Assembly: GCF_030144855.1 (NCBI RefSeq)
Contig: NC_082711.1
Span: 152,954,001-153,018,000 of the forward strand
Reading direction: 5' to 3'
DNA: 64,000 nt
Origin: Hypanus sabinus
Lineage: Eukaryota
This document shows, in pieces, positions 1-64,000 of this stretch (the stretch's first letter is position 1; every line of letters begins with the position of its first letter). The notes below the pieces were generated by a model that saw only the letters and a list, made by a program, of their open reading frames with translations, was not told the DNA's origin and ran no database searches. A program made the position numbers and the translations under genes.

Positions 1-933
1 GCAGTCGCACCTTGGCGGCTTCTGCCTTGGCTCTTGCCTGTGTGGACTTACTTGATGTCGTTCTACTGCCCTTGTCGCTGGGCGCCATCGACTTGATCCC
101 GGATCGAGCTGACATTGTAGCACTTGGAACACCTGATAACGCCTGGGTGGGCTTACTTGATGTCGGTTTACTGCCCTTGTCGCTGGGCGGCGTCGACTTG
201 ATCCCGGATCGAGCTGACATTGCAGCACTTGAAACACCTGATAATGTCGCTTTTTCACTGTAACGTTCTCCTTCGCGTGTCACGAACGCCGAATTTAACG
301 TCGAGATAAACCACAGTTAATAAAAACCAGATCGCAGCAAGATTAACCATTTACTGTTCACTCTTCACATTAACATATGGTGAAAACTGTTGATAAAACA
401 ATACAAGATTGATACAGTATTTGTTCCTTCCTTAATATCACATTTCAAGTGTAAATACTTGCAAAGGTGACTATAACTACATTACACTAAGGTGCAGTAT
501 ACAGGGAGAGTTTACCTGCTCCATTGACTACTTTAAATACACTTCCATGCAAACTATCCGCGACTCTTTAACTAACGAAAGCATAAACATTATCGACCGT
601 CATTACTTCTAACAGGATCGGCATTAACATCTTAGTTCAACATATCGATTATCTATTAACTTACAGCGTTGCTCTCACTGTGATTTCTCATGCCTGCAAA
701 ACAACTTCTGCTCAGGTGTGCCTCGTGGTGAGCCCCCACCCTCGCGCTAATTTCAAACCGGTATTTTCCCACAAGACGCGGCGAAACCGGATGTGACGTC
801 ATCGCATGCCGATATATTTTACATGCAATGAATATACTTTAAACACTTCTAATTCTAACTAGAAAATACTATCGAATGAATTACTAAGCAAAAATATTAT
901 AAACTAAATAACTGTCGTAAAGACAGCACAACA
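1..933 (-). mobile_element. 5' end of a BEL/Pao-like LTR retrotransposon: LTR about 259-933, plus the start of the polyprotein ORF (ATG at 220, runs off the window)
   Basis: The minus strand begins TGT... (930-936) and ends ...GTTACA at 259, followed by GTGAAAAAG. The open frame MSARSGIKST...SSKSTQARAKAEAAKVRL resembles the Ser-rich/ARAKAEAAK N-terminus that I recall for fish BEL/Pao polyproteins. CpGs are retained. Confidence 0.7.
46..245 (-). repeat. 105-bp in-frame tandem duplication within the LTR-element ORF
   Basis: Two near-identical copies offset by 105 nt (35 codons). Confidence 0.9.
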
Positions 934-1826
934 ACATAATGTTTATCGTGCTTTCTTCCATTTTACCAAGAACAGTAAATTAAACTTTTATACCAAGAGA
1001 GCCCAATGAACCTACTCAGTGTCAAATGATTCTTTCTTAATGTCTTTCAGAATGAACTGTTTTGGGGTTGGCTAGATAGAGTGGATAACAAAAAAAAAAT
1101 GGATACACAAATCATTAGAAGTTGCAGCACAGCACCTGATAACGAATACCATGATAATGATAATAACAAATACGTTTGTATTTGAGAACTAGCTGACACT
1201 GAAACTTCTGATCAATCCTGGTAGAAAACCAGATTTTCACAGGCAATAGCAGCTGCACAGGAATAAAATTAAAGCTCAGCCAACCCCTTCATTGCCAAAG
1301 GTAAAATGATCTCCAAGCTGTTCCTGTCCAGGACTCCATTTCACTCCAGTTGCCATTGCATAGCCCATATTTGCCCAAATTTTAAAACTTTAAGCCAATG
1401 CCAATCCTTTGAATCCTTTACTTTCTTCCTCTCCCTGCTTCCATTCAAGCTCACAGAGGCCAAACCACCCTCCTCATTTCTCTCAGCCCTTCACAGGAGC
1501 ATTATTTCCCCTTATACTTGGTTGGATACACCCAGGAGAAAGAGGACCACCATAGCTGCACAGTGACAAAATACTCAGCACCAAACTGCAAACCACTGAT
1601 CTGCTCTGGCTCAAACTGGTCTGAACCAGGTCCTAGGAGTTTTTATCCTATACTTAGCCAGCCCAAAGCAAGCATATTCCACATGGTTGGCTTGAGTTGA
1701 GTAGGAAGTGTCTGCATTCTAAATACTTCTGGACTATGAACATCTGGATTAAAAATATGCTGCTACTTTTACCTCTTCCTTTAAATCCTTTCTGTAAGAT
1801 GGAATGAATTTGGAGAGAGAACTTAC

Positions 1827-1991
1827 CTGAGTGCCCATTATTTCTAATAGTGCATTCCATATCATCATCATAGCCTTCAAAGTTAAAGGGACACAAAGAA
1901 GAATTGAGCTTAGCTTTCCCGGTTACAATGTTAATTGGAGACTGTTTCTTCTTTCCACATGTTTCGAACTGAGTCTGCCAATTACTGGGTC
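1827..1991 (-). CDS. CA4: Carbonic anhydrase 4-like, exon 3; the gene continues beyond the left edge of the window
   Basis: ttttttag| (G)PSNWQTQFETCGKKKQSPINIVTGKAKLNSSLCPFNFEGYDDDMECTIRNNGHS |gtaagt. Contains the alpha-CA QSPINI and NNGHS motifs; 165 bp, phase 1/1. Proximity to ZNHIT3 matches known vertebrate CA4 synteny. Confidence 0.93.
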
Positions 1992-4160
1992 CTAAAAAAG
2001 ATAATTCAATCCATTTTTCATGCAAAAGCAAACTTCTTGTGAATGTTAGCAAAACAATTGCCACATATACATTGAAGACATCCTCGGGAATTGAACACTC
2101 AGAACAGGCTGGCATACACGGAGGTATTGCCAAAGGTTGTCAGCTATTGATGAAATGTTGAAGAAGGGTCCCTTCCATCTGTCTGCTCAGAGAAAAGTAG
2201 AAGATCCCATGGCAATGGTATAGAAGAGCATGTATCACAGTCAACGTTGGAGACCAAGTCATTGGAATATTTAAAGCAGAGGCAGACATATTCTTGATTG
2301 GGAAGAGAGATGGGGAGAAGGCGGGATATTGGGGTTGAGAGGGAAAATGGATCAGCCATGAAGGAACAATAGAAGAGACTCAATGGGCCAAATGGCCTAT
2401 TTCTACTCCTGTATATTATGGTCTTATACCCTACAACCAAGAGGAACAGTTGTCATTTCTCTTGCTGTATCAACTACTGCTTTAACTGCAAAATCAGGGC
2501 AAGAACAGTAATTGAAATGTTTTAGTTCCTTCATGGGATGCAGATATCATTTATTATTCCTGTCCCCGATGTAGCAGACACTTTATTTAGAGACACAGGG
2601 TGGATCAGGCCCTCCCAGCCCAATGAGCCGTGTTGCCCAGCAGCCCACCTGTCTAACACAAGCCTAATCATAGGGCAATTTCCAATGACCAATTAACCTA
2701 GTAACTGGTACTCCTTTGGACTGTAGGAGGAAACCAGAGTATTCAGGGGAAACCCATGCGATTACGGGGAGAACGTACAATCTCCTTACAGACCACACCG
2801 AAACTGAACTCTGAACTCCGGATTCCCAAGGACTGCTGCACCACCATGGTGCCGTACTTGACAGCCTATGGACGTAGTTGACACATAACTGCAGTTCAAG
2901 GGCTGGAGTCAAATATGAGCTAGTTCAGTAAAGATGGCAGCTTCCTCTCTGTGAACTAGGTGACTGGGTTTTTACAACAGACTGGTATATTTAAGGTTAC
3001 CTTTACTGAAAGATATACATTCCAATTTTTGACACTTCAGAATTAAGACAAAATATTTATATATGTGTTATAATGGATGACATTTGTATACAACTTGCAA
3101 GCAGTGAAATTCAGTTTTCTAATAATACCACCATCAAACGGCAAGATCTATCTCTGAATATTTACTTGAAAAGACATTTGTAACCATTTAACACATTGCA
3201 ATTTAAAACAGCATATCATCTATACAACTATGAGGGCTATAGGTAACCCTAGGTCATTTCTAAGGTAAGGACATGTTCAGCACAACTTTGTGGGCTGAAG
3301 GGTCTGTATTGTGCTGAAGGTTTTCTATGTTTCTAACTGTATTACAGTTTCCATACAATTAATTTATACACTTCAAAACTGGGGAGAAAACTGGAAAGTA
3401 GACAGCGTTACAACAGCATGTTAAGTCAAACTGAGAAGCAGTTTGACTGATTGATCCAGCAGGTACCACAGGAAGGGGGGGGGCGGGTCTTTTTCCAGTG
3501 TTTTGTTTACTGTAGAGCTCCTGACCTGAGCCCAACAAGACACAACTGACATCTAGCGAGAATAGTTGGTTCCAGTGTTAAAGTAAAAAGACTTAAGTTA
3601 TTGTGCTCGAGGCAGTTTTAACTTCATTCCAACTAGACCTCGTTGCTCATGGATTCTGCTCTGGTATTCCAGGAGGAGCCACCTACAGGTTTTTCAGTAA
3701 GACATTTCTTTGCTGTTGTGCTAAAAATCCCTAGCAAATGGCCAATGTACCATTTGCCTTCTAAATTTCTTGTCTTGTCTTGTCTCATGTCATCTTTATG
3801 TACAAGGTCAACCCATTTCTTCTAAACACCAGCACCTCTCAATTTCAGCCATTTAAAAATAGACTCTGCATTTTCTATTGAGAATGAACTAAGTGCACTC
3901 AGTTTTATGGGTTATAGCTAGAGATGTTTAGAGTGAGGAGGCTAATGTGGGACAAGCAGATTCTTACATTGATGAGGAGGGAGCTGTTGTGTTCTACTGG
4001 CATATGGGCAAGAAGAGATGCTGTACAGTCTCTTTTTCACTGACTTCTCATTGCCTTCCAGCAAAGAGACCAAACTGTCAGTATCATCCCAAATGTTCCT
4101 TCGCTATTTTGAGTGATCTTAACCTAAGATTACATTCCCCCCCCCACCCCACCAGCTCCC

Positions 4161-4681
4161 TGTCAGTACCTCCAGCTGAACTTTGTCTTTTTGTGTGTTT
4201 CCCCCCCTAGCCGTCAGTCTGTGGTTTTGTATTGCCATGTGCTCATTTGTTTTCATGCCCCAGGTGCTCTTGTCCCTGCTCCTGCTCTACTCAAATCTCT
4301 GTATTACTGAGTACTCTGCCTCTCACCTGTTTCTCAATATTGCCTGTATTGCTGCCAATTCTGACTCATTGTGCTCCACCTATCATCTGCCTCTCTGTCT
4401 ATTGCTCAGTGTATTTTAGTCCTGTGTTTTCACCTGTTTGTTGCCAGATTGTGCCAGTGAATTTTCCTGAGGCTTTCTAGCATTCGTATCTGTACTCTGT
4501 CCATCTGAATATTGACTCTGCCTGTTTCCTGATTCTGGTTTTTAGATTTCTCTGGATGTTTTGATCTCTGCCTGAACTTCGACGCCAACATTGTTTGCAC
4601 CTCGGGATTTGTTTCTCAATTAATATCACTGTGCGCACAATGCTGGGTCTGCGATTGGATCTCTGCTCCAGTGTCCTGACA
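4161..4681 (+). mobile_element. Solo LTR (Gypsy-like)
   Basis: Inverted termini TGTCAG...CTGACA; flanks ctccc / caccc form a 5-bp TSD with one mismatch. Confidence 0.75.
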
Positions 4682-6102
4682 CACCCAAACAAATTTTGAG
4701 AGAACCCTTGCTTCACTTCCCCACATCATCTTGATAATGGCCTTGACAAAGTCAAAATAGTATACCTGTTTTGGGAGTGTGATTTAAGGACATGCAAGCC
4801 ATATTGCTGGCTCACCAGAGCTGAATGAGAGTAATTAAATGCTTGTTGCTAAAGATGTTTGATCTGGGAGTAGATATTTCATTGGCTTGCACAACCTGCT
4901 AGTGGACTTGGAAGTTTTTATGGAGACAGCTTAGAGGTAACTCCAGTACCTTTGAACTGTAAGCAGTCTTTGTCTCGTAAGCAAATAATTGATTTTGAGG
5001 TCTTCAGCTTTGAGCATTTCCCTTCAGAAAGGCAAATGCTGTGCTCTCATTTTGGCAGTGAAGGGTGATTTCACCAGTACCCATGTTCACTAAGAGGTGA
5101 TCCTTGAGTTATGAAAAGTTCCCTATTGTTTTCAAGACCTTAGAGCATAGAACACAGAACATGGAACGGTACAGTAAAGGAAAAGGCACTTCAGCCCACA
5201 ATGTTATGCTGAACAAATTAAAACAAATGGCCAACTGAACTAATCTCTTCCTCCCTTCACAACATCCAAATCCTCCCATTTTCCTCACATACGTATGCCT
5301 ATCTAAATGTCTCCAAAAAGTCCCTGATGTATCTGTGGACTTTCTGGTCCCTTCTCGTGGACTTTCAGTGAAAGAGACAACGTTGTGCAGGAAGGATAGA
5401 GAACTGTTCTTTGTGGATATTTAGTGGAAGGTCCATTCTCTTGAAAGCTAAATCACAATGACTTGGAGCTCTGGGCACTGCATAAATCAGTCTGAAGAGT
5501 GCCTCCTATTTATCTTTTCTCTTTATGTTAACACAGAATATTCTTCTTTCGATCAAGGGCCCTCCAAACTGCTGCACCATGACAAGGTGCCAGTCTATGC
5601 ATTGAAAAGCAAGGGACAAAAAGATAAACATGACCCTCCCTTATGTCATAATATTCTCTTTTTATTCCACCGGTTGCTGGCCCTCAAAGCATGTGCTCTG
5701 GTACTCCAAATATTAACAAATTCCTAAGTTATTTATTGCACATTATTTTTTTTAAATCCTGTTCTTGTGTTTAAATCAATCTGTGTCCTTTTCTTTCCCT
5801 GTTTGTTTAACCTCTTCAAACTCAACAATGACTATTCTTCCAACTCTGGCCCTTTGGCATTTTATGAATGGAATAAAGGTTTGACTGTTTTCCTCATTCA
5901 TAAATTATTATTGCATTTAGATGACATGGATCGAAATTACACAATTAACTAAATCAAAGCAGTACAATGAGTGATGTTGGTAAAGTGCATCAGAATCACA
6001 TGGAAAGTGATTCTCTAATCCAATCCGGATGTCCTTACAGTGGCTGTCTACAATTTTTCATAATTTTGTTTTAATCTGAATCATATGGAACTTCCTTCAA
6101 GA

Positions 6103-6445
6103 GGACCATAACCTTGTCGTGGTTTGGACACATGCGTGCCTCAATGACCCAGAGAGTTTTGTTGGCTGGAGTCAGGGCTTTATTCTTTGGCACTTGGTAG
6201 GGTCTCCCATGCCAAACTGGTCAAAGGGTAAGAGGCCAGACTAAGTGGCCCACCTGTCTTCCAGGTTAGGGAGTTCAGCTCAGGGATTAACAAATCTGAC
6301 TAGTAAAACAAAACTGTATAGAATCAGCAATGGAAAATCTTTCTACATCTGAGTGCGATGGTATTCCTGAGTCTCCACATGGGCCTTTCATGACTGACAG
6401 TAGTGACAGCTGAGAAGGAGCTACTGATGGGATGAACACTGCCAG
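6103..6445 (+). mobile_element. RTE-clade 5'UTR-derived short element
   Basis: Starts with accttgtcgtgg...ctcaatgacccagagag, which resembles RTE/Expander 5' ends (recalled, not searched). Confidence 0.5.
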
Positions 6446-6898
6446 AGATGGAGGGCTTCATTACGTCAGCAATGATTAAGTATATAGAATTTACTGATAT
6501 ATTGGTAAGTATAACTGATATATTGAATAGTCAGAGGCTTTTTCCAAGGGCTGAAATGGCTGCCACAAGAGGAACAGGTTTAAGGTACTTGGAAGTAGGT
6601 TCAGAGGAGATGTCAGGGGTAAGTTTTTTATGCAGAGAGTGGTGAGTGCGTGGAATAGGCTGCCAGCGGTGGTGGTGGAGGTGGAAATGATAAGGATCTT
6701 TTAAGAGACTCCTGGATGGCTACATGGAGCTTAGGAAAATAGTCTATAGATAAAACCTAGGTAGTTCTAAGGTTCATGTTCGACGCAGCTTTGTGGGCTG
6801 AAGGGCCTGTATTGTTTTCTATGTTTCTATAACAGAAAATGCTCAATATGACATTCCAACTTTGCATTCTAAGGAATAATATGACTTTAGCTCCTTAC

Positions 6899-6934
6899 CA
6901 CAATGCACGTCTTGGGAGTCATAGCACCAATGAC
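6899..6934 (-). CDS. CA4: Carbonic anhydrase 4-like, exon 2
   Basis: ttttttccccatgtag|GT CAT TGG TGC TAT GAC TCC CAA GAC GTG CAT TGT G|gtaagg encodes (G)HWCYDSQDVHC(G). This is the WCY...C motif of CA4; 36 bp, phase 1/1. Confidence 0.92.
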
Positions 6935-9900
6935 CTACATGGGGAAAAAAAACAATTAGCTTATGACTTTTTGCATTTTATTTGACACCATCCCTACCTT
7001 GGCGTCCCCACCCATTGTCCAAGAGTTACAATGGGAATCCCACCAAATTTACAATGGTTTTCAAATAAATCTTGAATATTAACTAAATTAAAGTACTGGG
7101 GTTTGTTTGTTTATCCTCTAGAGATTAACAAAAACTATTACTGGAATTGTTCTTGTGTATTCTGCCTTAACAAGAAATATCACATAAATTGATCCCCTTA
7201 ATCATTTGCATTTATGTCCCCAATTTCACTCAGTGATCAATGAATTAAATGTGTTTACCCTCTTTCTTTCTGAACTGTGTAAGCAACAATAGCCAGTATT
7301 GATTTGGCACTGCTACTAAATAAATAGGATATAAATTTCAAATGCATTCTTTCATAACTTAGAAGTGATGTGGGAGTGGGAAGGCTAAGTGAGAGTGATG
7401 CAAGAAGCTAGGAGCTGATAAGTGGAAGTGACTAAGAGTTGAAGAAGATGCAATCTGATAGGACAGGACAATGGACCATGGAACTGAGGAGAGGAGATGA
7501 GAAGGGTATTGACGAGAGGAATGTATGGGTGGTGGTCAGGTCAGGGAGGGTGGGGGAGGGGAAGAGATAGGCTAATGGGACTGGTGGGGGAATAAAAAGT
7601 TTGCACCTAAGATTTGGACCTGCACAGGCAGAAAGCAGTGTCTCTATCCATGCCTTGAAACCATTCTCTAATTGTAAAATATCTGTTAGGCCACATTTCT
7701 GAATTCCCTTCTCTGAAGGGAACAGGCCCTGTATATTCAATCTGTTTAATGATAATAAAATGCCATATTCTATCTGCTGACCGTTGTTCTTTTTATTAAG
7801 TACCCATTCCAGAACTTAATAGTCCACTGTGTGGTCTTAACATCTGACAATATTGACAACAGGCTTCTATAAACTTTAATTTCTTTGTGTATCAGTTTTC
7901 TTTCCTAAAAAATTAACTCGCAAATAATGTGGTGTTTTAAGTATGAAAAACACAAGATTACACCTCACCGTTACTAAGTAACTGTAATTATACACATTTG
8001 GTCAATTGAAATCGCCCTAGTGGCACAAGATATATTGGAAGCTAAATATTGCTCTCATCCTGTGACACCCAGCAGCTTTCCGCAAAGATCCACAGAAACA
8101 TTTATTGGGCCGGTCTTTCCCGTCAATGACAAAGAGAATGTACCTATCGTCGAGATTTTAACGCTGACCTAAAAAAAAGTGCCCAGGCCTTGCAGCAATG
8201 CAATGTCCCCTTCAGAGCGAGTTGCCGAATGCAACAAAACGCTTTTACTTGAAATCATTAAATAGATTCAAGCATTCTGAGAGGAATGAAATAATGATCG
8301 GAACACGTGAATAAAATTAAACGCAAAAAGAATTGGGGAAAAAAACCCAGAAATGATGAGTAATATTTTGCTGAACAGTCGGATTGACCTGCTGCGTGTT
8401 TCACGCTCGGCGAGCGGGAATCTCACACCACACTACACAGGTCATCGCCGTACCCCCTAGACACCTACAGTCACAGAACCCCGCAGCAGAGACACGGGTC
8501 AATCAGATACCACACCCATGCCGACCAAACCTCCTTAATCCCATCTGCCCACATCTTTTATTTTGCCTCGTAGCGGGCACTTGATACAGATTTATGGAAT
8601 GTGAAAATATCATTTTCAAATACATTTATTTCAAAACATTGTTAACTTACATATCATGGGTAAAATATTAATTGAAATCAAGAAAGCAGTTTACCTCCTC
8701 TTATCTTTTCTATTTAATTCGCGATGGATACGGAAACCACGGTTGACGTAGAAGTGAAAATTTCCCTGCCTGAAACCTTAATGCACAACTGAGTTCGGCA
8801 GCGTAGCGCAGCGGCTAGCTCGACCCCACCCCATGGGGAGTCCATTCTCTCCGCTACCTGTACGGAGTGAGTACATTCTCCCGAGAGCCCGTGGGTTTCC
8901 AAAGACGGGCTAGGGTTAGTGGGCATGTTACGTGGCGCCGGAAGTGTGGCGACACTTGCGGGCTGCCCAACACAATTCCCGCTGAATTGACTTATCGTAA
9001 ACGGTGCATTTTCAATTGCATGTTTCGGCGCACATTTTACAAATAAAACTAATCTTCAAATCTTTCGTGGCGGCCAGAATGTTGAACATAGAAATGATCA
9101 TTCCGAGAACATCCGGATCTATTCCTAATCTTTTTCTTCCCACCTCCCCCCCCCCAACTCTTCCTAAAATAAGTGCATTATCAGTAATGTTCACAGCGGT
9201 GAGAGCGCGCCAGTAGTTGTCACGTTGTCACCCAGTGTTTCTGGGACTCCCACTGGGGAAGGCTGCAACAGCGTCGCCAGTGGAAGAACAAGGTGCCAGT
9301 GATCTCAGCTTCTGGATTTCGCTATTTAAGGTTTCGGGTACAACCACCGAAATAATATCAAGTCCTTGCACCACCCCACTCCGATAACTGGTTTTCCTGC
9401 TTTGAAACTTGCATGCAGGACCTGCATAAAATCGGCTAATCTATTGCATTTCCTTTATCTTAGAATGTTCTTTGCTGTTCGGTAAGCTCCTTTGTTAGTT
9501 CCATGGGTCAATGCGTTCAGTGGTCTATTCACCTGTAAGCAAGATGTACGCGTCATTTACACCGCAGTTCAAGATTAACTGTAATATTTTAATGACTTCC
9601 TAAGTTAAAAAAGAATAAATATTAAATGATAGGCTCCGGGAGATTTATTTCGATCTGGGCTACGTAAAAATGACCACTGTCGGATGGACTATTACTTCTG
9701 TTGTAATGAGCCAATCATAGGCGCAGATTATCTGAAACGAGGTTCTGTGTAGAATTGTGTCTCAGGGTTTCTCTTCAATGTCGTACAGCGTGTTTATTAT
9801 TTATATTCCCACTGTTCCCCTCCGCACTTTTTGGTGGCTAAGACTCCTCCCAAAGAGTTTGACTAAAGCAGGATTGGGGATCCTAATGCCGATTTTATCA

Positions 9901-11937
9901 CCAACAGAGATATGATGATGAAGAATTAAGATCAGCAATAGTCATCAGTAGATAAAATGCCACTGCAGGAAATGCAGAGGAAGAGTAATTATTAAAAAGA
10001 ATGAAAACATATCTGGACAGAAGAAATTCTGCAGATGCAGCAAACCTTGAGCAACGCACACAAAATGCTGGAGGACATCTACATGTCAAGCAGCATTTAT
10101 GGAAAGCAATTAACAATCAAAGTTTCGGGCCAAGACCCTTTATTAAGAGCTTGGAGACGTTCAGTTCCATAAAAGTCCAGCAGTGATCTATAAAAGTGGC
10201 TGATTAGTTATTCTCCTGATGTTCTATGTATTGTAGTAGCGTTCTTATCTGACTCAAATCTGCAAACCAACTCAGAATGAAAATTCGCTGTTGCAGTCTG
10301 GGTCTCTGTAACTGAGACACTTCTCAGAAGAAAGATCTCGATCTGCTGACAATTGTTAACATTTTCCATGTTATTTCATATATTTTTTTTAATTTTTTGA
10401 TTGTGTAGAGATTACGTTCTTATTCAAAACTAAGAAAGTAGCTAAAACTGTTCCCGCCCTTGTTCTAAAATGCAAATCATATCCACATAAAAACAACAAA
10501 CAAGTGAAAATCTGCAGATGCTGGAAATCCAAAGCAACAACCACAAAATGCTGGAGGAACTCAGCAGGCCGGGCAGCATCTATGGAAAAGAGTAAATAGT
10601 CGACGTTTCTGGCCGAGACCCACGTGTTAACTATGTTTTCTTGCCATTATCGGTTATTTAGCCTCTCGTTGTTGTAGCCAAGATGCCAGAAAGCTTTTGT
10701 AAACCATATGGCAAAAACAAAATCTGCTACGTTGTTCTATGTCATATCCGAGTGGTATTCTGAACAAAGCGGAATTCTTGACAATTTGTGTCTGGATTAA
10801 AACACCAAAAGTAGTTTTTGTTATTTATAGCTACTGGATGGAAAAGAAAGTGTTTGGTCACCCTCACTCCACCATCAGCAGCCGCAGCTTTTACCGCTGG
10901 TTAGCTCAGCTCATCGCTTTCCCAACCACGTGAAGGGTCTCCACCTCCTATTTGCCAACCGATCTGCCAGTCCCCTCAACTCCTTTGGTGTTGCTTCAGA
11001 TTACAAGTTCTGCAGCCTCTTGCATCTCCTATTTGGCATTATAATCAATCAAGTACTTCAAACGCAGCAGCAACAAAATATTTCAAAGGGAGATTTTTCT
11101 ACCAATGTGTGTAGTTGTATCTACGGAAGTGTCTATTTAGATTGTTGCTATATAGCCACTTTAGAAAGTCACACTGTCCTGGTTGTTGCCTTGAATTTAT
11201 TAGACTGGCCTTTTCTTTCTCGTTTTCCTACTTTTATTTCCTCTCCTTTCCCGCAGTCATTTAAAAAGATTATCTTTAGCTTTAAACAGTCACCAGATAC
11301 CCAAAAGTCATGAAGCCAGTTTAAAAATACAAGACGTTCTTTATACCTACAGATCCCCCGTGCGTCTCGGAGTCCGAGGGCAAGGCTGTCTGCCTTCAAC
11401 GCTGCACTATACATTTATCAGTGTAAAGTAAAACTCATACCTACCGTCCACGTAGCCTGCAAGAACATGCAAAGACGTTGTTAAAAAAAATGAAGTGACA
11501 TGTAAGAAAAATTTTGTTTGTTTTGGCCGGCTTATGGTATTAAATGTCAACTGTAAAAAGTCGTAGTGACTTGCAAGATTTTAAATGCATTTGGACAGGT
11601 GAGAGAAGGGGGTCAGTGTTGAGCATCTCTGGAGCATGAACAAATGTCGCTACAGTATGTAAATAGTTCGGAAAATAAAGAGCTCCAATCAATCTGTAAA
11701 GCCAGTTCAAAATTTCAACGTAAAACAATCGCCTGAAGATGAAGCAAATTCATCAATAGAATTGTGTGTTCCTAAACCTAAATAAAACTAACGGAATTAC
11801 ATAGAACTTACAATGGAGAGGGGTTTCTAACCAACAGGTCCAGTAACGTATACACGCGCTACACACTTTTCCATTCTCTCTATACACCTTATCTCAGTCC
11901 TTCAATCTAATTAGCCTTGTACTTTCATCAAATAAAG

Positions 11938-12135
11938 CCGGCGGGTGACGTAGCGGCAGCCGCACGGGGCTTCGAGGCGGGTGATCCCGGCTTCGAATCC
12001 GGCATGCTTTCCGTCCGTGTCGGGTTGAGCGTCGAGCTACCAACTCGACCTCGTTAAAAAAAACACAGGCAAAAGCTAAAGAAAGGGCAAGGTTACCGCC
12101 AGATGTGCCAGGAGCCGCGGAGAACAACATCATCA
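11938..12135 (+). mobile_element. Short SINE-like repeat (second copy at about 32590-32785)
   Basis: Both copies share gctttcc.tcc.tg..gggtt.ag.gt.gagcta.caactcg..ctcgt.aaaa; this copy has a B-box-like ttcgaatcc. Confidence 0.7.
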
Positions 12136-13199
12136 AATAAGCATTTGTTTAGCTTCGTCTAGACACTTGGTAAACTGCACCGGTGTAGATTCTCATCCCT
12201 CTCCGATGAACGAAAACTGGTCAGTCAAAGTTTTCCTCTTCCGTTTTTTTTAAAGAAATAATACTCAAGTCTCCTCAGTCTTTTTTGATAAGTGTACTCT
12301 AACCATTTTAAGATCAGGCACATCTTTTCAGGGCTTCCGATATTTATTTTATAATATTGAGACCCAACTGTGCTTAGAACTTACATTTGTATACCGTCTT
12401 ATTTTGTCTAAGCAATAATATTTTATAGACTAATATTTTAGTAAACAATACATTTAATCCCACTAGCGAGTTTCATTTAGTTATTACATGTCAAAAGTAT
12501 CTTCAGATAAATGACACTGTGAAGATCACACATTTTTCAAAAGAGAGAGGGAGAATGAGGTGCACTATTCTGGCTCTATGCGACCCCAGCATTTCACAGA
12601 TACTCGGCGGCACAAGCAGAACTAAGATTATCTGACTGTTAATTAGGAGTACAGAAGATTCTCCACTGGTATTCCAAATAGGTTTTAAAAAGTCACAATA
12701 ACTTGCTCAGGGTCTTATCATGATGTATGTGAAGTCACAAGTGGACAGTATTTTTCTTTTATCTTACTTCTGCTCTGATTGGTGAAGTGTCCCAATTGGG
12801 ACACGTCAATGTGTGCAAATTTTGCACATTTAAAGTAGTGGAAATCTAATAGATTAGAATAGATAGCCAATGTGCTTTCATTGCAACATATTGGAACAGA
12901 TGGACCCCATCCTGCTAAACAGTGCTCTGTATCTGCAACAAATGGTGGTTGTTTGAGGAGCTTCATCTTGGGGTAGACACTTCAACACATCAGGAAGAAT
13001 TTCCTGAACACGGTAGTCCAGGAGGCAGTTATATCCTCAGATATATATTGGTAAGTGGTCAGGACAGGATGGGCTGATGCCAGAAGAGGCAGATTGAGTA
13101 ATCCAGAGGACAATTCCAGAGCAGCTTCACCCCTTCCCCATGGCCACCATGGACAAAGTTCTTGTTCCTTGTAAACTGTATGTGGCATCACAATAATTC

Positions 13200-16100
13200 A
13201 AGTGGGGGAGAAAGGAGAGATAAGTAGTGGTAGAGATTGGCATAGTTAGGGGAATAGTTCTCTGCCACAGAGCCACAGAGACCTTCAGGCCATATTGACT
13301 GTCTGGTGCTAGGGTTAAAACATATCTTATAGGTTGGAGAAGAACCAGGGGGAGGGGGAGGTTCCAGTTATAGTGGTCCTTGGAGGAACTGACAACATAG
13401 GCATGGGTAGGAAAGAGGTTTTGCTGAGCAATTATGTGGAGCTTCAGGTAAAAGTGAAAAATTGGAACCATAAGGGTAATTATCCTGGATTATTACCTGT
13501 CACATGCAGATTAGTAGAAGGTAAATATGATTAATGAGGTAGATATGAGGCGTAACGCATGGTGGGATATAAAAGGTATTGATTCATGGGACACTGACAT
13601 CAGTACAGAGGAAAGAGAGAACTATTCTACTGGGAAGGGCTAAGCTGAATTTTGCTAGGACCAGTGATCTGGTAAATCAGATAAACAGGACTGTGCATGG
13701 GGCTACAGGGCTCTGAACTGACTAAGAGAAGAAAGGGCTGTAAGAAGCTGAAATTGAATAAATCAAGAAGAAACATCAGAATGATGACAGAAGATTGTGA
13801 AGGTGAAATGCACAAACCAAGTTTGATTTCCTGGGGCAAAAAATATAAAGAAAACTGTAGAGCAGAGAGAAATGTAGAGTTAGTAACAAATGTAAAAAGT
13901 CAATGCTTGACAGTTCTTACTTAAATGCATATAGCATTTACAATAGACAGATGAGTTGACATATGAATGTGACCTAATGTCTGGAATGGAGTTGAGGTTG
14001 TAAAGTGGCTGGGACCGGGTGTTCAGTATTTCAGGTTATACAATATTCCAAAAGAATTGTTCAAAGGGAGAACAAGTAGAGCAATGTAATCAAAGATATC
14101 AGAATGATGATGAGCTATGATATAGAGGGAGTGAACAGTAATGTAAAATTAGTTTTTAATTGAAATCATGAGTAGCAGGGGCAAGAAGACACAGGTGGGG
14201 GTGCTCTATAGGTCTCCAGGATGAGATTTCTCAATAGGGTGGAACATAAAGAAGAAATATTCAGGCCATGCTTGAGGGCAACTGCATTTACCTGACAAGA
14301 TTTAAAATTACATATTGATTAGACAAACCAAATGGCAAGAGTATCATGACAGAAGAATTTGTGAGGTGTGTCAGGAATTGTTTCTTTAGAACAGTATGTT
14401 ACTGAACCTACCCATAGATGGTTTTGCCTTAGATCTGGATACTGTAATGAAGGATTAATAGTCAACAGGATGAATAACCACAATATTGTGGAATTCCAGG
14501 TACATTTTGAGGGAAAACTATTATCTTCAAAGTCAGTTATAATGATGGAGTTGTCTATAGGGGACTGAGAAAATGAACGAGGAGACCAGTCAGTTGACTA
14601 TCAGTAACAGATATTCATACAGCTGTCCCTAACGTTCAAATGGAATCTATCCAATTTCGAAAGAGAAATTCCATGAGAAAGAGGTGCAGTCTGCATTTAA
14701 CAATGAACGTCAAGGATCATGTTAAATTGACCATGTAGGGCATAAAAAGTCCAATGTCAAAGCAAACACTACAAGTTTCCATGGGTACATACTATAAATT
14801 GGAGAAGTTGGCTAGGGTGTGTATGGGACCTCTAGAGAAGGAGACTGGTGAATCAATAGCAAGAAAGAACAAACTGGAGATATGATAAATCAACCTTTTG
14901 CAACAGACATCACCATGACAAACACTGCAAACATCCTATATTAACCGATTGGCTAATTTTAAATAACTTAGAAAAATCCCAAACACGATGGATAAATTAT
15001 TAGAACAACTGACAATGCTAAAGGTGGACAAATTGCTGGGACTTGATGCCTTCCAGCCACAAATTTTAAGAAGATAGTGGACTTATTGGCTGAAAATGTT
15101 CAAACTTGCTAAATTGTGGGAGAGTTCTGACAGTTGGTAAACAGCTAATGGTACCCCTTATTCAAAAAGGGATGGAGACAGCAGGAAGGGAAATAGTTTG
15201 GCATTTATTTTTGGCAAGATTCTCAAGTCAATAATCACTTGGAAATAACTAATCACTGAGGGAAGCTGAATAAACAGTAAGCAAATCTTATCAACATGGT
15301 TTATGTAAGGTAAATAATATCTGAAAACTTAAATTCTTTGAAGATGTGACCAGGAGATTTGGAAGAACCTATAGATGTAATGGAAAGTATTTAGATTTCC
15401 AAAAGGCATTTGACAAGGTGCCAAATCAGCCCGCCTGTTGATTGGAGGGTGGCTAGTGTTGTCCCACTTTTCAAGAAAGGAGGGAGAGAGAAAACAGGGA
15501 ATTACAGACCGGTTAGCCTGACGTCAGTGGTGGGAAAGATGCTGGAGTCAATTATAAAAGAGGAGATTACGACACATTTGGATAGCAGTAGAAGGATCAG
15601 TCCAAGTCAGCATGGATTTATGAAGGGAAAATCATGCTTGACTAATCTTCTGGAGTTTTTTGAGGATGTGACTATGAAAATGGACAAAGGAGAGCCAGTG
15701 GATGTAGTGTACCTGGACTTCCAGAAAGCTTTTGATAAAGTCCCACATAGGAGATTAGTGGGCAAAATTAGGGCACATGGTATTGGGGGCAGAGTACTGA
15801 CATGGATTGAAAATTGGCTGGCTGACAGGAGACAAAGAGTAGCGATTAACGGGTCCCTTTCAGACCAGTGGGGTACCACAAGGTTCGGTGCTGGGACCGC
15901 AGCTGTTTACAATATACATTAATGATTTAGATGAAGGGATTAAAAGTAACATTAGCAAATTTGCCAATGACACAAGGCTGAGTGGCAGTGTGAAATATCA
16001 GGAGGATGTTATGAGAATGCAGGGTGACTTGGACAGGTTGGGTGAGTGGGCAAATGTATGGCAGATGCAGTTTAATGTGGATAAATGTGAGGTTACCCAC

Positions 16101-18005
16101 TTTGGTGGCAAGAACAGGAAGGCAGATTACTATCTAAATGGAGTCAAGTTAGGAAAAGGGGAAGTACAACGAGATCTAGGTGTTCTTGTACATCAGTCAA
16201 TGAAAGCAAGCATGCAGGTACAGCAGGCAGTGAAGAAAGCTAATGGCATGCTGGCCTTTATAACAAGAGGAATTGAGTATAGGAGTAAAGAGGTCCTTCT
16301 GCGGCTGTACAGGGCCTTGGTGAGACCCCACCTGGAATATTGTGTGCAGTTTTGGTCTCCAAATTTGAGGAAGGACGTTCTTGCTATTGAGGGAGTGCAG
16401 CGTAGGTTCACAAGGTTAATTCCAGGAATGGCGGAACTGTCATATGTTGAAAGATTGGAGTGACTGGGCTTGTATACACTGGAATTTAGAAGGATAAGAG
16501 GGGATCTGATTGAATCATATAAGATTATTAAGGGATTGGACACACTGGAGGCAGGAAGCATGTTCCCACTGATGGGTGACTCCAGAACTAGAGGCCACAG
16601 TTTAAGCATAAGGGGTAGGCCATTTAGAACAGAGATGCGGAAAAACTTTTTCATCCAGAGAGTGGTGGATATGTGGAATGCTCTGCCCCAGAAGGCAGTA
16701 GAGGCCAAGTCTCTGGATGCATTCAAGAGAGAGTTAGATATAGATAGTGGGGTCAAGGGATATGGGGAGAGGGCAGGAACGGGGTACTGATTGTGTATGA
16801 TCAGCCATGATCACAGTGAATGGTGGTGCTGGCTAGAAGGGCCAAATGGCCTACTCCTGCACCTACGGTCTATTGTCTACATAAGAGACAAGGTATTAAG
16901 AAATTAAGGTATTGGAGGAAGAGTGTTCAAATAGATTGAAAACTGGCTGTGACATAGAAGATAAGGAATTGGAATAAGTAAATCTTTTTCAGGCTGGAGG
17001 GATATAACCAGTGAGTACCAGGGTGTAACTGATGGAGTACCCAGGGATCATTTCTTGGCCCTGAGTTGTCTCCTGTTTACATTTTTGACCTGGAGAAGGG
17101 CAAGGTTTCCAATGATAGAAATAAAATTTGGAAGGGTATATCATGATAATGGATTCTGCAAGGAGGCAGAGATTGAGTGCCTGGGTGAGAAGTCAGCAAG
17201 TGGAGCTTAATGCAGGGAAGAATGTGGTAACAGGAGTCACGAGGCAGATTATCTAAATGGAAAAAGAGACTCAAACCAAGTGAAGTTCAGAGGGGTCTGT
17301 GAAATCCAGTGAACCACACAAAGTTAGCAGGCAAATCCAATGAGTAGTTACAAAGGTAAACAATATGTTGTCACGTACAACAAAGGGAATGAAACTTAAG
17401 AATAGGGATCACAAGGAATCCCGCAAATGCTGGAAATCTTGAGCAATGCACATAAAATATATTGGAGGAACTTGGCAAGTCAGACAGCATCTACAGAGGG
17501 GAATAAACTGTAGATGCTTCAGGTTAAATTTTATTACGGTTGTACAGGTGTTGGTGAGGCCACACCAGAAATGCTGGGCATAGATTTGGTTGGGTTACCC
17601 AAAAATGGGTAAAATAACACTGAAGAGGATTTGGGAAGCTAACTCTTGGGATGAAATCACTGTCCCGCCTATACACCCTAGAGTTTAGAGGAATGCCAGC
17701 TGACCTTTTTCAAGCACGCAAGATCCTAAGATAAGATCTAAGAAAGCCTCACACAATAGAGATGTTAGTGCCTTCACTAGTGATTGATCACTAATAAAGA
17801 GAAAAATTGACAAAAAAAAGCTTTTCTTCTCAACGGGTAGTGAATCTCTGGAATTGTTTGCCCTGTGTGATGGGACAGTACCATTTGATACATTTTATGG
17901 TGGAGGCAGATGAATATTTAAAAGATTGAGAAATTGAAGGCTAAGGGGAACTGATGCAGAAGAGAAGTTGAGGTCAGCATAGGTCAGCAATGATCAAAAT
18001 GAATG
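13200..18005 (+). mobile_element. Old, degraded, near full-length CR1 LINE (ORF1 esterase, endonuclease and RT remnants), interrupted by younger insertions
   Basis: VVLGGTDNIGMGRKEVL (13334-13534) resembles the CR1 ORF1 SGNH esterase. RT remnants YLDFQKAFDKVP|HKR are split at 15423/16880. A decayed 3' end lies near 18000. Confidence 0.8.
15424..16879 (+). mobile_element. Young 5'-truncated CR1 LINE (RT and 3' UTR)
   Basis: NYRPVSLTSVVGK, QHGFMKGKSCLTNL, YLDFQKAFDKVPH and RPHLEYCVQFWSP motifs, with one frameshift and one stop; (CTATTGT)-type tail. Confidence 0.95.
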
Positions 18006-18099
18006 GTGGGGGGAGAATCAGGTTTGAGGGACCTGGCTGTAGTGTTGGCATTTTCTTAAGAACCTACTAATGAGCAAGAATCTCACTGGAGTGTTTGAC

Positions 18100-19250
18100 T
18101 TCTGCCCTTTGTCGCCGGCATTTTACAGCGTAAACTGTGTTCTGAGGAAATATCACGAACACGATAAAATCTGCAGATGCTGGAAATCTAAAGCAACACG
18201 CACGAAGTGTGTTGCTCTGAGCAAATGTCCTTTGTCTCAAATGAACACGTCAGTGACGCGCAGCTGACCTACAACCAGCAGTTAACAGTCGCCGGGAACA
18301 GCACCAAATAGCACCGAAACTGGACGTACCTCGCAGCTTAGACTTACTGAAGAACTAAGAGGGTGCAATGCCGTTTCGTCCACAAGTCCTTCGGATCTTC
18401 CAGCTGCCTGTTCTGCTCATCCTCGCATCGGAACAATGAACTCCCTGACACAACTCGGAGTGCGGGCAGTCAGCAGAATGGAGCGGGACAAGGGGATGCA
18501 CCGACACGGTGTCGGCGCTGGGCACGTTTGCTGCGAGGTACTCAGCTGGCGATCAGCCCCTTGTGCTGCGCCGTTACTCGAAGCCCTGCAGAGCTTTCGG
18601 GCTCGGTGGGAAACGGCTACAGCCCCGATCAGCGCCAGAAACTACCAGCAGCAAGTCGAGGCGTCTCGGTCTCACTGCGCGCTCACATGAAATGAGGGAA
18701 GTTGGGGAAACCGCGTCGCATCCCAGCAATTCAAACATCGCTGTAATTAAAGTCTTACCTGCTCTCGAGGTCAGCGGAAGCAACGAAAGGAAGAAAACGA
18801 GGGAATGCATTTCTCTCCTCTCTGGTTCCAAAACTGTCAGGAGAACCTCGTTGTACCACCTCCCGGTGGCGGGGTGCTGGGGTTTTTATCTCTCCCGGGG
18901 CAGTGCGACCTGATTTAGGAGGATGAACTCCTCCTTCTTCCCCTCCTCCTCCCCCTCCTCGATCCTCCTCTCCGCGAATTCCTTCAGACTCTACTTGGGC
19001 ACATTGGGCACTGTGGGAGTTCTTTGTCAGTTAGTTCCGGGGTGGGGGGTTGTGGGGGTAGATCGGGGTAGAGGGTGAGTGAGTGATGCCTCCGCATTTG
19101 ATTGCAGTTCCACTCCTCAGGTAAGCAGCATTAAGGCCGATCAAAAACTCAAATTAGGCGGATCATCTTTCAAAGTCTCTGTGAATTACGCGTCAAAGCC
19201 GAGCTCCTATTTGTCTAAGCCAATTCATTGCAGCTTCCCTGCTGGGAATT
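18100..19250 (-). promoter_or_regulatory. CpG-rich promoter/first-exon region of CA4 with a TATA-like GATAAAAA (18883-18890, minus strand)
   Basis: Visibly high CpG and GC content around exon 1. The TATA-like element is about 75 bp upstream of the ATG. Pyrimidine (CTC) and G-run tracts lie further upstream at 18930-19075. Confidence 0.6.
18759..18810 (-). CDS. CA4: Carbonic anhydrase 4-like, coding exon 1 (signal peptide)
   Basis: ATG at 18810 reads MHSLVFFLSLLPLTSRA+G, a hydrophobic signal peptide, followed by a GTAAGA donor in phase 1. It lies in a CpG-rich region and joins in frame to exon 2. Confidence 0.85.
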
Positions 19251-19935
19251 TGCCCTATATCAACTTATCAAAAAACGTCTTTAAATAAAATGACCGTCAA
19301 ATTTGTGGTATTTGTGAGTCATACCCCATGCAAGAACAAACCAATAAATGTTAGCTAAAAATTGTAATCATTACAACGGGAAAGAGATACAGTATCACAT
19401 TTGCAGACCGACAAGGTCGGGACTTGAGTTCATGACTTCTATATCGCGGTGATCAAAATTCTGCTGCAGATCTGTAGATCGTGGTTTAGAATTCTCAATT
19501 CTCCAGACAATCGAGTAATCTCCTGATATATTATTGGAACCTGGAACCTGCTTTATGTATTAATTATAAAGTGTAAATAAAACCAATACCTCGAGTTTTT
19601 CATTGGCGCCTCGAGAGTTAACTGGGGACAAATGGAGAGTGTGAAGAGATTCAGGGAGAACCGTAGAAATTGTCAGCAACCCTAAAATATCTGTTTAAAA
19701 TCAGCGTGTATGAGTGTACGATGCTTTTCCAAGCGGAGATTTCCGATCCACTGTCTTACAGAGTGGAGAATATTGTCAACTCCAAGACCATAAGACATAG
19801 ACGCAGAATTAAGTCATTCGGCCCACCGTCTGCTCCTCCATTCCATCATGGCAGATTTATTATCCCTCTCAACCCCATTCTCCTGCCTTCTCTCTGTAAC
19901 CTTCGACGCCCTTGCTAAACAAGAGCCTGTCAATC

Positions 19936-21375
19936 AATAGACAATAGGTGCAGGAGTAGACCATTCGGCCCTTCGAGCCTGCACCACCATTCTGAGATCA
20001 TGGCTGATCATCTACTATCAATACCCGGATCCTGCCTTGTCCCCATATCCATAAGATACCTATCTAGTTCCTTCTTGAAAGCATCCAGAGAATTGGCCTC
20101 CACTGCCTTCGGAGGCAGTGCATTCCAGACCCCCACAACTGTCTGGGAGAAGAAGTTTTTCCTTAACTCTGTCCTAAATGACCTACCCCTTATTCTCAAA
20201 CCATGCCCTCTGGTACTGGACTCTCCCAGCAGCTGGAACATATTTCCTGCCTCTATCTGCTTCACTGCATCGGAAGGCAGTGGAGGCCAATTCATGATCA
20301 GCCATGATCTCAAAATGGCGGTGCAGGCTTGAAGAGCTGAATGGTCTACTTCTGCAGCTATTATCTATTGTCTATCTTGTCCAATCCCTTAATAATCTTA
20401 TATGTTGCAATCAGATCCCCTCTCAATCTCCTTAATTCCAGCGTGTACAAGCCCAGTCTCTCTAACCTCTCTGCGTATGACAGTCTGGACACCCCAGGAA
20501 TTAACCTCGTGAATCTAGGCTGCACTTCCTCTATAGCCAGGATGTCCTTCATTAACCCTGGAGACCAAAACTGTACACAATACTCCAGGTCTGGTCTCAC
20601 CAGGGCCCTGTACAAATGCAAAAGGATTTCCTTGCTCTTGTACTCAATTCCCTTTGTAATAAAGGCCAACATTCCATTAGCCTTCTTCACTGCCTGCTGC
20701 ACTTGCTCATTCACCTTCAGTGACTGATGAACAAGGACTCCTAGATCTCTTTGTATTTCTCCCTTACCTAACTCTACACCATTCAGATAATAATCTGCCT
20801 TCCTGTTCTTACTCCCAAAGTGGATAACCTCACACTTATTCACATTAAACATCATCTGCCAAGTATCTGCCCACTTACTCAGCCTATCCAAGTCACCCTG
20901 AATTCTCCTAACATCCTCATCACATGTCACACTGCCACCCAGCTTAGTATCATCAGCAAACTTGCTGATGTTATTCTCAATGCCTTCATCTAAATTGTTG
21001 ATGTAAATCGTAAACAGCTGTAGTCCCAATACCGAACCCTGTGGCACCCCACTAGTCACCACCTGCCATTCCAAGAAACACCCATTCACCGTTACCCTTT
21101 GCTTTCTATCTGCCAACCAGTTCTCTATCCATGTCAATGTCTTCCCCCCGATGCACTGAGCTTTGATTTTACCCACCAATCTCCTATGTGGGACCTTATC
21201 AAATGCCTTCTGAAAATCGAGGTACACTACATCCACTGGATCTCCCTTGTCTAACTTCCTGGTTACATTCTCGAAAAACTCCAATAGATTAGTCAAGCAT
21301 GATTTGCCCTTGGTAAATCCATGCTGACTCGGCCCAATCCTATCACTGCTATCTAGGTATGCCACTATTTCATCT
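19936..21375 (-). mobile_element. 5'-truncated CR1 LINE with a 334-aa open RT frame, nested in an older CR1 tail (about 19790-21570)
   Basis: ORF 20361-21365 contains SGVPQGSVLG and SKFADDTKLGG; the 3' UTR is at 19936-20250. Confidence 0.95.
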
Positions 21376-24300
21376 TTAAATATGAAATCTCGGCTTTAAA
21401 TATGGCCAATGGCCTCCATAGCCGTCTGAGAATTCCACATATCCACCGCCCTCTGGCTGAAGAAATTTCTCTTCTGTTTTAAATGAATGTCCTTGTGTTC
21501 TGAGGGTGAGCCCTCTGGCCGAGACTCTCCCACTACTGGAAACATCCTCTCCACCACCACTCATTCTTGGCCTTCCAAGAATTAGGCCTATCAATTTTGT
21601 TTCCAATGTAAATGCTGGAGCTGATAACATTGGTTTAAATTCTTCTGCTACAATCTCACAAGAGTTCAAATGTTTGCATTAAGTTCCTTAGCATTAGCAG
21701 GAGTTGCTATTTATTATATGCAATGTATTAGAATGGTAAAAGAATGAATCTGGCACTTTGCTGTACTGGAGAGTGTTCTCTGAGGCTTTGAGCCAAGTGT
21801 GTGGCCTGCAGGCCGAGAAGCCTGGAGACGGGCCCAAGCCTATGATCGACTCCACTCCTCACCGGTTAAAGCCCCGAAGAAGATTGAAATTATTAAGGTG
21901 GATGTGGTAGACAAGTGGTTGTTCAGACCCTACTGCCAGCCTCTCAATTGTTGCTGCTGGAGGATGGTGTCTAGTTGTGACAGTCTCTCTCTCCCTCATG
22001 TTTGCTGCTCCCAAAGGAAGGAACACTCCTTGGAATGGTCTCTCTCTCCTGCAGGACTGTGCTGGTTTTGGATCTTGGGCTAGGTTTAATTGAGACAGTG
22101 TGTGGACTGAACTCTGTAGTTCACATTATGATGTATTTCTGGCTTCTGGTCTCTCATTCTTTTATTGCTGTTTGGGGGGATTTTGAATTGGGGCAGCCTG
22201 CAGATAGTGAACACCCAGCAGAACTGAATATGCCTGGGCTCTTTCGTTTTTGTGTTTCATGTTCTGTGTTTTCATTCCTTTCTTGTTGCCGTTTGCACAG
22301 TTTGTTCTTTTTTTGCACATGGGGGTGGGGTTTCGCTTGATGTTTTTCTCTGGATGGGTTCCATGGTTTTCTTTGTTTCGTGCCTGTCTGTGAGGAAGAT
22401 GAATCTCAGGGTTGCTCACTGTATACATACCCTGATAATAAATATACTTTGAACCTTTGAATGCATGTGTTCCTGTTATATTAGTACATACCAACATCAT
22501 GTTATCTAGAACTGGAATTTATAATGGTAGTTATGGTTAGTAAGATAACACTATTAGATTAAATTGTAAAACAATAAAATCTAAAATCCAATTATTTCAA
22601 TAATTTCTGGATTAGGAAGAGGTTCCACTTCTGTCATTATGGTATCTTTCATGCTCATTATACCCAGGGACTCCAAAATAAAACATCTGAAACTAGAAAA
22701 TGAGAGACATTGAAAAGCCTATATCCAACACAAGTGGATGAGCTGGGGTTGGGTTTTCTAACAATTAAATCATATTACCAAAAAATATACAAAACCAAGA
22801 AATGTGAAAAAGTCATTGATCTGCCTCAATTCTTTCACAGATCGAAGAACTATATAATTTGGTTTGGCCACCGAAAATGGAATTTCAGGTAGAATTTCCA
22901 ATAAAGATATACTCAGGTAGACACTTCCTCTGCATGGACCTGGCTCATGATATAAATCAATGTTACAATCTACATTAGCCATCTTCCGGAATCCTCAAGT
23001 GGTACATCATTGGCTGAAGCTGTGTGTATTGCACTGTACTGCCACTGTGAAACAACATATTTCATGGCACATGCCAGATATTAAACCTGATTCTGATTCT
23101 GATTCTGAAAAATCAATCAACTTTAAGTTATCTCCTCTTTACATAGGTCATTATTCACCACTTGAGTTCTCTTGAAAGCATTGGCTTCTCACTGAAGCAC
23201 CAATTGTTCCATGGCATCTTTCTAAAAAGTTCATTGAATACATGAGCAGAAAGGTTATGATCAATCTATGTAAAATATTTGTCAGTTGGAGTACTGCATG
23301 CAATACTATACGTGATAGGAAAAATTTTTATAACACTAGAGAGAAAGTTCACCAGGGTTTTGCCTGGGATAGAACATTTAGTTATGAAGCGAGGCTGGAT
23401 CAGGTTTTCCTGGAGTGGAGGGGATTATGAGGGAACATGATTAAGGTATATAAAATCATGAGGGCGTATAGACGGGGTGGAGTGCAGTAATCTTTTCCAC
23501 CAATCAGAGGTGAATAAAACTAAAGGACATTGACGATAAGAGGTTGAAGCTTTGGAGACGATCTGTGAGTGCTCATTTTCACCCAGACAGTAATGAGTAT
23601 CTGGAATGCATTGCCATGGAGAGGTGGAAGCAAAATGGTTCTGAGCAAGTAAGAGATACCCAAACTGGTACTTGAATTGTCTAGTTTTGAAGTCTGTGGG
23701 CTAAGTGCTGGAGGATGGAGTTCATACAGGTGGATTCCCACTGGATAGTATGGATGTGATGGACTGAATGGTCTCTTTCCATGGGTGACTCTGTAAAAGC
23801 ATCAGTGTGTGTGTTGACAGGCTTCTTGGTGCCGAGGACATTTACGTACAAATCGGCAAGCACAGAGGGGAAAAGGAGGGTGTGCCAGAGGATATCATGG
23901 AAACTGTTACTGTAAGCATCTTCAAGAAAAGAGCCAAATCTCAGGTTAAAGTTCAGGTTTATTGTCATTCAACCATACAGGTGAAAAACAGCTGAATCAA
24001 GCATCAGAAACGAGGAAGTCTGCAGATGCTGGAAGTCCACAGCAACACACGCAAAATGCTGGAGAATCTCAGCAGATCTGGCTGAATCTACAGAAATGAA
24101 TATATAGTCAGCATTTCAGATCAAAGCATCGTTCCTCTGGGGCCAAGGTGCAAAGCGCAGTACATATACACACAGCACGTATGACAAAGTTACGACCCAG
24201 CACATATTAGCTCGTCCCTGAGTGACGTGGCCCGAAGGTTGACAGGTTGACTTAAAGTGTGAGGTGGAGGTTGATGTGAGACTGTATACTGGCACTGTTG

Positions 24301-24449
24301 AAATGAAACAAGCAGTCGTACGAATGGGTGAAGCAGCAATAACCGATGAGGAGTGGCCAGTGCAGAATAAGACTTTGTCTGTGTGTTGGGGAGAGGGCGG
24401 CATGGGTGGTGGGGGGAGGTCGGGGCGGCAGGGCAGGCCATTCGTGTGT

Positions 24450-24850
24450 GCTGGCTGGCAGCCATGTGTTACGGACTCACGAGGGGGCAGAGGCTGTTAC
24501 CCAGCCTGACAGTTTGGATCCTTGTGCTGCCGTACCTTCTGCCTGATGGAGGGAGGAAGCGGAGAGAGAGAGAGAGAAACCGATGATGTTTTTAGCAGAC
24601 TTTACGATGCGTTGCAGGGTCCTGCATTGCAATTCCCGTACCAAATGGTGACACAGCTGATCTGGACACTCTCGATGGTGCCCCTGTGGAACATGTTAAG
24701 AATGGGGAACCTCGCTTGCCTTAGCCCTCTCGACAAATGGAGGCAGTGCTCTGCTCTCTTGGTTAAAGGGGTGGTGTTGGGGGTGGGGGGGGGGCAGGTT
24801 AGATCATCAGTAGTGAGCACGCCAAGAAATTTGGTGCTGCTTACTCTAGA
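24450..24850 (-). mobile_element. Degraded Rex1/L2-type LINE fragment
   Basis: Minus-strand remnant RGTIESVQISCVTIWYGNC. Confidence 0.7.
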
Positions 24851-24864
24851 GTATGTAGGAACCT

Positions 24865-25092
24865 TTCAAAGTCCAACCCTATGTCCCCATCATTAGAGGT
24901 GGAAATGGGGACGGCTGGCCAGCAGGGCTTTGGTGAAACTGTACAGGCCAATCCCCTGTACAGTGGATGCAATGGGTTACAGAAACATTGATGAACTCCA
25001 ACTACACCATGGATCTCAGAGAACGATGGAGACGGGAAGTCGATGATGCTCTACGCTCCACTGGGAGCTAAATGCCCAAGTAAAGAAGTAAG
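24865..25092 (+). mobile_element. About 220-bp interspersed repeat with an RTE-like 3' tail (second copy at about 41255-41463)
   Basis: Both copies share caaagtccaaccct...gccaatcccctgtacagtggat...gctccact.g.gagctaa. Confidence 0.7.
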
Positions 25093-25179
25093 CAGGATGT
25101 AGATGAAGCTTGCATATGTGAGTGTTGCTAATGTGAACTGAGCCACACATGGAGGCTGCAACTGGGAGACGTAAAATGT

Positions 25180-27700
25180 CTTTATTCTTCTTTATTTCAA
25201 AAATAAACTTTATTTATAATTAAAGTATATACACAAAACAATAAACGGTGCATGGTCAATTATATTCATGATCACTGCGTGTTAATTATTATTTTTTAAA
25301 ACCATTGCAACTTTTGAGGTCCTCCAGGGTGGTACACCACCTCATTGTTTGAGGGGCTGACCCAGCCAACTCAGCCCCTTCACTGTCTGGTATGGAGGGA
25401 AGGGGGGCTACTGCACAGGACCGAAAGAAGCTGTAGTAGGTTGTAAATCTAGTCAGCTCCATCTTGGGCACTAGCCTACAAAGTATCCAGGACATCTTCA
25501 GGGAGCGGTGTCTCAGAAAGGCAGTCAGTGTCCATTATTAAGGACCTCCAGCACCCAGGGCATGCCCTTTTCTCATTGTTACCATCATGTAGGAGATATA
25601 GAAGGCTGAAGTTACAAACTCAGTGATTCAGGAACAGCTTCTTCCCCTCTGCCATCCGATTCCTAAATGGAGTTTGAAGCTTTGGACACTACCTCACTTT
25701 TTAAAATACAGTATTTCGGTTTTTGCAAATTTTTAATAGTCTATTCAAAATACATAATTGACTTATTTATTTATTATTATGCTTTATTTTATTTATTATT
25801 TTTTTTCTCTCTGTTAGATTATGTATTGCATTGAACTGCTGCTGCTAAGTTAACAAATTTCATGTCACATGCCGGTGATAATAAACCTGATTCTGAAGAG
25901 GTGGAAGGAGTGTAGACTGTGGTCCTTCCCCACAGTGCCTTTGTGTTGATTGCACTGGGCCTCAGCGTGTACTCCTGCAGCCTGGGGTGTGTCGATTGGC
26001 AGCAGTTCCTTATGGACTCCTCAGCGGTGCTGGGGAACCAATAAGCTTCTGCAGACCAAAGAGCATCCATCATTCAGCTTCCAACAGTACTTACATAGAA
26101 ACATAGAAAATAGGTGCAGGAGAAGGCCATTTGGCCCTTCGAGCCTGCACCGCCATTCAGTATGATCATGACTGATCATCCAACTCAGAACCCTGTACCT
26201 GCTTTCCCTCCATACCCCCGATCCCTTTAGCCGCAAGGGCCATATCTAACTTCCTCTTAAATATAGCCAATGAACCGGCCTCAACTGTTTCCTGTGGCAG
26301 AGAATTCCACAGATTCACCACTCTGTGTGAAGAAGTTTTTCCTAATCTCAGTCCTAAAAGGCTTCCCCTTTATCCTTAAACTGTGACCCCTCGTTCTGGA
26401 CTTCCCCAACATCGGAAACAATGTTCCTGCATCTAGCCTGTCCAATCCCTTTAGAATTTTATACGTTTCAATAAGACCCCCCCTCAATCTTCTAAATTCC
26501 AGTGAGTATAAGCCTAGTTGATCCAGTCTTTCTTCATATGAAAGTCCTGCCATCCCAGGAATCAATCTGGTGAACCTTCTTTGTACTCCCTCTATGGCAA
26601 GAATGTCTTTCTTCAGATTAGGAGACCAAAACTGCACACAATACTCTAGGTGCGGTCTCACCAAGGCCTTGTACAACTGCAGTAGAACCTCCCTGCTCCT
26701 GTACTCAAATCCTTTTGCTATGAATGCCAACATAGCATTTGCCTTTTTCACTGCCTGCTGTACCTGCATGCCCACCTTCAATGACTGGTATACAATGATA
26801 CCCAGGTCTCGTTGAACCTCCCCTTTTCCTAATTGGCCACCATTCAGATAATAATCTGTTTTCCTGTTCTTGCAACCAAAGTGGATAATCTCACATTTAT
26901 CCACATTAAATTGCATCTGCCATGAATTTGCCCACTCACCTAATCTATCCAAGTCACCCTGCATCCTCTTAGCATCCTCCTCACAGCTAACACCGCCGCC
27001 TAGCTTCGTGTCATCATCAAACTTGGAGATACTGTATTTAATTCCCTCGTCTAAATCATTAATATATATTGTAAACTGGGGTCCCAGCACTGAGCCTTGT
27101 GATACCCCACTAGTCACTGCCTGCCATTCTGAAAAGGTCCCGTTTACTCCCACTCTTTGCTTCCTGTCTGCCAACCAATTCTCTATCCACATCAATATCA
27201 ATATTGATGCCTGTCGTGGTGTGTGCGACTGGGAACAGCCCGTCCCGGGGTCAGAATGTTCTGTTACGCATCTGCTTGTGTTGAACCACGCCCACTAAGC
27301 AAATTCATACTTTACAAGGAGGTGGATCACCATCTCTTCCCTACCACAGCCACCCTGAGGGCAGTGCATATCGGGGATGATACTTCACCTGACTGTCAAG
27401 GTCACTCTCTCTGTCAGCAATGTGAGATCGTGGTGAGTTCTGGCAATGAGTCATACCGACAGATGACATGGACTGTTTCCTCAGGGAACCACCCCACAGT
27501 ACCATAGGGTCTCAGACCTGCAGCATCTGCAGGTCGTCCTGTGCTGACCACTGCCAAATGCACTTGTGGTTAAAGGTGTTTACTTGGAGGATCTCGCCTG
27601 CTGAAGACAGGCAGTGTAGCAAATGGCCAGTTGACTAGTGTGCAGACCCAGATCTATCCTCCGCAACACCAGGGACAGGGAGAGTAGTTGTTAGCATAAT
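25180..27700 (-). mobile_element. Degraded Tx1/L1-like LINE 3' portion, split by a Rex-type fragment (about 25382-25895) and a CR1 (26093-27198)
   Basis: The minus-strand remnant reads GLFPVAH...|KYCWKL..DALWSA...RLQEY...KALWGRTTV continuously across the CR1. AATAAA and an A-rich tail lie near 25180-25215. Confidence 0.6.
26093..27198 (-). mobile_element. 5'-truncated CR1 LINE
   Basis: ORF 26281-27201 is the RT C-terminal half (SGVSQGSVLGP, KFDDDTKLGG, RPHLEYCVQFWSP); (ACATAGAA)n tail at 26093. Confidence 0.95.
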
Positions 27701-28489
27701 GAGGTTGTGGGTTTAATTCCCACTGCTGACTTAAGGAATTTGTAAACTCTCCCTATGAACATGTGGGTTTTCTCTGGGTGCTACGGTTCCTTCCCATATT
27801 CCAAGGACGTGCAAGGTGGCAGGTTCATAGGTCACATGAGTGCAATTGGGCTGGTCAGGCTCACTGGGCCAGAATGGCCTATTACTGTGCTGTATCTCTA
27901 ACCTTAGATTTAGCACTAGAATTAAACCTTGGCATGTGGTGACACTTGGTGCCCATGTGCTTTAGCCCCACACACAGACTGCAGGTGGCCATCAGGCTGA
28001 AGACAACATTGGGTACAATTTGGCCCCCATTCTGTGATGAGTTGTGCTTTAGGTCTATAGCAGCCAATGACAAAGTGATTACAATTGGGAGGGGGGGGGC
28101 CTGAAGGTGGATTAAGGAGATGAAAATAGACTTAGACATGCACTTACTTTAAAGCCAGATAAAGAATTATATAATTGTGTCTTGTTTAAACAGAATAGCA
28201 ATATTCTATTATTAAATGCATTTTTCTAGTCACAACATTTGATATTTTGTTTATTATATCTAATGGCTTGATAAGATACAATTTAAACTAGGTGAGTGCA
28301 ATCTGATGCAATTGGACAATGTCAGAGAGATATTTTAGAAGCATGGTGCAATCAATAGTGTCAAAGGCTGGAGAGAAGAGGAAAAGGAGTAATTTATCTT
28401 TATTACAATTTTATGGCTGATACAAGCTGTTTCATATTATGATGGGATCAGAAATCCAACAAGAGGAAGTATAAAATGCAGTTCCAGGA

Positions 28490-29640
28490 ATGATATGTAC
28501 AGACTCCTCCCACTTGTGCACCTGCATGGGCCCCAGCTATGCCACCCTTTTCGTTGGCTGTACACAACAGTGCACGTTCCAAGCTTTCCCTGGTAAAGCT
28601 CCCCACCTCTGCCTGTGCTACAGGGGAGCTGCTTCATGCACCCATACTGAGCTTGTCAATTTCATCAACTTTGCCTCTAACTTCCACCCTGCCCTTAAAT
28701 TCACCTGGTCCATTTCTGACACATCCCTCCCTTTTTTGACCTCTCCGTCTGCATCTCTGGAGACAAACTGTCTATCAACATCTTTTATAAACCTACTGAT
28801 TCCCACAGCTATCTTGACTATACCTCTTCTCACCTTGTCTCTTGTAAAAATGTTATTCCCTTTTCTCAGTTCCTTCATCTCCATCGTATCTGTTCCCAGG
28901 ATGAGAGTGTCCTTTCTAGGATATCTATGTCCTTCTTCTTCAATGGAGTTTCCCCTCGTCCTCCATTGATGCTGTTCTCACCTGCATCTCCTCCATTTCC
29001 CGGGCATCCATGCTCACTCCATCTTTCCACACCCTCAACAGGGATAAAGTTCCTCTTGTCCTCACCTACCACCCCATACAACACATCATCCTCCAAAACT
29101 ACCACCATCTTCAATGGGCTCCTCACACCAAACACATCTCTACCTCACTCTCACTCTCCACTTTCCACAGGAATTGCTCCCCCCTTGGTTCCTTTGTCCA
29201 TTCATCCTTCCCACTAATCGCCCACCCAGCACTCACCTCTGCAAGTGAAGGAAATGCTACGCCTCTCACAGTCCTTCCTCGTGAGGCAATGCCTCACCTG
29301 CAAATCTGCTGGGGTTATCTATGGTGTCTGCTGCTCCCATTGTGGCCTCCTGTACATTGGTGAGACCTGACATAAATTGGGGATCCACTTTGTCAAGAAG
29401 AATTTCTACTCACCTCTCCAATCAGATTCCTTTTTCTCCAGTCCTCTCCCTTCTAGTTCATCCTTCTTCCCACCCTTTTATTCTAGCATCTCATCCTTTC
29501 CTTCCAGTCCAAAAGAAGGGTCTCAGCCTGAAATGTAAATTGCTTATTCATTTCCATGGATGCTGCCTGACCTTCTGAGTTTCTCCAGCATTGTGTGTGT
29601 GTTACTGTTGACTTTCATCATCTGCAGAACCTCTTGTGCA
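28490..29640 (+). mobile_element. Penelope-like element remnant (RT plus terminal repeat)
   Basis: MGPSYATLFVG, FINFASNFHPALKFTWSISDTSLPFL and NRDKVPLVLTYHP motifs. It ends in the shared gaagggtctcagcctgaaatgt...gatgctgcctgacc terminal repeat. Confidence 0.85.
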
Positions 29641-29754
29641 TATGACATGTACAGACGATCAAGGTGGCCAGAGCAAATTAGGAGCCTTAATATGGGATGG
29701 TGAATTGTAAATGTGATTGGAGGAAGGGTGGGGTTGAGGATTCATTTAAATAAT

Positions 29755-30045
29755 GGGGCAGCATGGTAGCGTAGTGGTTAGCACAAAGCTGTGCAGTGCA
29801 GGTGACTCAGGTTCAATTACTGCCGCTGTCTGTAAGGAGTTTGTACGTTCTCCCCGTGACTGCATGGGTTTCCTCTGGGTGCTCTGGTTTCCTCCCACAG
29901 TCCAAGCACATACAGTTGGCAGGCTAATTGGTCATTGTGAATTGTCCTGTGATTAGGCTAAGATTCAATTGGGGGTTGCTGGTCAGCGTGGCTCAAAGGC
30001 CCAGAATGGTTATGTTGTGTGCTGTATCTCAACAAATAAATAAAT
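29755..30045 (+). mobile_element. tRNA-derived SINE with V-domain (HE1/V-SINE type)
   Basis: A-box-like tagcgtagtggttag, B-box-like ggttcaattac and core gggtttcctctgggtgctctggtttcctcccacagtcc. Related copies lie at about 2580-2830 (-), 8795-9055, 27690-27900, 31690-31950 (-), 43220-43525 and 51250-51540. Confidence 0.85.
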
Positions 30046-30371
30046 TTATAATGGCAGAAAACTGAATGAGAAGGATATTGCCTGATGGGTAAAAAACTGA
30101 ATGAAAAACAACTTGAGCAATATCAGTCAGTAAGGAAGCAAAGGAGCAATTTCAGATTGTCAATGGTACGCTAAGAACCAGGGAACAAGGTAGCTGTCAT
30201 TGAGAAGAGTGGAAAGAAGGCAGATGGTGATGTCGGATAGAAACCAGAGAAAGATTCAGTAAAAGCCATATTAACATAGAGCACTAGTAAATTTCCCACT
30301 GCTTGCCAAGTAAAAGTGAGGGGAAAAAAGATCTAATACATGTTCTGCACCATTGTTTCATTCTTTCATAG

Positions 30372-31265
30372 GTCTACAAGATTATGAGAGGCATAGATAG
30401 GGTGGATAGTCAGTACCTGTTTCCCAGGGCACAAACAGCAAACACCAGAGGGCGTATGTACAAAGTTAAGGGAGGGAAGTTTAGGGAAGACATCAGGGGT
30501 AAGCTTTTTACACAGAGGGTTGTGGGTGCCTGGAATGACTTGCCAGGGATCGTGGTGGAGGCTAAAACATTAGGGGTATTTAAGAGCCTCTTGGATAGGC
30601 ACATGGATGAAAGAAAAATAGAGGGTTACGGGGTAGTGTGGGTTTAGTACTTTTTTAAGGAATATAGGGGTCAGCACAACATCGAGGGCTGAAGGGCTTG
30701 TACTGTTCTGTAGTATTCTAGTGTTCTAGTGTTCCAGATCTGCTGCATTGCAGACAAACTGAACATTTATTCTCCAGAGGAGGTTCAAGGAAATGACCCT
30801 GGAAATAAAAGGATTAATAAATGAGAAGCGTTTGATTGATCTGGACCTACTTCCTGGAGTTTAGAAGAATAGGGAGGGAGGTATCTTATTGAAAACTATC
30901 AAATATTGAAAAGTCTAGACAGAGTGGAAGTTGAGAGGATGTTTTCAGTCATAGGGGGAACCAAAGACCAAAGCCTCAAAATAAAAGAACATTTTTTTAA
31001 AACAGAGATTAGGCTGAGTTTCTTTAGCTAGCAGATAGTGAATTTGTGGAATTTTTTGCCACAGGTGATGATGGAGGTCAAGACATTGGGTAGATTTAAA
31101 ATGGAGGTTGATAGGTTCTTGATTAGGCAGGGTGTCAAAGGTTATGGGGAGATGGCAAGAGAATGGTGTTGAGTGGGATAATAAATCACCATGATCTAAT
31201 GGCAATACAGGCTCGATAGGCCAAATGGCCTAATTCTGCTCCTGTGTCTTATGGTTTTATGGTCT
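30372..31265 (+). mobile_element. Two adjacent CR1 3' fragments
   Basis: MRGIDRVDSQYLFPR...FTQRVVGAWNDLP, followed by an older copy with the same 3' UTR motif. Confidence 0.85.
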
Positions 31266-32319
31266 TTCTATTGTACTTTTGAAGAGCAGTTCAGACTTGG
31301 GCATTTTATTATGGTGTGCAGATCTATCATGTTCTGAAGATCAAGGTCTCAGATCTTCCACAGATCTCATGATCTACTGATCAACAGTGACCTCAGCCCT
31401 CCTATATGCCTCAAAGACTTGGATTACTGTTTCTTAAGATACATTCTTGGTAAAACAATATTGATAGTATAGGCAAACCAATGTCAGAGCCTTTTTTGCA
31501 GGTCAATATCCCCAGCATTGAAACCCTAGTTACTCTCAGTCAGTTGCATTAGATAGGCCATAGTGATCACATAACTGGCATCAGTCTCCTGAAAGAAATA
31601 GACCATTTGGAACTCTGGTGTGAGAAGAGGTTACCAGGCAGATAGAGAGAAAGATTCTACAGCGTGTTCACAGCTTCAAAGCTTAACTTAAAGATGAGCT
31701 TTATTTGCCTGGCGGGAGGACATCAAAACACAGTGAACTGCGTCATTTGTGTCAAATGAAATGAACAAAGATTGTACTGGGGGCAGCCTGTAAGTAGCGC
31801 CACGCTTCTGGCGCCTCAGCAGCATACCCACAACTAAATAACCCTAGCCATAACTATACATCTTTGGCGCACCCTAAGGAAAGCCACGCAGTAACAGGGA
31901 TAGCGTGCAAACTCCTTAACAAGCAGCGGCAGGAATCAATCACTGGCACTGTAAAACAGTTGTGCAAACCACTAACCTGCCAAGTTGCTCTGTGGCCTGG
32001 CAGAAGCACAGCGTCCACACTGATTCCCGAGAATATCTCGCCTATGACTGCAAAAAATGGAGAAGGAATGTTCAGGATGGTGTTGTGAAACTTGAGGCAA
32101 TGCTCGTCCACCGAAGCAGAGAAAAGGGTGCACAGATGTCAAAGGGGGTACACGGTAGACCACCACACAAACTCTCCAATGGCTCACCTGATCAACCAAA
32201 TTCAGTCCTATACATGGGAGACACTGATGTTTCCACATTAGCCTCAATAACAACCTAAGAACTGACTAAATGAGAGTGCAAGTAGGTCACCCTTGATCCT
32301 TAGACACTGCACCAACTCT

Positions 32320-33450
32320 TTGGTGCATTATTGACTGCATTGGTGCTGGTATTTGCACTCATGACAAACGTGAAAATTTCATCACTTTTGCTGCCAATTT
32401 CCGCTCCATTCTCACCATCACCTTCACGTGGTCTACTTCTGACATGTCCTTGTCCTTCCAGTATCTCTTTTTCTCCATCTCAGAGGATGAATATTTACTA
32501 CACACAAACATTTACTACAACACCACTGACTCCAACAAATCCCTTAATTATTCTCTCCCTGCCCCACCCACCCACCCCCAAACATGTATGGTGGCCAGCC
32601 AGTGGTGCGGTGGCATCAGTACCGGACCCTGAGGTGAGAGGTGCCGGCTGGCTCCTTGCAAGCTTTCCATCCATGCTGGGTTTAGTGTTGAGCTAGCAAC
32701 TCGGGCTCGTAAAACAAGACAAAAAATTCTAAAGAAACGGTAAGGTTGCTGCCCGATGCACCACCAGGAGCGGACAGGCATTACAAACCTGTTCAGTGCA
32801 CAGATTCAACTCGATTTTCTCAGCTTCTCAGTCTGTCGTATTAGCTCAAATGATCAGACACTCCACACGGTATTTCTACACTATCCTCCTTCTCCCTGAA
32901 CTGCAACATCCCCTCTACCATAGTGGGCAGAGTCTTTCACTGTATCTTAACTATTCCCCATATTTTTGAACTCATAGGAACTCCTCCAGGTTAGGACAAG
33001 AAGGAAATTATCCCTCTTCTCACTTTACATCTTACCAGCCTCTACATTCAACAGACCATCCTTCACAATTTCCACCACTTGGACAAGATCTCAAACAAAC
33101 AAACATATACCACCCCCCCCCCCGCATTTCAAAGGAATCTCACCTTTCTGTACCCAGCTACAACTCCTCACTGTATTGGATCTTCCTATCCAACCACAAG
33201 AGGTATCAAACCTGCTGAAGGGTCTCGGCCCAAATCACCAGCTCTTTATTCCTCTCCATGGTTCCCCCAGCATTGTGTGCGCATGAGTTAACAAGAGTAA
33301 CTGTGAGCCAGTTTAACTCACCATGCCACTCCCACTCTGTCCTCTCAGTCTGTGGTCTCCTGTGCTGATACACCGAGGCCCGATATGAGCTCAAGGAACA
33401 AAGTCTCATTTATCATCTCAGAACCAGAATAAGGTTTTCTTATCACTGAC
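32320..33450 (+). mobile_element. Highly degraded Penelope-like remnant interrupted by a SINE
   Basis: Sequence is collinear with the 28490 and 58270 copies (aatttcatcacttttgctgccaatttcc; gccagtttaactcaccatgccactcccactctg). Confidence 0.65.
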
Positions 33451-33465
33451 CTATGTTGTAAAGTT

Positions 33466-33624
33466 ACACACACAAAACACAGGTGGACGAGGGGTCCTGA
33501 CGAAGGGTCTTGGCTCAAAACATCGACTGTACTTCTTCCTGTAGATGCTGCCTGGCCTGCTGCGTTCCACCAGCATTTTGTGGGTGTTGCTTGAATTCCC
33601 AGCATCTGCAGATTTTCTCATGTT
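33466..33624 (+). mobile_element. Short non-autonomous Penelope-derived element with a decayed hammerhead motif and a 14-bp TSD
   Basis: tatgttgtaaagtt at 33452-33465 and 33625-33638; gtc-CTGACGA-agggtcttggctc-AAAA-catc-gac. Confidence 0.8.
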
Positions 33625-34026
33625 TATGTTGTAAAGTTTGTTGTTTTGAGGCAGCAGCGCAGTGTGATGCATTAAAAATTGTATAAACCACAATAGGAAA
33701 CATATTTTTAAACAGTAATTTGGAAATGTTATGGACAGCAGGATTCAAATTTGAATTTTCCAACTTAAGATAACTTGCTCTTTCTTTTTGTCTCTGTATA
33801 GACTGGTTATTTGCGCCTGATTCTCCTCCCTTCTGCGTACCCCTTCCCCATCAATCCACCCCCCACATCCCAGCCAACACCTCACTTTTTTCTTTCACTT
33901 TCATGTTCTGGCATGCTTAGCAATCCCAATAAACCAGAACATACATCATCACCTGGACTTCACAATATTAGAAAGAATTACACAGACAAAGGAGATTAAA
34001 CCATCTATTCAATGGTCACACCAATT

Positions 34027-34852
34027 TGTTATGTGTGCTGAACAAACCAGGTGGAAATGGGGTCCATAGCTGGCCACTCCCCAGGAACTATGCTGCTAAT
34101 GAGAGAGAGAAATGAAGAACAGAGGTAGAGGCATCTGCTACAGATAGGAAAGAGACGATTGATTTATGTATTATGGCTTCTTCCCTGATGGAAAGGTAAA
34201 CAATCTTTTGGCTACAAGGACACTTCTTTGCTCGTTAACATTCTTGCTGAGACAACAGGGAGTGGACTAGTTTGATGGACATGGACATATTGAGTTGATG
34301 GATGGCCGATACCCCGTCAGTGGGGATAAAAGACGGGTCTGGGGAGACACCCTCAGACACACCAGTTGACACTGAAAGAGTGTTGTGCACCCACAGGAAG
34401 GTGGGGGCCTGGAGGATCGGTTCAGGAGAATCAGTCTGAAGCACGGTGGATGAAGGCAGACAGGTGGGGACTTGTGTGTCTGTCCGCCCTTGCCTGGGTG
34501 ACGAGACCATCACGGAAGAACAGTCTAGCCTGGAACGTAAGGGTCCTAATCGATGACCCCAATGGTACGACCGAACGAGAAGACGACGGATGGTTTGCCT
34601 GCTGTAGCTCAGCACCAACTGAACTGAACTCTATATTCTCTTATGACAATTCATTTACCCTTAGACTTGGTGTTGATTCTTATTCCTACACTTCTGTATT
34701 TATCATTGCTAACCTGTTTTATGTGTATATTTATAATTTTGAGACTGTATTGCTTAGTTTACTAATAAACACCTTTAGTTTCAGTACCACCAGACTCCAA
34801 CGTACCAGTTCTTTTCTGGTGGGCTGTTAACCCAGTTACGGGATACGTAACA
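34027..34852 (+). mobile_element. Solo LTR
   Basis: Inverted termini TGTTATG...CGTAACA; TATA-like GATAAAA near 34325 and AATAAA near 34764; flanks aatt / gatt. Confidence 0.75.
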
Positions 34853-36336
34853 GATTAAAGACACCCCCTTTTTTAGTTGGGTTGAACTTCCCCACTTTCC
34901 CTGCACTCCAACCAACTTGCCTACCCGTTTCTGATGAAGCGTCTTGGACCTGAATCCGTTTGCCTTTCCACGATGCGGTCTGACCTGCTGCGATTTTCCA
35001 GTATTTTTCTATTTTTGTTTCATGATCTTCCCTCACAGCCACCGCCACCACCCCATCTCACATCACATTACATTTTATCCGAAACTTTTGTAAATAAAAT
35101 CCCAGTCAAAGTAAATAGAATCGTTACACGGTATGAAAATAAAATCACGCCATGTTCTGCTGCATTCCGGCATAATTCATCTCTTGAAAGTTGACTTGTT
35201 AATTAACAGCGTGTAATTAATTTTTAATAGCGCGTCTTGAATTTATATGGCATAATTAGAATTTTGAAATTATAACATTAAATAGATTGACACTATTACG
35301 GAAAAAGGTGATGTCCTGTGCACTGTGATTAGGAATTCCTCTTCAGTGCAAGAGCACAGCGACACCTAAAGACTGCTGGTAAATGTGTTTCTTGTACTTT
35401 ATTAGTAACACAGTGTAGGTCAATTTAAAGGAAACTTGGAACAATTTACATCTTCGTCGTATAGTAGAAAGTTCATTTTTGTTAAACCCGGGAGAATAAG
35501 AAGTTTGATTAGTGTGGTACCGCCTCTATTAAATGTTTTGTTTCCAGAAAGTATTGCGAATTTCCTAGTTTCTAAGAATCCGCGTTCTTCATCACTCGCC
35601 TTTTCGAAGTGCCTTTAACCGCTGACATTGGTCAATACTTAGAAGTACAGTAATGTTTTAACACCTTCTGTGGATGCCAGAAGCTTCCGACACCCAAAAT
35701 ATTTTTATGCTTAGATTTTGAGGACATGCTGGGCTGTCAGTTCCTCAGTTTCGACTGAGGACAATATTTTGACAATATTGGTCACATTTATTTTCATTGT
35801 ATGGACCTGTGCTGTATTGTTCTCTTATCACCTCAATCGTTATATCATAATATGTTTTGAATTATATTAAAATGTGTATTACGGGAGTGGTCTGCAATGT
35901 AATAATGCAAAATATTGAAATTATATCCTAATAGAAATTCGAAATAAATATAAACCACGCACGTTGATGTAATATCTCCGGATCAATCAAGCTTGCGAGA
36001 AATGCAAAACTTCCAACGTAAAGTAAAACTTCCAACACCCTGAGTTTCTTTCTATCCTTGTGCAAGAAAGTTCATCTTAACCTCTAACAATAGCTATTAT
36101 TGAGCCTATCTAACCCCAAAACTGTAGGCTACTTTTCTACGGGTGCCATAATAGCAATACCATGAACCGTCTCAGTCGATGGGCTTCTTTTCCCGGTTTT
36201 CTAGGAGTTTTAACTACTAGTAACCGCACCGAGACTCTGCTAGACTGGTGTCTCAGATACTTTTAATGTTCACATTACCGAGCAGCGAGTCAGAGTTGAG
36301 TTATATTCGCTGCAAAGTGAAAGTGTAAATTAAATC

Positions 36337-36766
36337 ATAGAACATAGAAACCCTACAGCACAATACAAGTCCTTCGGCCCACAATGCCTTCCCGAGCATG
36401 TACTCACTTTAGAAATTACCTAGGGTTACCCATAACGCTCTATTTTTCTAAGCTCCAGGAATCTCTTAATATCTGTCCCAGAATCTCTTAAAAGACCCTA
36501 TCGTATCCACCTCCACCACCGTCGCCGGCAGCCCGTTCCACACATTCACCACTCTCTGCATAAAAAACTTACCCCCTGACATCTCTGTACCTACTTCCAA
36601 GCACCTTAAAACTGTGCCCTCTCGTGTTAGCCATTTCAGCCCTGGGAAAAAGCCTCTGACTATCCACATGATCTATGCCTCTCATCATCTTATACACCTC
36701 TATCAGGTCACCTCTCATCCTCCAACACTCCATGGAGAAAAGGCCAAGCTCACTCAACCTATTCTC
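36337..36766 (-). mobile_element. CR1 3' fragment; related copies at about 6530-6830 (+), 42459-42660 (-), 50045-50430 (+) and 3230-3335 (+)
   Basis: MRGDLIEVYKMMRGIDHVDSQRLFPRAEMANTRGHSFKV, shared with ORF 50071-50355. Confidence 0.9.
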
Positions 36767-36840
36767 GTAAGGAAATCTTTTGCTAAAGTAATTTTTTGTT
36801 ATTTTTTAAGAAAAGGCATGCCAAGAGTAATACTATAGTT

Positions 36841-36920
36841 CAGGGCTCCCCAACATTTGTTATGCCATGGACCTTTACCATTAACCGAGAGGTCCGTGGA
36901 CCCCAGGCTAGGAAACTCTG
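36841..36920. mobile_element. 80-bp hAT-type MITE
   Basis: CAG...CTG imperfect TIRs and a perfect 8-bp TSD ctatagtt (36833-36840 and 36921-36928). A related copy lies at 61959-62038. Confidence 0.85.
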
Positions 36921-37172
36921 CTATAGTTTCTTATGTAACAATTGGGTTAATTAAAATTGGAGTCATGGTAATCAAGGCAGAATAAATATTTACAGAAATG
37001 ATAACAAAACAGATGTAACGTTGATGTCTATGCAAAGATGATATAAATAAAGGCGAGTAGTAAATCTGCACCACTCTGAAGGTAACTAGGGAACCAGTGA
37101 TAACCCTCTGTACTATTCTATATCAGTTTTGCTGGTAGAACCCGTGCTAGCCTTTATGTACCGAACAGCAAA

Positions 37173-38150
37173 ATGAACCACGTGTGGAACGGCTCAGTAG
37201 GACACGGCAACAGCAGCGTGACGTGGAGCTACTGGTTGGTTCTGTCGCTGGGAATCCCGCAACTGGGCATCAATTTAATTTCCATCGTCTGCAACTGTTT
37301 AGTGATCCTCAGCAACATCTCTCCAAAGCACCCGAACAAGCCCATCTTCATTCTCTTTAGGAGCTTGGCTCTGTCTGACCTTCTCTCAAGCATATCTTCT
37401 TTCTGGATCGCCTTACTGTTCATTTATAACCCGGAGAACACTATATATGGCTCGAGAGAACTGCTGCACCCCTATGCCATTCTTGCCATCTCTATACTAT
37501 CGGCCGTCTACAACTTGATCGGCATCGGCGTGGAACGCTATCTGACCCTGTCGAATGGCTTGAGACCCAGGTGCAGGATCTTCCACTACCAGCCCCGGAC
37601 GATGGCCATGATCAGCTGGCTACTGGCGGCCATTTTCGGGGGGCTGCCCCTGATGGGCTGGAATTGCCTCCACGATGATGAAAAATCATCTGCCCTTTAC
37701 CGGCCTCTCTGCATCGATTACCTGGTGTTTATCACCATTCCCAATGGCGTTATAACCTTCGCTTGCCTATTCTTCACTTATGTTTCCATCATTATAATTT
37801 TAAGGAGACAGAAGTGCATAATTACAGCCCAGGGTCACGTTAGTAACAGGTCCAGAGTGGCCGAGGCCCACGTCACAAGGACAAGTATCATAATTTGGAT
37901 CATGACGGTAGTCTCGTACGCCCCGTTCTTTTCAGGCGTCCTTTGGGATGCGCTGGACCACTCTCAGCATGGCGACCTTCAAATACACATTTTTATTTTT
38001 AGGAATTTCACTGCCATCATGATAACGCTAAACTCTTTAAGTAATCCTATGGTCTATAGTCAGAAATTAAAAGGACTACGAAACACTATCAGTTCATTCA
38101 AATCTTCTCTTGGCAAAAGAATTCATGTGCGAACAGTAAGAATTGCTTAA
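37173..38150 (+). CDS. Intronless class A (rhodopsin-like) GPCR, MECA / lysophospholipid / GPR3-6-12-like orphan, 325 aa
   Basis: Seven hydrophobic segments. N-terminal sequons NGS and NSS; TM2 SLALSDLL; TM3 ERY; TM4-ECL2 LPLMGWNC (typical of S1P/LPA/GPR3/6/12 receptors); TM7 NSLSNPMVY. The ORF is uninterrupted. Confidence 0.93.
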   Translation: MNHVWNGSVGHGNSSVTWSYWLVLSLGIPQLGINLISIVCNCLVILSNISPKHPNKPIFILFRSLALSDLLSSISSFWIALLFIYNPENTIYGSRELLHPYAILAISILSAVYNLIGIGVERYLTLSNGLRPRCRIFHYQPRTMAMISWLLAAIFGGLPLMGWNCLHDDEKSSALYRPLCIDYLVFITIPNGVITFACLFFTYVSIIIILRRQKCIITAQGHVSNRSRVAEAHVTRTSIIIWIMTVVSYAPFFSGVLWDALDHSQHGDLQIHIFIFRNFTAIMITLNSLSNPMVYSQKLKGLRNTISSFKSSLGKRIHVRTVRIA

Positions 38151-40174
38151 AAGCATTTACCCGGACACCCATTTCTGAACTCGGAAGGAAGAGGCGCAGT
38201 ATTTTCGCAGTAAGGAGTTTAGAGACGAGCCGACAAATTTAAGCATCTCTGGACGGTGTCAGATTATATTAGCTTCAACGGAGAGGGATTTCTGAGCAGG
38301 AACTCAGACATGCCAAAGTGAAGAAAGGCTTAGTACAGCAATTACATTTGTTAGCAATCCTTTTACTTCGGCAGAGTTTGCTATAAGAACGCTGACTGCA
38401 GCTGTTCTCAGTCATAGAATACAGAACAGCGTACTGAACTGGAACGTCGAACAGAAAGCGGCACTTCCACCTAATAAGTCCTACAATATCATGTTAAACC
38501 AATTGCATGTGCCTGTGATCCCTCCATCCCCGCCTGTATAAATGCCCCTTAAACGTCGGCTTCCACCACTTTCTCTGGCAGCTTGTTCCAGACGCTTACT
38601 TATGTGCAAAAAAACCTGCCTCCCACATCTCCTTTAAACATCCCCCCCCCCTCAGATTTTAAACCTATACCTTCCAGTATCTGACATTTCCACTCCAGGC
38701 AAAAGACTGATAATTCACCTTACTTTTATATATAGTACTCAGCATCAGGTCTCAGTCTCCATTGGCAGCATCCCATGAAAACACTCCTGCATCTTCCCCA
38801 AAACCACAACATCTTTCTTGTAATGTGGCAATTGGTCTTCACACAATATTGTCGTCTAACCAAACTTTTATACTTAACATTCAGACTGATGCTACATGCC
38901 TCTTTACCAGCCTACCTACTGTATTGCCACATTCAGGGAGCTATGAACTTGACCCCCAAGAGCACATCAACGTTCCCAAGGGTGTTGTCATTTACTAAAT
39001 GTTTTCTGCTTGAACAGACCTCATGCGTGGCAGGATTAAATTTATCTGTCATTTTTCTTGACTTATTTACAATTGGCCTATATCCTGGTAGATCCTTTCT
39101 CACTCACCACAAGCCTGACAATTTTTGTTTTGTGCTTTACTTAATTCATTCAGTCCTGTGCACTTGTCAACTCCATTTCCTAATCGTCTATCATTTTCAG
39201 GAAAAACCTCACACGTGCAATTCTTTCTCTAAGGGATACTACTAGTAATGCTGAATTGTACGTTGATGCAAAGAACATTTCACTCTGCAGTCACCTCAAG
39301 GAATAGCTGAATTGTCAGTCACTGATGGTGTCATATTTTACCATCTGCTCAGAGTATTTGATACTTTAAGGGTAAAACTAATTTCAGTATTATTGGTAAA
39401 ATCTCTTGCTTTTCTATTGCATTGCAATTCAGTAATTTTGTTTTACTAAATATCTTTGCAGAATCAACTAGTAGATACAATTCTGTTCATTAGTTAATTG
39501 AGGCTAATGACTTTTGTTCAGGCTAAATTTTGTTTTTATTATATGTACCACTGTAATGTGGTGACTTGATGTGTCAAAGCTGTGTGCTAAGTACAAGCTA
39601 TGCTTCTCAAATTTGATCTTTCTTAACAATAAGTGTGTGATTGAACGGAAATAAATGTTCAGCAGTATTCTAAAATTATAGCTCTTGTCTGAGCACTTTT
39701 CTCCTCTATTATATTTGGAACATAACATGAAAAAAACAAACTGCTGGGAGACACTCAGAGGAGTAGATAGCGTATGTGGAAAGAGATATAGAATTAATTA
39801 CTTATTTCCAGTATTTGCAATTTAAAACACAAATTACTAGGTATACTTTCCTGGAAAAGAAGATGCTTTTGCAACTCTTCAGGCATGATAACAAATATTT
39901 CAACTAATGCAATTTCCCCACTACAAATAAAGCGTTCGTCAATGAAATTCTGTGCTAAAGTAAAACTATCAATGTGGAAACAATCAAATGGAGGGACACA
40001 CCAGTATCAGGTTCACACTCAATACCAATTTATTCAAAAACATTTGAATAACAAAGTATGAAGGTGTCCTTGCATCATTTTTGACATCTCCTGCTTTTTT
40101 ATGCAGATCAAGAGTTATCTTGGAACACATACATATGGCTGGAGGAACTCAGCAGGTCAGGCAGCAACCATAAA

Positions 40175-40212
40175 CAGTTGATGTTTCTGGCTGAGACCAT
40201 TCATCAGAACTG
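40175..40212 (-). ncRNA. Minimal type I hammerhead ribozyme motif in a Penelope terminal repeat (best-preserved copy)
   Basis: Minus strand reads CAGTT-CTGATGA-A-TGGT-CTCA-GCCA-GAAA-C-ATC-AACTG. Both core boxes are intact, with stem I CAGUU/AACUG and stem II UGGU/GCCA. Confidence 0.6.
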
Positions 40213-41501
40213 GAAAGGGGGGGGGGGGGAAGTAGCCAGAAAAAGAAAGTGGGGGAGGGGAAGGAGTACAAGCTTGAAGATGAAAGGTGGGATGAAGTGA
40301 GAAATTAGGAGGTTTATCTTACCAAAGTGTTTTGGCCTGAAACGTCAACTGTACTCTTTTCTCTGATGCTCCCTGGCCTGTTGAGTTCCACCAGCATTTT
40401 GCATGTGTTGCTCGGTTTATCTTGGAAATTAGCTTATATTCATTTATTCACAAATTATAGATATTGTTAGCAAGAGTAATACTTAATACATTAGAAAAGG
40501 GAGTATGACTACTGTGTTCTTTGCAATAGGGAGGTCTAAATTTTGACCTGTAACTTTGAAGTGTTTTGTGGATGACTGCAAAGCTCAGGCAAGTCACTTG
40601 CAGTAGGCTACTCATCCTTTGACTTGCAACAATTTGTCTTCCTTTGCAGTCAGTCTTTGTGTAATGTTTTTCATACATTCTATTGCATTTCTTTATTTTC
40701 CTGCAAATACCCGCAAGAAAATGAATCTCAAGGTAGTATATATGTGCATTGATAATAAATTTTACTTTGACCTTGACTTTCGCCTTCCATGTTATGTTAT
40801 TGAAGAGTCTGAGATATTGGCAGAAAGATACAATTCTGTGCATTTGACTATGTCAGCTGTTCCTTAATGTGTGTAAGAGGCAACTGTCCCAATCTTGACA
40901 CACCTCATTTATTGTGAGAGCAATCTTGAAGGGTCAATTTTAGTAGATATTATTCAGTCATGGTCAAATCCAGTATCTTGGAACACATACAAAATACTGG
41001 GGAAACTCAGCAAGTCAGACAGCATCCATGGAAAGGAATAAACAAACAACTTTTCTGGCCGAGATCCTTCATCAGGACTGGAAAGGAAGGGGGAAGCAGC
41101 CGAAATAAGAAGGTGGGGGAAGGGGAAGGAGTAATGGAAGGTGGAAGCCAGGTGGGTGGGGAGGGGGAGGTTTATGTTGAGGTTACGTGATTTATCCGGT
41201 TTCAGGTCTATTTTGTTTTGTTTCCATACAACAGTGTTGATTGCCCAGCCGGCCTCTCAAAGTCCAACCCTGCATCCCCATCGTGAGAGGTGGAAATGGA
41301 CAAGGCCGGCCAACAGGGCTCTGGTGAAGCTGTATGGCCAATCCCCTGTACAGTGGATACAACATAATGCAGAGGCATTGGTGACCTCCAACCACACCAT
41401 CGATCTTAGAAGATGGAGATTAGAGATCAATGGTCTGTGCTCCACTTGAGAGCTAAGAGCCTTGGAAACATGGAAAACCTACAGCACAATACAGGCCCTT
41501 C

Positions 41502-42458
41502 TGTCATGAGGTGGGACAAGAGTGCTGAGAGAGGACCCACATGCAGGACACAAACACATCTTTCTTAGGTACAATAAAATAGCGTTTATTACTCGCTACA
41601 CAGAAGATCGGGAAATCGAGGACAAAGAGGAACATGAACCTCGGACTAGGGACTAGGATCGCCGCGGACCTGGGACTTGGACAGGGGATACATGGACAGC
41701 CGCGGACCTTGGACTTGGACTTGGAGACTGGGACCTTGATTCACCGCCACCAGACACTTGGGTACCATGGATCGCTACAGCCAGAAACGTGGACACCAAA
41801 ACACAGGACAAGGAATCTTGAACCAGGACTCCTCCTCCAGATCAGTCATCGAGCCAGGACTCTTCTTCAGGGGTAGACACGGACAAAGGGCATGAACGTC
41901 GAGTTAGGTCTCTGCCTTCAACTCAGGCACCGAGCCGGGACTCTTGTTCGGTGGGGGTAGACACAGACAATGGTTATGAACATCAAGCCAGGACTCCACC
42001 TTCCACTCAGGCATCGAGCCAGGACTCTTCGAGGGGTAGACACGGACAAAGGGCATGAACGTCGAGTTAGGTCTCTGCCTTCCACTCAGGCACCGAGCCA
42101 GGACTCTTCGAAGGGTAAGCATGGACAAGGGGCATGAACATCAAGTCAGGGCTCCGCCTTCAACTCACCCCTGGCAGATTGACCTTGCCTGGATCCACTC
42201 TGGCGATGGAAGGCGAATTGCTGGTACGCCGATGCGGGCTGGATCACTCTAGCTTGTCGTAGCGGTAGTGACTTGCTAAGGCTTCTTAACACTCTTGCCC
42301 CGAACGGCTAAAGCCAGGGGCTTATAAGCTGCCGGTTCGGGTCGGGGGTAGATTACCTTGATTGCCAAGCTCAAGGGACGCGTGAAATGGAATTAGGCGT
42401 CAATGGTCTGGATCGCAATCTAACTAAATTTAAAGGGGAACCGATCCGGACCATGACA
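41502..42458 (-). mobile_element. Solo LTR (Gypsy-like) with internal ~80-bp tandem repeats, inserted into a CR1 3' tail
   Basis: Termini TGTCATG...CATGACA; perfect 5-bp TSD ccttc (41497-41501 and 42459-42463); minus-strand AATAAA near 41585; tandem units at about 41850-42150. Confidence 0.88.
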
Positions 42459-45231
42459 CCTTCGACCCACAAAGCTGTGCTGAACATATCCTTATGAGAA
42501 ATACCTAGGATTATCCATAGCCCTCTATTTTTCTGAGCTCCATATACCTGTCCAGGAGTCTCTTAAAAGACCCTATTGTATCCGCCTCCACCACTGTCAC
42601 CGGCAGACCATTCCACGCACTCACCACTCTCTACGTAAAAAACTTACCCCTGATATCTGAGATAACTCAGAAGGAGAAGGTTGCCAGGCTTTTGAATCTC
42701 TTATAAATATCAGACCGGTTAAAGACATCAGAGAACAAAATAAACTTTAACATCTATCTGGTAGTTTCAGAGTCCTCCTTACTAATATAGATTTCTAGAT
42801 AAATTAACTAAGGAATATTAAATTTTCCATCTGCCATGGTAGAATTCCATTCCAATATCAGAAACACTATACTACTCTTTCCATTAATATTGTAACAAGT
42901 TTAAAGAATGTATAATTCTGGGGTGAAAATAGAACATGTGCAGCTAAATGTTTATTTAATGTTAGGAATGCCAGTGGGAAAAAAAATCTCATGAAACATC
43001 TACACTGCGATGAACTTACTCAAAAGAGTAAAAATGATAAAAATGTTTAGCATCTAAATAACCACAACTGTGCCGCAAAGACCCAAAAGCTTCAAGATGA
43101 GTTTTGACACCTTATGCTTTATTAGTTACTAAAATTGCTTACTTGCTACTCAGTAGCAGCATCTGGTTTCTTACTCAGTCATTTCAGTAGATCAGTAGAA
43201 GAGATTTCATACTGATGCTAGTACAGTGGTTAGTGAAACATTTTCTGGCACTCGCTGTAAGACTGGGGCTTCATTCCCACTGTAGTCTGTAAGGAGCTTG
43301 TATGTTTTCCCCGTGACTGTGTAGGCTTCCTCTGAGTGCTCTGGTTTCCTCCCACATTCTAAAGACATAAAGTTAGGTTCAGTGCAATGTGGGCATGCTA
43401 TTTTGGTGCCAGAAGTATGGTGACACTTGCTGCCTGCCCAGCACAATCCTTGCTGATTTGTTATGATGCAAATGATGCTTTTGCTGTATGTTTTGATGTA
43501 CATGTGGCAAATAAATCAAACTTTCCTTTCACATCAAGCACTGGCTATTATAATTTCCATTCAACAAAAATTAGAGAGTGCATAAAATTGCCCATGGAAG
43601 CCATGTTGAGCTCTATGTAAACAACTTTGGCAGCCTGATTCTTACTTAACAAGCAGGAATAAAGCAGAACATAATTTATCGGACTGGTTCTATGCATCAG
43701 AAAACTTAGTGGTATTATATGCTGACATGCAATAATGGAAGTTGCAGGGAAAAGTCTTCAACCTTAAATGTTAACTCTATTTTTCTTTCTACATATGTTG
43801 CCTGATCTGTTGAGTAGCTGCAGCATTTTTTAATTTTCTTTCAGATTTCCAGCATCTGTAATATTTTTATTTTTCAATAATGGGAGGTTGACTCCTATGG
43901 ATGATGTTACAGTCATCTCAATACAGATCGTCTGGTGTGGAACAACTGACTGTGACCTTGAAGCTGTACAGTCCTGAGAGATCACTGCAACTGTGGTAAG
44001 ATCAAGGCAACAAATGTCATCCTTTGAGATGGCACATTTGGGGGCACTATCACAAGGGTAGAAGGGAAAAATATTAATTTTGTTGGAGTTCAGATGCACC
44101 CCTTTTTGAATGTTTGTACAGATGGACATAAAATGAATTACTGTGAATTTACAGTCAAAAAACCAGGCTCAATAGACCACTTCACTTCTATTTAATTTAA
44201 TACACACCCTACTATTGCTAAATGGAAGCATTGTATTTGTGTCAACTGTGCATATGTTCTACATTCTAACCATTTTATGGATGAAGAAATTTCTCTTGAA
44301 TTAAATCTGAATTTATGGGTAAGTATCCTATTACTTATGAGCTCTAATTCTGACCTCTCCCACAAAAGAAACAATTTCTCTACATCCAACTTATTAGACC
44401 CTCCAAGAGGTCATCTCTGAACCTCCTATTAAGGAGTTATTTTTGGGCTGCTACCATCTGCAATTGCACACTGAAGCATGGAAGCAGAGAAATGTGCTGG
44501 AGATAGGTAAGCATGACATCTGTGGTAGGCATGTCGCTGAAGAAGAATCTGGGATAAGATATACAAGGATCTAGAAAGGAAGGGGTTGATTAGAGGTTGT
44601 CAGGGTGGCTTTGCATGTGGGAGATTGTGTGTTACAATCTTGATTAAGTTTTGTAATGTAGTGTCCAAGAAGGTCAATGGGGTCAGGGTAGTAGACATAA
44701 GACATATGACATAGAATCAGAATTAGGCCATTCAGCCCACTGTGCTTGTCTGCCATTCCATCATGACTGATTTATTGTAAAAGGAGTTAGGCTGTATATG
44801 TACTTTTTTTGGGGGTGGGGGGTTGAAATTGAATTTGTAGACATACGGTACTGACCTGAAACTAAAACTGAGGTTAAATAAAATACTTAAAAATTGGAAT
44901 TCAATTAGTTTGCTAACTAGCTAGGGATAATTGGAAAGGCAAATGTTCATTTGTAATCCTTTGAATAGGGAACAACACTAGACCTAATTAGTTAGATATA
45001 TGGAGTAATAGTTGTCCTAATAAATCTCACCGATTTTAACTAAAAAGGAATTTGGGTTTCATTTGATATCTGAGATTTGGAACCTAAACAGAATGTTGGA
45101 ATTTTGAATTGTGCTTACTCATATAAATATTTTGCATATATTGCTATTTTTATAAACTTACCTCCAGAAGTGTGATTTCTATTCACTGCCTCCTTTCGAT
45201 ATCTAGAGCTTCTGATGGCCCACTAGCACCT

Positions 45232-45489
45232 TGTGTAGTACTATGTAATTTGATTTTCTCATAAAGAGTGTGGCAACCAGTCACACGAGATAGGACAAGC
45301 ACTACACAGGTGTTACACATACCTAAAAGGGGAGTTAACAGCGTTATTCCTATGCCACTCAGTTTGACACTCCCACATGGGAGGAGTTCACATACTGTAC
45401 AAGCAGTGTTATCAATAAAGTTCAGTTAAATATCTTGCATGCTGGTGTCCTGGTGCGCTCTGCACTATCCCTCAGTATCAAACACAACA
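45232..45489 (+). mobile_element. Possible short solo LTR
   Basis: TG...CA termini with an AATAAA near 45414; no clean abutting TSD. Confidence 0.35.
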
Positions 45490-46139
45490 TCCAGCACCTT
45501 AGCAGATGCAGTTGTTAAGAATACATTGCTACATAACAGGCCCATCTGGTGTCAGTCTCTGAAAATGCTGTGAGCCATCAACAAGTGCTGTTCAGTATGT
45601 AAGGAAGCACTGATGCAGGTCAGACTTGTAAGTTTTAAAGATTATTTTGGACATTAGGCATACGCTTTAAAATAACACAAATACAACATTTTATCATAGG
45701 TCAGGTAAATCTACAAGGCTATTTAATGGTGTTAACTGGTGATCATTAGTGCTTTTTCAATTGCTGCTACACGCTATTATTGACATTGCTTAGGGTCAGA
45801 CAATTCAAAGGCACCATTAAAAGTTATATCATGATATAACTTTCGGCGGTAATGATAAATTATTTAAAAGATGTTTCATTTAATTTAGTCGACCTTACAA
45901 ATACACGGGGAAATCTAATTGCCAGTAGTTATGAAATCCACCTCAATGCTCCTTGCAGATTGGAAAGTTGACGATCTCAATAAGGGGAGAGTCTTAATAA
46001 TTAATCTCGTTTTGAAGGGTGTTTTCATTCCCACCTATAAATGTAGTTGGGATGCTGTATAAATTAACAAACATTATTAAAAGATCCTGTTGCAGACAGA
46101 GCCTAGTCTCATGATTATAACCTTTCCCTCAATGTCAAT

Positions 46140-46830
46140 ATAACAAAAGAAGTGATCATTGACCAGGAAAGTGGAGGTGCACATACTCCTGTTACTTCAA
46201 TGGTGCTGAGGTTGAGAAGACTGGGAACTAGGAATGAACATCAACAATAGCTTGTCCTGGTTGTGTCACGCCCATCAATGTTCACCTGCGCTCGTACTTC
46301 CACAGGAGGCTAAAGAAAATTGGCATGTCCCCCATGATCCTCACTGATTTGTATTTTCGCACCATAGAATCTGGATGCATCATGACCTGCTATGGCAATT
46401 ATTATGCACAAGGCCACAAGAAACATTGTGGAGACCAGCCTCCCTCAATGGACTCTGCCCACACTTCGCACTGCCTCAGTAAAGTGAACAGTATAATTCC
46501 TGGTCATTCTCTCTTCCCCCAGCAGGCAGAAGATTAAATGAACCTGGAAGCACATACCACCAGGCTCAAGGACAGCTTCCATCCCACTGCTATCAGACTC
46601 TTGAATGCTTCCCTAGTACAAAAGAATGGACTCCTGACCTCACAATCTCCCTCATTGTGACTTTGCATCTTACTGTCTACCCTCACTGCACTTTCTTTGT
46701 ACTGTTACACTTCATTTTACACTCTATTACTGTTTTATCCTGCACTGCTGGAATGAACTGATCTGCATGGACAGTATGCAAGGCAGCTTTTTCACTGTAC
46801 CTTGGTATGTGTGACAATAACACAAATTGC
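46140..46830 (+). mobile_element. Degraded Rex1/L2-type LINE 3' fragment
   Basis: FRTIESGCIMTCYGN remnant and a 3' UTR similar to the other copies. Confidence 0.7.
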
Positions 46831-47459
46831 CAATTTATTTGCAATTATAGAGCAAATGAGATAGAAAAAGGGTGATTTATTTGCATTTAATGTTAATTGA
46901 CTACATATTCAGCTTTGTTAGATAGCATACAAGAATTTTTTGTACTAATACATAACAAACAAGCAGTGTCATATATATTAGCTCTTGTTTTAGTAACTTA
47001 TTTACTGTAGAGCACACCAGCAACTCAAAATCAACAAGCCATTTTCAGCTTAGTCACATCATGAAAATTTATTTTATCTTTAGATGAAATCATAAAACTC
47101 CATTAGCCTTCAGGAAATGAATACCTGCAGTCAAATATTGAGGAAAGAGGTAATTTACTTTGTGTGCTTAATTAACTTCATATACATCCAAGGAGAACAA
47201 GTACAAAGCAGTTTCGTTTTCAACCACCTACACGCTCACATTAAAAAATCCCTGATGAAGGTGGCAGAGCTTTTCATTAAAGTGTCGGCGATAATCAATA
47301 CGTACCCAGCTAGAAGCCCGAGAAGAGCTTATTCGAAAGCACTAGGTCCCTTTTTTTAAAAAAGATCCTTTGTTAAGAATATTTAACATTAAACTCAAGC
47401 AGTGCAAAATCCCTTTTACGCTGCAGGATTTTGAGCAAACAACTGCTGTGAGGTACTTT

Positions 47460-48455
47460 AGCCCTGTTGCTTGCACCAGGCCAGATACGGATGTCTGTGA
47501 CCAGTGGTGTCAACACAGTGATCAATGTAGGGCCCATTGTTGATTTTGATGGATATAATTGTCTTGGACAAAATTATAAAAGCATTGGTTAGTAAGGTGG
47601 CTGATAGCTCGTTGGAGTTGTCAACGACAAATAAGCTCATCAAAAGAAACATGAGGATATAGTCATGGGCAGAGAAATCACAGTTAGAGTTTAATCTGGG
47701 CATGTATGGGAGGTTAAGTACGAGAGGAAAATATATAATTAAAGGCAGGATCCTTAATAGCGTTGAGGTACAGAACAATATTGAGGTTCAAGTCCATGTC
47801 ACCATGAAAGTGTCAACTTAAGTAGATAGACTGATGAAGAAGGGTATGGCAAGCTTCCCTTCATCGATAGGAACATGGTGGAAGTCATGCTGCAGTTGTA
47901 TAAACTTCAATTAGGCTGCACTTCGGGTATTGCATGCTGCTCTGGTTGCCCCATAACAGGAAGGATGAGGAGGCTTTGGAGAGGGTTCAGAAGCCTTTAC
48001 TAGGGTGCTGTCTAGAAGATATTAGCTAAAAGGGAGGATAGACAAACTGGGATTGTTTTCTCTGGAACTTTGGAAGCTGAGGGGAGACCTGATAGTTTAT
48101 AAGATTAGGAGAAGCATAGCAATCTTCAGCCAGAATCTTTTTCCCAGTGTGCAAATTTCAAATACTAGAGGACGCAGCTTTAAACTGAGTGGGGGAAAGT
48201 TTAAAGTGCATGTGCAGGGCACATTTTTGCAGAGCAAGTGGTAGGTGCCTGGAACGTGTTGCCAGGAGTGGTAGCGAAAGCAGATACAATACTGGTGATC
48301 GAGGAGTTTTTTTGATAGCCACATGAATATATGGGGAATGGAGGATACGGATCATGTGCAAGCAGAGGGATTTGTTTAATTTAGCATCATGCTCAGCACA
48401 GAGATTGTGGGCTGAAGGGCCTTTTCCTGGACTGTACTGTTCTATGGTTTATGTT
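47460..48455 (+). mobile_element. Degraded CR1 RT and 3' fragment (another at about 23230-23780)
   Basis: Remnant FSLELWKLRGDLI...SNTRGRSFKLSGGKFK and a CR1-type tail. Confidence 0.8.
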
Positions 48456-49109
48456 CTAACAACAGACAAGACATTTAGCTAAGTTCCCCAATGTTTAGAA
48501 CCCCAGCTACTTAAAAAAGGAACTTCAATGTGTTTTCTAATGTTGTTACCATTAATTAAGCTTTGGCAGAACAGAGAAAATAAAATATTTAGTAATGAGT
48601 AGAATCAAATAGTGGAGAGTTACAATACTTTGGTAACCTGCCAAAACTAGCAAACGATAAAATTTAAATTGCATTTCATAAGATAAGTGTGTCTTAGGAA
48701 CAAGATAGATGATCATAAAATTTTATTTTGAAAATCACTTTTGTTTCACATGATTATGTTTTATTGGAAAACTCACTGGCTGTGATAAAAATACACTATA
48801 TTTTTATATAATGAGAATGACCTTGGATTACAGCCAATGGAACTAGAAGAGGGCATTCATTACTAATGAAGAGGAGAGGTTCTTTACGGCATATTTACTA
48901 CAGTTCCTTGTTGTGTGTTGACTCACATTTATTTACTATTTTTACCTAATCTGTTGTTTATTGTTAATTTTCTTTCAATAATTCTTTATATTGGGGTGAC
49001 TTCCTCAGGATGGTTCACGAAGCAACTCCTTTCATTCCTCTTGTGTCCTCTTTTTATTTCAGATGTGGTTCTGCTATTGCTGGAACCTGTTATCTATGTC
49101 CTGGCAGTG

Positions 49110-49802
49110 TGCTTTTGGGCCGGACAATTGGGCACTTCGCTGTCTCTGAGGGGGTCCCACGAGGCTGTGAGAAAAGCATGCGGCATGGAGGCCCGGCTGC
49201 AGGAGACGGGACTCGAATCCATCATCTGCTCCATCTCTCGCCAATTCAAGAGCCGGGGAAGATGGAAACCATCAAGGCAGGTGCGGAGGACGTGCGAGTG
49301 TTCAGCACCACCTACCAGCCCCTTGCTCTTTGCTGCCAGAGGAGGGTTTCTGCATGTGGTGGTCTCCCTCCCCCTCTCACTTGCTGTTCTCAAGGGGAAG
49401 GTTCTTGCTTTCAAGCGGTCTCTGTCTCCCTCAGTGCTGTCGGAGTATGGTGCTGGTGCAAAGTTTAATCGCCACCGTTTGTAGATTTGGACTCTGATCA
49501 CGTTTATGAAGTGTTCCAGTTCTGGTTGCTCCTTTTGAGTGATTTCTGATTTGGGGCAGGCTGCAGATAATGAACACTGAGCTAAACTGTAATATACCTT
49601 TTGATTTTGTGTTTTATTTTCTGTGGTTTCGCTCATTTTTTGTTGCAGTTTATATGATTTTTTGTGCACGTGGGGGAGGGGTGTTGGATGTTTTCCTTTA
49701 GTGGGTTGGTTCCATGGTTCTTTGTTTCGTGGCTGTCTGTGGGAAGACAAATCTCAGGGTTGTATGCTGCGCACATACTTTGATAATAAATGTACTTTGA
49801 AT
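49110..49802 (+). repeat. Interspersed repeat (probable LINE 3' UTR); related copies at about 21780-22460, 40640-40780 and 55320-55600
   Basis: Shared ending gaaga..aatctcagggttg...ataataaa..tactttgaa. Confidence 0.7.
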
Positions 49803-52586
49803 TTTTGCTATTGTCTCTCATCTTTAATTTTTTGTTTCTCAGGCCAAGTAGCTTCCCAAAAGTAATTAGTCATACAAATTCTGCTTTCTCAATTTTCATT
49901 GTGTTCCTTTCATAAACTAATTCAGACATACTGACGGTGCCAAGGTGACATGTATGTGCAGCCTAATTGAACAGCCTTTAGCTCTTGTCGAGGTACAAAC
50001 ACGTCAACCCTGGGAAAACCATTCCTCTGAAGAAATGCCTTTTGGCCTTTTCTCCTTGAAGTGAAGAAGGATGAGAGGTGACCTGTTAGAGGTGTATAAG
50101 ATGATGAGAGGCATTGATCATGTGGATACTCAGAGGCTTTATTCCAGGGCTGAAATGGCTAGCACGAGAAAGCACAGTTTTAAGGTGCTTGGAAGTAGGT
50201 ACAGAGGAGATGTCAGGGGTAAATTTTTTATGCAGAGAGTGGTGAGTGCGTGGAATAGGCTGCTAGTGACAGTGGTGGAGGCGGATACGATAGGGTCTTT
50301 TAAGAGGCTCCTGGATAGGTATATGGAGCTCAGAAAAATAGAGGGCTATGGGTAACCCTAGGTAAGTACATGTTCTGCATAGCATCGTGGGCCGAAGGGC
50401 CTGAATTGTGCTGTAGGTTTTCTATGTTAAAATGTATTTTTTTGCTCTCTTGGCACTTTGGAGAACTACACTATAGAAAGTGGTGCAAAAGAATGTAGGC
50501 TAGAAAGCTCACAGACTTGAGCCATGAAGTCAACCTCAGCATTCATAAATGCAAGGAATCTGCAAAAGGATGTGGTCAGGTCAAACATGAGGGTCAAGAA
50601 GGTGGCACATGGTGTATCACGAGGGTGCCATTCATTGGTTTTCAAAATAAAACTGAACAGAGTATTTTTAAGAAACTAAAAAAATCAATTTATTACAATA
50701 TTTTGTAAACATGCCACTATACCAACATAACAGAGAGTAAACACTGTGTCAGAAGCTTTCTGCACAGAAATTTTAAAAATACCTTGATGAGATTGTACAG
50801 GGATTTGATTACACTAATAGGAACACTGAGTGCTAAAGTTGTACTTGCCATGAATATTAACTTGATATGAAGTCAGCACAAGATATATTCACTAGACGAC
50901 AATTAAATACAGACAGAATGGTGATGACTGGGTTGTAATGACTTAGAAAAATGAGATACGCTATCAAGATTTGGAGAGTGATTGACAGGGTAAATGCTGA
51001 AAGGTTACTTCCCATACCTGGGGAGTCTATATCTAGGAAGCATTGTCTTGAATAAAAGGTAGATCATTCAGGACTGTAGTAATGCAAAACTTCTTAATGC
51101 AGAATTTCAGAAAATTTATTCTGCAGAGGAATGTTGAGTATGTTCTAAGATGAAATTGATAAACCTTTGAACCAAGTGAATGAGGATATTAGTATTAGGT
51201 GGGAAGCAGATACAAAGTTAAGGATCATCGGGTACCATAATCTGAGATAGTGGAGCTAACAGAGCCACACTGCCTCACAGCTTCAGTAACTTAGGCTCAT
51301 TTCTGACCTCCAGTGCTGCCAATGTAGAATTTGTTCATTTTCCCTGTGACCACATGAACTTCCTCCAGGTACTCCCTGTTCCTGCCACATCCAATGGAGA
51401 GGCTGGGGAGATTTAATAGTAGTCTGGAGAGGATAAAATGGGATTAGTGCAGGATCATTGTAAGTAGGAGCTTAATGGTCTGTGTAGACATGGTAAATCA
51501 AACAGCCTGTGCTGTATTACTATATGGATCTATGACTTTACTGAATGATGGAATACTCTGTCTAAATTTTTCTGTTCTACACTCAGTAGCACACAACATG
51601 ATTAGGATACATGTTTGTAAGTGGCTTGCCTCTTATGAAGTTCCAAGTGTCACTTCTACAAGAATTAACAGAAGGTAACAGATGATTAACAGATGATTCA
51701 TGTAACCATTGAATCTAATATCAGGACAAAATGACTTCCCCTTCTTTTTCCATTCCAAGTTCTGGCTCCTGATTCTGAGTCTGAACATCACCTCTCAGTC
51801 TTCAACATTAAGGAATAAAGACCTATCCTGTCCAACCTGTCCCTAAAATTTTACAAATATAACAAAAATAAATGTTGCAAACAAGTTTATTCTGATTACT
51901 CATACATTTAAATTTCCAATTATCAGTTGGAACCTTTCTAGAAACTAGGTGTCAACAGTAAAGAGAGACAGACATTTCAAATTGATGATCAACGACAGAG
52001 GGGAAGGCAGTACATTTGGGCTGTCTGGGACTAGTACGTCCTAGCAGCATAGAGTACACCCCTGGTCAACGGGATATAATTTAAACGTGTTCTCAATTTT
52101 CAGTAATGAAATTCTATAAAATCCCTACTGATACTAATGAAAAAAAGGCAGCAGAAGTGCTGAAACTCAGCTGGATGCCGATGGAATAAAAGACACTTTG
52201 CAGAATGAATCCAAGGATCTACTGAGGCAAATTGTACAAACTAGAGCATCACCATCTTGGTATAACTGCCAAACAAACATTTCATAAGCAAACTATTCAC
52301 AATTTACTTTGACAGACGATTGCCTCTGCAAAGAACAACGTATGAATTGACATAAGTGCAAAGGTTTTATTTAATCTGAATAATTATTTGCCGATACTTG
52401 GGCTAACACCGCCCCCCCCCAACCCCGAGTGATAGAGATGACTCACAGTTGAGAGCTAACCGAGTTATAAATGTTTAATACGACGGTCGGCGGCGATGGT
52501 GAGAGGATCCCGAACGGGTCAGAGTTGGCGCTTCGACGTCGTCGTCAGGGTAACGCGCGCGGTGGTTGCTGGGAGCCGATGGTGGC

Positions 52587-52657
52587 ATGATGAAGGTCTG
52601 CGGCGTGTGTGAGGAGCAGGCTACTAAGTACCGATGCCCGGCCTGTGATGTGCGCTA
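52587..52657 (+). CDS. ZNHIT3: ZNHIT3 exon 1 (zinc finger HIT domain)
   Basis: MMKVCGVCEEQATKYRCPACDVR(Y)|gtaagt. This is the CxxC...KYRCPxC zf-HIT motif, within a CpG island. Confidence 0.95.
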
Positions 52658-52674
52658 GTAAGTGAGCGGTGGGA

Positions 52675-52849
52675 GCGGCGCTAGGGGCTGCCGGGCTTAC
52701 GGCGGCGAGCGGGCGGCGCTAGGGGCTGCCGGGCCTACGGCGGCGAGCGGGCGGCGCTAGGGGCTGCCGGGCCTACGGCGGCGAGCGGGCGGCGCTAGGG
52801 GCTGCCGGGCCTACGGCGGCGAGCGGGCGGCGCTAGGGTCTGCCAGGCC
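52675..52849 (+). repeat. GC-rich minisatellite, 38-bp unit, about 4.5 copies
   Basis: The unit ctaggggctgccgggcctacggcggcgagcgggcggcg recurs at 52681, 52719, 52757, 52795 and partially at 52833. Confidence 0.95.
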
Positions 52850-53228
52850 AGTTTCCTTGGATAAGCGCCGACCAAATTGCGACCTGTACTACAGGACTCT
52901 GTCCGGATTATGGCGGCGAGCGAACAGCTGGTAAAGTTTAGTTTATTATCACGTACGCGCTTCACCAGTACGGAGTGCTACTGGTACAGAGGCACTAGCG
53001 AGCGAGTTGTGTAGGTTCACACAAGTTACAGGCAGCAGTGACGGAGAAAAGACTGCGAAAGGAATCACTAGTGCAAAACAAGTGAGTTTAGGACCTGCTT
53101 CGGTGGAGAAAACCTTGGGTTTTTCCTATAGAGTATGGGTGGTGGTGTCTTTTAAAGCATCTGCATCAATGAGTGAGCTGCAGTTCTGTTGCTTGAGGAT
53201 TTTATGACAGTAAACAGAGGATGGCTTT

Positions 53229-54960
53229 TATCTGGATTAACACCACCTCCACAAACACAATCAGCACAGGTGTCCCTCAAGGCTGTGTATTTAGCCCCCC
53301 CCCCCCCCCACTGTCTTCACTTTGTACTAGTGACTGTGAGGCTAAGTACTGCTCAAATGTTGTATTTAAGTTTGCTGACTACAGCACTGTTGTTGGCCGA
53401 CTCAAAGGTAGTAACGAGTTGGCAATCTCAATGGCCCTTCACACAGCTTTAGACCATCTGAACAACACAAGCACCTATTTCAGGTTGCTATTCACCGACT
53501 ACAGTTCAACATTCAGGTGGTGACGAGAGGGCATACAGGAACGAGATGTACCAACTAGTGGAGTGGTGTCGAGCCACAACCTTGCACTGAACATCAGTAA
53601 GATGGAAGAGTTGATTGTGGACTTCAGGAAGGGTAAGACAAAGCAACACACCAATCCTCATAGAGGGATCAGAAGTGGAGAGAGTGAGCAGCTTCAAGTT
53701 CCTGGATGTCAAGATCCCTGAGGATCTAACCTGGTCCCAACATATCAATGCAGCTTTAAAGAAGGCAAGACAGCAGCTATACTTTATTAGGAGTTTGAAG
53801 AGATTTGGTATGTCAACAAATACATTCAAAAACTTTTATAGATGTACTGTGGAGAGCATTCTGACAGGCTGCATCACTGTCTGGTATGGTGGGGTGGGGT
53901 GGGGGGGGGGAAGGCAGGCTAGTGCACAGGACTGAAAGAAGCTGCAGAGGGTTGCAAATTTAGTCGGCTCCATCTTTGGCACTAGTCTACAAAGTATCCA
54001 GGACATCTTCAAGGAGCAGTGTCTCAGAAAGGTAGCGTCCATTATTAAGGACCTCCAGCACCCAGGGCATGCCCTTTTCTCACTGTTACCATCAAGTAGG
54101 AGGTATAGAAGGCTGAAGGCACACACTCAGCGATTCAGGAACAGCTTCTTCCCCCTTTGTCATCTGATTCCTAAATGGACATTGAACCCGTGAACAATTT
54201 CAATTTCCGAATATATATTATTTGGTTTTTGCACGATTTTTAACCTATTCAATACATGTATACTGTAAATGATTTATTTATTATTATTTTCTTCTGTATT
54301 TTTATTTGCAATGAACTGCTGTTGCTAAGTTAACAAATTTCACAGCGTGTGCTGGTGATAATAAACCTGATTCTGATATACGAGGGAGATTGAAAATCTA
54401 GTTTAATGGTGCCACAACAATCTCTCACTTAACATCAGCAAAACCAAAGAGCTGATTATTTACTACAGGACAAGGAAACCGAAGGTCCATGAGCCAGTCA
54501 TCATCGGGGGGATCAGAGATGGAGAGGATCAGCAATTTAAATTCCTCAGTTATCATTTCAGAGCATCTGTCTTGGGTCTAGTACATGAATGCTATTGCAA
54601 ACAAAGCACAGCTGTACTTCTACTTCCTCAAAAGTTTTCAAAGATTCTACATGCCATCTAAAACTTTGACAAACTTCTAAAGGTGTGGGATGAAGAGTGT
54701 ACTGACTGATTGCATCAAGGCCTGGCATGGAAACGCCAACACCCTTGAATGGAAAAGCCTACAAAAGGAAGTCTAGACCATCACGGGTAATGCCCTTCCC
54801 ACCATTGAGCATATCTACTAGGAGTGGTGTTGCAAGAAAGCAGCATCCATCATCAAGGAACCCCATCATTAGGCTATGCTCTCTTCTCACTGCTGCTATC
54901 TGGAAGGAGGTGCAGGAGCCTCACAACCCACACCACCAGGTTCAGGAACAGTTATTGCCC
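53229..54960 (+). mobile_element. Two tandem Rex1/L2-type LINE fragments in ZNHIT3 intron 1
   Basis: STGVPQGCVFSP, FKFADYSTVVG, VERVSSFKFL..LTWSQH and YRCTVESILTGCITVWYG motifs. The tail ataaacctgattctga lies near 54360-54378; the second, older copy is at about 54380-54960. Confidence 0.88.
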
Positions 54961-56031
54961 TCAGGAGAATTGCAGTGTTCCCTCTAATTTTTTTTTACAG
55001 CTGTGCAGGCCAATCATTGCTCTGAGCAGGAAATTTTGATACTTCTTGAAAGCTGTGGGGCACTTTAAATGTTTTGTTTGGAATATGCATACTATGAATA
55101 TATAGAATGAAATCTGAAAACATACTTTTGATTTTGTTCATTAATTGAAGGGTATAATGAAATGCAGTACAACAAAGAAAATCTTCCGTGCTTTGTAAAC
55201 TTTTTGTAGTTGTACCCAATTCCAGCAGTGGGGCAACAAAGACTATGTGCGCAGAGCATTTCAGTTGCTGTATGACTGCACAGTTTAGAGGTAACGGACC
55301 ATCATGCTCTTGAACTAAAGCCGATAACTTCACTTGCCCAACTGTTCCCACAAACCTATGGCCTCACTTTCAAGGACTCTTCATCTCATGTTCTTGATAT
55401 TCTTTGCTTATTTTTAATATTTATTATTTTTTAATTTGCAGATTGTTGTCTTTTGCATAGGGGTTATTAGTCTCCGTGTGCAGGTTTCTTTGCTTCATTG
55501 GTGTCTTGGTATCTATTTTGAATGGCCACAAGAAAATGAATCTCAGAGTTGTTGTATTTTGACATGTATGTACTTGGATAATAAATTTACTTTTACCTTT
55601 GAGTTGTACCTATAGGTTCTTTGGGGAAAATAATTTAATTGGTCCTGCTTTCAAACTAAATTGCCCATGTTGAAAGTTGCTTATGAATCTTCTTACTCAT
55701 AATGATTTCAGGCAGTATCTTGGTAATGCTTTAATTGGTCGTTTGTCTTTAGAACAAAAATGCCTCTTGATGGCATTTCCATCAATCTGTGCCCTCTGGC
55801 TTCTCTCATTTTCTCCATCTTGTTCTCCATTTGTTGCAGTTTTTACTTGCTGTCATTGAGACACACTGGTCTGAAAGAAAACTATTGCTAATCTGCTTTG
55901 GTTCTTTTAGCAAATTTTGCTGCCTCAACTGCCCAATCTTCAGACTTTGATTCTTTAAAGTTATATTATGTGAATGTTACTAAAATGTGATTCTTTATTA
56001 TATTTAATAATTCTATTCTCTTTATTTTCAG

Positions 56032-56063
56032 TTGTTCTGTAGGATGCTACAAGAAACATAAGG
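56032..56063 (+). CDS. ZNHIT3: ZNHIT3 exon 2
   Basis: tttattttcag|T TGT TCT GTA GGA TGC TAC AAG AAA CAT AAG G|gtatgg encodes CSVGCYKKHK, completing the zf-HIT motif; 32 bp. Confidence 0.95.
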
Positions 56064-56591
56064 GTATGGACAGTCCTCTGATTCCTTACAAATTAATTTG
56101 GTTACTGTAAAATATGCAAGCTTCTAAAGAAAATGTTATCTGTGTAATTTGGAGAATAGTCAACTGGATCTTCAGATTGATGATGGGGGGGGGGGATGGT
56201 AATACAAAATTACTTCAGGTCCATCTATGGCTTTTGCAAACGCAAAAATGGTGGTGCCTTGTTCTTTTGTGTTAAGATTGAGTAGAAAGCTACACCTTCA
56301 TTCATGATATAACAACATTTTATACCTTCCTGGTATAATGTGCCATAAGTAAGAAATCTCATCCTTTGTTTATGTTGTATTTTACATATCCCGATTTAAA
56401 GGATCAACCTGACCAGTTTTTTTGGAACATCATCCCACCTTCTAAACTGTGACTTGGCTTTATGAAAGAATCTAAATGTTGTACTGTGAACTCTGGTTTT
56501 GTGTTAAAACGTATATTGATAATTACATAGAACCATTTTAATTGCACTTGTTTATCTAAAATAACTAAATTTGGTGCTTTTGTTTTACTAG

Positions 56592-56681
56592 ATGATTGCA
56601 AACCACAAAAGTCTGGTTCAGTGTCATCAACTTCAGAGCTTTCTACAGAAGTTGGGACAATAACATGGCAAGAAGGCAAAG
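56592..56681 (+). CDS. ZNHIT3: ZNHIT3 exon 3
   Basis: ttttactag| DDCKPQKSGSVSSTSELSTEVGTITWQEGK |gtagat; 90 bp, phase 1/1, a low-complexity linker. Confidence 0.8.
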
Positions 56682-57410
56682 GTAGATACCATGCCGTCAT
56701 ATTAGAAAGGATAAATATCTACAAAGCTAGAATTGTTTAAAGAATTGAGTGTAAACACAACTTTATAAATCATTCAAGATTGGGCCATTTAAAAAAAAAA
56801 CAAGCATTTTATAGATATTAGTGCAGTTATGTCAGGATAATGTAAGCTTGGCATTGAAATGTTTTCTGTTTTGTGCAGTAAATGTAAACTATCAACTTGC
56901 ATCGTTCTGGTGCTACCCACAGTGTTGGGATAGAAAGTTGTCTTCTACAATTTGCCCAAATCAATGGGACAGATCTTTCAAAGCTCAAGTACAGTACTCA
57001 TTTTCTGCTGGATGTGCATTTAAGTAAAACCCATTTATTTTTCATTGAGCACCAATGTTCCCTTATAAAGTACTATTGGTGAACAGAGGCATGGGGAGAT
57101 TGGGAGGGAAATAAAAGTAGATTCCATCCATGTTCAAAAAGTGAAAGTAGAATTTAAAGCTTTGATCAATAGAATTATACATTTGAATCAATTGTTTCCT
57201 TTTAAAATAGACTCATAGTCTGGATTAAAGATTTGCCACAGAGGCCAAACAATACCAAGATCTTGTTCAACTCATTTAAATTTATTATGATCATGTTGAA
57301 GAGTGAAAGAGACATGGCCTAGGAATTTAATCCATTATGTAGTAACTGTTTATAATCCCTGTGCACGTTAGTTGTTCTTTTAAACAGTAATGGTATATTC
57401 CTGTCAACAG

Positions 57411-57473
57411 ATGACATACTGGGTGAAGATGAAGAATCTGATCGCGTGCCCCTAGAGAAATTAAAACTGTTGG
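57411..57473 (+). CDS. ZNHIT3: ZNHIT3 exon 4 (5' boundary uncertain; alternative in-frame acceptor at 57372)
   Basis: DDILGEDEESDRVPLEKLKLL|gtatgt; matches the acidic-DRV motif of ZNHIT3. Confidence 0.85.
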
Positions 57474-58269
57474 GTATGTAGACAAAAACAGATCACAACA
57501 AAAACATCTTTTTGATTCCTGACATTTACTATTAGAAGGGTAATTTGAACAAACTAAATTAAATTGGTTTAAATGATTAGCATACAAAACTGATTTAGTT
57601 CAATGACATTCATCACTGTTTGAGTGCTGCGAGAGATGTTCCTGAGTCTAAGAATTTGTTCTGTTGACTCATGTGACAATATTGACTGTCACTGAGGACT
57701 TTATAACACTAGAAATTGCAGGAAGAATCGATTACTTCATAAAATATGAAGGCAAGCTCTTTTGTCCAGTAAGCCCACATGGTCAAACAATCTATTTAGA
57801 ACGTAGAGCAGTACAGCACAGTATGGGACGTTCATTTCACGATGTTGTGCCAACCATTTCACCTACTCCTTGATCAATTTAACCCTTCCTTTCTACATAG
57901 CCCATAACCCACCATTTTCTTTCATTCATGTGCCCTAAGAGTCTCGTAAATGTCCTTAGAGTATCCTTTACACTAATCTGTGTTATTCCTCCCACATTCC
58001 CATCACTTCTCATGAGATTTTTCCACTCACAATACGGACATTTCAGTGGCTAATTAGCCTGCCACTCTTAGAATGGAGGGAAGGGAATGCCATAAACTCA
58101 GGCTCCACCGACACAGCACCTAATTTCCATGAGCTATACCATTGTGCAACCTGTATTGCTTCTATTTTGATTATTTTATCTTCCTTTGAGCGCCCACCCA
58201 CCTAGACTCCTTGCTGAATGTTTGATATTCACTATTAGATAGTACTACCTCGTGAGAGGAATATACAAT

Positions 58270-59197
58270 TGACATTTCGGGCCAAGACCCTTAGTCCAGC
58301 ACATAATTCTCCGTAATTTCTGTCATCTCCAACGGGATCCCACCGCCAATGATGTCTTTCCCTCCTTCCTGTTTCTGCTTTCCACAGATACCGCTCTGTA
58401 TGTGACTCCCTTGTCCATTTGTCTCTCTCCACTGCTCTCCCTTCTGGCACTTATCCTTAAAAGGGAAACAAATACACCACCTCCTCCCTCACGAACATAC
58501 AGGGCCTGAAACAGTTCTTCTAGATGAGGTGATACTTCATCCTTGAACCTGCTGGGGTTATATATAGTGGGAGACTCCATGCAGATTTGGGATTGCTTCG
58601 CAGAGCAACTACACTCCATCTGCCAGAAAAAGCAGGATCTCCCAGTGGCCAAACATTTTAATTCCACTTCCAATTCCCATTCTGACACATCAGTGCACGG
58701 CCTCCTCTACTGCATTGAGGCCAGACTCAGGTTGGAGGAGCAACACCTTATATTCTGTCTGGGTAGCCTCCATCCTGATGGCATGAACATTGATTTCTCA
58801 AACTTCCGGTAATGTCAGTCTCCACCTCACCCCCCCACCTTCACCATTCCCCACATCTTCCTATAACATCCCTCTGGTGTTCTTCCCCCTTTCTTTCTTC
58901 CATGGCCTGTCCTCTCCTATCAGATTCTCCCTTCTCCAGCCCTGTTTCTTTCATCAATCAACTTCCCGGCTCTTTACTTAACCCTCCCCCCACTTTCATC
59001 TGTCACCTTGTGTTTCTGCACCCCCCCCCCACACCCAGTACTTACTTTGACATATCTTTTTACCCCCAGTCCTGATGAAGGGTCTCAGCCCAAAACATCA
59101 GCTGTACTCTTTCCAATAGATGCTGCCTATCCTGAATTCCTCCAGCATTTTGTGTGTGTTGCTTGGATTTTCAGCATCTGCAGATCTTCTCTTGTTT
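58270..59197 (+). mobile_element. Penelope-like element 3' fragment (GIY-YIG endonuclease C-terminus plus terminal repeat) in ZNHIT3 intron 4
   Basis: LPVAKHFNSTSNSHSD...RLRLEEQHLIFCLGSLHPDGMNIDF; terminal repeat with CTGATGA at 59072. Confidence 0.88.
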
Positions 59198-59344
59198 GAT
59201 TAACACTAGCCTAGTGTTTATTACTGCTTCTAACTTTCGTCATTTACAAATTTTAAACAGGTCTTGAGCAAAGTGAGTGACTACAGGTCCTGAAACTTCA
59301 ATGTAATAAAGCACTAATTATTATTATTTTTGCTTTTCTAACAG

Positions 59345-59541
59345 CAAAATCTGAGGAATTGAAGAGTTTACTTTGTAATCCTCATCTTAGACAGTTGCTA
59401 TTGACAATAGACAGAGCAGAAGATAAAGAAAACATCATGAAATCGGCTATGCAAGAACCAATTTTTGTAGAATTTGCTGATCGATGTCTACAAGTAGTTG
59501 AACCCCAAGATAAAGAAAATGACATCTCTGGCTCCTGGTAA
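59345..59541 (+). CDS. ZNHIT3: ZNHIT3 exon 5 (last coding exon)
   Basis: ttttctaacag| AKSEELKSLLCNPHLRQLL...AMQEPIFVEFADRCLQVVEP...SW*. This is the conserved ZNHIT3 C-terminal domain. The joined CDS is 453 nt (150 aa). Confidence 0.95.
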
Positions 59542-59790
59542 ATGTGTTTAACCCCTGAGCACTTGGCAACTATGTTGCAAAGTAATTGACCAATCCTGGT
59601 TTTGACTTTGGGGGGGGGCGGGGAATGGAAAGCCTGACAATTCAGCAACTATGGAATGTGCAGTGAGGTCAATGACTGTGGACAGTAGTGTTTTTTTTTA
59701 CAAAGTTTGACTGAAATTGTGATAAATTTTAAAATACAACAAAAATATTTAAGGTGGCAGCTAATAAGTGTGATATATAAATAGTATATC

Positions 59791-59796
59791 AATAAA
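59791..59796 (+). other. Candidate polyadenylation signal of ZNHIT3
   Basis: AATAAA 250 bp after the stop codon; a second AATAAA lies near 59990. Confidence 0.55.
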
Positions 59797-61958
59797 ATCA
59801 AAATTCAATTTGCTGCTTTAAACATTTACCTTCACTTCTACACCCTCCCCCTATTTAACATTTGCTGCTCACTAACTTGTTTGCTAAGATACATTGCATA
59901 AGACATCTCTACAAGTTGTGCAATGAAGTTAAAATACCATTTAATTTGCTAAATGGTTACTATACATTCATGTTATCTTTGATTCAATGAATAAAGACAC
60001 CAAGGTCCCTCTAAAAACCCATATCTTTCAAAATTTCTGTTTAATACTCAACATTTTTATGCATTAGATTCCTCTGGTGGTCTTGTTCAATTATTTAAGT
60101 AGAAATCTTCCTAAGCGTTTTCACTTATTTCTCAGACATTGCCACCAAGTTTTTGAATCAGGAGTAAATCTAGGTACATTGCACTTCATACCATTAGACC
60201 ATCAATAAAGGCTGAACACCTGGGGCATCAGTGCCAAGTCCCAAATCGCATTAGTTATGGTTTCTACAGTCCAAAAAAGTTTATTGTTTTATCATTAATC
60301 AATTCTCAGTCCGTGCCAGTATATTACACAATTTAGTTTCATAATCTCCAGCATGGAACCTTAGTGAAGGCTTCTAGTAGTTCTAAACATGTCAACAGGT
60401 TTATCAAATATTATTTCTCTAAGCATCAGTTTGATATTACCACTTCTTATATAATAGATTCCAGCACTTTCCTTATTAACTGATGAGGCTAAATGGTCAA
60501 TAGCTTCTTTCCCCCAACATCCTTTCTTCAGTAGTGATGTTTTAATTGCTACTTTCTGAGATTACCTTTCTGAATCAACATAATTTTACATTACCATCAC
60601 TCCAATCAGTCTCCAAGCCACATCCTCTTAAAGGATAGCCATCATGTTCTGACTGATCCCTTTCTCTCCCATTAATTTCTTGAATGTTATTTATTTTGAA
60701 TGGATTTTCTCTAATTTACTCTAATCTGCTCTTTACAAATGTAAAAAATTGGAATGTATGACCTAGAGTTATTTTCAATAAAACAAACAGAATTCATTCT
60801 TATTCTAAGAGGAGGTTTTGCATAAATGAGGAAAAGAGAACTGTTATCTGTTGGAAAAGCATGTCTGATTGAAATGAGTTTGGTCTTAACTCCTATAGTA
60901 TGAATAATGCCTTTACTAAATATATCCAAAGGGGTGGATGTGGATAAGAAAAAAGGATGTGCATAAGATATATTCTGCAAAACATCTTTGCAGAATACTA
61001 GACATCTTAAAAAAAGTGGCCAGAACTTGGAACTGTTATTTCCCACTTTCACTTGTATACTGATTACAACCACAAAGTACTGTAAATGTGTGCAGATTAC
61101 AGAGTTAAACCAAAAGGTATTGTCATGCTCCCTTTCTTGATAATAGGCTTAATAAAAATGTATCAACTATTACACCTAAGTGCTAAAGTACAGATAATAA
61201 AATTGATCCTATTTTAATAAATGTTTAAATTTGTCAACAATTCTAAACATTTCAAGTATTTCTAAATAACCCCTAATAATTTTTCACATTTGTGACAAGT
61301 ATACAATTTTTTTTAAAAAACATTGTTTTGAAGAACAGTGTAAGCAGCAATTTCTGCTTATAAAGTGCAGAACTGGAGTAGAAATCACATTTCTTGCTAA
61401 GACAATGCAAATATTATCATCTAACAGCACTACAAAATACATGCTGACAAAATGAATAAAATCAATTAACCTCATTTAAAAACAACAAATGCCAAAAGAT
61501 TGTGCACATTTTAAATTCTGCATTGGTATGCCTTTCTTTCACTTAAGTACTTATTGAACTCTCTTAACACTTACTAGTATTATGAATTTTAAAAAATTCC
61601 ATCAATGATCTGAATTTTTGTTGGGCAACAGTTCTTCATTTTAGAGTAAATACAGTGAAATACACCAAATCAAATAAACATATACATCGTTAGTTCTTAG
61701 GTCTCCTCTTAAGAATTGAGATGACAAATCATATAACCCAATGATCTCGTGTTAACAAAATATAACTTAATTGCCAGTATGTGAAACATGACTGTGGGTC
61801 GGTGCCAAGTGTAAAACACAGGACAATACCATAAATGGACAACACAATAGCAATCCTTAGAACGGTCACATGCACAAATGCCAATAATCAAATAAATGTG
61901 AACATACGAATGGACTACATAATCATCCACAGAATAAGAAAAACAGGAAAGACTAACC

Positions 61959-62038
61959 CAGGGGTTCCCAACCTTTTTTTAATGCCACGGAGCAATACCC
62001 TGAAGCAAGGAGCCTGGACTCCAGGTTGGAAAACACTG
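61959..62038. mobile_element. hAT-type MITE, second copy
   Basis: caggggttcccaacc...ggttggaaaacactg TIRs; similar to the 36841 copy; no TSD preserved. Confidence 0.7.
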
Positions 62039-62491
62039 ATGATTTAATGAATGTTGTGCACGGATAGTTGGGGTATTACACCAAAGTGAGTTTTGTTGGA
62101 AATCTGGATAGCTACAGGAAAGCATCTTTGGAGATGACGTGTCTCCTGGCTGGCAATTTGGTGATAGGTGACTGGTAGGGTGGGTGGAATCAGCAGTAGT
62201 TTTTTCAGCTCTTTTCTGTGCTCTGAGGATGAGCGAGTCTTTTATTGTCAGTAGTGCTGCTAGAAAGAATTTAGTAGTTCTTTTCATTGCCCTGAAGGAT
62301 TACTTTCCATGATCAACAATCTTTATTTATAATATTGAAATATCTAAATACATCTTACAAACTGGACTACACTTAAAAACTAAACATATTTCCTTTAATC
62401 CCAAAAGGTTTATATCTTTGATGCAGCATTGAACTAAAACTTAAGCAGTTCTTATACCTTAATTTTTCCAATAAACTTAAAGCACATACAT

Positions 62492-62720
62492 GAGAAAATG
62501 TGCAAATGCTGGAAATCCAAAGCAACACACACACACACAAAATGCTGGAGGAGCTCAGCAGGCCAAGCAGCATCTATGAAAAAGGGTAAACAGTTGACTT
62601 TACAGGCCGAGACCCTTGCCCTGATGAAGGGTCTTGGCCCAAATTGTTGACTATTTATCCTTTTCCGTAGATGCTGCCTAGCCTGCTGAGTTCCTCCAGC
62701 ATTTTGTTTGTATTGCTTTA
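62492..62720. mobile_element. Foldback (inverted dimer) of the Penelope terminal repeat
   Basis: Arms at about 62518-62617 and 62627-62719 are reverse complements of each other; atacat on both flanks. Confidence 0.85.
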
Positions 62721-64000
62721 ATACATAGTTGTTTCTCTAAATACAGATTTCCTGTGAACAATCAAGTCCACATACATGATATTAAAAAATATGTAGTAAG
62801 CTGGTGATACAAATAGCAGCAACAAATTATATGACGCAAATGCCAAAACCTCAATTCTCCAAGTTAATGGTGACATTTAGGATTGCAGGAAGTGAAAGCA
62901 AAGAGGTTCTTTAAATTTCAGCACTCATGGAAGTTTGTTCAGGAATAAAGGAAATGGCAGTGGAAAATAGATGCATAACTGTCTCAAAATGCACAATCAC
63001 AATATCAAAATAGTAACCATATTTTCCCTTGCTAATTAAACCTACTTGACTAAACTGCTTTAGGACCATGGGATCTTGATCCTGCAGCCACCTCATTGAT
63101 AATATTGAGTCATTTATCAGGGGGGAGAATCATGATTTGATAGCTGTATGAAAAGAAAATAAAACAATAAAACAGTTTAACATTTTACAGTGTCACTAAT
63201 CAGTATATCTTTAGATGAAGTTCATTAAAGCAAGATAGCAAATTCTTTAAACAATAGCCTAAAACACAAATGCAGGACAAGAAAATAACTTAGAAGTTCT
63301 TCTCTTTCTAATTATACCCAAGTTAATACTCTGTACTAAGATATTAGTAAAATTGTATTAACGGTTTGATGCTGAAATATTTAAGCAAAATCATAACCTT
63401 TACAGAAGGAAAGTTTAAAAAATGATCAAATATTGTACATTACTCAAATTCCCTGCATACCAAAAAATAAATGATAGAATTCCGAACTTGTGCAACTATA
63501 AATACCAAATTGTAGGTTTTTGTTCACATGATCCATATTGAATACGCTGTTTATGTCAGTACTATGGATTTCACCATACAGAAGTAAATTAAAATGGAAT
63601 GATACGTTGGGTTAATTTCCATGAGAAAAGGAGAATAGGCAGGTACTTGAATAAATGTAGTGTAGCAGTGTACTGTATTTTGTTATGCTCTTCACAAAGT
63701 GTTACGTAACAATTCCAATCATGCTTTCTTTCTTGGAAGTAATTCTTCCTGTTGGAAGAGCATTACTTTGAAGTCTTATTAAACAAATTTTATGTAAAGT
63801 TCATAAAATAGTGAAATCAAAAGTGTGCAAATATAAATATAAATTTATGCTCTTGCATTATGAATGCATTCTGGCCAAACTTTATATGAGCTAATCTGAT
63901 AAATGGTTAATCAACTTTTCAGTTTATGACTACTCCATTATCAGAGAGAATTGTTCTTTTACAAGAGCTTCGTGGTTACAAGATTGCACATGCAGGAATG

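Follow-up and report, generated by a model that had tools for sequence, protein, structure and literature searches.

An old, constrained family of intronless orphan GPCRs located between CA4 and ZNHIT3 in jawed vertebrates

The window, that is, the entire 64,000-nucleotide stretch of the genome of the batoid Hypanus sabinus that was analysed here, contains on its plus strand (37173..38150) a complete single-exon coding sequence for an orphan class A GPCR (ATG-initiated, 325 aa plus stop). The gene is intact, has orthologues throughout the jawed vertebrates, evolves under constraint and encodes a protein with the rhodopsin-type seven-transmembrane (7TM) fold. Judged by sequence, the locus holds a genuine orphan receptor gene that looks functional and belongs to an old, unnamed family. 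We consider it probable, although well short of assured, that this gene is the batoid orthologue of an unnamed, constrained and intronless GPCR family sited between CA4 and ZNHIT3, the members of which would be gated by a ligand, probably a lipid-like one.

The receptor open reading frame (ORF) (37173-38150, plus strand) runs uninterrupted through 325 codons and is the third longest in the 64-kb window and the longest among those that do not encode reverse transcriptase; the two ORFs of comparable length are both reverse-transcriptase fragments. The start codon has an A at −3 and is preceded by in-frame stop codons; the window contains no runs of N. The predicted protein matches the Pfam 7tm_1 profile (PF00001) with E=2.4e-20 and 73.6 bits (cut-off 30.5) over residues 41-295, and its AlphaFold2 model (pLDDT 76.8, pTM 0.76) consists of seven helices and helix 8 (predicted boundaries: TM1, 20-49; TM2, 57-85; TM3, 95-127; TM4, 139-161; TM5, 181-220; TM6, 226-261; TM7, 271-297; helix 8, 302-310), so that both the profile and the modelled fold place it in class A. 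The fold search with this model matched at least 500 GPCR structures, with S1PR1, LPAR1, GPR3, GPR6 and CB1 as the best PDB matches (TM-scores 0.7-0.8); these matches of a predicted structure support the fold class and nothing beyond it. By sequence, the top matches in the PDB were LPAR1 (E=1.3e-17), S1PR1, GPR12, S1PR5, GPR6, CB1, GPR3 and MC5R, with E-values of 1e-17 to 1e-9 for the best of them, and a Protein Atlas feature search with the receptor returned generic GPCR clusters only.

Examination of the flanking sequence places the receptor between CA4 and ZNHIT3, on the strand of ZNHIT3, as stated in a preliminary description of this DNA (exons at 1654-2133 on the minus strand and 52566-59520 on the plus strand, respectively). 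The carbonic anhydrase is represented by an ORF with the 5' coding exon (1654..2133, minus strand; Pfam Carb_anhydrase, E=2.8e-16, profile positions 2-65), the best solved relatives of which are CA4 (E=1.5e-9); this CA4-like gene and the receptor are divergently transcribed, and the remainder of the former lies beyond the left end of the window. The first coding exon of ZNHIT3, with the zf-HIT region (52566..52669, plus strand; tblastn with the Leucoraja ZNHIT3 exon, 70% identity, E=4e-11), is located about 14.4 kb past the receptor stop codon, both genes being on the plus strand, and the GC content peaks over this region (0.50 at 52-54 kb). A weak match corresponds to a probable internal ZNHIT3 exon (57404..57475, plus strand; tblastn with P0084, E=0.004), and the last coding exon, with the ZNHIT3_C domain, is found at 59338..59520 (plus strand; tblastn with P0084 and P0100, E ~1e-16 to 1e-21). 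P0084 (Melospiza, song sparrow) and P0100 (Acipenser, sterlet) are public gene models in which the receptor is fused to ZNHIT3; these fusions are annotation artefacts, yet they provide independent evidence of the adjacency of the two genes.

The same arrangement is found in distant vertebrates. In the chimaera Callorhinchus and in ostrich, carbonic anhydrase (minus), the receptor (plus), ZNHIT3 (plus) and MYO19 (minus) all lie inside 21 kb; in two skates, wombat and sugar glider, ZNHIT3 is downstream of the receptor on the same strand, and in the gymnotiform teleost Brachyhypopomus, a carbonic anhydrase is upstream of it. At every locus examined, the span of the receptor gene equals 3 x (residues + 1), so that all of these loci have kept the single coding exon. 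The 35 kb that separate the CA4-like gene and the receptor in the window are occupied by LINE-like RVT_1 debris, including reverse-transcriptase ORF fragments (Pfam RVT_1) at 15410-16463 (plus) and at 20361-21365 and 26281-27201 (both minus), which explains why this interval is far bigger than in the chimaera and ostrich. The receptor is flanked by interspersed repeats of very high copy number (36182-36970 and 40122-40900), the summed depth of which reaches 1e4 to 1e6 in genomic contigs of four related taxa; these contigs break at both repeats.

A search of 5.8 billion proteins detected about 80 family members (E-values 1e-155 to 1e-58), the next match being S1PR1 at 1e-15. When 1.84 billion cluster representatives were scanned exhaustively with HMMER, four more came to light, namely, those from gar (47% identity to the window receptor), sterlet (the gene model fused to ZNHIT3), Brachyhypopomus, the sole teleost (33%), and bowfin, a very divergent protein denoted P0101 (28%). 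The family is represented in sharks, skates, chimaera, coelacanth, gar, paddlefish, sturgeon, one teleost, amphibians, reptiles, birds and three marsupials. Identity to the window receptor is 69-75% in skates and sharks (the nearest relative is from Leucoraja, 75%), 54% in the elephant shark, 55% in coelacanth, 49% in paddlefish, 43-53% in amphibians, turtles, crocodilians, squamates and many birds, and 48-49% in the marsupials Monodelphis, Petaurus and Vombatus. Chicken, opossum, gar, skate and non-Xenopus frogs are among the species with clear orthologues. Neither the 5.8 billion-protein search nor the HMMER scan (1.84 billion representatives) turned up a member in placentals, monotremes, cyclostomes or Xenopus; a profile search with the family alignment, across the best 8000 candidates, added a few squamates, nothing from these four groups and no further teleost. 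The proposal that this lineage was lost in mammals therefore holds in part: none was found in placentals, but opossum, wombat and sugar glider have the receptor next to ZNHIT3. With marsupials retaining the gene, any loss would be confined at most to placentals, apart perhaps from monotremes.

The bowfin protein P0101 (Amia ocellicauda, locus L003, 10001-10933) keeps Y6.48, E6.30, P5.45 and K7.35-N7.36; neither CA nor ZNHIT3 was detected at distances of up to 10 kb from it. The protein is an orthologue that has evolved fast or, alternatively, a paralogue of long standing.

At a dS of 0.2, which is unsaturated, Leucoraja and Rhinoraja give a dN/dS ratio of 0.19-0.23; for the window receptor against skates, the ratio is 0.16-0.22 (six sequences, with dS saturated outside the batoid pairs). 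The values are thus about 0.2 and not near 1. In a 27-sequence alignment, 27 columns are invariant, every core microswitch among them, and the intact orthologues span a divergence estimated at about 450 million years. Searches for sequencing runs listed none from RNA; those from four related taxa that match the locus proved to be low-coverage genomic contigs, about 98% identical, that break at the repeats, and not transcripts. Among the differences listed for these contigs, none is an indel or a stop within the ORF, and indels are present immediately outside it; the ORF carries at least 12 substitutions, and those listed comprise 6 synonymous and 6 non-synonymous ones, counts that are indicative. 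On these comparisons, the receptor family is apparently maintained by purifying selection.

A phylogenetic tree of 52 proteins (IQ-TREE, LG+C20 PMSF) recovered the family as monophyletic (support 100/100), with an internal branching order that matches the species tree, the window receptor being placed as that of a batoid, and with bowfin P0101 as its sister on a long branch (96/91). In the maximum likelihood (ML) tree, the family and the bowfin protein pair with three amphioxus receptors (96/90), and a clade that consists of CB, GPR3/6/12, LPAR and S1PR leaves the family outside (95/88); the LPAR clade and the GPR3/6/12 clade are each supported at 100/100 without the family. The AU test did not reject constrained topologies in which the family formed one clade with LPAR and S1PR (p=0.138) or with GPR3/6/12 (p=0.059). 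The deep placement of the family in the ML tree thus appears soft, and its nesting in no named receptor clade appears firm. Falling outside every named clade, the family has no 1:1 orthologue among the characterised mammalian receptors, in line with the preliminary description.

The automatic names of the family members are in mutual conflict (LPAR1-A/B-like, LPAR2-like, LPAR3-like, S1PR1/2-like, GPR6-like and MC5R-like), and such scatter is what marks a family that has no name of its own. In the searchable literature, we found neither a description of a CA4-ZNHIT3-linked receptor family nor a functional or ligand report on any of its members. The fish orphans gpr185 and gpr186 were considered as possible identities, and GPR185 (GPRx) is a Xenopus oocyte receptor. 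Neither identification was borne out: gpr186 is the teleost (fish) GPR3, and GPR185 has members in Xenopus and many teleosts (Rinne et al. 2019, PMC6504862), a distribution that differs from that of the present family, for which no Xenopus member and a single teleost one were found. For this cluster, the survey of vertebrate GPCRs by Rinne et al. (PMC6504862) includes the clades S1PR6, S1PR7, GPR185, GPR186, GPR188 and GPR119B, which resemble the present family in being rhodopsin-type vertebrate clades with no human orthologue and with representatives in several vertebrate classes. Compared by description rather than by identifiers, no clade in that list for the cluster was recognisable as having the distribution and the neighbours of this family; species distribution and similarity likewise spoke against GPR188 and GPR119B.

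With R122 taken as R3.50, the window receptor contains E121-R122-Y123, L158-PLMGWN-C165, S248-Y249-A250-P251 and N291-PMV-Y295, so that all the motifs that had been read from the 325-aa single-exon 7TM ORF (ERY, LPLMGWNC and NPMVY, along with SYAP in place of CWxP) are in fact present. The core microswitches of class A receptors (N1.50, D2.50, E/DRY, W4.50, P6.50 and NPxxY) are in place as N41, D69, E121-R122-Y123, W149, P251 and N291-P292-Y295, and all are invariant or nearly so in the family. The absence of C3.25 (and hence, of the TM3-ECL2 disulfide) and of P5.50 are traits of the MECA cluster, and both apply here: position 3.25 is L97 in the window receptor and L, I or M across the family, and 5.50 is A, T or V (T195 in the window). 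The nearest relatives of the receptor, by both sequence and fold, are cluster members. The original assignment to an ancient orphan lineage in the lipid-receptor (MECA) neighbourhood is thus upheld, with orthologues from chimaera to marsupials and matches of the LPAR1/S1PR1 kind. Among the cluster members, CB1 and CB2 share hydrophobic-ligand pockets and close fold matches (TM-scores ~0.73-0.83), and CB1 also has an acidic residue at 6.30 (Asp) opposite R3.50; CB1 differs by K3.28, CWxP, a long N-terminus and its placement in a separate clade.

The CWxP toggle motif (C6.47, W6.48) is absent from the window receptor. Tyr occupies 6.48 in all 69 full-length members, Ser occupies 6.47 in 68 of the 69, and each of 26 members compared has T, A or S at 6.44. 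By contrast, the sampled S1PR, GPR3/6/12 and CB1 sequences have W6.48 and, except for CB1 (Leu), F6.44; TM6 of human LPAR1 reads CWTP. For LPARs, the comparison of TM6-7 was based on the alignment with human LPAR1 and left out P0109, P0127 and P0151; these database models of LPAR1, LPAR3 and LPAR2, respectively, are unalignable in TM6-7, with apparently aberrant 3' exons. Invariant in 26/26 members are Y3.29, Y3.41, E3.49, R3.50, W4.50, P5.45 and Y5.58 in TM3 to TM5, E6.30, V6.33, I6.40, W6.41, V6.55 and D6.58 in TM6, and N7.36, N7.45, P7.50 and Y7.53 in TM7, with R7.35 in 25 of the 26. At 6.30, the sampled LPAR, S1PR and GPR3/6/12 sequences have M, S or T, and CB1 has Asp. The family signature can be written as Y3.29, E6.30, W6.41, S6.47-Y6.48, R7.35-N7.36 and, in ECL2, S-x-L-Y-x-P-x-C, all of which are found in the window receptor. 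This pattern of conservation indicates that the remodelling of TM6 is a coordinated, fixed trait of the family and no accident of one lineage. Separately, the amphioxus protein P0115 (Branchiostoma lanceolatum, 'S1PR1-like'), which groups with the CB/GPR3/LPAR/S1PR clade, has C-Y-A-P in TM6 and, accordingly, Y6.48; a toggle-position Tyr may have evolved repeatedly in the cluster.

In the HMMER alignment with human LPAR1, the second ECL2 Cys of that receptor corresponds to S172 and the Tyr of its PLY to C180, in agreement with the earlier observation that this Cys had become Ser and that a new Cys had appeared nearby. C180 is present in 68 of the 69 full-length members and C165 in 65. The four without C165 (P0049, P0058, P0065 and P0073, which are marsupial-type) keep C180, have G or V in place of the Cys of GWNC and gain a Cys five residues later in ECL2 (...SWNG/V-LDSGC...); this shifted residue looks like a moved partner for the same ECL2 disulfide. 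The C165/C180 pattern fits a putative intraloop ECL2 disulfide, in line with the re-pairing suggested in the preliminary description. Another pair of cysteines, one in the N-terminal region (1-19) and one in ECL3 (258-272), occurs together in 58/69 members; both are absent from 9/69, which are all 8 cartilaginous fishes (including the window receptor) and one lizard, and 2/69 have one of the two alone. This distribution suggests a disulfide between the N-terminus and ECL3 in bony vertebrates that is missing from cartilaginous fishes.

At the mouth of the pocket, positions 3.28 and 3.29 are P100 and Y101, which align with R/Q of human LPAR1 (HMMER alignment). The R-E or R-Q pair is lacking, as previously noticed, and across the family, the head-group anchors of LPAR1-3 (R3.28/Q3.29) and S1PR1-5 (R3.28/E3.29) are absent; 3.29 is Tyr in 26/26 members, and 3.28 varies among A, P and V, so that the pocket mouth does not look strongly fixed on its TM3 side.

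The arguments that follow on the pocket and the ionic lock are inferred from sequence positions together with general knowledge of GPCRs. The mechanism that we favour starts with a family that would have resided between CA4 and ZNHIT3 since before the split of cartilaginous and bony vertebrates. Its members would be ligand-gated, that is, activated by a ligand and not always on. They seem to have kept the inactive-state and G-protein machinery (D2.50, E3.49-R3.50-Y3.51, Y5.58 and NPxxY), and the invariant E6.30 could form an ionic lock with R3.50; the E6.30-R3.50 pair is the classic inactive-state ionic lock. The retention of D2.50, ERY, Y5.58 and NPxxY, combined with the invariant E6.30-R3.50 pair, favours a ligand-gated receptor over one that is always on. 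The pocket itself would be greasy, with hydrophobic residues at 3.32, 3.36, 3.37, 5.42, 6.51, 6.52, 6.55, 7.39 and 7.42, and the ligand would probably be a hydrophobic, lipid-like molecule, the polar end of which would be read at the pocket mouth by Y3.29 and R7.35-N7.36 instead of R3.28 with E/Q3.29. The only fixed polar groups near the pocket mouth are Y3.29, D6.58 and R7.35-N7.36; in LPAR1, residue 7.36 is a Lys that contacts the phosphate. The hydrophobic pocket, the disappearance of the TM3 head-group pair and the small number of fixed polar groups favour, with modest confidence, a lipid-like ligand that would be read through TM7 and Y3.29. Activation would then proceed through a family-specific TM6 switch, in which S6.47-Y6.48, a small residue at 6.44 and W6.41 would replace CWxP with F6.44.

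Alternative explanations of this locus differ in what they make of the same features. The gene is set amid retroelement debris and high-copy repeats, and no RNA run was among those listed, as might befit an ORF that arose by chance or a non-functional relic in decay; nevertheless, the 7tm_1 match (E=2.4e-20), the full-length intact orthologues with conserved start and stop over an estimated ~450 million years, dN/dS of about 0.2 and the 27 invariant columns of the 27-sequence alignment make this extremely improbable, and conservation has effectively refuted it already. More has to be said of a constitutively active, Gs-coupled receptor that, like GPR3/6/12 and GPR185, would set a basal cAMP tone without an acute ligand, the activity envisaged as one option in the preliminary description. 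Like the present family, GPR3, GPR6 and GPR12 are orphan or lipid-leaning, have a single coding exon and a similar length, and all three are among the sequence and fold matches of the receptor; a joint clade with them is not formally rejected (AU p=0.059). They differ, however, in having CWxP, F6.44 and T6.30 and in forming a separate 100/100 clade, with the family outside it in the ML tree; identity to them is about 25%, and the invariant E6.30 combined with ERY, against Thr in the sampled GPR3/6/12, weakens the case for constitutive Gs activity. We consider such a GPR3-like model unlikely, and less likely than the ligand-gated mechanism.

The family could also be a divergent subtype of lysophospholipid (LPA or S1P) receptor, as the automatic names would have it. 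It resembles the EDG-type receptors (LPAR1-3 and S1PR1-5) in several respects: LPAR1 (E=1.3e-17) and S1PR1 are the closest solved relatives, C3.25 and P5.50 are absent from both groups, both have GWNC at the TM4/ECL2 border, E3.49-R3.50, D6.58 and NPxxY, N3.42 is common to the family and LPARs, and a single clade with LPAR and S1PR is not rejected (p-AU 0.138). Yet, the residues that would bind the phosphate and amine of such ligands, R3.28 and Q/E3.29, have given way to A/P/V and an invariant Tyr; SYAP stands in place of CWxP, with Tyr for W6.48 in 69/69 members, and T/A6.44 in place of F; and W6.41, E6.30 and R7.35-N7.36 are invariants peculiar to the family. Moreover, identity to the LPA and S1P receptors is only 25-27%, the automatic names contradict each other, the coding exon is intronless in every species examined, the CA4-ZNHIT3-MYO19 neighbourhood is distinct from those of the EDG-type genes, and the ML tree leaves the family outside the LPAR+S1PR clade. 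All this renders a lysophospholipid receptor subtype quite improbable, and we retain the ligand-gated family with its own switch and head-group site as the preferred reading.

If that reading is extended to physiology, the family would represent a vertebrate signalling channel about 450 million years old, comprising a receptor and probably a lipid-like mediator, with a Tyr6.48/Trp6.41 switch and an R7.35/N7.36 site, that was lost in placentals; we offer this tentatively, as a possibility that we would not yet bet on. Were it true, human- and mouse-centred pharmacology would have overlooked the channel because placentals lost the receptor, and the Tyr6.48/Trp6.41 switch along with the TM7 head-group site would be unlike those of every characterised lipid GPCR. 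Pharmacology being mostly based on human and mouse, families lost in placentals go unexamined, however old and tightly conserved they may be. The misleading automatic names (LPAR1/2/3-like, S1PR1/2-like, GPR6-like and MC5R-like) call for a proper family name. The receptor is tractable, with a single exon and orthologues in chicken, opossum, non-Xenopus frogs, gar and skate, and the family-wide change of W6.48 to Tyr, accompanied by changes at 6.44 and 6.41, amounts to a natural experiment on the class A toggle switch. The ligand could reveal either a mediator that is still present in placentals and acts there via another receptor or a pathway that was lost together with the receptor.
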